Under the pieces are notes generated by a model that saw only the letters and a list, made by a program, of their open reading frames with translations, did no database searches and was not told the DNA's origin. Made by a program: the position numbers and the translations under genes. Shown here piece by piece: positions 1 through 46,698 of a stretch of DNA of 46,698 bases. The stretch is taken from IMG/VR virus record IMGVR_UViG_3300028399_000010, positions 1 to 46,698 of that record, one strand, 5' to 3'. The DNA comes from a virus. Its lineage: Duplodnaviria; Caudoviricetes. The stretch's first letter is position 1, and every line of letters starts with the position of its first letter.

Positions 1-96
1 GGCTTTTCAGGAGGTTACGGACTGGGAACATACCAATGGTGTATTAAATGTTATGAGATTTATGATTTTATGCCTGAACCTGAGCAAGGGGAGTGA
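1..96 (+). CDS. 5'-truncated small phage protein (GYGLG...CxxC)
   Basis: Open frame from base 1, GFSGGYGLGTYQWCIKCYEIYDFMPEPEQGE*; stop TGA 94-96 directly before next ATG at 99. Confidence 0.55.
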   Translation, partial: GFSGGYGLGTYQWCIKCYEIYDFMPEPEQGE

Positions 97-98
97 TT

Positions 99-269
99 AT
101 GGAAAAAAATAAACAACGCAAACCAATATTTCGGTGCCCTGGTGGACATGATGCAAGCAATTTCGTGGATGGCGTGTTTGGGAAACGTGCACCATATTGC
201 AAACTGTGCAGAGAGTTAACACCCAACGGGAAAACAATAATCAAGTATGGATATTTGATTTACAATTAG
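99..269 (+). CDS. small Cys/His (Zn-binding-like) hypothetical protein, 56 aa, not in ORF track
   Basis: GGGGAG SD then ATG 99; MEKNKQRKPIFRCPGGH...YCKLC...YN*. Confidence 0.6.
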   Translation: MEKNKQRKPIFRCPGGHDASNFVDGVFGKRAPYCKLCRELTPNGKTIIKYGYLIYN

Positions 270-283
270 AGAGAAGGAATAAT

Positions 284-535
284 ATGTGCCAACAATGTCT
301 TAATTTGATAGAGAAATACTATCCAGATTTACCAGAAGAACATTATGCGACCTTACTAATGAATGCAACAGCATTTCCTTTTTGTCCACCAGAATATTTG
401 GAAAAACAATTACAAGAATTATGTGAGAATACTGATGGTACATTAAAAGGAGCAATAAAATATGCGAATGAGACACTTGAAAATGAAATGCACCAGTTCA
501 ATTTAAGTCATAAAGAAAGTGAGAAGGAGATATAA
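284..535 (+). CDS. hypothetical phage protein (MCQQC start)
   Basis: Within track ORF 197..535; ATG 284 preceded by GAAGGA SD and avoids overlap with 99..269. Confidence 0.7.
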   Translation: MCQQCLNLIEKYYPDLPEEHYATLLMNATAFPFCPPEYLEKQLQELCENTDGTLKGAIKYANETLENEMHQFNLSHKESEKEI

Positions 536-537
536 GC

Positions 538-789
538 ATGAAAAATCCACAAGCATTCCCAAGACCAGTAAGTGTTTTAGGAGACGTCAAACAATTTAAT
601 TATGAAATTTATCCTGAATTAGATGGTATGACATTACTTGATTGGTTTGCTGGGCAGGCATTAGCGGGCAATTTAGCAGCAGCACCACACCCTGATTTTA
701 TGAGTGATGGTATATGTGCAGCACGTGCTTATAACCTTGCTGAAGCAATGTTAAAAGAACGGCAAAAGAGATTGGAACCAAAATCATGA
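538..789 (+). CDS. conserved small phage early protein (AFP...GMTLxDWFAGQAL...AYxxAxAMLxER family)
   Basis: AAGGAG SD; motif pattern widespread in phage early regions. Confidence 0.8.
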   Translation: MKNPQAFPRPVSVLGDVKQFNYEIYPELDGMTLLDWFAGQALAGNLAAAPHPDFMSDGICAARAYNLAEAMLKERQKRLEPKS

Positions 790-1052
790 ACGACTTAATT
801 CAACGTCTCAAGGATTTGGCCACATGCAAACATGACGATCACAGCGTTGCTGGGGAAGCGGCTGAGATGTTGGAGTGGTATGACATCAAGAAAAAACTAC
901 CAGGAGTTGGAATGGAGTTTCTGGCACTGTATGAAGATAGGTCTGTTGAACATCTCCGCAGGGTTGGTAAAGATGTTTATTTTAATGTTAACACTTCAAA
1001 TGAAACAAACATAAACTGGGTAATATATTGGAAAAGAATATATTTTCCGTAA
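786..1052 (+). CDS. hypothetical protein, DUF551/Ead-like C-terminal half
   Basis: ATGA overlap with upstream gene; WYDIKKKLP...VIYW pattern. Confidence 0.65.
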   Translation: MNDLIQRLKDLATCKHDDHSVAGEAAEMLEWYDIKKKLPGVGMEFLALYEDRSVEHLRRVGKDVYFNVNTSNETNINWVIYWKRIYFP

Positions 1053-1080
1053 ACAACACAGGAGGAAAAAATGAAAAGAA

Positions 1081-1183
1081 TTGCAGGGCATTGTCCGCGA
1101 AATGGGACGGGCAGGGGTGCTCGATATGAAGATTACGGCTGGTGTGTTTCCCATACTGTTCACCAGTACGGAATGCCCTGCAA
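1081..1183 (+). ncRNA. candidate structured RNA element 1
   Basis: 12-bp closing stem TTGCAGGGCATT(1081-1092)/AATGCCCTGCAA(1172-1183), inner GTCC/GGAC, GGGCA/TGCTC and CTGGTG/CACCAG stems; GC-rich island. Confidence 0.5.
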
Positions 1184-1195
1184 AATGTTAATCAA

Positions 1196-1335
1196 GCAGG
1201 GCGGTGGCGGATTCATTAAGACACAGGAGGTTCCCCCTTCTCCAAGGCTCCGGCCTGGACTGAGGCTAAGTATACTATGCCCGAGAGAAATATCAGAATG
1301 TTGGAGATTATAGTGTCAAATCCTGCCCGCCCTGC
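1196..1335 (+). ncRNA. candidate structured, tRNA-scaffold-like RNA element 2
   Basis: GCAGGGCGG/CCGCCCTGC closing stem, GGATT/AATCC, GACAC/GTGTC, TCTCCAA/TTGGAGA; 5' GGCGGTGGCGGA and 3' TCAAATCCTGCCCGCCC resemble tRNA D- and T-arm ends. Confidence 0.5.
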
Positions 1336-1363
1336 AAAAATTAATAAAATGAAGGGGCAACAA

Positions 1364-1603
1364 ATGAAGAATAAAAAGAAAATTGATTGGGAGGCCATAG
1401 CTGAATATCTTGAATGTACGTGCAATACCATTACTCAATCTATAGATTATTTTGGCCTTAATTGCGATCCAGAAACGGTTCAAGACAAAATGTTAGATTT
1501 TAATATTGAAGTTTGTCCTGGTTGTGGATGGTGGGTGGAATCTGGCGAATTAGCCGATGATAATGGTAATATTGTTGAATGCTATGAATGCCGTTTCAAA
1601 TAA
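1364..1603 (+). CDS. small Zn-ribbon protein
   Basis: CPGCGWW and CYEC motifs; GAAGGGG SD before ATG 1364 (in frame with track ORF 1277..1603). Confidence 0.7.
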   Translation: MKNKKKIDWEAIAEYLECTCNTITQSIDYFGLNCDPETVQDKMLDFNIEVCPGCGWWVESGELADDNGNIVECYECRFK

Positions 1604-1649
1604 ACAATTACAGACATGGCGGGAAACGTGTCTAACTACTTGAACCATT

Positions 1650-2108
1650 GTGAGACAAAAGATGCAAATAGAGGGATATAAAATAACGAATCGTCTTATA
1701 CCAACTATACAATTAGTATTTGTAGTTCTGTTTTTGGTGATTGTTATAGTGAAAATATATGGAGGTAAGCAATCAGACAGCATAGATGTGTTTTCACCTG
1801 ACAGTTTATCGTTCAATGTGATTTATAGCGACAAATCGACATATTTACTCCCGATTAATTGGGGGGATGAATATATCGTTGTGGTTTTGAATATGCTATA
1901 TAAGCAATACAAAAATGCAAGTTACAACGATAGTAGCCAAACGACTAAGCATGTCGGGGATTATAGATTTTGCACATATCAGTCTACAGAATGGGAAATG
2001 ACAGATTGTGGTAATCCGTCGCATTATAACCAAAAAATCTGGACACACAAAAAACCAACTTTTCAAGGATTTATGGAATGGTTACAAGCACTGGAGGAAC
2101 AAAAATGA
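1650..2108 (+). CDS. membrane-anchored hypothetical protein
   Basis: Hydrophobic LVFVVLFLVIVIV; C-terminal HKKPTFQGFMEWL; start uncertain. Confidence 0.65.
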   Translation: MRQKMQIEGYKITNRLIPTIQLVFVVLFLVIVIVKIYGGKQSDSIDVFSPDSLSFNVIYSDKSTYLLPINWGDEYIVVVLNMLYKQYKNASYNDSSQTTKHVGDYRFCTYQSTEWEMTDCGNPSHYNQKIWTHKKPTFQGFMEWLQALEEQK

Positions 2109-2230
2109 CTGAACCAGGTAAAAGAGTTGGCGCAATTATGAGCGTTGAAAATGGAGTTGTGAAATTTTTTGGGTATGGCACATATATTGGTTCAGACAAA
2201 TGTATAATCTGTCAGATAGTAGAAGGATAA
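2105..2230 (+). CDS. 41-aa protein, possibly a truncated remnant (RVGAI...FFGYGTYIG)
   Basis: GGAGG SD, ATGA overlap, stop 1 nt before next ATG; not in track. Confidence 0.5.
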   Translation: MTEPGKRVGAIMSVENGVVKFFGYGTYIGSDKCIICQIVEG

Positions 2231-2231
2231 A

Positions 2232-2426
2232 ATGACAAAGCAAGAAAAACTCAAACGAATCATTGAATCAATAGAAAACCTTGAGGTTCCAGATTCCACA
2301 ATTATGTGTTATTGTGCAGAATTTTATAATTCAAAATGCAATGATTGTGTTGATGGAATAGCTTATGAGGATATTGGAGATAAGTTAATTCCAATAGTAT
2401 GTGATTGTGTCCTTGAAGAAAGGTAA
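2232..2426 (+). CDS. small Cys-rich protein
   Basis: CYC, CNDC, CDC motifs; GAAGGA SD. Confidence 0.65.
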   Translation: MTKQEKLKRIIESIENLEVPDSTIMCYCAEFYNSKCNDCVDGIAYEDIGDKLIPIVCDCVLEER

Positions 2427-2435
2427 AAGAATAAC

Positions 2436-2651
2436 ATGTTAGATAATTTGCTAAATGATTTAGATGTATTAACTGAATTAGATAAGGAAAATTATCAAAA
2501 ATTACATTATACAAAAATTGAAGCTATAAGTAAGAAAGGTGAATATGATGGTGCAGCTTTAATTGATGGCAAATGGATACCAAAATCACAAATGAAATGT
2601 GATTTTGATAAGAATATCTACGTAACATCGTGGATGTATTCAAAACTTTAA
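2436..2651 (+). CDS. small phage protein (WIPKSQ family)
   Basis: WxPKSQ motif common in small phage beta proteins. Confidence 0.7.
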   Translation: MLDNLLNDLDVLTELDKENYQKLHYTKIEAISKKGEYDGAALIDGKWIPKSQMKCDFDKNIYVTSWMYSKL

Positions 2652-2664
2652 TGAAAGGAATGAC

Positions 2665-3042
2665 ATGAAAAAACTAACACAAACTCAAAAAGAGTTCCTA
2701 CTATCACTATTCTTATTTATAATACTTATACTATCATTTATCTTCAGCAAAATTGATGCACAGAATAATAATTTATGGTATTATGAAACGACAACAGGAA
2801 CAAGTGATTTTTATGTTGATTCTATTGGATATTGGGAAACAATACTTGAGTTAAGTAATGAGAACAATGTATTTACTTTATATACAAAAACAGACAAGAA
2901 ACTATCTATGGAATTGAGTGGTGATACTATTAAAGTTTATGGTGATGCTGAACTTGATGATGGCGCTGAAATATTCTTTGAATTTTTAGAGAATAACTGG
3001 GATAATTTCTGTGACGATGAGGATTTTGAGTATGAATACTGA
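2665..3042 (+). CDS. exported/membrane-anchored acidic protein
   Basis: AAAGGA SD; N-terminal hydrophobic helix ending SKIDA-Q; acidic C-terminus. Confidence 0.7.
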   Translation: MKKLTQTQKEFLLSLFLFIILILSFIFSKIDAQNNNLWYYETTTGTSDFYVDSIGYWETILELSNENNVFTLYTKTDKKLSMELSGDTIKVYGDAELDDGAEIFFEFLENNWDNFCDDEDFEYEY

Positions 3043-3468
3043 TAAAGAAAATCTGATACTCGTAGCTGAATTATTGTCAGATGAAAGATACCATATTAGA
3101 AATACACAACAAACAGAATATGGTTTCATGAATGCCCTTGAACATTTAAAAAAAAGATATGGTAGAATGGATTTCATAACTGATGCTAATAAAATTTATG
3201 TGAAAGGAAATATTAAGATGGAGAAAATAAAGTTCACATTCAGTTCTTATTTAATAGGAAATGAAATAGGCATAAATTAATAAATGGTAAAGTTGTTCAA
3301 CATGCTAATGATAGGGATTGTAGAGTTCTTGGTCAAAAATATGCAGTTGCAAACGCATTAAAAGATATTCCAAGGATTAATACTGCTAATATAAAATTAA
3401 GACAAAGAATTTGGGATGCGTTTGCTAATTATTCAAAAGCATCTGCAAGGATAATGGGAAAAAAATGA
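3032..3468 (+). pseudogene. hypothetical gene interrupted by a -1 frameshift near 3275
   Basis: MNTDKEN...NEIGIN* stops at 3280; the -1 frame stays open (KLINGKVVQHANDRDCRVLGQKYAVANAL...) to TGA 3466-3468 overlapping the next ATG. Confidence 0.55.
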
Positions 3469-3842
3469 AAACTTGTCCTGCTTGTGGTTACAAAGAAGGT
3501 GTTCAGTATGATTACAGAAAAGAAATGATTTCATTATATAAGAAACGGAGAGAAACAACACAGTTATTATTAAAAACAGCAATAAATAGAATAGTTAAAT
3601 CAATTCCTTCTGAAAGAAAACATGAGAAAATGTTTTTATTTCTTAAGGGAATAGATATGGTTGATGACAATACTGTGTGTTGGGCTGTAAATAGATTTCT
3701 TGTTAATGAATATTATAATCAGCAAAAGGGATTTTCATATTTGAAAGCTATGATTATAAATGCAGGTGAAAATAGTGATATCAAAGCTGAATATGAAAAG
3801 AAAAAGATAGGAACACTTCCAAAAGAAAGAAGACTCAAATAA
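3465..3842 (+). CDS. hypothetical protein with N-terminal CxxC, possibly replication-associated
   Basis: MKTCPACG; coupled to neighbours; function inferred from position only. Confidence 0.7.
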   Translation: MKTCPACGYKEGVQYDYRKEMISLYKKRRETTQLLLKTAINRIVKSIPSERKHEKMFLFLKGIDMVDDNTVCWAVNRFLVNEYYNQQKGFSYLKAMIINAGENSDIKAEYEKKKIGTLPKERRLK

Positions 3843-4084
3843 TGGCAAAAATTTCAGATAGTAGAGTCAAAAAAATTATTTATAAATGTGGCAAAGATGA
3901 AATTGTGCATAGCATTGATGGTATTTACGAATTTGACAGAATTGAGTTCAGAAATACTAAGAATATGTTATATTATCCAAAGAAAGAAATGATAATAATA
4001 ATCAGACTTAAACATGGCTCTATGTTACCAGAATCGGGACAAAGTTCACTAATTGAAAATGTTAAGAGGATTGAAAATGAATAA
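3842..4084 (+). CDS. hypothetical protein
   Basis: TAATG overlap with upstream gene. Confidence 0.65.
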   Translation: MAKISDSRVKKIIYKCGKDEIVHSIDGIYEFDRIEFRNTKNMLYYPKKEMIIIIRLKHGSMLPESGQSSLIENVKRIENE

Positions 4085-4883
4085 GAACACAAGTATAATT
4101 AGGGGTTTGAAAGAAACATTATTTAAAGTAGAAGAATATCCTGCTCCTCATCCATTTTATAATGAAGAAGGCTGGGAAACACAGCCAACTGGTTATAAAT
4201 ATATAGTAAATGAGGAAACAGGACAAGTTATAAGTTGTAAAACAGATGATTATTTACTGGTTCCAAATAAGAGGATAATTGATTCTGTTATGCCTGCCAT
4301 TGAAAAACTTGGTGGTAAACTTGTCAGTGCTGTAATGTTTGGTTACGGAAGAAGAACTATATATAAGTTTAGATTTCCACAAAATGTCGGGATTGGTGAT
4401 GATATTATCAATCCACAGGTTATAGTTAGAAATAGCTACGATGGAAGTGTTGGTATTCACATAATTGCTGGAGCATTTAGGAAAGTTTGTTCAAATGGGA
4501 TGGTTATTGGCAATATTGTTAGTAGTATTAATAATAAACACTTAGTATATAACAAAAATCTTGAGTTATTGGAAGAACATATAAATTTGACAATACAAAA
4601 ACTTGAAGCCTTGCTAAGTGTCGCAATCCAAAAGTTAATGAATGCAAGTCCGGTCAGACCTGAAAGTATAGTTGATTTTATTGAAATGTTCCCAGAAAGA
4701 ATATCACCTTATGTTATTGAATACATGACAAATAATAAACCAAATAACTATTGGGATTTATTAAATGTGGCAACATATATAGCAACTCACAAAATGAATA
4801 GGGACGCTGAAACAACCCACAAGTTTGAGTCTGATTTATTTACTAAAGTTAGAACTCTTGCTGGAATAAAAGCAAAAGCATAA
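4077..4883 (+). CDS. DUF932/DUF945-family protein
   Basis: YLLVPN, RNSYDGS, AGAFRKVCSNGMV motifs; AGAGGA SD before ATG 4077. Confidence 0.85.
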   Translation: MNKNTSIIRGLKETLFKVEEYPAPHPFYNEEGWETQPTGYKYIVNEETGQVISCKTDDYLLVPNKRIIDSVMPAIEKLGGKLVSAVMFGYGRRTIYKFRFPQNVGIGDDIINPQVIVRNSYDGSVGIHIIAGAFRKVCSNGMVIGNIVSSINNKHLVYNKNLELLEEHINLTIQKLEALLSVAIQKLMNASPVRPESIVDFIEMFPERISPYVIEYMTNNKPNNYWDLLNVATYIATHKMNRDAETTHKFESDLFTKVRTLAGIKAKA

Positions 4884-4894
4884 AAGGAAATAAA

Positions 4895-5101
4895 ATGATG
4901 AATAATAGTGAAAATTGCTTGACTGAATTTAGTAATGATGTTTCTGTTACATTGTTATTTATAGTAATTAATTGTATGCTATTTGGTATGCAGTTAACAA
5001 TGTTATTTTTAGACCCAACATTAGTAACTATTATATTTGTTTTAATAACCTTTGGATTTATCATTTTATGGATATATACACTAAAGAAACAACTATCATA
5101 A
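4895..5101 (+). CDS. small two-TM membrane protein
   Basis: Two hydrophobic stretches; AAGGA SD. Confidence 0.6.
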   Translation: MMNNSENCLTEFSNDVSVTLLFIVINCMLFGMQLTMLFLDPTLVTIIFVLITFGFIILWIYTLKKQLS

Positions 5102-5128
5102 TGAAAGAACTATAAGGGAGCATTTTAA

Positions 5129-5431
5129 ATGGAATGGCTAACAAGATTTCAACTTAACTCATTAGTTTCAGTCATAAATACACTAACAGTTAACAGGTTA
5201 AATGACTTGAAAAGAAGTAATTTACATGACTTAGAAGTTGAGCATAGAGTTAGATTTGTTGATGATTTTGTTATCATAGAACAATTCTTAAGAAAATATA
5301 ACAGCAGAAAGAAAGGATTGGTCAAGCATTGGAAATTAAAAACTGAACATCTTACAATGCAACCAAAGCTGCATTTCAATAAAAATAAGTTTATAATTGA
5401 ACAAATGGAGGAAATTGAAGAATGCCAGTAG
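5129..5431 (+). CDS. hypothetical protein
   Basis: AGGGAG SD; overlaps start of MTase. Confidence 0.65.
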   Translation: MEWLTRFQLNSLVSVINTLTVNRLNDLKRSNLHDLEVEHRVRFVDDFVIIEQFLRKYNSRKKGLVKHWKLKTEHLTMQPKLHFNKNKFIIEQMEEIEECQ

Positions 5432-6246
5432 TAGTTCCATATTGGGGCGGTAAATACAAGTTAAGCAAATATCTAATACCGATGATTCCAAAACATAAAC
5501 ACTATATTGAAGTATTTGCTGGTGGATTGTCAATGTTTTTCCATAAAGCAAAAGCAGAGTGGAATTGCATAAATGATTTAAATAGTGATATAGTCAATTT
5601 ATACATGGTGATTGGTGATGAATATTTGTTTAATATATTTGCAAGAAAAGTATATTATGCTTTAAAAAGCAGAGAATACTATGACCAAATAAGGAAACGA
5701 GTTAAAAGTGGTTTCAAAGTTTCAATTCCAGATGTTGAAAGAGCATTTGATTATTATTACTTCCTTAGAAATTCCTTTAATGGAAGAATTGATACAGCAT
5801 TTAGCAAGGATATATCAGGATGGACTTTAAGTATGCTTGATACACTTAATTTTGCAAGAAAGGCACTTGATGGTGTAATAATTGAAAATATGGATTTTGT
5901 AAAATTGATTGAGAAATATGGTGGAAAGGAAGACGCATTCTGGTATTTCGACCCTCCATATACAATGGCTGATAAAGAAGGTTATTATACTTTAAATTTT
6001 AATGAGAATCAACATTATGAATTATCAAATAGGATTGATATTATTAATGCAACTACAGATTCAAAAATAATGGTCAGTTATGACGATAGTAAATTAATAA
6101 GAGAGTTATATAAGGATTATCATATAACAGAACTTAAAACAAAATATGCTGGAAATGTGTCAGACCCATCGAAGGAGTTTACTGAATTAGTTATCACAAA
6201 TTACAAACCACAACAACAGGAAATGCTGAGTTTATACAATGGCTAA
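5422..6246 (+). CDS. dam: DNA adenine methyltransferase, Dam/D12 class
   Basis: PYWGGK, YIEVFAGGLS (SAM-binding), INDLN, DPPY, MVSYDD, ELVITNY; target specificity not established. Confidence 0.92.
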   Translation: MPVVVPYWGGKYKLSKYLIPMIPKHKHYIEVFAGGLSMFFHKAKAEWNCINDLNSDIVNLYMVIGDEYLFNIFARKVYYALKSREYYDQIRKRVKSGFKVSIPDVERAFDYYYFLRNSFNGRIDTAFSKDISGWTLSMLDTLNFARKALDGVIIENMDFVKLIEKYGGKEDAFWYFDPPYTMADKEGYYTLNFNENQHYELSNRIDIINATTDSKIMVSYDDSKLIRELYKDYHITELKTKYAGNVSDPSKEFTELVITNYKPQQQEMLSLYNG

Positions 6247-7588
6247 AATAGTACAAAGACCGCAACCATCTGCAAAAGAAGCCGAAAAGTCAGTACTTGG
6301 TTCAATTCTGGCAAACCCAGAATTAATAGACAAGGCGGCGTCATGGCTTGTTACTCCAAAAGCATTTTATTATCAGGATTGGCAAAGAATATGGGAAGTG
6401 ATGCTTGAATTAAGAGAAGAAAGGATACCAATAGATGTTATAACTGTAATTGAAAAATGTAAAGATAAATATCCAAATGAGCAAATGGCATACATAGTTA
6501 CTGGACTTATTGATAACGCAATAATTGGGGCAAGTTCAAATATAGATGCTTATGCAAGAATAATTTGGGAAAAGCATATACAAAGGGAAGTTGGAAGAAG
6601 TGCACAAGAATTAAGAGATGCAAGTTATGATGATTATATAAAGGTTGACAAATTACTTGCAAAACATCAGATGCTTATTTCTGAGTTACAAAATCTTCAG
6701 CCAAGCAAAGAAAAAAGTATAAAACTGATTGTAAATGAGACAATAGGAAGTATAAAAGAGGGAAACGATATAATTCCTTTTGGTGTGAAAGCGCTTGATA
6801 TTCCAGTTGTAGGAATGACAAGAAAAGAAATATCAGTTTTAGGTGGAAGGCCAGGACACGGGAAAACATCGCTTGCTGTTAATATCATAAAGAGTCTTGT
6901 AGACCAGGGATATAAAGTTGTTATGTTCAATAGGGAGATGAGTAACATATCAATGATGAAAAAACTTGCAATAATAGAATCAAAAAATCTATCACAATTA
7001 AAAATGAGAAAGGGTGAATTTACTGAAGAAGAAATGAAACATTTTCTTGAAACATTAGAAATGATAAAGGAAAAGTATTCAGGAAAGTTGTTCATGTATG
7101 AAGATGTTAGAGATGTTGCTGGAGCTATGCGAGAAATAAGAAAACAAAATCCAGATGTTGTTATTGATGATTATTTACAGCTTGTTTCCGTTGAACAAAA
7201 ACTGGAAGCTCGTAGGTTTGAGATTGAATGGTTATTACATGAGTACAAATGGATTGCAAAAGAAAGAAATCTTGCAGCTTTATTAATAAGCCAACTTTCA
7301 AGAGCAATAGAGCAAAGAATAGACCCTATGCCAAGACTTTCTGATTATGCAGAAGCAGGAACAATAGAACAAGTGTGTGAAAACGCTTTCTTTGTATTTA
7401 GAGGTTATAACTTTCAACCAGATGCGTATGATGAATATGAAACAAACATAATAACAGCAAAGGCAAGATATGGTAGGATTGATAATATTGTTGTAGGTTT
7501 CAATGGTGAACGTTGTAAGTATTATCCTACAAGAGAGGAAGCATATCTTGACAGACCAAATGTACTCAACAGTAATAAAAAGAAATAA
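6239..7588 (+). CDS. dnaB: replicative DnaB-family helicase
   Basis: EAEKSVLGSIL N-domain; Walker A GGRPGHGKT; DYLQL; SQLSR; PRLSD; KARYG. Confidence 0.95.
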   Translation: MAKIVQRPQPSAKEAEKSVLGSILANPELIDKAASWLVTPKAFYYQDWQRIWEVMLELREERIPIDVITVIEKCKDKYPNEQMAYIVTGLIDNAIIGASSNIDAYARIIWEKHIQREVGRSAQELRDASYDDYIKVDKLLAKHQMLISELQNLQPSKEKSIKLIVNETIGSIKEGNDIIPFGVKALDIPVVGMTRKEISVLGGRPGHGKTSLAVNIIKSLVDQGYKVVMFNREMSNISMMKKLAIIESKNLSQLKMRKGEFTEEEMKHFLETLEMIKEKYSGKLFMYEDVRDVAGAMREIRKQNPDVVIDDYLQLVSVEQKLEARRFEIEWLLHEYKWIAKERNLAALLISQLSRAIEQRIDPMPRLSDYAEAGTIEQVCENAFFVFRGYNFQPDAYDEYETNIITAKARYGRIDNIVVGFNGERCKYYPTREEAYLDRPNVLNSNKKK

Positions 7589-7766
7589 AAAAGAACATAT
7601 TAAATGTGATATGTGTTTGCAATACCCAAAAGGATTTACAGCACAGTACTATGACTTCACTCCAGCACTTAGTAAAATCAAATTAATAATATGTGAAAAT
7701 TGTAAAAAGAGAGAGATGGGTGAAAATAAACCCACGATAAAGAATAAGGCCATGACAAAGGGATAA
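7560..7766 (+). CDS. small Zn-ribbon protein
   Basis: CDMC and CENC motifs; start uncertain within track ORF 7503..7766. Confidence 0.55.
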   Translation: MYSTVIKRNKKEHIKCDMCLQYPKGFTAQYYDFTPALSKIKLIICENCKKREMGENKPTIKNKAMTKG

Positions 7767-7841
7767 TTCTATACGGGTTCTAATATTAAAAACTAAAAAA
7801 AGTCTTATATAACAAATATATTAGGCTTATATAATTAGGAG

Positions 7842-8345
7842 TTGGCGCAAATGAGAAACAACTGGAAGAATGTAGAAAGAAGGATAGCAAAAAGATTTGG
7901 AACCGTCAGAACGCCATTGTCAGGTAGTAATTCAGGGATAACAAAATCTGATACATTGCATAAATTTATATTTAATGAAATTAAACATGGTAATAGTTCA
8001 TATATGATTAATGCAATATGGAAAAAGTGGGAAAAGGATGCTATTATAATGGTTAATAGCTCTGAGTATAATGATTCCGAACTTGTAATTATCCATATAG
8101 ATAATATCCTATTCAGACAGGCAAAGAAAGCAATCATAATTAAAAGAAAGAAACCTGCAATTACTGAACTATTTATACAAACAATGTATAGAGCAAGACT
8201 TGAAAATAAAATACCAATAGTATGTTTGCATAAGAAAGGCAAGCAAGGATTCTTGGTTGTGGTAAAACCAAGTGATATTAGTAAGATTAAAAATTACCTT
8301 GAGCTTGCAAGTAAAGGTAAAGATTTCACACTAAAAATGGAGTAA
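7842..8345 (+). CDS. Holliday-junction resolvase-like PD-(D/E)XK nuclease
   Basis: WKNVERRIAK, RTPLSG, SD...EIK; IPIVCLHKKG...LVVV; AGGAG SD fits TTG 7842 or ATG 7851. Confidence 0.75.
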   Translation: MAQMRNNWKNVERRIAKRFGTVRTPLSGSNSGITKSDTLHKFIFNEIKHGNSSYMINAIWKKWEKDAIIMVNSSEYNDSELVIIHIDNILFRQAKKAIIIKRKKPAITELFIQTMYRARLENKIPIVCLHKKGKQGFLVVVKPSDISKIKNYLELASKGKDFTLKME

Positions 8346-8347
8346 AA

Positions 8348-8674
8348 ATGAGCAAATCTAAATTTGAGTTTGTTGATAATATTGATAATAGCATTATAAT
8401 GTTTTCAAAGAATAGGGCTGAAACTCTCAGCAATTTAATGTTTACCGGAAAAGGTAAAGATTCAGAAGTTGCCAAATCAAGATATTCACAGAAACTTGAG
8501 GTAGTTATCCGTGAACTTATACTTGAATGGGAAAAGTCAAAAGCCATTTCGGTCCAACAACTAAGAAGTGAGGTTATGCAATTAAACACTGAAAGTTTAG
8601 AATCATTGTATAATGATATTAGTACTGAAATAATTAGGAGAAATAATGAAACGAGCGGTCAGGATAAAAAGTAG
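8348..8674 (+). CDS. hypothetical protein
   Basis: GGAG SD; helical composition. Confidence 0.65.
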   Translation: MSKSKFEFVDNIDNSIIMFSKNRAETLSNLMFTGKGKDSEVAKSRYSQKLEVVIRELILEWEKSKAISVQQLRSEVMQLNTESLESLYNDISTEIIRRNNETSGQDKK

Positions 8675-8714
8675 GTTGGCGTTGGCTGTGAACCAAAAAC
8701 GATCGCTCGTTTCA
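8647..8714 (+). other. 14-bp inverted repeat enclosing 40 nt
   Basis: TGAAACGAGCGGTC(8647-8660)/GATCGCTCGTTTCA(8701-8714), one G-U pair. Confidence 0.6.
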
Positions 8715-8736
8715 AAAATAATAGGAGAACAGCGAA

Positions 8737-8970
8737 ATGAATCATAAAAGACTTAAAATACTTGGGAAAAATAAGACTGAACTTACAGCTATAAACATTG
8801 GAAAAGTTATACTGTTTTCATATGGAGTTCCAGTTGCTTGCTATGATATTTATAATGGGAAAGAATATAAAACAGATAAGTTTTTTAGCAAGACAACTCA
8901 AAAACATATCAGCCAATGGATTCCAAATGCTGAAACAAAGCCACAGTCATACTTTGACAACCTACTGTAA
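8737..8970 (+). CDS. conserved small phage protein (SYxxPVA...SxTTxKHI family)
   Basis: FSYGVPVA and FSKTTQKHISQW; AGGAG SD. Confidence 0.8.
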   Translation: MNHKRLKILGKNKTELTAINIGKVILFSYGVPVACYDIYNGKEYKTDKFFSKTTQKHISQWIPNAETKPQSYFDNLL

Positions 8971-8984
8971 TCAAGGAATAAAAA

Positions 8985-9350
8985 ATGAAACTAATTGACA
9001 ATGATGGAAATAGACTAATTCTTGGTGATGATGGTATTTATTTAAAACTGAAGGGTGATCCAAGCACCAGAAAAATACTATCATTCACAGGTGGTAAAAT
9101 AGTTAAATATGTTAAAAAGAAAAACATATTTAAACCAAAGAATGGAAAGGAGATGATTGGTTTCAACTATTACTCATTAAAACTCCTAAAAGAAAGAACC
9201 AAACTCAGAACAATATATGTTAGATATGGAAGAACAATGAGGTCAATTAATATTGATGAGTTATTGGAGCATGGAAAATTTTTACATTTCCTAAAATCAG
9301 GATTTGAACTGCAAACATTTTATATGTTAGAAAATATGAATGAAGTATAA
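8985..9350 (+). CDS. basic hypothetical protein
   Basis: AAGGA SD; Lys-rich. Confidence 0.7.
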   Translation: MKLIDNDGNRLILGDDGIYLKLKGDPSTRKILSFTGGKIVKYVKKKNIFKPKNGKEMIGFNYYSLKLLKERTKLRTIYVRYGRTMRSINIDELLEHGKFLHFLKSGFELQTFYMLENMNEV

Positions 9351-9383
9351 TTATTTTAATAAACAAATGAAAGGGCAAAACAA

Positions 9384-9707
9384 ATGGAAGAGAAAAAGAC
9401 GAAGTGGCAAGCAGTAAAAGAAGGAGGGCTTAGTGGTGGTGACGGTGGGCAAATTGAAAAATCACTCACAAAAGCAGAAAAAATAGACAGAGCTATAAAC
9501 AGACTTGTATATGAGGTAGAAGCTCTTTCGGTCGCAATCAATGAAATACATGCAGGTGCGAACTCCACTGGTATGAAAGCTGAAACAAAGAAGGTTAAAT
9601 CAAAACAATCACTTCTTGAAGTTCTTGATTCAACACCAGAAAGAATAGAAATTATCAGTAAAAGACTTGTTGAATTAAGAAGTCAATTAGTTGAATTGTT
9701 ATTCTAA
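9384..9707 (+). CDS. coiled-coil hypothetical protein
   Basis: Heptad-like helices. Confidence 0.7.
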   Translation: MEEKKTKWQAVKEGGLSGGDGGQIEKSLTKAEKIDRAINRLVYEVEALSVAINEIHAGANSTGMKAETKKVKSKQSLLEVLDSTPERIEIISKRLVELRSQLVELLF

Positions 9708-9732
9708 ATATTATAGAAAGGAGTTATGACTT

Positions 9733-9843
9733 ATGGATATTCCAGTTAAACAACTACTGAAAATACTAAGCTCAATAAGAAAAGCAATATTCCATATGAA
9801 AATAGCTGAAAAAGAAATAAATAAGAGAATAAATAAAAGCTGA
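9733..9843 (+). CDS. 36-aa basic helical peptide
   Basis: AAAGGAG upstream; MDIPVKQLL...NKS*; stop abuts the convergent stop at 9844. Confidence 0.4.
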   Translation: MDIPVKQLLKILSSIRKAIFHMKIAEKEINKRINKS

Positions 9844-12800
9844 CTACTCCTTATCACCAAAAAAATCAGAAACTCTTAGCATATATGAAGCAAATAATGA
9901 CAAATAGACAGGAATAAGCAGTCTCATAGTGTCCTCAGCAGTCCTTCTTATAGCATTTTCTGCTTTTTTCCTGTCTTTGTCATCATCGCCAGCAAATAAT
10001 GAGAATAATAACCACCTTATTGCTATATTAACTGGAAACGATAATACAGGGCTTTCTATTCCCCTCATTGCTGTAGCTGGAAGTCTTCCACCAAACGACC
10101 TGAGAATATAATCAACTTTACTTAAATTTCCAACTAAGGCAGACATAATAGTTCCAAGTCCCCTGCTTAGTATCATTCTTGCCATAGATAATGCTTCATA
10201 ATCAAGTTTCTCACCAACTAAATTTTCCTTTGCTGGATTTAGAACATCTGTAGTAGCCTTTAATAACCTTGTCATCATATCTGTATAAGTATCACTTCCA
10301 GCCATAAATGCTTGTCTTACATTTCTTCCAAATACAAATGATTGTTTTAATGGATAATCTTTAAATTGTCTTATAGTTTGTCCAAAACCTTTTCCCGCTT
10401 CAGGGGCATGAACTTGAGCCATATTAAACTGGTGAGATTCAACGCTTAATCTTCCGGCAAATGCCGCATCTGGGCTTAAAAATCTATCTTTAATACCTGG
10501 AACTATTGTACTTTTATCATTTTTCTTGCTTCCAAGATTTCCCATTGCATCTGCAGCAAGAACACCCATTATATAATCAATTTTTCTATTCTGACTCTCA
10601 GTCCCAACAAATGTAAACCACTTATTAGGGTTCTCACCAAGCCCAGCACCATTAAAGAACCATGTTAATTTCCATGATATAAACTTTTTTAACTGTGTGT
10701 CTTTTACTTTTCCAACAATCTTGATATAATTCTTTTTTATAAACTCAGTATTATTACTATTCTTATCTGCTTTTGCTAAATTAATCCAACCTTCTCTTAT
10801 TTCTTTCCTTAGCTCAATCAAATACTTAATTTCTTCTTCTTCTTTCATGCTCCTTGATTTTTTCAACCGTCTCTGTAACATTCTGTCAATAAATCCATCA
10901 ATTAATGGATGCCCTTTTTCAATAAACATCTTCTTATCCATTAGAAGCAGTTTACCATAATCAAGTAAATTGTTTGGGTGTGGAACAGGCAATGGCACTT
11001 TTGGAAATTGATAAAATAAGGCATCATTCCAATGTAAATCAGAAACAGTTGTTAATATAATATCATTTAAAAATGTTAATTGGTTTGTAGCTCCACCATA
11101 ATCAGCTATATATGTCCATTTATCAGCATCTGGCCCTTCAATTCTTTCAATAGCTTGTTTATACATATTTAACCCAAATATAATAATTGGATTTGCAACT
11201 TGTCCCCTATTTGTAAGTGCTGGCCATGAACCAAGTGTTAGTGTGGTTATAAATCCTTTTGCATGTTTAAATAAAGTGTCAACACTTTCTGCTGTCCATC
11301 TATCTGTTCCAAAAATTTGGTTCATTCTCTTTGCTATATTTGGTGAACCAACATTAAAACTCAATGGCCCAAGTGTAAACTTAGCATCCAAATATGGGTC
11401 TCCCATAGCAGACTTAACTTGGTTTGTCATATATCTTATTTGTTCAAATGGTGGTTTTTCCTTTCCATATATTTCTTGAATTTCAGTTATAGCCTGAACA
11501 GTATCAGCAAGTAATCTATTTTTTAATAATCTGTTAAAAAGAATATCAAGATATGCCATTTTTGCTTCATTATCTTTTCTTCTTAGCATATCATTTGTAA
11601 AAGGTTTTCTATGTTTATACATTAATGGTCTTTGCTCAAGCACAGTTCTATTTCCAGAAAATATTTCCTGTGTATCCATGAAGTCTTGCCGTGCTTTTTC
11701 GAGTTCCATAGCTTCTTTTTCACTTAGTTCTTCAAACTCAAGTTTACTATCAATTTCATTAATAGAATCAAGAACAAACTTGTCATATACTTTATCAAGA
11801 AACATTGACGGAAAATAGTTCTCACTTTTCTTTGACATAAACATAGCTAATGAACTTACTTCATTAGTTTCTTCATCATAAGACATCCTATTCTCAACAC
11901 CAAGAGTTTGCAAATCTCTGAATATATTTTCAGCGGCAATCTTACGCCTCTCATATAAATCAGCATCAAGTTCACCTTTTTCAACTAAATCATCTAATCC
12001 CTTCATCATTGTTGAATGTGCTTTTTTAAACCATTTAACAATATCAGCATTAGTTGAATTTGTCCACTTGACTGAAACATCCCACAATTCGTCAAATATT
12101 GATCGCATCTCATGTAATGCTTCCCATATATTATTATAACCATCATCAGTTATTTCAGTTTCAACCAAAGAATCCGGTGGTTGTTTTTTCATATATTCAA
12201 AACCAACGTATTCTTTATCTGTTGAATCCTTTATTGGTTGCATAAATTTATTTAGTTTAGGCCCAAACTTTTCCTGGTCTGATGCCCTATAAAATCCGGG
12301 TTGAAATGCTTTAACAGTTCTTGCTACTCCAGTTTCATCTCTTATAACTTCTGTTAAATCATTTATGTTTAACATTACATCAGAATCTCTTGTATTTGGA
12401 TTATAGTTATTAAATGGGTCAAAATAATAAACTTTATTACCAGCAGTATCCTCATGACCAACTATATAAGTATTATAAACTTCACCAATATCATCTTCGC
12501 CCTGTTTAACCATTACATAGTTTATATTATACTCACCAACTCTCTTTGTATGGATATATGGAGACTTTTGGTCTAATTTACCTTTAACAGCGCTTGCCTT
12601 TAGCATCCATTTTATTTTTCTTATATCCTCAGCACTTGCTTTCCTAACATCAACTGGCATTAACTTTCTTACCTCACCATGCCCAAGCTCATCAATTAAG
12701 TGTGTAGTCCCGCTTTCAAATATTTTGTCACGTATATAATCTCTTGAACTCTTACCACGAGGAAACCAAAAATCATTGCCATTAACAATCATTTTAGTGC

Positions 12801-13560
12801 CAGTTCTATCGTCCTCAACAATATAACCATCTATAACTGCTTTATTTTGTTTATTGTATATAACTTCATGTAATGTAACATCTATAGGCTCACCACGAAA
12901 ACCACCTTTTTTACGTTTTCCTTTTATCTTTAATCCACTTATTGGTTTTAAAATAAGGTCATTTAAATCAATTATTCCTGACTTTTCAAGCGAATCAGTG
13001 TATGCTCGTACATTTCTATTAATAATTCTGAAGCGTTCTCTATACTGTAAAACGAACTGCTGTATTCTATCATTAAGTAAACCAGCTTCTCTGACTATTT
13101 TTGATACTTTCCCTGTTTTATCAAGTCTGAATGAAACATAATCAGGATAAGCCTGGCTTTTCATTGTCTTGTTCATCTCTTTATTTTTCAAGTATATAGC
13201 ATCTTTAGTCAGTTTAACTAAAGCCTTCATAGTTCTTGTTCCAACAAACGCAAAGTCAATAACCTTACCACCAATTTTCTTTGGTAAATAATCAGCAAAA
13301 GCGTCAATAATATCCTCAGGGTCTACAGTCATAAATCCAAGTGTAAACCTATTTGCAACATCAATTGTATGGTCAAGTAATAGATTATACAATTCCTTAT
13401 GATATTTATAAACATCCTTGTAATTATCATCCTTTATATCTTCAGGATTGAGTGGCTTACCAATGAAATTTTCAATGGCAGTTTTAGCCCTTAGTTCATA
13501 GTCATTGTTATACAACTTGTATAATTCGTTTACCGAATCTGATCCTGGTTCACACTTCAT
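9844..13560 (-). CDS. large internal virion (ejection/cargo) protein, 1238 aa
   Basis: Last gene of the late region; helical, hydrophobic C-terminal segments; single Cys at residue 3. Confidence 0.75.
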   Translation of the reverse strand: MKCEPGSDSVNELYKLYNNDYELRAKTAIENFIGKPLNPEDIKDDNYKDVYKYHKELYNLLLDHTIDVANRFTLGFMTVDPEDIIDAFADYLPKKIGGKVIDFAFVGTRTMKALVKLTKDAIYLKNKEMNKTMKSQAYPDYVSFRLDKTGKVSKIVREAGLLNDRIQQFVLQYRERFRIINRNVRAYTDSLEKSGIIDLNDLILKPISGLKIKGKRKKGGFRGEPIDVTLHEVIYNKQNKAVIDGYIVEDDRTGTKMIVNGNDFWFPRGKSSRDYIRDKIFESGTTHLIDELGHGEVRKLMPVDVRKASAEDIRKIKWMLKASAVKGKLDQKSPYIHTKRVGEYNINYVMVKQGEDDIGEVYNTYIVGHEDTAGNKVYYFDPFNNYNPNTRDSDVMLNINDLTEVIRDETGVARTVKAFQPGFYRASDQEKFGPKLNKFMQPIKDSTDKEYVGFEYMKKQPPDSLVETEITDDGYNNIWEALHEMRSIFDELWDVSVKWTNSTNADIVKWFKKAHSTMMKGLDDLVEKGELDADLYERRKIAAENIFRDLQTLGVENRMSYDEETNEVSSLAMFMSKKSENYFPSMFLDKVYDKFVLDSINEIDSKLEFEELSEKEAMELEKARQDFMDTQEIFSGNRTVLEQRPLMYKHRKPFTNDMLRRKDNEAKMAYLDILFNRLLKNRLLADTVQAITEIQEIYGKEKPPFEQIRYMTNQVKSAMGDPYLDAKFTLGPLSFNVGSPNIAKRMNQIFGTDRWTAESVDTLFKHAKGFITTLTLGSWPALTNRGQVANPIIIFGLNMYKQAIERIEGPDADKWTYIADYGGATNQLTFLNDIILTTVSDLHWNDALFYQFPKVPLPVPHPNNLLDYGKLLLMDKKMFIEKGHPLIDGFIDRMLQRRLKKSRSMKEEEEIKYLIELRKEIREGWINLAKADKNSNNTEFIKKNYIKIVGKVKDTQLKKFISWKLTWFFNGAGLGENPNKWFTFVGTESQNRKIDYIMGVLAADAMGNLGSKKNDKSTIVPGIKDRFLSPDAAFAGRLSVESHQFNMAQVHAPEAGKGFGQTIRQFKDYPLKQSFVFGRNVRQAFMAGSDTYTDMMTRLLKATTDVLNPAKENLVGEKLDYEALSMARMILSRGLGTIMSALVGNLSKVDYILRSFGGRLPATAMRGIESPVLSFPVNIAIRWLLFSLFAGDDDKDRKKAENAIRRTAEDTMRLLIPVYLSLFASYMLRVSDFFGDKE

Positions 13561-16500
13561 TTATTTACATGATTCCTTTAAATTTTCAAATAATTTACTT
13601 ACATTAGCAACATGCTCAGATGGTTTAATTTCATTCATATTCTGTGTAAGTTCATTATGCCATAGTTTCAAATAACCTTTCAAAACACCACCATCCATTA
13701 ACTGGAATGGAAGTATCCTGCCAACGTTTTTTATTCTAAACCGCTCACCCTCTCTTTTTATTCCCGTCAGAAAAAACAACGAAGCAAGAGACCTTTCGTT
13801 CTTGCTCATACTTTTAAACTCATCATAATATTTTTCTACAAACTTCTGAAAACTTTCATTATATTCATAAGTAACATATTTATTATCTTCATCTTTAATA
13901 AATTGTGTTTCATTACTATAAATTTTGTAAAACTCATTACCAACTTTATTTGCAAAATTATAGGCATTTCTAACTTCTTCTTTTGTAAAACCATCTATAT
14001 TTGCATCACCAATAATTATGCCATCTCTACTCATATTTTTAACAATTTTATCAATAACGTTGTAATGAGCATTCCTCTCAAATTTAGATTCTGCTATTAT
14101 TAGCGGAACAATTTTACTCCTGATAATATTTTTAATAATAGCCCTTGTTCTTAATTTTTTATGTTCTTCACTTTCTATTATATTTCCAGCCTCATCTTTC
14201 TTAATCTTAGAATAATACTTATCAAGCTCAGCATCAAGCCTTTTATTATATCTCTCCATCTGCACCGCTGGTTGTTTTAATAAATGTTCAGTAACACCAA
14301 CTTTACCATTAACAGAAATTTCTTCTATCGAAGAATTAAGATATGGATACTTTCTAATAATAATATCACGTATCATTTTGCCTTGTTCTTTTGCTGGTAA
14401 ACTTAACAAATTATTAAGCTCATAACTCTTATGAAATATTTCCTGAAAAGTCATTTGCCTTCCATCCATACGACCATTTTTAAAGTTTGAATCATTAAAC
14501 GTTGAAACAATGGCAGATAATGCAATCGCAGTTGGCTTATCAAAACCTTCGATATTTTCACCATCAACTTTAAACATTTTCCTCAATATAAATGTTTTAT
14601 TATAACCAATAGCACCAAGAAATCCATGTTTAGGATTATCTGCGGCCATTTGCAAGTATATTGACAAGCTATTTTCAAATGTAGTTGCTAAATATGCTTC
14701 ATCCTCATTAAGAAAATCTTGGTATGTTTCTATTTTGCTTCCATCTCCACGAATAATAAAATCACCTTCAACATTAAACTTATTAAACTTTTCTTCTGTC
14801 AAACCTTTTTTATCAAGTCTCAATGGTATTGAAACAATCTCATTTGGATCTCTAACTGTATATTTTTTACCATCTATAACAACTGAAAAATCTTTCATGA
14901 ATAATTTATTCGATACCATCTTAGCAATAATTATTTGAGCAAGTGCACCATCTGACCTTGCATTATTGGCCATTATTCTTGCAACATCATCCCTGGATGA
15001 TGATGAGGTACCTTCCATTACATCTGGATATATATCTAAATCACCAGATGAACTTCTATCTCTTGACCTGAATTCGTCACTATTTATCAATGCTTTAATA
15101 GCATTCGCAAAACCCTTATCACTAAAAATCTCTATATTTGCTGAGTCCCCATCAAAATCTGCTTGTAATGGGCCTTTTACATCATCATTATGTAAAAATA
15201 TAACATCACCATGACCTCTTTCAACAAACCCTTTTAACTTATATACACCAACTGCAGATGCTTTTTCAATAGGCGGTTTTGATAGCAATACTTCAAAATT
15301 ATTATACTTCAGCCAGTTATTTAGTGAATCAATATTCCAGTCACTATTACGATTCAAACCCATCTTCTTTAACACTGCATTTACAGCAGCAACATTATCA
15401 ATACTAACAGCAAATTCTTTTGGTTTTAGACTAATATCAACCATTGGCTTTAAGTATAGCTTAGTTCCATTTCCTGGATTCCTAAGTTTAAACATACCAT
15501 CAATAATAAATGAATTTGCAAGGTATGGAAGAATTTGGACTAAATACTGTCTATTAATTAAACCTTCACCATCTTTAACTAATCCAGTGATATATTGCAG
15601 CTCAGTTGGAAGTTTTCCTTCAACTGGTTCTCTGTAAATTAAATCTCTCAAAACACTTGGAAGGTCATTTGCCTCAAGTATTTTATCCATATACTTTTTT
15701 GTAACAATATTAATATGTTTCATAACAGCTCTTTTAGCTGTTTTAAATAAATCCTGGTTAATTTTTGGACTCCAAACCTGTTCCCACCATGCTAATGGAT
15801 GAGATGGATTTGTTTTCGCTTTTTCACCAGGAGTGATTATAACCTTTGTAGCATTTTCTGGTAACATGTGTATTTTATAAAAATCAGTAAACTTTCCAGA
15901 AACCTGTTTTGCTTCATTTGTACTTATTAAAGAATCAAACTCACCTATAACTTTTCCATTCTTGTCAAGATGTTGAAAATAGGTTCTTCCATCTTCATAC
16001 TCAGCAACCCTTGCAAATGGGGTATTCTCACCTTTTTTATAAAATTCCATTCCTAATAATGGTGTCATATCTAACATCTTAACACCAATATAATCCTTCA
16101 AATCATCTGATAAATATTCTTGAGCTGTTTTGATTACAGAAAGCTCTGTACCATCATCTGTTTCTGGTGTTCTCCCAATAGCTTCTTGAATGTCAAACAT
16201 TCTCTTACTTCCAGTTATTTTCCAGCCATCAAATAAATTATATTCACCTACTTCATATGATACATTTTTATCTCTAACCTTTACTATAACATCATCGGCA
16301 TTAATAAGCATTATAAATTCTGGGCCAGAACCTATTGGAACAAAGCCTTCAGTTAAACTTATTCTCAATCTATTAAAAGTATCCTGAACTGACTTTTCTC
16401 TCATCAAGTAATCTAAACCTTTAATCTTTTTCATTACCTGATGTTTACCATAAATCTGATTCCAAACCTTTGGATTATAACTTTCAATAACCTCACCATC

Positions 16501-19500
16501 ATTAATAAAATTCTTATAATGTTCCTCAGTTATTGTTTTCCCAATTTCACTTTTTAAGTTTTGAACAATCTCATCTTTTGTCATATTCAGAACATCTTTT
16601 GGGACACCGCTTATTATTAGTTTTGAATCTCCAGCCTTACCAGTTGAACCAAGAAAAAATAACAAGCTATTGTTTCCATCATAGCTATCAAGAAACATTC
16701 TGTCAAGCTTCTTAATGAAAGCAGATGAAAATTCAATAGATGCTTTTCTATAAAAATCACGTTTCTTATTATATTTAACAATATCCTTAGCAAGCAAATA
16801 AATTACATTTGTAAAACCTCTATCCTCAATAAAATTGGTTGACTTAGTATCTGGCAACTTTCTACCAGTTGCAAGTTCTGTGCCATCATTAACAGAAAGT
16901 CTTGGATTGACAACTTTATTCCATCCAATAGCATCAAAAACAAGATTTAAATATAGTCTCCCTTCATTTCCAATTTTCTTTGCTACTGGTATTTTATAAC
17001 GTTGTTTTACAAAAAACTCTTTAGTTTTATTAACAAACTGTGTACTATTCTCAAGGTATTTTGCATTTGGAAAATTCTTGTTAATATAATCAATATACTC
17101 AGCTTTGAATGAATCATAATTTGTATTTTTCTTTGCTATATTAACAAGTTCTGAATGTTGAGTTGGTGTAACATAGGAATTAAATATATTACTAAAATAG
17201 TTATCTAAGTAAACAGTCCCATCCGCTGTATTCTCAACTCCAAGTCCATCTTCTTCAATACCATCATCATTTGTGACTTGTTCGGTTCTTTGGTATACTA
17301 TTTCTACATCATTTGTTGTTGATATTTTAGTTTCAAGTTTTGAATACTTACCTTTAAAAAAGTTTTCAGCAAGAACTTGAGTTGCAGCATCCTTATCACC
17401 AAATAATGTTTTTACCTTTAACCAGAATTGTTTAAGCCATTGTGATAACCAATTCTTAGCTTTCTTATCCTGGATTCTATTTGCATAATACTCACCAACA
17501 TATTGTGTCAGCTTTTCCATGCTTCCAAATCTTTCAACAGCCATTTTGACAATAGACTGGTCACTAATAGAATTTGCTATAACATGAAAATACTCATGAG
17601 GTGCAGTATCAACTCTACCATCAGTAGTTGACCATTTTACTGTATTCCCAATGGCAACACCAACTGATTCAACACCATCAGTTTCTATAACACCTCTAAC
17701 CTTTTCTGTGTTTACAAATGGGTATTGTTCTTTAAGTCTGGTCTCAATTTTTACAGCAAGCTCTGGTTCTTCAGATATTAATGGTTGTTTACTTTGCCCC
17801 TCAATTTGAAAATTAACATCTAAATTTGAAATATCACCGATAACATTCCTTGCTTCTTTAGTTTTTTGCTCAACTGAAGTCTGTTTACCTTCACCCTTTA
17901 AAGACTTACTTGTGGTTGTGACTAAATTTTTTACCGCAAGCAAAACAGATTCAGATATATTTTTACCGTCTTCATCATTTACCTTTGAAAGTTCATCAAG
18001 AAATGAAGAATTTGTTATTGCCCCAGCAACAAACTCATTATCACTTTTAAAATAGTAATAATTTTTCTTGATATTTTTCATTGCTGTTATTCTAAGGCTT
18101 GAAATCTTATGCCTGAAAGCTAACTCTTTATTTGTTGGGGTTGCATTACTGAATGCGCCCTCTGTTATGATATGCGAAATTTCATGCAAGAATGTTTCAA
18201 CCTGCTTTTTTTGACTTACATTATTATTTAAAAAGACACCATGATCAAGTCCATAAACATAAGAACCGGCCATTTCTTTTCCATTAACTATAACTTTGTC
18301 AGCAAAATAAACTTTCGTACTTTTTGTATAATCATTCAAGACATTATTTAGATATGAAGCAATTGGAGTATTAATATCTTTTAACACAGTCCCAATAGTA
18401 CTTTCTTTCGTTATATTTTTATACTTAAGCCCAGCTTCATATGCGGTTTCTTTCAAAGCATCTGTAAGTTTTGCCACTTGCTCAGCTGGTTTAAACTCAA
18501 ATCTCATTAATGAAATTTTAGTTTTTTTACCATTAATAGTTATAGACCTATCACCATACTTAACAAATCCCTGCTTTTCCCAAAATCCTTCAGAACCAGG
18601 ATTAGCTTCAACTTCTATAAACTTTCTACCTTGAGCTTCTTTTAATCTCTTAAAAGCATTAACAATTTTTGTTCCTATTCCTTGTTTCTGCAACTCACTT
18701 GAAATTGATATTGTACCAATTCTATTTTCATAACCCTTCTTCGTTGGGGCACGTTCTATTTTAACTCCATCAATCTTTGACAACTCATCAATTTCAGACT
18801 GAGCTTGTATAATTACCTTTGCTTTTTCTGCATTACTTAGCTTGCTTATATTACTTACAGTAATTTTATTTTGTTCTATAGTTTGCTCAGGTAATTGCTC
18901 CTGTGAAACTATCTTAACAATTTTACCAGCTTTTAAATCTACCCACTTCTGTAAATCTTCAACAGATTGACCAATAAACTTTTTAAGAATAGGAGCAGCA
19001 CCATCAATCTTTCCATTTTTAACATTGACTTTAGCATTTATACTACCAATTTGTACTTGGTATGTTTCTTTTGCTTGTTTTTTTATAATCTCATCTTTTT
19101 CTTGAGTGCTCTGAACAGGCTTAAATTCAAGCTCACTAACATCTTCCCTTTTCTGCCTCAAAGTCTCAACATAATCGAGGTCAGGCTCAATATCATAATC
19201 AAGCACAGCCTCAGCTTCCATTGCATCAAGTTCTTCTTGTGGTAACTCAATATCTGGTTCATATACAGGTGTTTCTTCACTATAATATGGATTAAATTCA
19301 GGTACATAATCGCTATAACCAGGGTCTGATTTTACATTTGATAATGCTTCTGCTGCATCATAAGAATCTATAATTTTAACAAGGTCATCAATACTATTAA
19401 CCTCAATATTCCTCATTCCCTTTTTGAATGCAGCAATTTCAATATCTTTTAGAACTTTCTTTGCCGCCTCTTCATCAGTTGCTTCAAGCTCTTTTATATT

Positions 19501-20979
19501 ATCAACAATCTCAAGCCTTGTTGATGGGTTTGTAAGAGCATTGAACATCTTTTCACCTGGAGATTCTCCAGTTGCCCTAATACCACCAGAACCACCTTGG
19601 CCTTGTTTTCCATCCCTACCTTTACTATTAATATCCTTATATAAGGCTAATATATTATTTATATCACCCTTTTGTTCTAAAATATTAGTAACTACCTTAG
19701 CTACATTTTTTCGTTCGATATCACCGGCTTTTACTCTGTCCAACTCAGTCTTCAGGGAACTAATCCAATTATCAAGTTTCTTCCTTCTGCTATACTCAAC
19801 TGGAGTTCCAATAGTTGCACCTGCAAAACCAAATCCTAAGCCAGAAACTAACCCAGCATGTAAGCTCATCCTTGCTTCATCATCCCAGTACTTTGCATCT
19901 ATAACATCACCAAGATTTTTCATAGCTTCATCTGGGTAAGCACCATATTTATTTAACATTGACCAATTTACAACTTGCTCAGTCATATACTGAGTATATT
20001 CCTGCAAGCCCTCAACCAAACCTTGAGATAACGCCCCACCAGTTTTTTTACCAACAGAAGCCATAAATGCTTTAAATCCACCTGCTTTAACAACGTCCTT
20101 CGTCAAACCATTTGTAATGTTTTTTAATAAAGCCTTTTTTGAAAGATTTTTTAAACCTGTCCATTTCAAAAAATATTCAAAGCTAAGAGTTTCCTCTAAT
20201 GCTGAAAGACCGCCATATATAATAGAACCAACTGCAGCAACATTTGTAGCATCTTCTTTTGATAAGCCTTGCTCACGTGCAGTTCTATACATGTCAGCAC
20301 CATTGTTTGAACTCTCAAGTAAAAATGTACCAGCCAACACAGCAAGTGAACTACCGCCAGTTACTATTGAGGCTGCAGACATAGTTAATAAGGATGGTAA
20401 TGCACTAATAAAACTTCTTGCTGCAATATCTGAATGATACCAGTTTGCATCACCAGTAAAAAATGCAGTTGGGTCATACCAAGCTGCACCAGTCCTTCTA
20501 AACTTTACAGGTTCATCAGCATTCCACCTTATAAGAGCAGCAATTTCAGGGTCTTTTTGAAGCTCATTTAAATATTCATTCCTCCATATACTTACATTTT
20601 CTCTTAAATTTAAAGCTGATTCTCTAACCGATTTTTCAAAATCAGAAACCTTAATATTTCCAGCCTCATCAAGAACACCAACATTTGCTGGTCTCTGTGT
20701 TACAAATGCTCCAATTTGAGACAACCAATCTGGAATAGCGCTTCCAATTGTTTTAATGTTATATGTAAACTGCTTTAAATATGGAGTACCAACTGCCTTT
20801 GGGTCTTTTGATAAATACCACTTCTTCTCAAGAAGATATGGATTTCTCCTTGCGGCTATATTGAAAACTACTTCATCAGGTAATCCACTATACCTTGTTG
20901 GGTCTTCATCAAGCAACTTCTTTCTGTAAAGCCCAACAAATTTATTATAGTCATACTGGTCATTGACAGTATTTGGCAT
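13561..20979 (-). CDS. virion polyvalent protein: ejection N-terminus, GNAT, two zincin peptidases, single-chain two-barrel RNA polymerase
   Basis: DFDGD 15145-15159; VLLSKPP 15271-15291; LQMAADNPK; FDGWKIT/STNEAK; HEISH 18172-18186; HEYFH 17584-17598; QKQGIGT...FWEKQGF. Confidence 0.88.
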   Translation of the reverse strand: MPNTVNDQYDYNKFVGLYRKKLLDEDPTRYSGLPDEVVFNIAARRNPYLLEKKWYLSKDPKAVGTPYLKQFTYNIKTIGSAIPDWLSQIGAFVTQRPANVGVLDEAGNIKVSDFEKSVRESALNLRENVSIWRNEYLNELQKDPEIAALIRWNADEPVKFRRTGAAWYDPTAFFTGDANWYHSDIAARSFISALPSLLTMSAASIVTGGSSLAVLAGTFLLESSNNGADMYRTAREQGLSKEDATNVAAVGSIIYGGLSALEETLSFEYFLKWTGLKNLSKKALLKNITNGLTKDVVKAGGFKAFMASVGKKTGGALSQGLVEGLQEYTQYMTEQVVNWSMLNKYGAYPDEAMKNLGDVIDAKYWDDEARMSLHAGLVSGLGFGFAGATIGTPVEYSRRKKLDNWISSLKTELDRVKAGDIERKNVAKVVTNILEQKGDINNILALYKDINSKGRDGKQGQGGSGGIRATGESPGEKMFNALTNPSTRLEIVDNIKELEATDEEAAKKVLKDIEIAAFKKGMRNIEVNSIDDLVKIIDSYDAAEALSNVKSDPGYSDYVPEFNPYYSEETPVYEPDIELPQEELDAMEAEAVLDYDIEPDLDYVETLRQKREDVSELEFKPVQSTQEKDEIIKKQAKETYQVQIGSINAKVNVKNGKIDGAAPILKKFIGQSVEDLQKWVDLKAGKIVKIVSQEQLPEQTIEQNKITVSNISKLSNAEKAKVIIQAQSEIDELSKIDGVKIERAPTKKGYENRIGTISISSELQKQGIGTKIVNAFKRLKEAQGRKFIEVEANPGSEGFWEKQGFVKYGDRSITINGKKTKISLMRFEFKPAEQVAKLTDALKETAYEAGLKYKNITKESTIGTVLKDINTPIASYLNNVLNDYTKSTKVYFADKVIVNGKEMAGSYVYGLDHGVFLNNNVSQKKQVETFLHEISHIITEGAFSNATPTNKELAFRHKISSLRITAMKNIKKNYYYFKSDNEFVAGAITNSSFLDELSKVNDEDGKNISESVLLAVKNLVTTTSKSLKGEGKQTSVEQKTKEARNVIGDISNLDVNFQIEGQSKQPLISEEPELAVKIETRLKEQYPFVNTEKVRGVIETDGVESVGVAIGNTVKWSTTDGRVDTAPHEYFHVIANSISDQSIVKMAVERFGSMEKLTQYVGEYYANRIQDKKAKNWLSQWLKQFWLKVKTLFGDKDAATQVLAENFFKGKYSKLETKISTTNDVEIVYQRTEQVTNDDGIEEDGLGVENTADGTVYLDNYFSNIFNSYVTPTQHSELVNIAKKNTNYDSFKAEYIDYINKNFPNAKYLENSTQFVNKTKEFFVKQRYKIPVAKKIGNEGRLYLNLVFDAIGWNKVVNPRLSVNDGTELATGRKLPDTKSTNFIEDRGFTNVIYLLAKDIVKYNKKRDFYRKASIEFSSAFIKKLDRMFLDSYDGNNSLLFFLGSTGKAGDSKLIISGVPKDVLNMTKDEIVQNLKSEIGKTITEEHYKNFINDGEVIESYNPKVWNQIYGKHQVMKKIKGLDYLMREKSVQDTFNRLRISLTEGFVPIGSGPEFIMLINADDVIVKVRDKNVSYEVGEYNLFDGWKITGSKRMFDIQEAIGRTPETDDGTELSVIKTAQEYLSDDLKDYIGVKMLDMTPLLGMEFYKKGENTPFARVAEYEDGRTYFQHLDKNGKVIGEFDSLISTNEAKQVSGKFTDFYKIHMLPENATKVIITPGEKAKTNPSHPLAWWEQVWSPKINQDLFKTAKRAVMKHINIVTKKYMDKILEANDLPSVLRDLIYREPVEGKLPTELQYITGLVKDGEGLINRQYLVQILPYLANSFIIDGMFKLRNPGNGTKLYLKPMVDISLKPKEFAVSIDNVAAVNAVLKKMGLNRNSDWNIDSLNNWLKYNNFEVLLSKPPIEKASAVGVYKLKGFVERGHGDVIFLHNDDVKGPLQADFDGDSANIEIFSDKGFANAIKALINSDEFRSRDRSSSGDLDIYPDVMEGTSSSSRDDVARIMANNARSDGALAQIIIAKMVSNKLFMKDFSVVIDGKKYTVRDPNEIVSIPLRLDKKGLTEEKFNKFNVEGDFIIRGDGSKIETYQDFLNEDEAYLATTFENSLSIYLQMAADNPKHGFLGAIGYNKTFILRKMFKVDGENIEGFDKPTAIALSAIVSTFNDSNFKNGRMDGRQMTFQEIFHKSYELNNLLSLPAKEQGKMIRDIIIRKYPYLNSSIEEISVNGKVGVTEHLLKQPAVQMERYNKRLDAELDKYYSKIKKDEAGNIIESEEHKKLRTRAIIKNIIRSKIVPLIIAESKFERNAHYNVIDKIVKNMSRDGIIIGDANIDGFTKEEVRNAYNFANKVGNEFYKIYSNETQFIKDEDNKYVTYEYNESFQKFVEKYYDEFKSMSKNERSLASLFFLTGIKREGERFRIKNVGRILPFQLMDGGVLKGYLKLWHNELTQNMNEIKPSEHVANVSKLFENLKESCK

Positions 20980-20981
20980 AC

Positions 20982-22385
20982 TTACCTTACTCTAAGTCCC
21001 ATTATATTACTGACAGGAACGTTAAGTGTGTCATTGTAAAGACTCAATGTATCACTATTTGATTTTGTTGAAGTTGGTTGTTTCTCAACTTGAGATAGTG
21101 TTCCAGATGTAGTTTCAATCTCACCAAACTCACCAAGCCTATTCTTTAAGGTTTTATCCAGCTTTCTATATAAGTCTATAGCATCAATAAATGCTTTGTA
21201 CCTATTCTTTTCTTGGTCATCAGAAATAAACTCAAAAGTCTTTTCCATATCAAGCTTACTCACCTTGTCTGAATTTTCAGCCCACATATCAGCAAACTTT
21301 ATTAAAGCATCATTAAGTGAATATGCCTTAACATTACCATCCTCATCATAAACAGTCTTGGTTCTTCCAGTCTTTTCAGCTTCTTCAATAATATCTGCAA
21401 ATTTCTTTAACTCTGATGGAATTGAGAAATCATGTCTATCTTTCTGTATTCTATACATTGTATAAGCAGTCTGTTTCATGACTTCCTTGATATTATCAAC
21501 AGTTCCAGTATCACCTCTCAAAACCTTAGCGGATACTCTTGGAATCTTACTGCTGTAACCACCCAAATCCATAGTATTATTAAGTTTAGTAACTAAATTA
21601 CTTATTACTTCATTTTCAGACTTAGTCTCAATTTTCTTTTCAGCAGCAATAGCTTTGTCAATACGTCTTGACTCAGCTTTTTCATTTAAAACATCCTGCG
21701 CTTTTATACTTGGTATTCCTTCTATAATTCCTAATGCCCTCCTGACATCAATATCAGCAACATCAGATGCTTCCTTATACAAAGTCTTCTCAATTGGGCC
21801 AATATTCCTACCAAATTGAACACCTGGCTTATTTTTATCAACATCTTTCTGTGAAATTCTACCAAGAACAAATAACTCATCAAGAGTTTTTCCAACCATT
21901 TGACCTGCCCTTGCTAACATTTGCTGGTCATATATTCCAGATTCATCATATTCCTTCTGAAACCTTTTTAATGTATTCTGTATAACATCATAAGATTCTT
22001 TAAAATCCCCACCCTTTGAAGCTACAGCCTTAACAGTATTCTCTAACTCATTCATTGATTGTTCAAGTCTTTTCCTGTTTTCAAGCCTTTGACTTAAAAC
22101 TGACCTTGTAACATCAATAAGTGGTTTTACATATTCTGAACCCTCAGAACTCATACTATCAAATGCTTTCATCATCTCATTCATATCTGAAGATGATGTT
22201 GAGCTATTGAAAAATCTCTGTGATAAATTGTCAAGTGCACGAGCAACATACATATCTTGAACTCTAAGATTTTGCTGTCTATATTGCTGTGCTTGCTCAA
22301 TAATTGAACTTGCAGTCCTTGATAAACTATCAAGTGCTCTTGTTACTGGGTCTTGTTCTATTTGTATTGTTCTTGGAAGTGCCAT
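20982..22385 (-). CDS. internal virion/ejection protein, 467 aa
   Basis: Between pilot-type genes and the giant cargo gene; helical, no Cys. Confidence 0.65.
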   Translation of the reverse strand: MALPRTIQIEQDPVTRALDSLSRTASSIIEQAQQYRQQNLRVQDMYVARALDNLSQRFFNSSTSSSDMNEMMKAFDSMSSEGSEYVKPLIDVTRSVLSQRLENRKRLEQSMNELENTVKAVASKGGDFKESYDVIQNTLKRFQKEYDESGIYDQQMLARAGQMVGKTLDELFVLGRISQKDVDKNKPGVQFGRNIGPIEKTLYKEASDVADIDVRRALGIIEGIPSIKAQDVLNEKAESRRIDKAIAAEKKIETKSENEVISNLVTKLNNTMDLGGYSSKIPRVSAKVLRGDTGTVDNIKEVMKQTAYTMYRIQKDRHDFSIPSELKKFADIIEEAEKTGRTKTVYDEDGNVKAYSLNDALIKFADMWAENSDKVSKLDMEKTFEFISDDQEKNRYKAFIDAIDLYRKLDKTLKNRLGEFGEIETTSGTLSQVEKQPTSTKSNSDTLSLYNDTLNVPVSNIMGLRVR

Positions 22386-23134
22386 TATGAATTATACACC
22401 CATTGATTTTGTTCTAAGCTCCAAACCCATGATGTTCCATTTGAGTCAGTAAAAGTTTGACCAGGGTATGGATTGGATGGAAATTGAGTTCCACCTTGTT
22501 CTGCTTCTCCTTGCTGTGGAATACCACTACCACCCACACCAGCACCAACTCCAGAACCAACGTTGGTACCACCACCCATACCTGTCATGCCGCCATCACC
22601 TTCTATACCTCCACCCATACCAGCTATGCCAAGAGCAGTGATCCCAAAGTTAGTATCGAAATTGATTTTATTATAAGCATCTGGTGTAAACGCACCCATA
22701 TTTGAAAGGTTTGCTAAAGCAGAATAAACATCCCTTTCATAATCTTTTCTTACTCCATAAATATCAGATTTTAAACCAGTTCTCAATGAAGACAATGCTG
22801 ATTCATAACCACTGAGTAATGATTTTCTTCCTTCGCTAACTTCACTATTTATCGCACCAGAACCAGCAAATCCAGATTTTGCCGCACTTAGCTCACCTCT
22901 CCTCATTAATGATGAAAGTGATGTTCCAGCTTGAAGCCTTTGCTCACCAAGTTGATTCTGATATTGCTCAGTTCTAAGATTTTCTGAAGTTGGGTCATAA
23001 GTTTGAATGTACATACCATATTGTTTTTCAAACTTATCTTGACTGAACCCACTGACACCACTACCAAATATAGCGCCAATTTGGCCTGGTGTCATTCCTA
23101 TTAATTTATCTATACTTGGTCTATCTGTAGGCAT
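22385..23134 (-). CDS. Gly-rich ejection (pilot-type) protein
   Basis: SGFAGSG helical region, Gly-rich linker, no Cys. Confidence 0.65.
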   Translation of the reverse strand: MPTDRPSIDKLIGMTPGQIGAIFGSGVSGFSQDKFEKQYGMYIQTYDPTSENLRTEQYQNQLGEQRLQAGTSLSSLMRRGELSAAKSGFAGSGAINSEVSEGRKSLLSGYESALSSLRTGLKSDIYGVRKDYERDVYSALANLSNMGAFTPDAYNKINFDTNFGITALGIAGMGGGIEGDGGMTGMGGGTNVGSGVGAGVGGSGIPQQGEAEQGGTQFPSNPYPGQTFTDSNGTSWVWSLEQNQWVYNS

Positions 23135-23809
23135 TTATAATCCCTTTAACTTAAAAAGATTAGTTTCAAGACTATTATAAACCGGTTCACCAAGTGAAAA
23201 TGTTTTACCAATTCTAAGGTTTTCAGAAGTTGGAACAGCAGTACCAAGAACCTTCGATGAAGTAAACCCGCTATTTTCTGCTGAGAATGGCTTATTACTC
23301 AAATACTTAAAATAATCACTAACCTTGCCACCACTGTTAACAAAGTTTACAAGCCCACCTTTGCCACCATCCCACTTTGTCCAATAATCTTTATTTAGAA
23401 TAGCTCCAAAACCCTCCTTATCACCCAAAGCTCTCATTCCACCACTTGCTCCAAATGCCTGTAAACCAGTTTCAGCAATACCAAGAACATTTCCAACATT
23501 AACAGACCTGTCATAATTTTCTAACTGCCTATTTAAATCCTTCGCAATATCCATATTAAATTTACCATTGCCAACTTTTTTATTTTCACTTTTCATTAAA
23601 AAGTCAGCACCAATACTTAAAGCGTCACCAAGAAACATTCCTGCAGGCCCAAATAATGTTCCACCAATAACTTTGCCGACACCCTTTAAAAGAGATTTAA
23701 TCTTTTCTTCATTTTTTCTTGCTTTTTTAGCACTTTCCAACTGTTTAGTTTTAACATAATCATCATACCTAACATCTCTTATAAGTAGTGCGTTTTCAAA
23801 TGCTCCCAT
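23135..23809 (-). CDS. ejection protein with Gly-zipper hydrophobic segment
   Basis: GVGKVIGGTLFGPAGMFLG; AGGTGA SD; position like podoviral DNA-injection genes. Confidence 0.65.
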   Translation of the reverse strand: MGAFENALLIRDVRYDDYVKTKQLESAKKARKNEEKIKSLLKGVGKVIGGTLFGPAGMFLGDALSIGADFLMKSENKKVGNGKFNMDIAKDLNRQLENYDRSVNVGNVLGIAETGLQAFGASGGMRALGDKEGFGAILNKDYWTKWDGGKGGLVNFVNSGGKVSDYFKYLSNKPFSAENSGFTSSKVLGTAVPTSENLRIGKTFSLGEPVYNSLETNLFKLKGL

Positions 23810-23821
23810 TGTCTTGTCACC

Positions 23822-24517
23822 TTATCCTAATAAATATCCTGAAAAAAATGTATGTAAATTAGTCGCATTACCCAAAATATCAGTTTGCTGTGTCCCACTA
23901 CTCTGGTAAATGTACACTACAGCAGTATCACCTGATTCCATATCAGCAACACAGCATACATGCAGTGAAGTTGGTATGCCAGAACCTGTATCTGCTGAAA
24001 AATTAGGGTCAATACTTGACCAATATGTTCTATTAGATGTTGCAATCTTAAGGCTGTAATAACTTGCTCCAGTATCAATACTTAATAAAGCAACTGTAGT
24101 CTGTAAAAAATACTTACCAGTTACAGGTGCTGTAAAAGTACTTGAACTGAAATTACTTCCAATGTCAAAAACCTCTGTGTCAAAATCAACTGTTACATTT
24201 GTGTTTATTGCGATATTGGTATCACTTGCAGAATTGTAAGCAAGGAATGTTGGTTGTTGTTTTTCTGTTCTTTGCTTTCCAATTTTGACACTCTTTAAAA
24301 CATTAAGATTTTTCTCAACTGTACTATTACCATCACCAGTAGCTTCAAACCAATAGAGTTTGCCATTAATTTTAACATACTGCCTGAGTTTCCTGGATGG
24401 AGACATAACATAACGAATGTCACCTTCAGCCATTCCAGTAACAGATGGGTATAACCTTGAAACACTTTTCCTGTTACCCTTTGAGTTCATCATTACTCTT
24501 GATTTTCTATCTTCCAC
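23822..24517 (-). CDS. C1q/TNF-like domain tail spike or needle protein
   Basis: FLAY...VDFDTEVFDIGSNF...FTAPVTGKYF...MESGD...TFFSGYLL; GTG start overlapping upstream TAG. Confidence 0.85.
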   Translation of the reverse strand: MEDRKSRVMMNSKGNRKSVSRLYPSVTGMAEGDIRYVMSPSRKLRQYVKINGKLYWFEATGDGNSTVEKNLNVLKSVKIGKQRTEKQQPTFLAYNSASDTNIAINTNVTVDFDTEVFDIGSNFSSSTFTAPVTGKYFLQTTVALLSIDTGASYYSLKIATSNRTYWSSIDPNFSADTGSGIPTSLHVCCVADMESGDTAVVYIYQSSGTQQTDILGNATNLHTFFSGYLLG

Positions 24518-26874
24518 TATGAAACTCTTTTATATATTTCTCTGTATTCAATCGTAATATCATTAATAGAAATTTGTCCAGAATTAGTTGGGTTTGTAAT
24601 TTCTATTGATAAACTCTGACATTCAAATGGCGTAACTGTAGCATTTAAAATATCCCATGCCCCAGCAGTGTTAATAAAGTTACCAGTAAACGCACTTGAA
24701 AACGACGTTCCGCCATCTGTGGCATATTTAATTGGGTCTGTCTGTGCCGCTGTTGACTGGTACGTAACCATTACTCTATATATCTTTTTAATTCTGCCGG
24801 GTGCACCAAAATCAATATCTTTAAATGCCGCGATAATCTTATTAGCAGATTGCGACTGGTCGTCATTATTCCAGTAACTAACAACAACATTTGTAGCTGA
24901 CTCTTCGCCAATAATTAAATCACCATTATGGTCAACTGCAAAGTTTGTCTTAATAGATGCTGAAAATCGAGAATCACCAAACACCCATGATTTAGTCTTG
25001 AAATCATATAAATATATATCGCCAGTTGTAGCACTTGTGTTATCAAGTACTATTAGTTGCTTATCCTTTGGCTGGAATCCTATTATTGAACCACTATTAA
25101 TAAAATCATCCCATGATTTCGGGTCAGAACTTTTATCATCTTCTCTTATTTTACCAGAAATTAAATTAGTTATCTTTGTACCATCATAGAAATAGCAACC
25201 ATACTTATTAACCCATGCTATACCAAACTCAGTTTTTACTACAGAAGCAGGTAAGTCAACACCCATAAAATGATGTTGTGATTCCAAAAACCAATCAGTT
25301 GGACTTGGTGATGCTATATTAATAATATGTAGTGTTTTATGCTTAAATGCAAATAGCCTATCTGCAAATGATGTAATTGCAGTATACTCCTCAGCATCAC
25401 CCTTTGTAACATCTATAAAATTTGTGGCTGGAAAAGTATCAAACTTATTAACCTCACTATACATAATTCTATCGCCGTAGACAGTAATAGAAGTTCCAAC
25501 TTCATTAATTCTCATATTTGCAATAAATGCACGACGGCCAGCTACAGTAGCACATTTATACCCAGCACCAGTTTCTCCAATAGAATTGAAGACTATATCA
25601 TGAGGATAACCATTAATAGTTTCAAACGTATCAAGATTTGGGCCTACAGAATCAAGATTCTGAACATTAAATTGTCCTGAACCAGCATCGGTCCATGTAG
25701 TATAAGTGGAATCCAGACTTACCCTAACACCATCTGTCAAATTAATATCAGCAAATAAAATCCACGGGTCGTCAGACTGATATTCTCTTATGTATATTCT
25801 CCCGCCACTCACCCGCTCATTATAAGACTTTTTTGCGGCAACCGCAATAGTCATTTTTCTTCCATCGTTACCAGCAGAATTATCAAATGTTGAGGACATT
25901 ACCTTTAGTAGCGATTCCTGATTTCCATCATAAATAAATGTTTCTGCAAATTCCCAAATTTTAGCATCCCAGTCACCATCATCAGATGATTCGGCTGGGT
26001 AAATATTAAAACCATCGCCACTTAACCCCGTATAATCCACAGAGTTCTTATAATCCCCAGCGGTTGGCGGTGATAACTTATTATCATTTTCATAAAAACC
26101 AAGAAAAACATCCGATGAAGTTGTTGAATCTCCATTCGCATCAGCGAAATGAACTCTCTCAACAAAGCCATACCACTTAACATCTGAAGTATTATCCCAG
26201 TTAGAATCAGATGCTCTTAAAGCACCGTCAACAAAATAAAATACTGGACTTATTGCACTTGTAAGATTGACTCCAGATGCAAGTATAATCTCAGCCGTAC
26301 TCCAAGAATCAGTGCTTTGTGTCCAAATATCAATATTTCCATTATCAGCATCTGCTAAAGCTATATATTTTTCTCCGACCGAATGTTTCTTCACTGTAAC
26401 AGTTGCACCGGCAGCTTCAGTTGTTAAGTTTCTATCAACAACAATTCCCCACCACCCAACACTGGAATCCTTGTATAGAACCTCATACAATCCATCATTA
26501 CTCGTTGACCCTGAGACTTTTATAACATCCCCGGCTCCAAAATTGGTATACAAATCATCAGCGGGATCGCTCTGGTATATAACATTTGAACCAGCGCCAT
26601 TATTAAACTGTATGTCAGTTTTTGTAACAGTTGTACTTGGGCCTTTATCCCCCTCAAAGTAAAACAAACCATAACCAGCAGATGCTGTTGAAGCATGACT
26701 GGATAAACCTGCATCAGAATGAGTAGTTTTAGCACCCATAGTTCTTATCATACCCATTCTATCGAGCATAATATTCTGTGCAATTCTCAATTCGCTGAAC
26801 TTAATATCACGAGGGTCTTTTACAATATTCAAACCATCCTGAAAATTATTTAGTACCAGCAATTTTTTCGGCAT
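24517..26874 (-). CDS. tail nozzle/stabilisation protein (P22 gp10 / T7 gp12-like beta-propeller)
   Basis: NNFQDGLN...DPRDI, GDRIMYS..NKFD, ITSFADRLFAFK, YFYDG, KDIDFG.P...KKIYRV; start reassigned to ATG 26874. Confidence 0.8.
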   Translation of the reverse strand: MPKKLLVLNNFQDGLNIVKDPRDIKFSELRIAQNIMLDRMGMIRTMGAKTTHSDAGLSSHASTASAGYGLFYFEGDKGPSTTVTKTDIQFNNGAGSNVIYQSDPADDLYTNFGAGDVIKVSGSTSNDGLYEVLYKDSSVGWWGIVVDRNLTTEAAGATVTVKKHSVGEKYIALADADNGNIDIWTQSTDSWSTAEIILASGVNLTSAISPVFYFVDGALRASDSNWDNTSDVKWYGFVERVHFADANGDSTTSSDVFLGFYENDNKLSPPTAGDYKNSVDYTGLSGDGFNIYPAESSDDGDWDAKIWEFAETFIYDGNQESLLKVMSSTFDNSAGNDGRKMTIAVAAKKSYNERVSGGRIYIREYQSDDPWILFADINLTDGVRVSLDSTYTTWTDAGSGQFNVQNLDSVGPNLDTFETINGYPHDIVFNSIGETGAGYKCATVAGRRAFIANMRINEVGTSITVYGDRIMYSEVNKFDTFPATNFIDVTKGDAEEYTAITSFADRLFAFKHKTLHIINIASPSPTDWFLESQHHFMGVDLPASVVKTEFGIAWVNKYGCYFYDGTKITNLISGKIREDDKSSDPKSWDDFINSGSIIGFQPKDKQLIVLDNTSATTGDIYLYDFKTKSWVFGDSRFSASIKTNFAVDHNGDLIIGEESATNVVVSYWNNDDQSQSANKIIAAFKDIDFGAPGRIKKIYRVMVTYQSTAAQTDPIKYATDGGTSFSSAFTGNFINTAGAWDILNATVTPFECQSLSIEITNPTNSGQISINDITIEYREIYKRVS

Positions 26875-26878
26875 ATTA

Positions 26879-27217
26879 CTATCCTGCACCCTCACAAGAA
26901 GCAACAATTTCACTAAGCTCTTTAGCTCTATTAGGCGTTTGAACAGCCCAACGAGAATCAAGCATCTCTTTAGAAGCCTTTTCAAATTGCTTTTCCTTCA
27001 AATAAGATATTGTCTTCTTAAACCTGGAAAATCCACTAACACCAAGCTGGTAACACATTTCTATCACAACATCTCTAACTTTGTTTGGCATAAAGTCTTG
27101 GCGTATCGTTGTAGCTGCGGCAATCATGGATTGTATTACCTCATCATAGGTCGTATCAGTTTTATTGATGTAATCCTTGAATAAATCCAACGATGACAAT
27201 AAATAAATCGAACGCAT
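26879..27217 (-). pseudogene. chimeric remnant: head-tail-connector-like N-terminus fused to the C-terminal lobe of a T4-like (GH24) lysozyme
   Basis: EMCYQLGVSGFSRFKKT...EMLDSRWAVQTPNRA is the lysozyme C-lobe; catalytic E-x8-D-x5-T N-lobe absent. Confidence 0.7.
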
Positions 27218-27507
27218 TATTTATCCTTCAACAAATAATTTTTAATGTCCTTAATGTCAATGGATATATCTTCTAACTGTTTTTCAATGGCAGCAATTTT
27301 GGCAGATTGCACTGCAACATCCTTATCAATTGATGTAACCCTTTCATTTACCACACTGATCAACTCTGAATTTTTTATAGTGTCCTGTTTGTTGGATTCT
27401 ACGCCCGAAAGGGTTGTGGAATAAAAAATTCCAACCACAAATACAAATCCAACCAATGTGATAATGACCCGAATCCAACCGATTTCCAAGTGTTGTTTTA
27501 GTCTCAT
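27217..27507 (-). CDS. single-TM coiled-coil lysis-cassette protein (holin-like)
   Basis: One TM helix plus coiled coil, beside endolysin. Confidence 0.65.
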   Translation of the reverse strand: MRLKQHLEIGWIRVIITLVGFVFVVGIFYSTTLSGVESNKQDTIKNSELISVVNERVTSIDKDVAVQSAKIAAIEKQLEDISIDIKDIKNYLLKDK

Positions 27508-27890
27508 CCCTCACTTTCTCCCAATGAATAATGGTTACCATCCTTGAATCTTCCACCCCATGTACCTTTTATAGATTCCCAATATTTGCCAAATATTAAA
27601 TGATCGTTGGTTTTCCTTAAATACTTCCCATCTTTAAATAAATTGTTGTCTGCTGCTAATCGTTTATAGTGGAATGAATTTTTAATATGTCTGCCATCTT
27701 CAGGATTCGCCCAAACATCTCCTATCCTAACTTGATAACCTGACATGTATATTCTAATTAGTAACAGCCCATACATTATTGCGAATCGCTCTTGCTGTTG
27801 CCCCAGTTTTTTCGGAATAGGTTCTCTTTTTAGACGTTCTTCCTGGGCTACCACCCACAGCCCTATTTTCAATGCACGCAATAGTTTCAT
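27504..27890 (-). CDS. endolysin, M15-family peptidase
   Basis: SFHYKRLAAD (SxH-x6-D), WGGRF, DGNHYS. Confidence 0.9.
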   Translation of the reverse strand: MKLLRALKIGLWVVAQEERLKREPIPKKLGQQQERFAIMYGLLLIRIYMSGYQVRIGDVWANPEDGRHIKNSFHYKRLAADNNLFKDGKYLRKTNDHLIFGKYWESIKGTWGGRFKDGNHYSLGESEG

Positions 27891-28282
27891 TTATATGAGG
27901 GATTGTCTGATTTCAAGCCTACAACTACGTTAGCGAAAAATCCTTTTACAAGTCTGAGTATAAAACTATCAACCACTAAATCCAGAAAAATAATCACGTA
28001 CGGCTCGATTGTCTTATTCCAAAACGGCTTGGTGTATTTCCACTTTGCCAGTCCTAACGTAACAAACACACCAACGGCCTTACCTGATTTTGCAAGATAA
28101 TCCGCTGTTTTTTCCAGCCATTTTTTAAACTTGGTCTTATTTTCCTTAGTAATATATTTCTTCAGGATAAAAGCTAATATCCCACCGGCTCCGGGGATAC
28201 CAAACAACGCTAATATCCATTCAAAATTCCGGCCGATAAAATCAACCAACGCTATTGGAAAGTATTGTGCGATGAATTCCAT
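27887..28282 (-). CDS. holin-like membrane protein
   Basis: Multiple hydrophobic segments directly upstream of endolysin; GGAGG SD. Confidence 0.6.
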   Translation of the reverse strand: MEFIAQYFPIALVDFIGRNFEWILALFGIPGAGGILAFILKKYITKENKTKFKKWLEKTADYLAKSGKAVGVFVTLGLAKWKYTKPFWNKTIEPYVIIFLDLVVDSFILRLVKGFFANVVVGLKSDNPSYK

Positions 28283-28283
28283 C

Positions 28284-28616
28284 TCATCCTCCCAGTTTTT
28301 TTAATTGTTTGATAACATAGTCTCTCTGTGCTGAATATATCCTTGTACGGGCATTTTCAATCAAGTAAGTAACTCCGGAAGTATCACCAGTTAAAGATGC
28401 TTTTATTTTGTCGATAGTATCTTGCCGAGGAATCTCCCAGAAATACGTATCAGCATTCGCTATTAATTCATCCACAATCTTTTGTTTGTTAATATTTACC
28501 ACTTTATCGAGCCCGTATTTCACAACAATTCTTTCAACAATGGTTGTTGAATCCACGTTTGTTGTGTCTTGTCCAAACAAAAAACTTAATAAGATGAACA
28601 AAAATACTTTTCTCAT
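28284..28616 (-). CDS. signal-peptide-bearing hypothetical protein
   Basis: MRKVFLFILLSFLFG-Q; AAGGAG SD. Confidence 0.7.
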   Translation of the reverse strand: MRKVFLFILLSFLFGQDTTNVDSTTIVERIVVKYGLDKVVNINKQKIVDELIANADTYFWEIPRQDTIDKIKASLTGDTSGVTYLIENARTRIYSAQRDYVIKQLKKLGG

Positions 28617-28869
28617 TAATATCTCCTTTCAATTTTTAGTTCAAATCCGTTTTTACCAATTCTTTTAATATCCCAAAATAGCTCCTCTTTCATCCAGTAA
28701 ATTGAAATAGCATTCTCTACTATCAGGTCAAATAGATTGTTTTCCAGTGCATAGCCACCATAAGCCTGATTGTATTTCTCCCAATCAAAGTCATATTCTG
28801 CAAATTCTGCAATTGTACAGGTTGTGCTCCCAAAAAACTAATTAACAGTATTAATGCTAATTTTCTCAT
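28616..28869 (-). pseudogene. signal-peptide gene interrupted by a -1 frameshift
   Basis: ATG 28869 (MRKLALILLISFLG) overlaps upstream stop; -1 frame (TIAEFAEYDFDWEKY...KIERRY*) ends TAATG on the next start; 254 nt. Confidence 0.55.
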
Positions 28870-29129
28870 TTCGTGCTATCCGGCTTCACTCTGATTAATT
28901 GAGCGTATCCATTGTTTTTTAGGACTACATTAATCCTTTCAACGTATTGATTGCCTTCCGGGAATAACTTGTTTACCTGGCTTAGACTTACTGCAAGATT
29001 GTTCGCCACCTGTCTTGTCTGTGCAATCTGCTGTTGGGCTTGGTGTAATCTGTAATCGTTCAGCATATACACGCCCATTGTGAAGATTACAGCAGACAGA
29101 AAAAGGATAATTTGTTTTGCTAATTTCAT
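28866..29129 (-). CDS. membrane-anchored coiled-coil protein
   Basis: N-terminal TM and Gln-rich helix. Confidence 0.6.
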   Translation of the reverse strand: MKLAKQIILFLSAVIFTMGVYMLNDYRLHQAQQQIAQTRQVANNLAVSLSQVNKLFPEGNQYVERINVVLKNNGYAQLIRVKPDSTK

Positions 29130-30235
29130 CAGTAGTATGCTATATACCTTGTTACACCGCCAATTTTCACAGGGATTCTACCAGTTGCAGCTCCGCCACC
29201 GCCCGTTGGGTCAGTTGCATCGGCTGGTAGCTCAAATACATAACTCCCATCACCGTCAAACCGTGAAATCCCAGAATCAACAAATATTGAATATGGGCCA
29301 TTTGTTGGAGTTGTCCCTGGATTTGGTGCTCCCATAACGTATATACCAGCAAGGTTTGTTACAGCCTCAGTTCCACCGCCATCAGTCACAGTAAACGCAT
29401 TAATGAAAAGCCCTGCCAGTGTAGGATGTGTACCGCTTGACGCCTCAGTGATTGAAGGATTAATTTGTATCCCATTGGCGTCGCCATTGACTCCTGGAGT
29501 CAGTGCTGGATATACATTGAATCCACGATGGCTCCCAGTTCCACTTGGTGTGCCAGAAACAGTCATCATATTAGCAACATTTGGGTTTACGCCAATACCT
29601 ATTATATCATCCAACCGCACCCCAGCCGTACCACCGTCAAGAGTGAGGAGATTGTTGCCGCCTGTTGTAATACTCTGCGGCCCGTTGGATTGGAGGACAC
29701 CTGCGGAAGTGATGCGCCAACGTTCTGTGGCATTTGTACCAAAACGCATTGAATTATCAGAATTAGCATATATTATTGTCCCTTGTGCATTAGCATCAGT
29801 ATCACCAAAATACATAGCGGCTGAAGAAGCATTACCTGCGTCAATTTGAATTGAAGCGGCTGACGCACTTGCTCCACGAACCAATAATACAGCTGATCCA
29901 GATGACGCAGGATAAACAGTTGCATCAGCGGCAATAATCACTTGCGGCGCAGACGTATCCACAATCAATACATCTGTGCCATCGGATTGTTCAAAGATAA
30001 AAGCAGATGAAGAATTAGATGTCGTTGTAAATACAAATGTATTATCAGTTTTGAAAATAGTAGTAGAACCATCATCCCAAACTAACAACGTGTCAGCGCC
30101 GCCTGGAGCATCCGTAATAATCAAACTGTCATTAACAGTCATATCACCAAGGAATCTTGCTTTAGTTAAATTAAACTTCTTTTCACCATAAGTAAGTGAA
30201 AAGATTGCAAGAATAAGTACTATTAACTTTCTCAT
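29129..30235 (-). CDS. tail-fibre-like beta-rich protein with signal-peptide-like N-terminus
   Basis: FGTNATERWRITSAG fibre motif; C-terminal GRIPVKIGGVTRYIAYY; Gly/Thr/Ser-rich. Confidence 0.7.
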   Translation of the reverse strand: MRKLIVLILAIFSLTYGEKKFNLTKARFLGDMTVNDSLIITDAPGGADTLLVWDDGSTTIFKTDNTFVFTTTSNSSSAFIFEQSDGTDVLIVDTSAPQVIIAADATVYPASSGSAVLLVRGASASAASIQIDAGNASSAAMYFGDTDANAQGTIIYANSDNSMRFGTNATERWRITSAGVLQSNGPQSITTGGNNLLTLDGGTAGVRLDDIIGIGVNPNVANMMTVSGTPSGTGSHRGFNVYPALTPGVNGDANGIQINPSITEASSGTHPTLAGLFINAFTVTDGGGTEAVTNLAGIYVMGAPNPGTTPTNGPYSIFVDSGISRFDGDGSYVFELPADATDPTGGGGAATGRIPVKIGGVTRYIAYY

Positions 30236-30251
30236 AACTATATCCCTTTAA

Positions 30252-30479
30252 TTAATTGTAAATTATTGTTCCACTATCAGCAACGGCAAGAGTAATCGTA
30301 AACGCAGTTTTCGCTGAATTATGATTAACCTCAACATCCATGACATCCCTATTTGAATCAAGAACTTGTACTTGAGGATAATAACCCTTACCATGAGTTA
30401 CAGTAACAGATGTTTTATTTGTGAACGTTACCTCAACTGGAATACCAGAAAAGATTGCTTTCATTACAGAATACCACAT
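30252..30479 (-). CDS. small beta-sandwich virion protein (VTHxxGYYP.VQV.D)
   Basis: Paralogous to an internal domain of the 974-aa protein. Confidence 0.7.
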   Translation of the reverse strand: MWYSVMKAIFSGIPVEVTFTNKTSVTVTHGKGYYPQVQVLDSNRDVMDVEVNHNSAKTAFTITLAVADSGTIIYN

Positions 30480-30480
30480 A

Positions 30481-30846
30481 TCAACCTCTCGATACTCTTA
30501 CATCAGCAGTTCCAGAAGAAACTCTACGGCACTGCCAATATATCGTATCAGCTCTACCATGCAAGGCTCTACCCCAGGGAACATCCATCTGAATTGGCAC
30601 ACCTGCTGGCAGTTTTTGACTGTTATCCGTATCTATAGCATCAGTATCAGCATCAGTTAATGCCCATGTCCAATACAACTCATTATCACTAAATATCCAC
30701 AGTTTGGTATATGGCCAAGGAAGCGCAACGCTTTTTGTTACAGCATCAGTCGGTGCTAATGCTGTTAGTTCCTCATAATCAAATGCAACCTGAACATTTG
30801 AGTTCTCCCTAACTCCCTGAAAGTTTACTTTTGTTCCTCTTGACAT
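30481..30846 (-). CDS. minor virion protein, beta-rich
   Basis: AAGGAG SD; late-region position. Confidence 0.65.
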   Translation of the reverse strand: MSRGTKVNFQGVRENSNVQVAFDYEELTALAPTDAVTKSVALPWPYTKLWIFSDNELYWTWALTDADTDAIDTDNSQKLPAGVPIQMDVPWGRALHGRADTIYWQCRRVSSGTADVRVSRG

Positions 30847-30864
30847 TTTAATCTCCTTTTATTT

Positions 30865-30904
30865 AATATGACTTACCGAGCGAGAACATTCTCATGGTCA
30901 TATT
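30865..30904 (-). promoter_or_regulatory. intergenic stem-loop
   Basis: AATATGAC/GTCATATT stem with inner GAGA/TCTC hairpin. Confidence 0.45.
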
Positions 30905-30911
30905 CATTTAA

Positions 30912-33836
30912 CTAACTTTGAGCTTGCTGTGGAGCAACTCCAGAAAAAGCCATCAATTCTTGTTCAAACTCAGATTTCAACAACTGATAATCAGCAACTA
31001 TTGATTGTGCTCTTGATTCATAAGTCTGAGCAACTGATATAGCTGTTTGTGATTCCTGTAAGTATGAAACAGCTTTAGACAAATCTGCCTGAAATTTAGT
31101 TCCCTCATAATTAACTTCAGCAGTGTACTCATTTATCAAAACTTGTGACTTCGATGAATATTCTGATATTAAAGTCTGATTTTTTGTTGAATATTCAGAT
31201 ATAAAAGCATTAACTTTATTTTGATATTCAGCAATTTCAGAATCACGCAAAGCAGAAAGCTCACCAAGATAAGCCCTCACTTTCTCAGCATAAGACGCAA
31301 CCTGAGCGTTATATTCTTGTATCCTTGCTTGTGAGATAGCACTATACTCAGAAATAGCAGCATTTATTTTTTCTTTATATTCATTTATGAACGCATTTAC
31401 TTGTTGCTGATAAACCTGCGTCTCTCTCTCAAGTTTAAACTGAGCTTCACTAATTCTATAATTTACATTAGCTGTAAATTCTTGAACCTTATTCTGTATA
31501 TCGGCTTGATAGTTTGCAATCATAGCAGTAGCTTTTGCCTGATATTCAGATATATTAACCTGATTCTGCTGAACAAATTTATCAATAACTTTTCTCATAT
31601 TAGCCTGATAAATTGAAACATCACTTTGACTTTCAGCAGTATAAGTATCGACAACCTTTCTAATTTGCTGTGCATAACTTTGAATATCTGCCTGGTATTG
31701 ACCTAACGCCTCTTGAATATCAGCACTGTATTTATCCAAATCTCTTTGTTTTTGGATATTCCACTCATTAACATCGGCTTCCATCTCAGCCCTAAACTCT
31801 TGAATTTGACGCTGAACATTAGCATTATATTCACCAATTTTTGCTGTTGACTCAGCCTGATATTCATTTATTACAGCATTAACAACACCATTATACTCAG
31901 CTATTTCAGATTGAACTTGACTCTGCCATTTTTGAAGTTTAAACTGAACTTCCTCATTAATCCACTCATTTACAGTCGCATTCACTTGTTGCTGATATTT
32001 TGCAATATCATTTCTATACTGCGCTATCTGTGCTTCAAGGTCATTTCTATTATCATTAGCTTTTGCAGAATACGCTTCAACATCTGCTCTTGCAGCGGCA
32101 ACCTCTTTTTGGAGTTCTGCCTGATAACGGCTTATTTCAGCATTAAATTCACCAAGTGCTTCTTGAGTTTCAGCTTCAAATTCTCTCAACTGTGCAAGTT
32201 CATTTTGAACTGCTGAATTTGCCCTGTTAATTTCCTGCCTTGCGGCATTAATTGTTGACTCAGATAATTCAACATCATCATCACTTAAACGACCCTGAAC
32301 GGATTTTGAACTTCCTAAAGCATCTCCACCGCCAACATTAGCACCATCATCAATTAATTTTTCTGCTTTAGTAAGAGCATCAGAAATTGTTGTAGTATCA
32401 AATGAAAAAGACGATGGGCCGACATAAGTTGGAAGTGTCCCAGGTGTTATAACATCATTTGGTTCAGCCCCAGCACTTGTATATGAAATTGAGTTAGATG
32501 GAACTGAAATTCCGCTCAAATCCAAATCAGTAAAACTTGGCGCAGTAGTAACTGTTAAGGTTGGCAATGTTATATCACTTGGGAGAGTCAAAGTTCCTGG
32601 ATTTGTAATTGTTTTATTTGTTATTGACAAACTACCAATAGTCGGTGGTGTTGGAGCAGAATATGAAGGTACTGAAATACCAGTAAAATCAGCATTAGCA
32701 TAGCTCAAATCTGATGGTAAAGAATCAAGAGGAACAGTAACTAACGTTGGTAAATTTATCGCATCTGGCATAGTTAAAGTACCAGGACTTGTTATTGTTA
32801 TAGAACTCATCCCTTCACTTGGTAAAGATGTCATCTCAACTATACTTGAAAGTGTTTGTGAACCAATTAAAATAGTGCCAGTTTCAGCAGACGCAAATAC
32901 CACAGTAAAAGCATCTACGCTTGAATGATTAACTTCACCATCAATCATATCACCATTACTATCTATAACCTGAACTATTGGATAATAACCAAGACTATGA
33001 GTTACTGTAACTGATGTCTGATTAGTAAAAGATTCTGTCTTTTGAGTTGTTGCAAGAGAAAGTGATGGAAGTACAATAACTTCATTAAACGATGGAAATG
33101 AATCTGTAGCAGATGATAAAGTAAGAGTTGGTAATGAAGTCATACTGACGAGAGTAAGAGTCGGTAAAGAAGGAGTGGCTATAGTACTAAACGTAGGCAA
33201 CGCTGATTCAAAGTCAGCAAGAAATCCGGTGCCTGCAGTTGTTATTTTCTCAATTTCAGTTTGAGATTGCCTGCGAATATAAGCAAGTTCTCTCAACTTA
33301 ATTTGCATTGCTACCCAGTTAATTACTGAACCATCAAGTTCTTCAGGAAATGTCATTCCAGAAATAGAACTTACAGATGAAACAGCACTAACATCAACAC
33401 TTGGAAATTTAGGATGAGAAACCTTTCCCTGTTCAGATGATGTTGGCGTTGGTAAAACATAAATAGTTCCATTTTGTTTATAAACTTTAGGTTCAAACGT
33501 AGTTGCATAAAGAATATCATTTGGGTCTTGCGCCCTACCAGCTAACTGAAATGGAATCTGTACACACTCTCTATCTCTATTCCCATCATTTCTAACAACT
33601 CCAAGTATTTTAACAGTATCAAAATTACCACTTCCAACCGCAAGCCCATTACCATCACTAATTGTTGATTCAACCGCAAAAGCCCATAACATTTCAGGAT
33701 TATATAGCCACACCTTATTGATTATAGCTCTAACAGCATGAGTTGCAAAATCATCAAGCATTTCCTGGTCAATACCAATGTCACCAGAAACAGTATCTGC
33801 AACTTTATCAAGAATCTGTACATCAAGAGTTTGCAA
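30912..33836 (-). CDS. expanded head-tail adaptor/neck-like protein with S/T/P linker and 11-mer coiled-coil repeats
   Basis: N-terminal PKVYKQNGTIYVLPTP...FPEELDGSVINW adaptor-like pattern; IxEY repeats every 11 aa; TTG start. Confidence 0.65.
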   Translation of the reverse strand: MQTLDVQILDKVADTVSGDIGIDQEMLDDFATHAVRAIINKVWLYNPEMLWAFAVESTISDGNGLAVGSGNFDTVKILGVVRNDGNRDRECVQIPFQLAGRAQDPNDILYATTFEPKVYKQNGTIYVLPTPTSSEQGKVSHPKFPSVDVSAVSSVSSISGMTFPEELDGSVINWVAMQIKLRELAYIRRQSQTEIEKITTAGTGFLADFESALPTFSTIATPSLPTLTLVSMTSLPTLTLSSATDSFPSFNEVIVLPSLSLATTQKTESFTNQTSVTVTHSLGYYPIVQVIDSNGDMIDGEVNHSSVDAFTVVFASAETGTILIGSQTLSSIVEMTSLPSEGMSSITITSPGTLTMPDAINLPTLVTVPLDSLPSDLSYANADFTGISVPSYSAPTPPTIGSLSITNKTITNPGTLTLPSDITLPTLTVTTAPSFTDLDLSGISVPSNSISYTSAGAEPNDVITPGTLPTYVGPSSFSFDTTTISDALTKAEKLIDDGANVGGGDALGSSKSVQGRLSDDDVELSESTINAARQEINRANSAVQNELAQLREFEAETQEALGEFNAEISRYQAELQKEVAAARADVEAYSAKANDNRNDLEAQIAQYRNDIAKYQQQVNATVNEWINEEVQFKLQKWQSQVQSEIAEYNGVVNAVINEYQAESTAKIGEYNANVQRQIQEFRAEMEADVNEWNIQKQRDLDKYSADIQEALGQYQADIQSYAQQIRKVVDTYTAESQSDVSIYQANMRKVIDKFVQQNQVNISEYQAKATAMIANYQADIQNKVQEFTANVNYRISEAQFKLERETQVYQQQVNAFINEYKEKINAAISEYSAISQARIQEYNAQVASYAEKVRAYLGELSALRDSEIAEYQNKVNAFISEYSTKNQTLISEYSSKSQVLINEYTAEVNYEGTKFQADLSKAVSYLQESQTAISVAQTYESRAQSIVADYQLLKSEFEQELMAFSGVAPQQAQS

Positions 33837-33848
33837 TGTTATTTAATC

Positions 33849-34481
33849 CTATGTAACCGCTAAAAGTTCAACTGCATTTCCATCTGAAGCCGCAGTTCCG
33901 TCAGACTGATAAGTCCTAACATATATTTGACATGCCTCAGAATCAGCTCCAGAATCTTGATTTAGTGCTGTTAAATCATTTGCATTAGAACCAAATTGCG
34001 TTATCGATAAATTTGAACAAGCATTTGGTAATAGTATTGCCTGCCCTGGTTTTAACCATGCTAATTCAACAAAATGAACCTGTGACGTCCCATCACTTTT
34101 CTCCCATCCACCACTTGTAGAAGCAACCTGCGCAGCTATTTGAAGAACAACTAATACACAATCGGTTGTAGAAGCTCCCAATGCTGTGACAGAACTAAAC
34201 TTATAACCAGTATTCTTAATAAAAAAGAAATCCGATTCATTCCCAGCAGATAAAGCAACACCACCAGCAGTATGAACAGCATCCAAATAATTAACAGTAG
34301 CATTCAAATAACCCTGCTGTGCCGCAGTTCTTGCTGAATAATTAGCCAAATTTATGCTATCACCATTGCCACCAAGGCTTGTACCAACCTCACTTGCAAC
34401 AATATCCTTTGTACCAGAATTCTCATCTGTCAATGTCTCTATTGGCGTGCAACTTACAGCAAATTTAATTCTATCAGCCAT
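33849..34481 (-). CDS. virion structural protein
   Basis: FFFIKNTG...LKPGQAILLP beta pattern; late-region position. Confidence 0.65.
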   Translation of the reverse strand: MADRIKFAVSCTPIETLTDENSGTKDIVASEVGTSLGGNGDSINLANYSARTAAQQGYLNATVNYLDAVHTAGGVALSAGNESDFFFIKNTGYKFSSVTALGASTTDCVLVVLQIAAQVASTSGGWEKSDGTSQVHFVELAWLKPGQAILLPNACSNLSITQFGSNANDLTALNQDSGADSEACQIYVRTYQSDGTAASDGNAVELLAVT

Positions 34482-34490
34482 AATAAATTC

Positions 34491-34919
34491 CTATCTTAAT
34501 GATGTTCTCCTATCTGGAATTGTAACACGAGCGCCATCATGTTTTGGTTTTCCACCATTTGTAGATGAAATCCTACGACGCCATGCCATATAATGTTGAT
34601 TAGCAGAAATTATATCAGCTTCATTCTTATTCTGTTTACTGAGATATAACTTGCTAAGAACATAATCAATTAAAGCACCATGTATTCTTGAACTTATGTC
34701 AGGAACAACATTCTCAACATTCTTCTGTCTAATATCAATTTTTGGAACAGAACCTTCAAAATATATTAATAAACCATCATCCAAATCTTCGTCTATTGGA
34801 CTATAAACATCTCTAATAATATCAGACGTATTAATATATGAAGTTGTGAATAATAATAGCTTATCATCCTCAATTTGCCAATTTAAATACTTTGCAGGTT
34901 CTGAATATGAAGAAGCCAT
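34491..34919 (-). CDS. head-tail adaptor-like protein, C-terminal half
   Basis: WQIEDDKLLL...LLIYF...PDISSRIHGALIDYVLSKLY. Confidence 0.6.
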   Translation of the reverse strand: MASSYSEPAKYLNWQIEDDKLLLFTTSYINTSDIIRDVYSPIDEDLDDGLLIYFEGSVPKIDIRQKNVENVVPDISSRIHGALIDYVLSKLYLSKQNKNEADIISANQHYMAWRRRISSTNGGKPKHDGARVTIPDRRTSLR

Positions 34920-35194
34920 TACTGATAATGTCCTGTATCTACTCTTCCAATTAATCTTGGAATTGGTTTATAGTTACCATCTTTATTTTGATAAAATACT
35001 CTCTTAACAACTATAACTTCATCACCAAGAGGATATCTTAGCTGCCCATTAACAACATTAATTTTTTTCATGTGGAAACCCTTTAAAATATCATCACCAT
35101 CATCAAAGGCGTCATTAATTAACGCAACAACCTCAGCAAATTCAACATCCGGAAAAATCTTTTTAACTCTTGAATATATATGTTGAACTGTCAT
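34919..35194 (-). CDS. head-tail adaptor-like protein, N-terminal half
   Basis: MTVQHIYSRV...LINDA...VVNGQLRYPL...VKRV. Confidence 0.6.
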   Translation of the reverse strand: MTVQHIYSRVKKIFPDVEFAEVVALINDAFDDGDDILKGFHMKKINVVNGQLRYPLGDEVIVVKRVFYQNKDGNYKPIPRLIGRVDTGHYQ

Positions 35195-35568
35195 GATTCA
35201 AAACACCAATATCTTATTTGCACTGAAGAAGTGTCGGCCTTTGCATAAATAGATGAAGAAGCCCTAAAAACAGCAAATTCGCCCGCAAGTATTTTTATTG
35301 GCAAGCTATCCCCATCAGCACTAACCTTAACTTTCCCGACCTCAACAAAATTAGTACTATCAAGATTTTCTATAACCCACCACCCCTGCGTTCCTATATC
35401 AGAACTAACACTAACAGCTTCTTCTGCCGAAGTTCCAATACTCTGGGTTCCAGTTGTAAAATCAGTACCAGTCTGGCTAATATAAATATCTTTCCAGGGT
35501 ACATTTATACTATCACCAGAAGCAGGATTATAATCTAACTTGAACCTTATTCTTATTTCATTTGCCAC
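35191..35568 (-). CDS. minor virion protein, beta-rich
   Basis: GTG start after GAGGGT; WWVIENLDSTNFVEVG...KILAGEFAVFR. Confidence 0.7.
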   Translation of the reverse strand: MANEIRIRFKLDYNPASGDSINVPWKDIYISQTGTDFTTGTQSIGTSAEEAVSVSSDIGTQGWWVIENLDSTNFVEVGKVKVSADGDSLPIKILAGEFAVFRASSSIYAKADTSSVQIRYWCFES

Positions 35569-35584
35569 TATTACCCTCTAAGAT

Positions 35585-35636
35585 TTGGGCAATGGGATGG
35601 GCTAAACACAAGGAGAAAAACCCATCCCACGCCCAA
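35585..35636 (-). promoter_or_regulatory. GC-rich hairpin downstream of the capsid genes
   Basis: TTGGGC/GCCCAA plus TGGGATGGG/CCCATCCCA, 19-nt loop; no U-tract. Confidence 0.65.
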
Positions 35637-35650
35637 TGATTATCAGTTTG

Positions 35651-36067
35651 CTATGAAGTGGTAATCCAGTTATCTGGTGTTCCAGCGCCCCTGAAATACC
35701 ATGATGTACCATCACAGTCAAACTCAAGCCATGCACCCTTCTCTGCACCTGTTCCAATTATTACATTGGTAACAGCAGTTCCACCAGTTTCCTCAACCTT
35801 AGCAGTTGTAGCATCACCAGAACCAACACAACCATTAACTATGGCACTTGACCCAGTAATAGTGATTGCCGCAGTTGGGGTATTTTCCTGGACAACAAAT
35901 TTGAAATGGAGGGCAGGACTTACTGATGGTAACGTAATAGTATAAGCACCATCAGAAGAATCGAGGTAAAATACCTTTCCATTATCTGAACTTGTTAGTG
36001 TTTTTGCCGCTGTTATAGTTTCGCAAAGATTGTAATTGAATGAAGGCTTACTTCCTAATTTTGCCAT
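35651..36067 (-). CDS. capsid decoration / head-fibre-like protein (paralogue B)
   Basis: AAKTLTSSDNGK...TITLP...CDGTSWY; follows capsid genes. Confidence 0.7.
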   Translation of the reverse strand: MAKLGSKPSFNYNLCETITAAKTLTSSDNGKVFYLDSSDGAYTITLPSVSPALHFKFVVQENTPTAAITITGSSAIVNGCVGSGDATTAKVEETGGTAVTNVIIGTGAEKGAWLEFDCDGTSWYFRGAGTPDNWITTS

Positions 36068-36083
36068 AGTTCACCACCTTCTG

Positions 36084-36941
36084 TTAAGAGGTTGTTATCC
36101 AATCATCAGGAGTTCCAGAACCAGTAACATACCAGGTAGTACCATCACAAATGTAATCTAAATAAGAACCTTGCCTTGCTCCAGTTCCTATAATAACATT
36201 TGTAACAGCAGTTCCAGCGGTCGTTTCCATTTTTGCTGTAGTAGCATCTCCAGACAATACATTAAGGTCAACAATAGCACCAGTTGCCGCAATTGTAATG
36301 GCACCCGTAGGAGTATCTTCAAGGACGTAAAACCTGAAGTTTAAACCCTCTTGAACTGCTGGTAATGACACAGTAAACGCTCCACCAGAAGAACTCAAAA
36401 AGAAACTTGTACCACTGTCAAGTTTTGTTAGCGTTCTTGCAGCGCTTAATGCCATTGTAGGAGCAAACTGTGTATCATGAGTACATAGTAATGCAACCTC
36501 AACTGTTACAGGCCCAGTATTTGAATTACTTGCTATAGTTAGTATTACGTCATCGCCATCCTGTAAGTAAGCAGGATCAAGAGGGAGTTCCTTAGTGGCA
36601 TCTGAACTTGAACCCGAATTAAAATCATTAATGAAACAATCAGTATCACCAGTCTTACCCAGGTCAAAATCATAGTCAGCATCTACTCCAGTAACACGCA
36701 TATAACCACCAATAACCTTGCACTGGTCTACAGTTGTAGTCCATGTCTTATCGGTAGTACTTGCGGCGGGAACAACGTATGAGAACCTCTGAATCTGTAT
36801 CTCCTCAGCAGAACTACCAAGATTTAACATCTTAGCAAGATTATAAAGCTCATTAACCTCACCAGCGGTCATTTCAGCTTGAGGATGTCCAGCAAGGTGA
36901 TAACCAGCACTTCTATCTCTTGAAAGTATTGCTTTACCCAT
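36084..36941 (-). CDS. capsid decoration / auxiliary capsid protein (paralogue A, two domains)
   Basis: Directly after MCP; C-terminal about 120 aa aligns with the next gene. Confidence 0.7.
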   Translation of the reverse strand: MGKAILSRDRSAGYHLAGHPQAEMTAGEVNELYNLAKMLNLGSSAEEIQIQRFSYVVPAASTTDKTWTTTVDQCKVIGGYMRVTGVDADYDFDLGKTGDTDCFINDFNSGSSSDATKELPLDPAYLQDGDDVILTIASNSNTGPVTVEVALLCTHDTQFAPTMALSAARTLTKLDSGTSFFLSSSGGAFTVSLPAVQEGLNFRFYVLEDTPTGAITIAATGAIVDLNVLSGDATTAKMETTAGTAVTNVIIGTGARQGSYLDYICDGTTWYVTGSGTPDDWITTS

Positions 36942-36958
36942 AATTAGTTATCCCCTTT

Positions 36959-38629
36959 CTAAGTCCAAATTGCATGAGTTTCAGGAGAACCAAACATAAA
37001 CCCGATATCACCTTGAATCAAATCAACTCTGTAGTCCTCACCGGAGTTACGAATAGTTTTCACACCAACATAGACATGAATATCTCTATTCTCATTGCCT
37101 ATAAATGGACGAATCCATGCTTGTTTTAAGTTAATAGCAGCAATCTTAACAGACGAACCATCTAAATGAACATCTCTTATCAAATTCATCTTACCACCAG
37201 TAACATTAAACGTTGAGTAATCAACCCCAACAATTTTACCCTTACGTGCAAGTTGAATCTCATAAGCAGATGATAGCTCAGCAGTATTCTGATGTAATGA
37301 ATTGCCACCAATCTTATGGAACCAGTTCCAGGTAGGTGTATCACAGAAATAAGCAATATTCCCACCTAAATCATACTGGTACCTTGGGTCGTTGAAAGCA
37401 CTGAAGTCTTCAAGAAAATCATCCAATGTCTTGCTATCCCTATTAAGAGAAAAAACATTACAGTTAGCAAGAGCATAGTTGATAAAGCCCTCAGTATATG
37501 TATGTCCATCATCATCTTCATACTGGTCACCAAAATAAGCTGTTTGTGCTATATCCCAATTTAGCTCAATCATCTTATCCTGCCACTCTTCAGCCCAAGG
37601 ATTTTTCTCAAACTTTAGTTTTGTTGCCATCGCTCTACCACTCATCATAGCAGCAACTTTAAAGATTTGATTATATCCAGTACCAGTACTGTACGGTTGC
37701 TGTTTCCACGTCTCTCCATAACCACTAAGCTCATGATAACTTGTACCAGTCACATAAGCCCTCGCCAATTCCAATCTTTCAGCCAAAGAACTTGAACCTG
37801 TGCTATGACTAACATCAAGTAAGTTATCATCAGCCATTAAAACTGGATATTCATTAGCAGCGGTTGATTGAGCGCGAACAAGTTTAAGATTTAACAGCTT
37901 TCCTTCTCTCTGCAGATTATTAGAATCATCATACTGTGCCCAATCATAAACAGCTAAAACCCTGCACAATACATAGTCTTTAACAGTCATTGCGGCAGAT
38001 GTTTCAGCAGTTTCATCATAGATTTCACTTGTAAGATTGATTTTGATTATCTGATTAGGAAGGAAGAAGTTTGGTTTTGTACCAGAACTTCCAAGGGCAA
38101 TAAACCCAGAACTTGAACTTGTCCAGCCTATCTTATTAACCTTATTTCCAGATGTCTGGTAATCACCAGCAAACAACATCGAAAATTCCTGGTTAAGAGA
38201 CAGGTCTTGGAATGCGTTTGACGAACTTATTTTGTATTTATTTGAACCACCAGCGTTTCCTATGAACTGTGCCCATGTAGTCGTAGCATTACTATATGTT
38301 AGGTCTCCAGAAGCAGTTCCAGTCGTATCAATTCCAACTGGATATGCGTATCTTTTATAAACCTGTGTTCGTCTTCGTTCAGTATATTTCCATTTGGCAT
38401 CATCAGTAGGTTTCTTCAGTCCCTTTAATCTATTTAAGAGATGGAGAAACGGGTCTCTACGGAATGACAATTTAGTAAATGAATTACCAAAATTGTAAGC
38501 TCGCCGTAAATCACCAGTACTGAGAGTTGAGTTATCATCCGCAACATTAAAACTTGTTGCCGGATGGTCAATAGTTTGTGGGGAACCAGCACCAGATGGT
38601 AACGTAATCCCCGAATAGTCATCAGCCAT
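36959..38629 (-). CDS. major capsid protein (HK97 fold inferred)
   Basis: After scaffold; AAAGGAG SD; DPFLHLL, WKYTE, GYNQIFK, YFG...TEG, GxMNLIRD.HL, RVDLI. Confidence 0.85.
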   Translation of the reverse strand: MADDYSGITLPSGAGSPQTIDHPATSFNVADDNSTLSTGDLRRAYNFGNSFTKLSFRRDPFLHLLNRLKGLKKPTDDAKWKYTERRRTQVYKRYAYPVGIDTTGTASGDLTYSNATTTWAQFIGNAGGSNKYKISSSNAFQDLSLNQEFSMLFAGDYQTSGNKVNKIGWTSSSSGFIALGSSGTKPNFFLPNQIIKINLTSEIYDETAETSAAMTVKDYVLCRVLAVYDWAQYDDSNNLQREGKLLNLKLVRAQSTAANEYPVLMADDNLLDVSHSTGSSSLAERLELARAYVTGTSYHELSGYGETWKQQPYSTGTGYNQIFKVAAMMSGRAMATKLKFEKNPWAEEWQDKMIELNWDIAQTAYFGDQYEDDDGHTYTEGFINYALANCNVFSLNRDSKTLDDFLEDFSAFNDPRYQYDLGGNIAYFCDTPTWNWFHKIGGNSLHQNTAELSSAYEIQLARKGKIVGVDYSTFNVTGGKMNLIRDVHLDGSSVKIAAINLKQAWIRPFIGNENRDIHVYVGVKTIRNSGEDYRVDLIQGDIGFMFGSPETHAIWT

Positions 38630-38676
38630 AACGACTCTCCTTTACTTGAGAGACGGCTGAATTTAGATAAACTTAA

Positions 38677-39603
38677 TTATCCGAAAAAGCCGCCCTCTCT
38701 ATCACCGAAAATCTCATTGAAAAAGACATCATCATCCTTCGTATCAATGAGAACTGACGACTCAGAACCAAGCGAATCAGCATTAAGCATTCTTGCTTTT
38801 TTCATTTGCTTTATTGTTTCCTCACGAGTGCGTCTTGCTATCTCTTTAGCAATGTCATTACGTTTCATGAGAAACAAAATATCATCATAAGTTAATCTAT
38901 GATTGTTTGAAAACTCCTCAAATGCTTTCCTATCTTCCTCACTAAGTTTCTTTTCTTTAACAAAATTCTCAAATTGACGTCTTTGCTCTCTTTCAATTTC
39001 ATCAATATTGCGTTTTTGCTCAATTAAAGAAACTCTTTCATCGGCAGCATTCTGTATCATTATTTTCAGAACTTTGCCATGATCGGAATTAGGTTCTTTG
39101 ACTGCTTTATCTAAGTCCAAGACGAAATCATCATCAAGTCCAAGTATTTCAATTGGACTCTGAGGTTTGTCCGCATTTTCAATTCTTGTTCTCATTAAAC
39201 GAACAAGTCCTTCATCTGATTTCATCTTCTCGAGAATTGGTAGGTATGGAGCATATTCATTTAACTGAGATTTAATCTTTAATGCTTCTGAACTTGAGTC
39301 ACCATAACGTTTTGTTACAGTTTTCAACTCTTTTTTAAGCTCGTCAATTTGAGACACAAGCTCAGTTAATGAAGGCTCATTACCTGTATTAGTTCCCGTA
39401 CCAGAGTTCGACGGTTTTTCCGTGGAAGTTGCCTGATTAGGACTGCTATTCATTTCCTTCTCTTGTTCAATATCAAGAGATTGGAAAAATTCTAATGTAC
39501 TTTGGCTATCATCGTTCTCACCACCAAAAAATGTTCCAGTGTCAATGTCACCTTTTGTTGCTTGTGACGATGTGGTGTTTTTATTTATGTTTTCGTTTGC
39601 CAT
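38677..39603 (-). CDS. capsid scaffolding protein
   Basis: Between portal and MCP; acidic low-complexity N-terminus, KRYGDSSSEA, coiled coil. Confidence 0.8.
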   Translation of the reverse strand: MANENINKNTTSSQATKGDIDTGTFFGGENDDSQSTLEFFQSLDIEQEKEMNSSPNQATSTEKPSNSGTGTNTGNEPSLTELVSQIDELKKELKTVTKRYGDSSSEALKIKSQLNEYAPYLPILEKMKSDEGLVRLMRTRIENADKPQSPIEILGLDDDFVLDLDKAVKEPNSDHGKVLKIMIQNAADERVSLIEQKRNIDEIEREQRRQFENFVKEKKLSEEDRKAFEEFSNNHRLTYDDILFLMKRNDIAKEIARRTREETIKQMKKARMLNADSLGSESSVLIDTKDDDVFFNEIFGDREGGFFG

Positions 39604-39626
39604 AGTTATAAAGTTTCCTCTCTAAT

Positions 39627-41867
39627 TTAGCCATTATTTTTCGGATTTTCAATAGTTTTTTTAGCTTCTACGGTAATTTCTTTCTCAAGTCTCCTTATGG
39701 ACTCACGTAGGAACTTCAGTTGTGCTTCGACATCAAGCTTTTTGCTCTTTATTTCAAGCTCAGACTCACCAGCAACACCTTTTATCCTTGCCTGAACTAT
39801 TTGTCTTTCAAGAGTTTCTATAGTTCCTTCTTTATTTTTAAGTTCTTCCTCAAGTTTCTTAATCATATCTGCTTGACGCGCATATAATGATTTCCTCCTC
39901 ATAATTTGTTCTTTATTCTTAACTTCTGTTTCAGCTAAGAATGCAATGTCGTCAATAGCGCCAAGCTCAAGCCATCTTTCGTAAGCACCAAGTAAAGCCC
40001 ACCTATTAACAGGCATAGATGAACCAGCAACATAAAAGACATCAAAATTCGCAGAATTGTAGTCCATAAACTTCTTGATTGCACCAGTCTTATCAGGGTA
40101 TAGCATATTAATTTCAACAGATTCAGATTTCTCAACATTATTTGGATTTACAAGTCTGAATATCTTATTTGCTGTATATGTAGACTGCGCAAATTGTTTT
40201 ACTACAATACCAAGATGCTCAAGCGCCGGTTCTACAGTATGAAGCATCCATGCTTTTATTCTTCTTGTGCTATATTCATCTTGCTGTAAAAGACCTTTAA
40301 CGGTTTCATGCTGTGCTCTAACATCACCCTGTGCTGATGAGTAAATACCGGAAATATATTCAAGGTCATTTTTGCCCTCCTGAACAAGCGAAAAGAAAGC
40401 ATTGTTTAATGGTGATGGATGTACTGGCTCAGGCTTATCATAGCCCTGTCTATAAATTAATCTTGCACCTGGACTTGAAGAATACTTTTCCCATTGGGTT
40501 TCATCAACAGCACCTTCCTGCATTAACCATCTCAAACTACCGCTCAAATTAGCATTATGAATTGTTATCTGATGAGCTTTATTAATTTCTTCTTGTTTGC
40601 CAACCAGCGGAGTACAAGCACTCATTGGAAATGGTGTTCCAGTGTGAATATAAGGAATTGGTATAATAGGATACTCTTTAATCTTTGGGTCAAGTTTTCT
40701 TTCATATAAAAACTGATCACTAACAGAACATCTTATATTTATTCTTGGTTCATAAAACTTCACAGAATTAACAACTGTCTCAATAATATCAGGATTCTTT
40801 TGCATCTCTTTCCATTGTGCATCTGTGACAATCTTATGTTCCATTCTTGTTTGAGCATCAATAGCCCTTTTCATTATATCGCTTGTTTTGAACTCAATAG
40901 CTTGGAGTGTTTGTTCTTTAAGTCTTTTAATTTCAAGGTCAGCTCTCTCGTCAATAATTTGTCCCTCAGCTCTAAGTTTCTCTATTTTCCTTCTTTTTTC
41001 CTCAAACTCAACACTTAATTCAGTTGTAACTTGCTGTGTTTGTTTTTCAACAGAATTGCGAATCTGTCTTAATTCTTCTTCAGTTAACTGAACCTTAACA
41101 AATAAATTCCAATATGCTTCATAAGTTTTATAATATGTAAAGTAATAATCAAGAATATCATCTGGCTCACCAGTTATCGTAAATGCTTCTGTAATATCTT
41201 CAGGTTGCGTTGAAGAACTTACTTCAGTATCTCTCTCTGAGTATGTTTCATCTCCAAATCCAGAAGGTGTTGAGGCAATCATAATCTTTTTCTTATAATC
41301 AGGTAATAAGCTGGCAAGCCTTGACCTTGGCAGCGATTTCTTAATCATGATAAAACAAGCATCTCTAAACAAGAAATCTCTTGAAGCTTTATCAACATAA
41401 ACATCCCAGGGAGATAAGTTATCTATAACAACCTCACCCATACCCCTATCAAGATTGGTGTCAGTTCTTACATGGAAATATCCAAGACTTTTAGTTAAAG
41501 CATCAAGAATAACTTGCGGGTATAAAGTATTACCCTTTGACAGTCTCCATATATACTCAGCTATTGAAGAATGAATATCAGCAACATCAGTATCACTTTC
41601 TTCAACACCAACGCCAACCCATCTTGGTTGATTAGCAGTGGCAAAAAACTTCATTATTTCAATTATAGGAAGTATCCTATTAATAATAAAAGTTGGCATT
41701 CCAGCAGATTCAAGCTCATTGATTTCTTCTTCAGAAAGTTGGTCATTACAATAAAAATCAAATCCACGTTGCTGTTTCTTCCTCCATGATTGTCGTTGAT
41801 AGCAATTTGCTGAGTTATAAAGACTCTTATTATATTCAGCTTTCATAGCATTAGTAACTTTTGACAT
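39627..41867 (-). CDS. portal protein (P22-like)
   Basis: DFY..DQ, PTFIINRI.P, PWDVYVD, YPIIP, QEEINK, LEYISG, C-terminal coiled coil. Confidence 0.92.
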   Translation of the reverse strand: MSKVTNAMKAEYNKSLYNSANCYQRQSWRKKQQRGFDFYCNDQLSEEEINELESAGMPTFIINRILPIIEIMKFFATANQPRWVGVGVEESDTDVADIHSSIAEYIWRLSKGNTLYPQVILDALTKSLGYFHVRTDTNLDRGMGEVVIDNLSPWDVYVDKASRDFLFRDACFIMIKKSLPRSRLASLLPDYKKKIMIASTPSGFGDETYSERDTEVSSSTQPEDITEAFTITGEPDDILDYYFTYYKTYEAYWNLFVKVQLTEEELRQIRNSVEKQTQQVTTELSVEFEEKRRKIEKLRAEGQIIDERADLEIKRLKEQTLQAIEFKTSDIMKRAIDAQTRMEHKIVTDAQWKEMQKNPDIIETVVNSVKFYEPRINIRCSVSDQFLYERKLDPKIKEYPIIPIPYIHTGTPFPMSACTPLVGKQEEINKAHQITIHNANLSGSLRWLMQEGAVDETQWEKYSSSPGARLIYRQGYDKPEPVHPSPLNNAFFSLVQEGKNDLEYISGIYSSAQGDVRAQHETVKGLLQQDEYSTRRIKAWMLHTVEPALEHLGIVVKQFAQSTYTANKIFRLVNPNNVEKSESVEINMLYPDKTGAIKKFMDYNSANFDVFYVAGSSMPVNRWALLGAYERWLELGAIDDIAFLAETEVKNKEQIMRRKSLYARQADMIKKLEEELKNKEGTIETLERQIVQARIKGVAGESELEIKSKKLDVEAQLKFLRESIRRLEKEITVEAKKTIENPKNNG

Positions 41868-43541
41868 TTAGGCAACCTTCCAACTTTTTGCTTTTCTTAC
41901 AGGTTTAATATAATTTCCAGATTTTTTATCATATTTTAACATTGGTGGATAAGCATTCTTTCTTGCAAAAAACAAAGATTCAACACAGTCATCATGATCC
42001 ATTTTGTCACCAAATATTACTATCTCGTGCTCAAGTTCATAATGACCTTCAAGTAAAAATATTGAACCAGCAGCAAAAAGTGGACTTAACCCACTGTAAA
42101 TTTTATTAATTTTTTCCTTACCACCAGGAGATTCAGGAATAATTGATAAATATTTTTGTCTCCTCATATACTCAGACTGAAGACTTTGAAATACTGATCT
42201 TGTCATTGCAACATCTTCAACAGTGCCACTCTTGCAATGATATTTCTCATACATATCAAATATATAGTCAACAACACCTTTGTTACCAACCAAATTGCCA
42301 TTTCTATCTCTTAACCCTATTGTTGGAATGGATAATCTCCTAACATAATCCAAAACAAGGGTATTATTCATCATATCAACAGCTATGACCATTATAACTG
42401 AATAATCACTATTCTTTGTTGCTATATCAGTTGCAGGATCACAACCAAGAAATGTATTTACAAGAACTTTCCTTGGAGTACCATTCTCACCTTTGACAAC
42501 AACATAATTTAACCCAGTAACTGGGTCATGTTCAAAATAACCCTTCCAATGTTTCAGAGACTTTTTACCAAGCAAAGATAGTTCTGATGATTGAACCTGA
42601 AGCTCATATTCTTGATAATAACCGCTAACACCCTTTGGAGATTCCTTATATTCTTCCTTTATTCTGTTAAGAACATGCCTTGGTAAACGATCATGCCATA
42701 AAACACCACCCTCCATTGTTGGTTGAGTAGCACCGTAAACCATAATCTTCCAAGGATATTCGTCTATTGCCTTTTGCCCCTGTTTCTTTAACTTCATTTC
42801 AGTATCAATAAATTTTTGTGCCATAGAAGCATAATGAACAGGCGTACCAATAAAAAACAAACGACAGCCAGGCTCGGTCTTTTCAATAGCTGGCAAAATG
42901 CCATTCATTATATTATCAACAATAGTTGCTCTTCCATTTACAGTTTTTGTATTATCTTCATTTTCAGAATCATCACAAAACACACGGCTATATCTTAAAT
43001 TTCCCTTTGTTATTGTTGGCTGAGTATCTCCCCTCATAGATGTCAAATTTGAACTTGATATTAATTTATCACCATAAGCTGTAATGATTTCTTCTTGATT
43101 CCATGTATCACCCCTAAGATTATATATTTTAAGTTTAGGATCACCAAAATAATAAGCAATTTTTTCATTTTTTTCAAGGTGAAGCCTAACATAAGCAACA
43201 TTGTTTCTTGATTTTCGTTGACTACTACTAACCCAACCAAAAAACAAATGTCTTTCTTTATCTGCCAAACCCCACTCATAAGCCTTCTTAGCAAAACAAA
43301 AATCTTTTATTATACTTGCTTTTACTAATGTAGTTTTCGCCGCACCCCTCATCATAATGATAGCGATTGGTTTATTGCTATCACTATCAAGTTCACGTGC
43401 TATTTCATAATGAACTATAGGTGTTTTATTTTTATTAAAATCACCAGAAAGAAATAACTTACCAAATGAAATTAGATTGCTATAAGCAAGAACTAATGCT
43501 CTCTCAGCTTCACTTACATTTCTTGAATTAATATTAAACAT
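41868..43541 (-). CDS. terL: terminase large subunit
   Basis: RGAAKTT Walker A, RVFCDDSENE Walker B, FIGTP, YYQEY, GCDPA, HDD. Confidence 0.93.
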   Translation of the reverse strand: MFNINSRNVSEAERALVLAYSNLISFGKLFLSGDFNKNKTPIVHYEIARELDSDSNKPIAIIMMRGAAKTTLVKASIIKDFCFAKKAYEWGLADKERHLFFGWVSSSQRKSRNNVAYVRLHLEKNEKIAYYFGDPKLKIYNLRGDTWNQEEIITAYGDKLISSSNLTSMRGDTQPTITKGNLRYSRVFCDDSENEDNTKTVNGRATIVDNIMNGILPAIEKTEPGCRLFFIGTPVHYASMAQKFIDTEMKLKKQGQKAIDEYPWKIMVYGATQPTMEGGVLWHDRLPRHVLNRIKEEYKESPKGVSGYYQEYELQVQSSELSLLGKKSLKHWKGYFEHDPVTGLNYVVVKGENGTPRKVLVNTFLGCDPATDIATKNSDYSVIMVIAVDMMNNTLVLDYVRRLSIPTIGLRDRNGNLVGNKGVVDYIFDMYEKYHCKSGTVEDVAMTRSVFQSLQSEYMRRQKYLSIIPESPGGKEKINKIYSGLSPLFAAGSIFLLEGHYELEHEIVIFGDKMDHDDCVESLFFARKNAYPPMLKYDKKSGNYIKPVRKAKSWKVA

Positions 43542-43544
43542 TAT

Positions 43545-43766
43545 TTACTTCTTCTTAAAACTTCTAACAGCTTTAGCAAACGCGGCCTTCTTAGCTATTA
43601 AACCTCCGGCTTTCAAACCAGCAGCTATACAAGCATCTGTAACACCACCATAACCCTTACGTTTACACCACTCTGTAAATGAACCAACAGTTCCACGTTT
43701 TTGCATTGACTTCCTTGCATTCTGAAGCCACATTTGTTTTGCTGTAGAACCAGCTTTAACCGCCAT
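43545..43766 (-). CDS. small basic protein, 73 aa
   Basis: Start reassigned to ATG 43766 (MAVKAG...WLQNA...GSFTEWC...FAKAVR); Lys/Ala-rich. Confidence 0.7.
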   Translation of the reverse strand: MAVKAGSTAKQMWLQNARKSMQKRGTVGSFTEWCKRKGYGGVTDACIAAGLKAGGLIAKKAAFAKAVRSFKKK

Positions 43767-44700
43767 TTTCAACAAATTCTTTAACAGAATCAGGAATTGG
43801 ATTCTCAGCAGCGGGAAGATGCTGCTGATTGATAGATGCACCGGATACCATCTTAGTTTCTTCTTCAATTTCCTCAACAACACTACTTGAAAATCCTGAA
43901 AAATAACCGCTAATGTCACGCCCTGGTAATTGCTTATTACCCTTATTAAATGTTCCTATAGCATCACCAAGTTTAACAGTTGCCTTAAATTTGACATCTT
44001 CATTATTTGCACCTGTACTTAAATCATCCAGCCTCCTAAGAACTGTCTCGTGTGTTATCTTTAGCTTTTCAGCGGCTTCTTCAACACCTTTCATAAGTTC
44101 ATTCATAATTCTATCCTGTTTTAATAAATGGTTGCAACGTTTCATTACATTTTCAGGCCTAACCCTTTTAAATATCATAGAATAGATTTCATAAACATTT
44201 ATAGGCTTACCACTTGACATTAAATAAACAATAGAAAAGCAGAATTGCCTTTCCTTTTTTGTTAAACCATCCCGTGAATTCATCCTTGATAAATGAAGAT
44301 TTCCAGATGTACCAGAAAATGTGTACCTTGACTCATGTTTACTAAAATCAGTGTCCATCTTAAACTTTTCACGGTTCTTATTTATAAAGAACGTTCCAAC
44401 AACAGTTCTACACCAACCTTTATGATAACGATACTTAGCTTTTCCATGACTATCACCAGGATGAGGCAAATACCTACTTACTTTCAGCATTTGCACAATT
44501 CCACCATCATCTGCAATAACCCAATCACCTTCTTCAGCCTCATGCCAATCCTCAACTAAAGCAGGTGCGTTATCTTTACCACCATGAAACTCATAAAAAT
44601 CATCTTTGTTTCTAAATACATAATGCTTCACACCCTTAATTGTCTGGTACTGAAACCTAACATCATCCCCAACTTCTTGCTCAAACGGTGGCAGTGGCAT
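43756..44700 (-). CDS. terS: terminase small subunit with N-terminal extra domain
   Basis: LTKKERQFC...LLKQDRI...ITHETVLRRL...KATVKLG..IG.F in the C-terminal half; upstream of terL. Confidence 0.7.
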   Translation of the reverse strand: MPLPPFEQEVGDDVRFQYQTIKGVKHYVFRNKDDFYEFHGGKDNAPALVEDWHEAEEGDWVIADDGGIVQMLKVSRYLPHPGDSHGKAKYRYHKGWCRTVVGTFFINKNREKFKMDTDFSKHESRYTFSGTSGNLHLSRMNSRDGLTKKERQFCFSIVYLMSSGKPINVYEIYSMIFKRVRPENVMKRCNHLLKQDRIMNELMKGVEEAAEKLKITHETVLRRLDDLSTGANNEDVKFKATVKLGDAIGTFNKGNKQLPGRDISGYFSGFSSSVVEEIEEETKMVSGASINQQHLPAAENPIPDSVKEFVENGG

Positions 44701-44906
44701 TAACTTTTCCTCAATTTCCTCGCTATATCACCATTAGCATCAATGAAATAAATATAACCAGGTTCTCTCTGTATACCAGTATTAACTTCACATTTTTTAT
44801 TTTTTGTTTTTCTATTGAAAGACCAAACATGACCATCTTTACCAAGGTAATACAACCTGTTTTTCTTCCGCTTTATTCTTACTCTTTTAACAAGCTCTGC
44901 GCTCAT
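44700..44906 (-). CDS. small basic two-repeat protein, probably nucleic-acid binding
   Basis: IKRKKNRLYYLGKDGHV and IQREPGYIYFIDANGDI internal repeat. Confidence 0.75.
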   Translation of the reverse strand: MSAELVKRVRIKRKKNRLYYLGKDGHVWSFNRKTKNKKCEVNTGIQREPGYIYFIDANGDIARKLRKS

Positions 44907-45148
44907 GACATTATCTCTTTTCTTATTATGTATGACTTTAACTCATCTATCTCCTTAATCAAATGCTGATTATATGAAATAGCACTTATAATTAATTTAT
45001 AAACAGGTTCCGGTATGTCATATAATATACCATCAATTTGAACTGCTGTTCCATCATCCGGAAAACTAATATCTGTCTTTTTCAACTTTTGCTCAATTTC
45101 AGCTTCAGCATCTTTAACCTGCTTCTCTATGTCAGAATCAATACTCAC
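44903..45148 (-). CDS. hypothetical protein
   Basis: Overlapping start/stop coupling on both sides. Confidence 0.65.
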   Translation of the reverse strand: MSIDSDIEKQVKDAEAEIEQKLKKTDISFPDDGTAVQIDGILYDIPEPVYKLIISAISYNQHLIKEIDELKSYIIRKEIMS

Positions 45149-45363
45149 GCTAATGCACCATCAACTACTGTAACCATTTCACCAGTTCTGGTATCCACTA
45201 AAATTAAAGTACCATCTGGAATAGTATCGTTAATCATAACTTTGATTTCATCATCGTCAAACATTTCTGTCTTTTTATAATATGATTTTGATATGAACAA
45301 AACATTTGGAGCAAACCCACTATGCTTTGCAAGTGCAGCATCAACTAATTTATTAACTCTCAT
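45145..45363 (-). CDS. hypothetical protein, first gene of the late region
   Basis: AGGTGA SD 5 nt before ATG 45363. Confidence 0.6.
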   Translation of the reverse strand: MRVNKLVDAALAKHSGFAPNVLFISKSYYKKTEMFDDDEIKVMINDTIPDGTLILVDTRTGEMVTVVDGALA

Positions 45364-45411
45364 AATAATCACCTAACATAATCATAATTTCTCCCTCGTT
45401 TAACTATCAGT

Positions 45412-45440
45412 AATATACAAATACGTGGGCTAAAAAACAA
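45412..45440 (-). promoter_or_regulatory. sigma70-type promoter for the late region
   Basis: TTGTTT (45440-45435), 17 nt, TATATT (45417-45412). Confidence 0.55.
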
Positions 45441-45675
45441 GAACTTTTTTATAACAGCACAAAATTTTTTTAATAGCAAAAAAACGAAAATGAAATAATC
45501 AAACAGAAATAATCAAATTACGTTAAAAATGAAAAATAAACTATACACCAAAAATTGGAACCTGAAAATTTGATGTGGTTTAGTGTGGGGCTATACTCAA
45601 CGCCCATACCCCCCAAGCAGGGATTTTCATCCTACTAATTACGTTATTTTCGGAATCATAAACAAGGAGACTAAC

Positions 45676-45924
45676 ATGTCCAAAACACAGCCAACAGCTC
45701 TTCTAACTGAAGGGCAGTCCATTCACTTTAGAGCCAGGACTGGTTATGCCAGTGTTGCCGCTGTTAATGTTAAAACTGCAAGCGCTAACGGTGTCAACTA
45801 TTACAAGTTTGACTTAGTAACAGTGGCCGGTACACCATTCATTTCTGACATCATCGCTGACGAACGAGCTGTACAAATGTTACTTAAAGAATCAGAAACT
45901 GTAGACAACCTCAATTTCGAGTAG
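45676..45924 (+). CDS. small monocistronic early protein, 82 aa
   Basis: AAGGAG SD, ATG 45676, own terminator. Confidence 0.75.
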   Translation: MSKTQPTALLTEGQSIHFRARTGYASVAAVNVKTASANGVNYYKFDLVTVAGTPFISDIIADERAVQMLLKESETVDNLNFE

Positions 45925-45950
45925 TCTCACACTTCCACAGACCACAGCAG

Positions 45951-45991
45951 AAGCAAGGAGTAGGGCATTAGCTCTACTCCAGCTTTTGTTT
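45951..45991 (+). terminator. Rho-independent terminator
   Basis: GGAGTAGGGC-ATTA-GCTCTACTCC followed by AGCTTTTGTTT. Confidence 0.8.
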
Positions 45992-46014
45992 AACCGCAGA
46001 TATATAGGTTTTAC

Positions 46015-46224
46015 ATGAACAATAATAACAAATATCTAATTGTAGTTTCCAGAACCAAGAAAGACTTTGACAATAAAAGAACATTAGGAACAATAGTAAT
46101 TGACGATGATGTTTCTGATGATGATTTAAAGAAAACTATTCGTGCCCTTGACAAACTCAAATATTTCTACAAAATATATGAAACAGGCAGAGAAGTTGAC
46201 AAAAGTGAATTTGAAAGGAATTAA
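46015..46224 (+). CDS. small hypothetical protein (tandem paralogue 1)
   Basis: NNKYLIV...KKDF...IYETGREVD. Confidence 0.75.
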   Translation: MNNNNKYLIVVSRTKKDFDNKRTLGTIVIDDDVSDDDLKKTIRALDKLKYFYKIYETGREVDKSEFERN

Positions 46225-46226
46225 AC

Positions 46227-46427
46227 ATGGATGATAACAATAAATATGTAATAGTACTTGCTAATAGTAAAAAAGAGTTTGAAAGTCACATACGACTGAA
46301 TGCAGTAGTTATAAACAAAAATGCCTCAAAACAAGAAGTTGAGAAAGCTCTTTTCAGTATTCGTGGCTTTGGATATTATTGCCAAATATACAAACTTGGT
46401 AGAGAAGTTGACATAGATGAAATCTGA
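46227..46427 (+). CDS. small hypothetical protein (tandem paralogue 2)
   Basis: NNKYVIV...KKEF...IYKLGREVD; AAAGGA SD. Confidence 0.75.
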   Translation: MDDNNKYVIVLANSKKEFESHIRLNAVVINKNASKQEVEKALFSIRGFGYYCQIYKLGREVDIDEI

Positions 46428-46492
46428 CCATAAAACACAAAAACTCAAGCAACGCAAACCCTGAAATATGAATAAAATACTTTTCTTTTTAC

Positions 46493-46698
<206 letters not shown>

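Follow-up and report, generated by a model that had tools for sequence, protein, structure and literature searches.

Sole terminal cysteines at a gene junction may replace a peptide bond between two predicted phage ejection proteins

Two cysteines at a gene junction

In the window (the whole 46,698-nt stretch of viral DNA analysed), two adjacent minus-strand genes, encoding a 2472-aa cargo protein (P0002, 13561..20979) and its 1238-aa partner (P0001, 9844..13560), specify one cysteine each: Cys2471 (13567..13569; codon 13569-13567), the penultimate residue of the first protein, and Cys3 (13552..13554; codon 13554-13552) of the second. The pattern of these residues in split and fused homologues suggests that an inter-chain Cys2471-Cys3 disulfide takes the place of the peptide bond in an ejection polyprotein that has been split, with a probability of about 0.6. 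The minus strand at the junction reads TGT AAA TAA ATG AAG TGT, with the stop (TAA, 13563-13561) abutting the start (ATG, 13560-13558) in 13558..13563; the first protein has a C-terminal helix ending in C-K, and the second, mostly helical, begins M-K-C.

Five minus-strand ORFs probably encode ejection proteins: P0002, P0001 and, by their position in the operon, three smaller ORFs of 467 aa (20982..22385), 249 aa (22385..23134) and 224 aa (23135..23809), the last with a weak PF20721 match below the curated cut-off. The three smaller ORFs contain no cysteine, so that the computational count bears out the preliminary description, which had found only two cysteines among the five, in genes that are in frame and separated only by TAA in the window. 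Two cysteines in 4650 aa compare with approximately 36.7 expected (Poisson P(<=2) = 8e-14) from the 72 in 9120 aa of the 38 other window ORFs picked as likely genes; the frequency of 0.04% versus 0.79% is far below proteome level. Two cysteines placed at random would both fall this close to the two ends (within 7 residues) with a probability of about 5e-6.

Conservation of the terminal cysteines

The homologue set of P0002 consisted of 139 rows: 137 from phmmer, counting the query itself, together with P0011 and P0013. Among the 107 unfused homologues that reach the C-terminal end, 105 have a cysteine in the last seven residues and 88 have it in the last two, a pattern kept across 23-55% identity; the residues flanking the cysteine are not conserved. 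The two exceptions are P0048, whose active site is decayed and which contains two internal cysteines, and the 266-aa fragment P0143; P0039 and P0075, just below the C-end cut-off, also lack the cysteine, and their inclusion would give 105/109. Internal cysteines, which the preliminary description named as counter-evidence, are nearly absent: only 10 other cysteines occur in the 178,579 residues of the 139 rows, and three of these are the N-terminal cysteines of further-split forms. On the partner side, every one of the 17 aligned sequences that have an N-terminus shows Cys in this column, and in all 13 that were measured a conserved Gly follows 30-32 residues later; three partners (L150, L151, L156) have a second cysteine at 25-27 with no evident mate.

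Split and fused homologues

Loci were searched with motifs that contain no cysteine. A first DNA-pattern scan yielded 3 relatives among at least 120 loci, and several further locus scans of viral sequences and genomes found none. Both cysteines are present at the junction of polymerase protein and partner in 16 of 16 distinct loci, two of which (L157, L161) rest on an inferred GTG start, and a second cysteine pair occurs in two loci where the protein is split further upstream of the polymerase, for a total of 18/18 intact gene junctions. The N-side cysteine lies at residues 3 to 7 and the C-side cysteine 0 to 6 residues from the end. The paired loci, outside which stand P0011, P0013, P0021, P0055 and most protein-only hits, have 36 cysteines at junctions and 3 elsewhere in 55,563 aa, and the remaining junctions of the cargo operon have none. 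Thus, the terminal cysteines are conserved in homologues, as the preliminary description had proposed to examine.

The same polypeptide is divided among three genes in L160 and L161 and two in the window, and is encoded by one in P0019, P0052 and P0053. These three fused proteins (3651-3902 aa) match both family profiles, with P0001 corresponding to their C-terminal third, and contain no cysteine. They do not form a single clade (p-AU 3e-36, for a 24-row tree without an outgroup root), and P0019 is 57% identical to P0021, a split form that ends in C-G. The loss of both cysteines upon fusion, anticipated in the preliminary description, is therefore found in 3 of 3 fused homologues from two separate lineages, although the same tree, lacking an outgroup root, offers only two independent fusion events.

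The weight that the preliminary description gave to the in-frame TAA-ATG is not supported: the genes are in frame at 5 of 16 junctions and out of frame at 11, the stop may be TAA, TGA or TAG, and the stop-to-start spacing varies from -11 to +3 nt in relatives. The arrangement in the window is incidental. Of the earlier proposal of a covalent link, the parts that concern conservation of the terminal cysteines and their loss in fusions stand, and the role of the in-frame junction does not.

Predicted functions of the two proteins

P0002 comprises an N-terminal region with one hydrophobic segment, a GNAT acetyltransferase-like domain (residues 751-812, 18544..18729; matched by Pfam PF13673 at E 5.5e-7, which passes the curated cut-off), two HExxH motifs (HEISH, residues 932-936, 18172-18186; zincin-like HEYFH, residues 1128-1132, 17584..17598) and a predicted two-barrel RNA polymerase core, all on the minus strand. 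The HExxH region of the family profile matches residues 1717-1893 of crAss001 gp47 (E 1e-11, among 14 reference proteins). The predicted catalytic site of the polymerase is a DFDGD motif (residues 1941-1945, 15145..15159, minus strand); among 81 aligned homologues, its first, second and third Asp are retained by 79, 80 and 79, respectively. An AlphaFold2 model of residues 1294-2472 (13564..17100, minus strand; pLDDT 91.9) has a fold like those of QDE-1 and phi14:2 gp66: Foldseek ranks QDE-1 entries and 6vr4 highest, at E 4e-11 to 9e-10 (7y7t, E 4e-11; 6vr4, E 2.5e-10), with TM-scores of 0.3-0.4. P0002 is thus predicted to be a single-chain two-barrel RNA polymerase of the gp66/QDE-1 type, and its operon position and cysteine depletion suggest that virions carry it and that it may be transcriptionally active.

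For the model of P0001 (pLDDT 71), Foldseek detects no match in the PDB (best E 0.23), and the core proteins of T7 and phiM1 appear in its list only at E 0.6-1.5; the matches from VIA-align are all generic helical bundles (best Z 9.2, over 84 residues), and in BFVD the fold resembles phage proteins without a name and C-terminal fragments of giant ones. Sequence searches against solved structures with three alignments gave no significant match.

Proposed mechanism and alternatives

Phage assembly occurs in the reducing cytoplasm, and the bond is therefore more likely to form after lysis; the earlier suggestion that it sets the stoichiometry of packaging is doubtful for the same reason. The two proteins, made from abutting or overlapping genes, would associate non-covalently as the virion assembles, through contact between the first protein's C-terminal helix and the N-terminal helix of its partner, and the bond would close post-lysis, once the virion is out of the reducing cytoplasm. 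Unfolding of the cargo for passage through the tail channel would abolish non-covalent contacts, and the bond would then hold the partner on the tail of the polymerase as one thread of approximately 3700 aa, in order and 1:1. Other cysteines would have been purged so that no wrong cross-links form in the capsid or periplasm, and the thioredoxin or glutaredoxin systems of the host could afterwards free the pieces. The existence of fused relatives makes it probable that the phage can do without this release. Partial unfolding of phage cargo has been described in print (PMC10172136). Complex prediction with residues 1-420 of the partner and the last 300 residues of the polymerase protein gave a score of 0.00 in both runs (17- and 70-row alignments), which speaks neither for nor against docking.

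A less likely alternative is that the disulfide is real but serves only as a staple for the packed core of the free virion; it would then have no role in threading, and its breakage could precede or accompany exit. Stabilising disulfides are common in virions (the crAss001 tail; examples in PMC13576161), and the paper on cyanopodophage A4 has the bond of that phage further stabilising a docked helix, although its authors also suggest a chain reaction upon ejection (PMC12002296). A staple could sit anywhere on the interface, whereas these cysteines occupy the very termini and follow the order of the chain wherever there is a split, and the anchor-to-anchor span through both of them (78-115 residues in 13 split pairs) matches the length of the fused linker (95-114 residues in 3 fused forms). 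It is improbable that a metal such as Zn bridges the proteins through both cysteines, His54 of the partner (YxxH; 13399..13401, minus strand) and a further ligand. Such a bridge could form in the cytoplasm during assembly, and His54 occurs in 15 of the 17 split partners but in none of the three fused forms; however, the two split partners without it (L158, P0149) retain the cysteine, the secondary structure of the P0001 model has Cys3 opening a 29-residue helix with His54 past the far end (a distance inferred from the model), nothing is conserved beside the cysteines, and the conserved His2305 of the polymerase protein remains in fused forms. A disulfide is favoured over a metal because such a disulfide is resolved in A4.

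Terminal cysteines serve elsewhere in ligation, thioether and lipid-type chemistry, and another covalent step on the cysteines (lipid attachment, thioether formation, or trans-splicing or ligation that yields a peptide bond) would likewise be unneeded in fused forms, but it is very improbable here. Ligation requires Cys at position 1, in contrast to the displaced positions on both sides of these junctions and their variable flanks; there is no signal peptide before the cysteine, no intein family match in Pfam or PHROGs, and no modifying enzyme recognised next to the genes. Ligation and lipidation were rejected on these positions and flanks and on the missing signal peptide and intein match. 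Pairing of each cysteine with the same cysteine of a neighbouring copy, to give homo-dimers within a ring, deserves even less credence: the cargo of A4 and crAss001 is packed as rings, but the joint gain of both cysteines at splits and their joint loss at fusions would be unexplained. Neither chance nor a relic of stop-codon readthrough into a single protein has more than a negligible probability; the genes of the window, in frame with TAA alone between them, would suit readthrough, but as a general account either is refuted by the out-of-frame junctions and varied stops, and the pattern persists at 23-30% identity.

Relationship to known phages

A disulfide like the one proposed for the present phage from its sequence has been seen in the pre-ejectosome of A4 (Anabaena phage A-4L), where, by cryo-EM, Cys1715 of gp27 is bonded to Cys5 of gp26 and the C-terminal helix of gp27 is inserted into gp26 (PMC12002296). 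Cys1715 and Cys5 are the sole cysteines of the 1717-aa gp27 and the 1114-aa gp26. In both phages the pair is encoded by neighbouring genes of the same orientation, which are the largest of the ejection block and close it, downstream of smaller cysteine-poor genes; the sole cysteine of the first protein is near its C-terminal end (1715/1717 in A4, 2471/2472 here), preceded by a helix, and that of the second is near its N-terminal end (Cys5 in A4, Cys3 here). Unlike P0002, gp27 lacks a DxD[GI]D motif. Family profiles built from six sequences each did not significantly match gp26 or gp27, and A4 is therefore a precedent by analogy.

The preliminary description mentioned similar terminal cysteines in cargo genes of Crassvirales, and this holds for phi14:2 and crAss001: the sequences of phi14:2 g067/g066/g065 and crAss001 gp47/gp50/gp49 have the same terminal cysteines, with one internal cysteine in crAss001 gp50 and its last cysteine 8 residues from the end. 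Since crAss001 gp47 is on the opposite strand, the rule acts on proteins rather than on gene spacing. The present block resembles the virion RNA polymerase block of these phages in its gp66-like fold, DFDxD motif and gp47-related HExxH region, but consists of two genes, with the first two parts joined, compared to three in phi14:2 and crAss001. In some crassviruses the block is fused into one polyprotein that is expected to be cut by proteolysis, and the papers that describe this make no mention of cargo cysteines (bioRxiv 10.1101/2020.03.07.982082; PMC10172136). The Schitoviridae ejection proteins N4 gp50-52 and DEV gp71-73 are cysteine-free, which has been ascribed to passage through the periplasm (PMC11445570). 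The putative ejected proteins here show similar near-total suppression of cysteine, but the giant polymerase of Schitoviridae is a single T7-type chain with no cysteine, whereas here one cysteine per chain end is under strong selection.

The bond in A4 (PMC12002296) and the suppression of cysteine in ejection proteins (PMC11445570) are already known. The A4 paper describes one bond in one phage and, in its Discussion and the other passages analysed, gives no conservation or split/fusion rule (PMC12002296), and no general rule of this kind was stated in the literature searched, mostly the main texts of open-access papers. An isolated structural detail of A4 would become a rule of cysteine gain at splits and loss at fusions. 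Tentatively, the cargo of unrelated short-tailed phage lineages may functionally be one thread, cut into genes only by way of a terminal cysteine pair that forms a redox-switchable bond. This bond would close once the cell has lysed, be drawn through the tail with the cargo, and open again in the cytoplasm of the host, where the injected RNA polymerase would be liberated and perhaps activated. The proposal offers a testable, two-codon answer to the question of how megadaltons of protein get out of a capsid in the right order through a narrow tail; terminal cysteines would be a sequence marker for chained cargo proteins and, if the proposal is true, would read out ejection order straight from genomes.

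The findings also draw attention to mid-sized phages that seem to form an unclassified group and have a predicted polymerase of the QDE-1/gp66 type. Profile searches detected no homology to phi14:2 gp65 or gp66, nor of the partner to crAss001 gp49; tblastn with the portal, terminase and capsid proteins found no crassvirus in a collection that includes phi14:2 and crAss001, and a three-sequence capsid profile did not match crAss001 gp32. The contig of 46.7 kb, which may be incomplete, falls short of the approximately 100 kb of crassvirus genomes (phi14:2, 100.4 kb; crAss001, 102.7 kb). Relatives of 39.5, 42.8 and 49.9 kb are rated 71, 76 and 88% complete, which corresponds to genomes of approximately 56 kb. 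The contig of one relative is 111 kb long.

Cysteines at the ends of the cargo proteins

The structural operon of the window phage, a contig that also encodes a terminase (phrog_38), a P22-like portal, an SU10-like capsid protein, a DnaB helicase and a DNA methylase, closes with five cargo ORFs of 224, 249, 467, 2472 and 1238 aa. The end of the structural operon is the usual position of ejection proteins in short-tailed phages, and the five products are predicted to be located in the virion as such. The 2472-aa polymerase protein (13561-20979, minus strand) has a DFDGD motif, and its residues 1294-2472, modelled at pLDDT 91.9, have as best fold matches the two-barrel RNA polymerases QDE-1 (E 4e-11) and phi14:2 gp66, a virion polymerase (6vr4; E 2.5e-10). 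Its variable N-terminal half combines a GNAT-like domain (18544-18729, minus strand) with two HExxH motifs (18172-18186 and 17584-17598, minus strand), as polyvalent phage proteins likewise do, and a [PA]HExxH-type motif is present in 28 of 49 long homologues. The 1238-aa partner (9844-13560, minus strand) has no PDB match by structure comparison; it is similar to unnamed proteins of phages and to the C-terminal portions of giant internal proteins. Another ORF of the structural operon (974 aa, 30912-33836) has a single Cys and, by a PF01442 hit below cut-off, long helical repeats like those of apolipoproteins.

From 13569 to 13552 the minus strand reads Cys-Lys-stop-Met-Lys-Cys. The preliminary description had counted only these two Cys in the cargo, and the count is correct: the five ORFs contain two Cys in 4650 residues, at residue 2471 of the fourth and residue 3 of the fifth. 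The other likely genes of the window have 0.79% Cys, so about 37 would be expected in the cargo ORFs (P = 8e-14), and the chance that two randomly placed Cys fall at these two ends is near 5e-6. Residues 1294-2472, used as a phmmer query, retrieved 137 proteins which, with P0011 and P0013, make 139 rows (one without a profile match, three fusions, 28 short of the C-end and 107 reaching it). A Cys lies within the last seven residues in 105 of the 107, being the last residue in 26 and the penultimate in 62, and in none of the 28; only 10 other Cys occur in 178,579 residues. These rows are kin rather than independent draws, but most are 22-34% identical to the query. Inclusion of P0039 and P0075, which fall just below the C-end cut-off and have no terminal Cys, makes the count 105 of 109. 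The two exceptions are a 266-aa piece (P0143) and P0048; the latter has two internal Cys and reads CNFNTN where the catalytic xDxDGD is expected, a decay that may mark a gene copy that is dead or has been repurposed. The terminal Cys feature is real and strongly conserved.

Junctions, fusions and additional splits

Both Cys are present at all 16 distinct polymerase|partner junctions (the window, L002, L146, L148 and L150-L161, leaving out L149, a copy of L150, and L147, cut before the junction; two rely on a GTG start inferred from frame). The in-frame TAA of the preliminary description proved incidental, because the stop-to-start gap ranges from -11 to +3 and only five of the 16 junctions are in frame. 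The partner Cys lies at residue 3 to 7, yet precedes a conserved Gly by 30-32 residues in all 13 partners measured, so the fold rather than the start codon sets its position. A second Cys, 21-22 residues past the first and with no evident mate, occurs at residue 25-27 of three partners (L149/L150 from 8687, L151 from 8342, L156 from 1405).

Three fused homologues of 3651-3902 aa (P0019, P0052 and P0053), each covered end to end by matches to the two family profiles, lack Cys altogether, the joint loss that the preliminary description had proposed looking for. They occupy two places in the tree, each adjoining Cys-bearing split forms, and a tree constrained to group them is rejected (p-AU 3e-36, with 24 of the 81 rows); on these sequences, the fusions are two independent events. 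The anchor-to-anchor span through the two Cys of split pairs (78-115) brackets the fused linker (95-114). Three homologues that start after the HExxH region have an N-terminal Cys at residue 4-5, and in the additional split of L160 and L161 the upstream piece ends in Cys while the downstream pair is kept. In total, 18 of 18 junctions carry the Cys pair, with 36 junction Cys versus three others in 55,563 residues; junctions between smaller cargo genes have no Cys.

A probable disulfide in place of a peptide bond

Because the Cys are gained together at splits, lost together at fusions, placed at the ends and matched in span, the simplest account is a hetero-disulfide that replaces the peptide bond. 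A hetero-disulfide of some role is likely; the whole reading, in which it closes after lysis and keeps unfolding cargo in order, is given a probability of about 0.6. Since assembly happens in a reducing cytoplasm, docking would probably come first and oxidation of the Cys after lysis; the bond would matter once the cargo unfolds and has to pass the tail in order, and could reopen inside the host. A metal bridge between the two proteins is improbable: partner His54, a possible further ligand, is absent from all three fused forms and present in 15 of 17 split partners, but the two other split partners lack it and it probably lies far from Cys3. With Tyr51 it forms a YxxH motif (13399-13410) of the same distribution, which may bind the free C-terminus of the upstream protein or help bond closure.

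Precedents and phage lineage

By analogy, the bond type already has a structural precedent in cyanopodophage A4, where cryo-EM resolves a disulfide between gp27 Cys1715 and gp26 Cys5, with the gp27 C-terminal helix lodged in gp26 (PMC12002296); neither protein has another Cys. The accessible text describes the disulfide as stabilising, suggests a chain reaction on ejection and contains no conservation analysis of it (PMC12002296). In the crassvirus phi14:2, Cys are found at the end of g067, at residues 3 and 2179 of g066 and at residue 3 of g065; crAss001 gp47, gp50 and gp49 have similar terminal Cys, with one internal Cys in gp50, and gp47 keeps the pattern although encoded on the other strand. 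The small cargo proteins of the window have no Cys, in contrast to the two close Cys each of phi14:2 g069 (L143; 369/378), crAss001 gp45 (L144; 390/398) and A4 gp28 (L145; 1036/1039). In the portions of text available, the gp66 preprint reports fused polyproteins with no mention of Cys (bioRxiv 10.1101/2020.03.07.982082), the crAss001 atlas gives disulfides solely for tail and vertex proteins and proposes that cargo partially unfolds (PMC10172136), Cys suppression is described in Schitoviridae ejection proteins (PMC11445570), an N4 paper mentions neither cysteine nor disulfide (PMC13434306), and redox-dependent virion disulfides are known in other phages (PMC13576161). No statement of a split/fusion rule was found in the literature searched, and the proposed general rule and its putative role in ejection are apparently unpublished as far as these searches reach.

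The window phage is not assigned to Crassvirales, because its portal, terminase and capsid protein have no crassvirus match by tblastn and its relatives indicate a genome size near 56 kb. With it, the terminal Cys pattern of crAss-like phages reaches an apparently separate lineage, which contributes the two independent fusions and the two additional splits. No direct terminal repeat was detected in the contig, which runs from AT-rich sequence into about 92 terminal A's (46607-46698) that are probably artefacts of assembly. Positions 9844-46698 of the window and loci L137-L142 and L146-L161 belong to what is apparently an unclassified group; these mid-sized phages, mostly seen as contigs of 40-58 kb, combine a QDE-1/gp66-type polymerase with a P22-like portal and an SU10-like capsid protein. 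The head proteins of this group have no close match in INPHARED and are 36-54% identical among three members. In L137, an extra Cys-free 391-aa ORF (7820-8995) follows the partner gene on the same strand.

Follow-up and report, generated by a model that had tools for sequence, protein, structure and literature searches.

Several described polymerases bear on the locus considered here. The gp66 protein of the crAss-like Cellulophaga phage phi14:2 (PDB 6VR4) is a giant single chain containing two double-psi beta-barrels (DPBBs). Its gene lies in a giant-gene block, g067-g066-g065, which ends the late operon beside a converging early/replication arm; the notes of the database record tie all three genes to virion MS/MS proteomics, and gp65 carries a zincin domain according to the available text of the gp66 preprint. 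Other phage single-chain two-barrel polymerases are the tape-measure-fused virion enzyme gp96 of P23-45 (8H2M) and the non-virion enzymes P23-45 gp64 and P74-26 gp62 (8F5M). The source text available for gp96 places DFDGD and a metallopeptidase domain within one giant virion protein. The same single-chain architecture is found in the eukaryotic RNAi polymerases QDE-1 (2J7N, 7Y7x) and RDR2 (7W84, 7EU1). A different solution is seen in coliphage N4, whose gp50 is a giant, ejected late-gene protein joining a polymerase to an HExxH metallopeptidase and variable effectors (Iyer et al. 2017, PMC5512222). According to the portion of that paper available, the N4 virion polymerase as a rule carries a fused HExxH domain, and N4-like modules are the only RNAPs given for polyvalent proteins; neither double-psi nor DPBB appears as a term in its text. 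Being a T7-like single-subunit polymerase, the N4 enzyme has a fold unrelated to that described below.

The window, the whole 46,698-nucleotide stretch of caudoviricete DNA analysed here (IMG/VR record IMGVR_UViG_3300028399_000010), encodes a giant protein which appears to follow the same design logic as N4 gp50 and the polyvalent proteins, albeit with a predicted two-barrel polymerase. The gene, its neighbours and the modules upstream of the polymerase are as follows.

13561..20979, minus strand: giant ORF P0001, 2472 aa, a polyvalent-type protein whose C-terminal half is a predicted two-barrel RNA polymerase
9844..13560, minus strand: downstream partner gene P0002, 1238 aa, conserved, with C-terminal hydrophobic segments
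20982..22385, minus strand: 467-aa ORF upstream, conserved by position alone
19630..20622, minus strand: conserved module near the N-terminus (aa about 120-450), rich in glycine and including a hydrophobic segment (aa 203-221)
18520..18828, minus strand: GNAT acetyltransferase domain, aa 718-820, part of a variable effector cassette
18172..18186, minus strand: first HExxH, HEISH, aa 932-936, in the variable part
17104..17922, minus strand: conserved HExxH (zincin-like) module, aa about 1020-1292, directly upstream of the polymerase

The window operon runs TerL, portal, MCP and adaptor, followed by the ORFs of 467, 2472 and 1238 aa. This giant-gene block closes the late structural operon, with the giant gene last but one, and the operon converges on a plus-strand DnaB/Dam module. 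The ATG of the giant ORF comes 2 nt past the stop of the 467-aa ORF, and no nucleotide separates its own stop from the start codon of the 1238-aa ORF. This genomic setting is alike in phi14:2, and the block mirrors g067-g066-g065, with a zincin motif within the giant-gene block in both phages; in the window the zincin-like module precedes the polymerase within a single chain, whilst in phi14:2 it resides in a neighbouring gene. The three-gene block is kept in two relatives, L003 and L004, both rated complete. In L004 the polymerase gene is followed by an end-to-end homologue of P0002 (1255 aa, E 1e-56), and in L003 a 1259-aa ORF occupies this place. The position of the 467-aa ORF is taken by ORFs of 483 aa (L004) and 695 aa (L003), the former showing no similarity to it by BLASTP. 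Pfam and PHROG scans of P0002, which has a hydrophobic segment at aa 1172-1190, gave no match.

The giant protein is built from a conserved N-terminal module, a variable effector cassette, a conserved HExxH module and the polymerase. The N-terminal module was found in about 13 giant members by local phmmer against the retrieved family, with W152, G238, Y255 and G256 conserved, and may function in packaging or ejection. The cassette here contains the GNAT domain (Pfam Acetyltransf_10, E 5.5e-7; its 30.1 bits exceed the cut-off of 23.6), a region which also matches two PDB acetyltransferases (1wk4 and 2fiw, E 0.003); the GNAT part (aa 692-834) is matched by a single retrieved member, P0083. The cassettes of other members carry SF1 helicase, SAP, NADAR, FtsK-gamma and SLOG domains, and this variation in the fused effectors fits a delivered polyvalent protein. 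Around HEISH there is a weak match to a PHROG metallo-protease (phrog_87, E 0.0068, aa 888-939), and no retrieved family member aligns there. The second HExxH, HEYFH (aa 1128-1132, window 17584-17598), belongs to a module found in about 34 retrieved members, in which P1127, H1128 and E1129 are each kept in 34/34, H1132 in 33/34 and E1155 in 34/35. Atlas leads for this module, to be taken as leads only, are the polyvalent-protein domains LPD23 and LPD1 (scores 0.91-0.92).

The C-terminal 1179 residues are predicted to constitute a single-chain two-barrel RNA polymerase, with the elements listed here.

13564..17100, minus strand: two-barrel RNA polymerase module, aa 1294-2472, from an AlphaFold2 (AF2) model and structural matches
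15790..16362, minus strand: first (beta-like) DPBB, barrel A, aa 1540-1730, holding FDGWKIT, GVKM and STNEAK
15493..15795, minus strand: helices joining the two barrels, aa about 1729-1829 (model residues 436-536)
15106..15471, minus strand: second (beta-prime-like) DPBB, aa about 1837-1958, holding VLLSKPP and DFDGD
14629..14655, minus strand: LQMAADNPK, aa 2109-2117, family motif QxAVDxxK

A sequence-only reading had proposed such an enzyme at 13561-17000, equivalent to aa about 1327-2472 of the giant ORF, from a series of motifs, those of the beta-like barrel being in the expected order. All seven lie, at the proposed places and in the order proposed, in the one minus-strand 2472-aa ORF, each exactly once: FDGWKIT (aa 1583-1589), GVKM (1632-1635), STNEAK (1686-1691), VLLSKPP (1897-1903, window 15271-15291), QADFDGD (1939-1945) and LQMAADNPK. 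DFDGD (aa 1941-1945, window 15145-15159) is the only occurrence of the pattern D.D.D in the protein. From 1.84 billion cluster representatives, a phmmer search with aa 1294-2472 retrieved 137 proteins, all unnamed, at E<=1e-3, 68 of these at E<=1e-30. The motif set is more than a chance occurrence: when these relatives are aligned, its residues rank with the best conserved positions. The metal-loop aspartates, expected by the same reading to be conserved, are retained in 107 (D1941), 108 (D1943) and 107 (D1945) of 109 aligned homologous stretches, with asparagine replacing them in 2, 1 and 2 stretches respectively, and G1944 is kept in 97/109. In the alignment of phmmer matches, D1584 (91%), G1585 (94%), the barrel-A lysines K1634 (92%) and K1691 (99%), G1695 (99%) and P1903 (99%) are likewise maintained, and D1584, G1585, G1602, K1617, K1634, K1691 and G1695 are invariant in 32 sequences. 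Overall identity of the aligned stretches is 22-34%, except for one relative at 55%. Position 1901 is arginine in 92% of 105 stretches and lysine in the window protein, as had been remarked from the sequence; this residue counts against the main reading.

No Pfam or PHROG model covers the polymerase part, PDB sequence and profile searches matched no polymerase, those of P23-45 and P74-26 included, and the giant protein has no match among 50,697 phage records. The assignment of fold comes from structure prediction. The AlphaFold2 model of aa 1294-2472 (pLDDT 90.1, pTM 0.87) contains two DPBBs with DFDGD in the second, and of the neighbours foreseen by the sequence-only reading, gp66, QDE-1 (together with RDR2) and beta-prime were recovered. 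Foldseek with the whole module places only two-barrel polymerases at the top, namely QDE-1 (E 1.2e-11), gp66 (3.3e-10) and RDR2 (3.8e-8), then gp62/gp64 (about 7e-5) and beta-prime subunits. In VIA-align, RDR2 scores Z 14.2 over 546 residues, gp66 Z 12.7 over 775 (model 1..1153), QDE-1 Z 9.9 over 668, P74-26 gp62 Z 8.9-12.8 over 463-533 and P23-45 gp96 Z 8.8 over 388; gp66 therefore gives the widest overlap of any match, whilst the eukaryotic RNAi polymerases give the best Foldseek E and the best Z. Model residues 538-681 align with the beta-prime barrels of AR9, PhiKZ, bacterial, archaeal and eukaryotic RNAPs at Z 11-13, and residues 544-665 with designed and Cdc48-type DPBBs at Z 8-9.6. Barrel A modelled alone (pLDDT 89.9) matches gp66 at Z 10.8 (140 aligned, gp66 897..1367), the sole chain of 48,161 at Z>=8 in VIA-wide; RDR2 (7.6), QDE-1 (6.8) and generic DPBBs (about 5) follow, with the beta-like chains 7ogp_C, 7s00_C and 4c2m_B at 5.2, 4.5 and 4.1. 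Foldseek with barrel A alone returned nothing at E<=1e-3, gp66 ranking 29th at E 0.3. The inter-barrel helices are, from their position, likely to be the counterpart of the Connector, which occupies about 140 residues in gp66 and QDE-1 in the available text of the gp66 preprint.

The family is tied to the Crassvirales polymerases solely by profile-profile comparison. Against seven Crassvirales polymerase cores, hhalign gave E 1.9e-5 and a probability of 77.5%, with the catalytic loops in register: DxDGD falls on DFDID, and RxP on YRIP. The family profile against the single gp66 sequence yielded nothing (probability 0.5), and tblastn and BLASTP detected no similarity between the window protein and gp66. 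Both groups have an A-x-V-D-N-x-K-type motif downstream. LQMAADNPK, conserved at Q2110 (87%), D2114 (99%) and K2117 (90%), had been considered bridge-helix-like. Its sole sequence-profile counterpart in the Crassvirales enzymes (sub-profile hhalign, E 7.2e-4, probability 26%, 34 columns) is FLxAxVDNxKDP at gp66 aa about 1606-1617, where A1609, V1611, D1612, K1615, D1616 and P1617 are invariant in 7/7 sequences, and the two are likely to correspond. Since the accessible part of the gp66 preprint assigns 1598-1636 to the trigger loop and 1529-1559 to the bridge helix, the bridge-helix label is probably wrong.

Despite these parallels the window phage indeed lies outside Crassvirales by the markers tested, as the sequence-only reading had suspected. 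Its TerL, portal (P22-like) and MCP (SU10-like capsid) belong to other families than those of phi14:2 and show no BLASTP similarity to them; the contig is 46.7 kb, and genomes of its lineage span 47-60 kb, whereas the whole-genome crAss-like phages among the matches listed measure roughly 89-104 kb; and its genes have Shine-Dalgarno-like sites, unlike the phi14:2 control. A gp66 query matches 125 phage records, whereas the window protein matches none. The fourth position of the metal loop, glycine in most of the window family, is isoleucine or valine in 7/7 Crassvirales sequences; in the text available, the gp66 preprint gives glycine there for all previously studied RNAPs.

We favour, with a probability of about 0.68, a two-barrel RNA polymerase that is packed in the capsid, ejected with the DNA and transcribes the first genes. 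An active enzyme of this type could instead be non-virion, made late or constitutively and working intracellularly, for instance on middle or late genes, in the manner of P23-45 gp64 or the PhiKZ/AR9 polymerases. That P74-26 gp62 and P23-45 gp64 are among the structural matches is in keeping with this, but it seems unlikely: the gene is closely packed between its neighbours within the late structural operon; the non-virion phage two-barrel enzymes among the matches are small, about 590 aa, whilst this one is a giant fusion with N-terminal and HExxH modules, as in the N4 and crAss-like virion polymerases so far as the available sources describe them; and an enzyme made late and not packaged could not serve early genes.

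It is comparably doubtful that the protein's main templates are single-stranded DNA or RNA, which would make it a QDE-1/RDR-like synthase of primers or second strands and might let it prime phage replication. In favour of this, the best whole-chain Z belongs to the RNA-dependent plant enzyme RDR2, and QDE-1 gives the best Foldseek E. Among 46 window ORFs scanned with Pfam and PHROG, including the giant ORF and its partner, DnaB, a Dam methylase and a resolvase were recognised, but neither a primase nor a DNA polymerase. Host replication enzymes serve many phages of this size, however, so a missing primase needs no special explanation; late-operon placement fits delivery rather than replication; and barrel A alone resembles the DNA-dependent gp66 more closely than either RNAi enzyme. 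RDR2 and QDE-1 have the canonical glycine in DxDGD, as does the window family, but structural alignments with them show only 10-12% identity, and the window protein, unlike them, is a late-operon giant fusion of a phage and has a different biological role. A relic fold, serving as a structural ejection or internal-core component on a polymerase-like scaffold without catalysis, is very improbable: large size, hydrophobic segments and a conserved partner do recall ejection proteins, as would the occasional asparagine in the triad a lost activity, but a relic would not keep the catalytic columns, and conservation over 95-109 stretches, at the low identities given above, is highest at the Asp triad, glycine, barrel-A lysines and RxP.

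The virion polymerase reading draws on gene position, architecture and analogy. As the window protein is predicted to be, gp96 is a phage single-chain two-barrel polymerase, although there the polymerase is N-terminal and fused to a siphovirus tape-measure protein, whereas here it is C-terminal. Against this reading, no repeated promoter-like element was found in the early arm, where the repeat families are short and imperfect and sigma-70-like sites number 52 against 51.4 expected. By analogy with these systems, the whole 2472-aa protein is likely to be packed into the capsid and injected with the DNA for early transcription, and its HExxH module might cleave it. The module would presumably be an active polymerase, its DxDGD loop binding the catalytic magnesium, and would transcribe the early genes of the opposite-strand left arm before the host polymerase takes over.

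The minus-strand open reading frame at 13561-20979 encodes the 2472-residue protein P0001, whose C-terminal part, residues 1294-2472, is a predicted RNA polymerase. The sequence-only reading had picked out six short motifs in this part, and each occurs a single time, in the claimed order and, for DFDGD, at the claimed residues:

Residues 1583-1589: FDGWKIT
Residues 1632-1635: GVKM
Residues 1686-1691: STNEAK
Residues 1897-1903: VLLSKPP
Residues 1939-1945: QADFDGD, with DFDGD at 1941-1945, the sole D.D.D in P0001
Residues 2109-2117: LQMAADNPK (family motif QxAVDxxK)

At E<=1e-3, a phmmer search of 1.84 billion cluster representatives with residues 1294-2472 returned 137 proteins, of which 99 reach E<=1e-10 and 68 reach E<=1e-30; most are giants of 2000-3900 residues. 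Across the 109 stretches aligned by phmmer over the catalytic loop, Asp1941, Asp1943 and Asp1945 are kept in 107, 108 and 107 respectively; position 1944 is glycine in P0001, as it is in 97 of the 109 relatives, and isoleucine in three. Elsewhere in the family alignment, conservation is high at Asp1584 (91%) and Gly1585 (94%), at Lys1634 (92%), Glu1689 (86%), Lys1691 (99%) and Gly1695 (99%), at Pro1903 (99%), and at Thr2099 (96%), Gln2110 (87%), Asp2114 (99%) and Lys2117 (90%). Few columns pass 80% conservation in this alignment, where column identity averages 30-50%, and the motif residues belong to those few. Judged from this alignment, the motifs are more than chance. The lysine of VLLSKPP had been described as standing at a usual arginine, and position 1901 (window 15277-15279) is indeed arginine in 92% of 105 relatives' stretches and lysine in the window's protein. 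Arginine at this position of the RxP motif is also found in a seven-sequence consensus that includes the two closest relatives of P0001.

Neither Pfam nor PHROGs matches the polymerase part, and searches of the PDB sequences with phmmer and a 53-sequence profile returned no polymerase, only GNAT matches and noise. AlphaFold2, given a 53-sequence alignment, modelled residues 1294-2472 with confidence (mean pLDDT 90.1, pTM 0.87). The model's best-ranked Foldseek matches in the PDB are exclusively two-barrel polymerases: QDE-1 (E 1.2e-11), gp66, the virion RNA polymerase of phi14:2, a crAss-like phage (6VR4; E 3.3e-10), RDR2 (E 3.8e-8), and P74-26 gp62 and P23-45 gp64 (about E 7e-5), after which rank beta-prime and Rpb1-type subunits. 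In a VIA-align structural search of 48,161 representative chains, five solved two-barrel polymerases align whole-chain with the model over 388-775 residues.

Table. Whole-chain VIA-align matches of the predicted polymerase model
RDR2: Z 14.2, 546 residues aligned
gp66: Z 12.7, 775 residues aligned, model 1..1153 on gp66 297..1986
QDE-1: Z 9.9, 668 residues aligned
gp62: Z 8.9, 533 residues aligned
gp96: Z 8.8, 388 residues aligned

In the predicted structure two domains of the double-psi beta-barrel (DPBB) fold lie in a single polypeptide. The second, barrel B (model residues 538-681, about 1831-1974 of P0001), contains DFDGD (model residues 648-652). By VIA-align it scores Z 11-13 against beta-prime barrels in enzymes from phages, bacteria, archaea, plastids and eukaryotes and Z 8-9.6 against generic DPBBs (Cdc48-N, VAT-N and designed DPBBs), and the beta-prime alignments span model residues 538 to 940. 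The first, barrel A (residues 1540-1730 of P0001), has a pLDDT of 89.9 when folded alone. As a Foldseek query barrel A alone gave no match at E<=1e-3, and in an exhaustive VIA-align comparison it matched gp66 at Z 10.8 (rmsd 3.8, 140 residues aligned, gp66 897..1367), the sole chain at Z>=8 among the 48,161. Its VIA-align Z scores are 7.6 against RDR2, 6.8 against QDE-1, about 5 against generic DPBBs, and 5.2, 4.5 and 4.1 against the beta-like subunits of PhiKZ, AR9 and Pol I. Lys1617, Lys1634 and Lys1691 of barrel A are invariant in 32 sequences, and low-confidence hhalign columns hint that they may be counterparts of beta-subunit or QDE-1 lysines. A helical stretch of ~100 residues separates the two barrels in the AlphaFold2 model; a Connector of ~140 residues takes this place in both gp66 and QDE-1, according to the accessible text of the gp66 preprint. 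The structural comparison with gp66, QDE-1 and beta-prime that the sequence-only reading had proposed predicts two DPBBs, with DFDGD inside the second. That reading had staked itself on two barrels and on conserved aspartates; the barrels are predicted and the aspartates kept, so neither count refutes it.

A PolD-like two-barrel DNA polymerase was considered too; PolD is not among the matches listed by Foldseek or VIA-align, which at most makes this reading less likely. An N4-like virion polymerase of T7 type is rejected on fold, as Pfam and PHROG give no T7-type domain match in P0001 and no T7-type single-subunit polymerase is among the matches listed by Foldseek and VIA-align.

The relation of this two-barrel polymerase to the Crassvirales enzymes is remote, and no orthology with gp66 is seen at the sequence level. 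A tblastn search of 50,697 phage records found nothing for the window's polymerase; gp66 as query found 125 records. BLASTP gave no similarity between the polymerase and gp66, nor between P0002, the 1238-residue partner protein encoded directly downstream, and gp65; the family profile, compared by hhalign with gp66 as one sequence, gave no match. The link emerged only with profiles on both sides: against a profile of seven Crassvirales cores hhalign aligned 205 columns (probability 77.5%, E 1.9e-5), setting RxP on YRIP and DxDGD on DFDID of the Crassvirales enzymes. In BFVD, three unnamed viral proteins of the same family lie close to the model (E 1e-44 to 1e-47, TM 0.71-0.77) and crAss-like proteins lie distant from it (E 1e-10 to 1e-5, TM 0.20-0.40). 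The fourth loop position, glycine in the window, is isoleucine in four and valine in three of the seven Crassvirales sequences, and the accessible text of the gp66 preprint states that isoleucine or valine here holds for all Crassvirales enzymes. The stretch LQMAADNPK had been labelled bridge-helix-like. As a motif it is real and important, and it pairs weakly by hhalign (E 7.2e-4, probability 26%, in a region chosen post hoc) with gp66 at ~1606-1617, the site of FLxAxVDNxKDP, an invariant motif of the Crassvirales enzymes. The gp66 preprint, in the same accessible text, places the trigger loop at 1598-1636 and the bridge helix at 1529-1559; because the putative counterpart of LQMAADNPK is thereby assigned to the trigger loop, the bridge-helix label is probably wrong.

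The gp66-matching part of a giant Suoliviridae gene in cr4_1 (NC_055893.1 37160-39955) has six in-frame stops under table 11. Stop-codon recoding has been reported in some crAss-like phages and fits these stops.

At the level of sequence, P0001 is modular, with a variable cassette set between conserved parts:

Residues about 120-450: conserved N-terminal module with a hydrophobic segment at 203-221 (about 13 members in local family searches)
Between the conserved modules: variable middle part with a GNAT domain and a second HExxH
Residues about 1020-1292: conserved HExxH module adjoining the polymerase (about 34 members)
Residues 1294-2472: polymerase part

In the conserved HExxH module Pro1127, His1128 and Glu1129 are each found in 34 of 34 members, His1132 in 33 of 34 and Glu1155 in 34 of 35, while the second HExxH, in the variable part, is unconserved in the family. 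The GNAT acetyltransferase of the variable part passes the Pfam cut-off (E 5.5e-7); other members carry an SF1 helicase, SAP, NADAR, FtsK-gamma, SLOG or DUF7831 in this effector slot, and similarity leads to LPD domains (Atlas) were also obtained, as leads only. P0001 is a giant protein with many domains, a zincin-like HExxH module (the metallopeptidase fold being putative), variable effectors and a place in the late operon, the same design as that of the polyvalent proteins in the accessible text of Iyer et al. (2017). According to the same text the virion polymerase of N4 is always fused to a zincin-like peptidase; that polymerase is unrelated to the one in P0001, but the fusion is alike.

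The window comprises 46,698 bases without a terminal repeat and closes on the right with a long run of A. It is laid out as two facing arms:

1-9707, plus strand: early/replication arm facing the late operon (DUF932, Dam-type methylase, DnaB, resolvase)
Late operon, minus strand, in order:
1: putative small terminase
2: large terminase, TerL (phrog_38)
3: portal (P22_portal, phrog_156)
4: 308-residue ORF
5: major capsid protein, MCP (Pfam SU10_MCP)
6: adaptor (SU10_adaptor, weak)
7: tail and fibre genes
8: ORFs of 467, 2472 (P0001) and 1238 residues (P0002), the operon ending at 9844

No primase or DNA polymerase is recognisable in the 1-9707 arm, where most small ORFs have no family, and no further RNA polymerase, DNA polymerase or tRNA gene was found in the window. 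In a minus-strand ORF of 974 residues (30912-33836) Pfam recognises helical repeats of apolipoprotein type at E 7e-19, though with 68.7 bits, below the cut-off of 90. Its product could be a tape-measure-like or ejection protein, so that only the portal, MCP and adaptor families speak for a podovirus. The C-terminal C1q-like domain of a 231-residue ORF (23822-24517, minus strand; Pfam 24.8 bits, cut-off 23.7) makes its product probably a receptor-binding fibre tip. Near the right end, three copies of AGAAGTTGA(C/G)A(A/T)AG occur within 225 bases (46191-46416), two of these copies sitting in an imperfect direct repeat of 49 nt (46161-46209 and 46373-46421). In 46481-46698 the terminal A run of ~95 bases follows an AT-rich stretch that contains palindromes and direct repeats, overlapping one another (46538-46603); the run may have arisen in assembly or library preparation, or may mark a physical genome end.

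The phage phi14:2 has the same layout, ending in g067, g066 (the RNA polymerase) and g065 (zincin). The zincin domain of gp65 is described in the accessible text of the gp66 preprint, and the record notes of phi14:2 tie all three genes to virion MS/MS proteomics. By analogy, the synteny is suggestive, but only suggestive, of the presence of P0001 in the virion.

Single-protein scans of viral_contigs and genome_contigs yielded no relatives, and three IMG/VR loci were recovered with a seven-sequence alignment. Two IMG/VR relatives, 100% complete by CheckV, keep the terminal block, with ORFs of 483, 2453 and 1255 residues in the 60.3-kb relative (G002) and of 695, 2855 and 1259 residues in the 111-kb relative (G001). 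The 1255-residue protein of G002 and P0002 are homologous over their full length (E 1e-56), and the ORF upstream of the polymerase gene shows no similarity to its counterpart in G002. Identity of the relatives to the window is 40-44% for MCP and 46-54% for TerL. G001 (111,116 bases) carries two diverged copies each of MCP (65325-66857 and 5285-6742) and TerL (71905-73470 and 11710-13278), about 60 kb apart in both cases, and looks like two related genomes joined and not a single 111-kb genome. In G002 the TerL homologue lies inside one 889-residue open frame (C1:52590-55226). The places to which query residues 4-82 and 68-555 map are ~970 bases from each other, which points to an in-frame insertion, intein-like or of another kind.

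The window's phage had been described as unlike the crAss phages, and the marker genes uphold this, ruling out membership of the Crassvirales. The phi14:2 families (TerL phrog_6681, portal phrog_6547, MCP phrog_11589) all differ from those of the window, and none of the three proteins has BLASTP similarity to its phi14:2 counterpart. Crassvirales genomes are about 90-105 kb, compared with 46.7 kb for the window and about 60 kb for complete relatives. Shine-Dalgarno-like sites precede 27 of 51 starts in the window against a background of 8%, whereas in phi14:2, taken as a control, 4 of 48 starts have one, which matches the 7% background. Bacteroidota make little use of Shine-Dalgarno sites, and the comparison argues weakly for a host outside Bacteroidota; one relative was deposited under a Bacteroidota bin, to which little weight is given. 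A Bacteroidota-type promoter pattern has one occurrence where 3.1 would be expected. In 1-10000, sigma-70-like sites and terminators are about as frequent as chance predicts, and no convincing family of early promoters emerged when both genome ends were searched for repeats. The early transcripts of gp66 likewise lack a common upstream motif, according to the accessible text of the gp66 preprint.

A mechanism can be proposed for P0001, which has conserved motifs, a predicted two-barrel fold, a modular build, a conserved partner and a late-operon place. It would be packaged into the virion together with P0002 and ejected with the DNA, perhaps by way of hydrophobic segments. Possibly cleaved by its own HExxH module, it would then transcribe the first genes before the host polymerase takes over, while the GNAT cassette would act on a host or phage target.

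The virion-type single-chain two-barrel polymerase is a kind already known: in the accessible literature, experimentally shown virion-borne examples are crAss-like gp66 and the tape-measure-fused enzyme of Thermus phage P23-45. The present family is unnamed in the sources examined and has no family model, and no description of it was found in the accessible literature on crAss gp66, P23-45, QDE-1, N4 and polyvalent proteins. A joint reading, to which we assign a probability of roughly one in four, is that injected two-barrel RNA polymerases have a second lineage, as yet undescribed, of which P0001 is the first member to be recognised. In it the enzyme would be built into a modular polyvalent protein with swappable effectors and carried by small podovirus-like phages of non-Bacteroidota hosts. 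Given the canonical DxDGD loop of the enzyme, and whole-chain structural scores that are best against RDR2 and QDE-1, this lineage could also stand nearer than crAss gp66 to the proposed phage ancestor of the eukaryotic RNAi polymerases.

A separate family, with 137 cluster representatives, phages of 47-60 kb and unrelated capsid and packaging genes, would mean that bringing along a cellular-type polymerase is no peculiarity of the crAss-like phages. It would be a recurrent solution, able to ride different virion types. The predicted enzyme is compact (about 1180 residues) and confidently modelled, with a canonical active-site loop, and suits biochemistry and structural work, while the natural series of fusions to GNAT, helicase, NADAR, SAP and other domains reports on the activities delivered with the first transcription machine. 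The family would also provide an extra branch on which the proposed phage descent of the eukaryotic RNAi polymerases may be tested.
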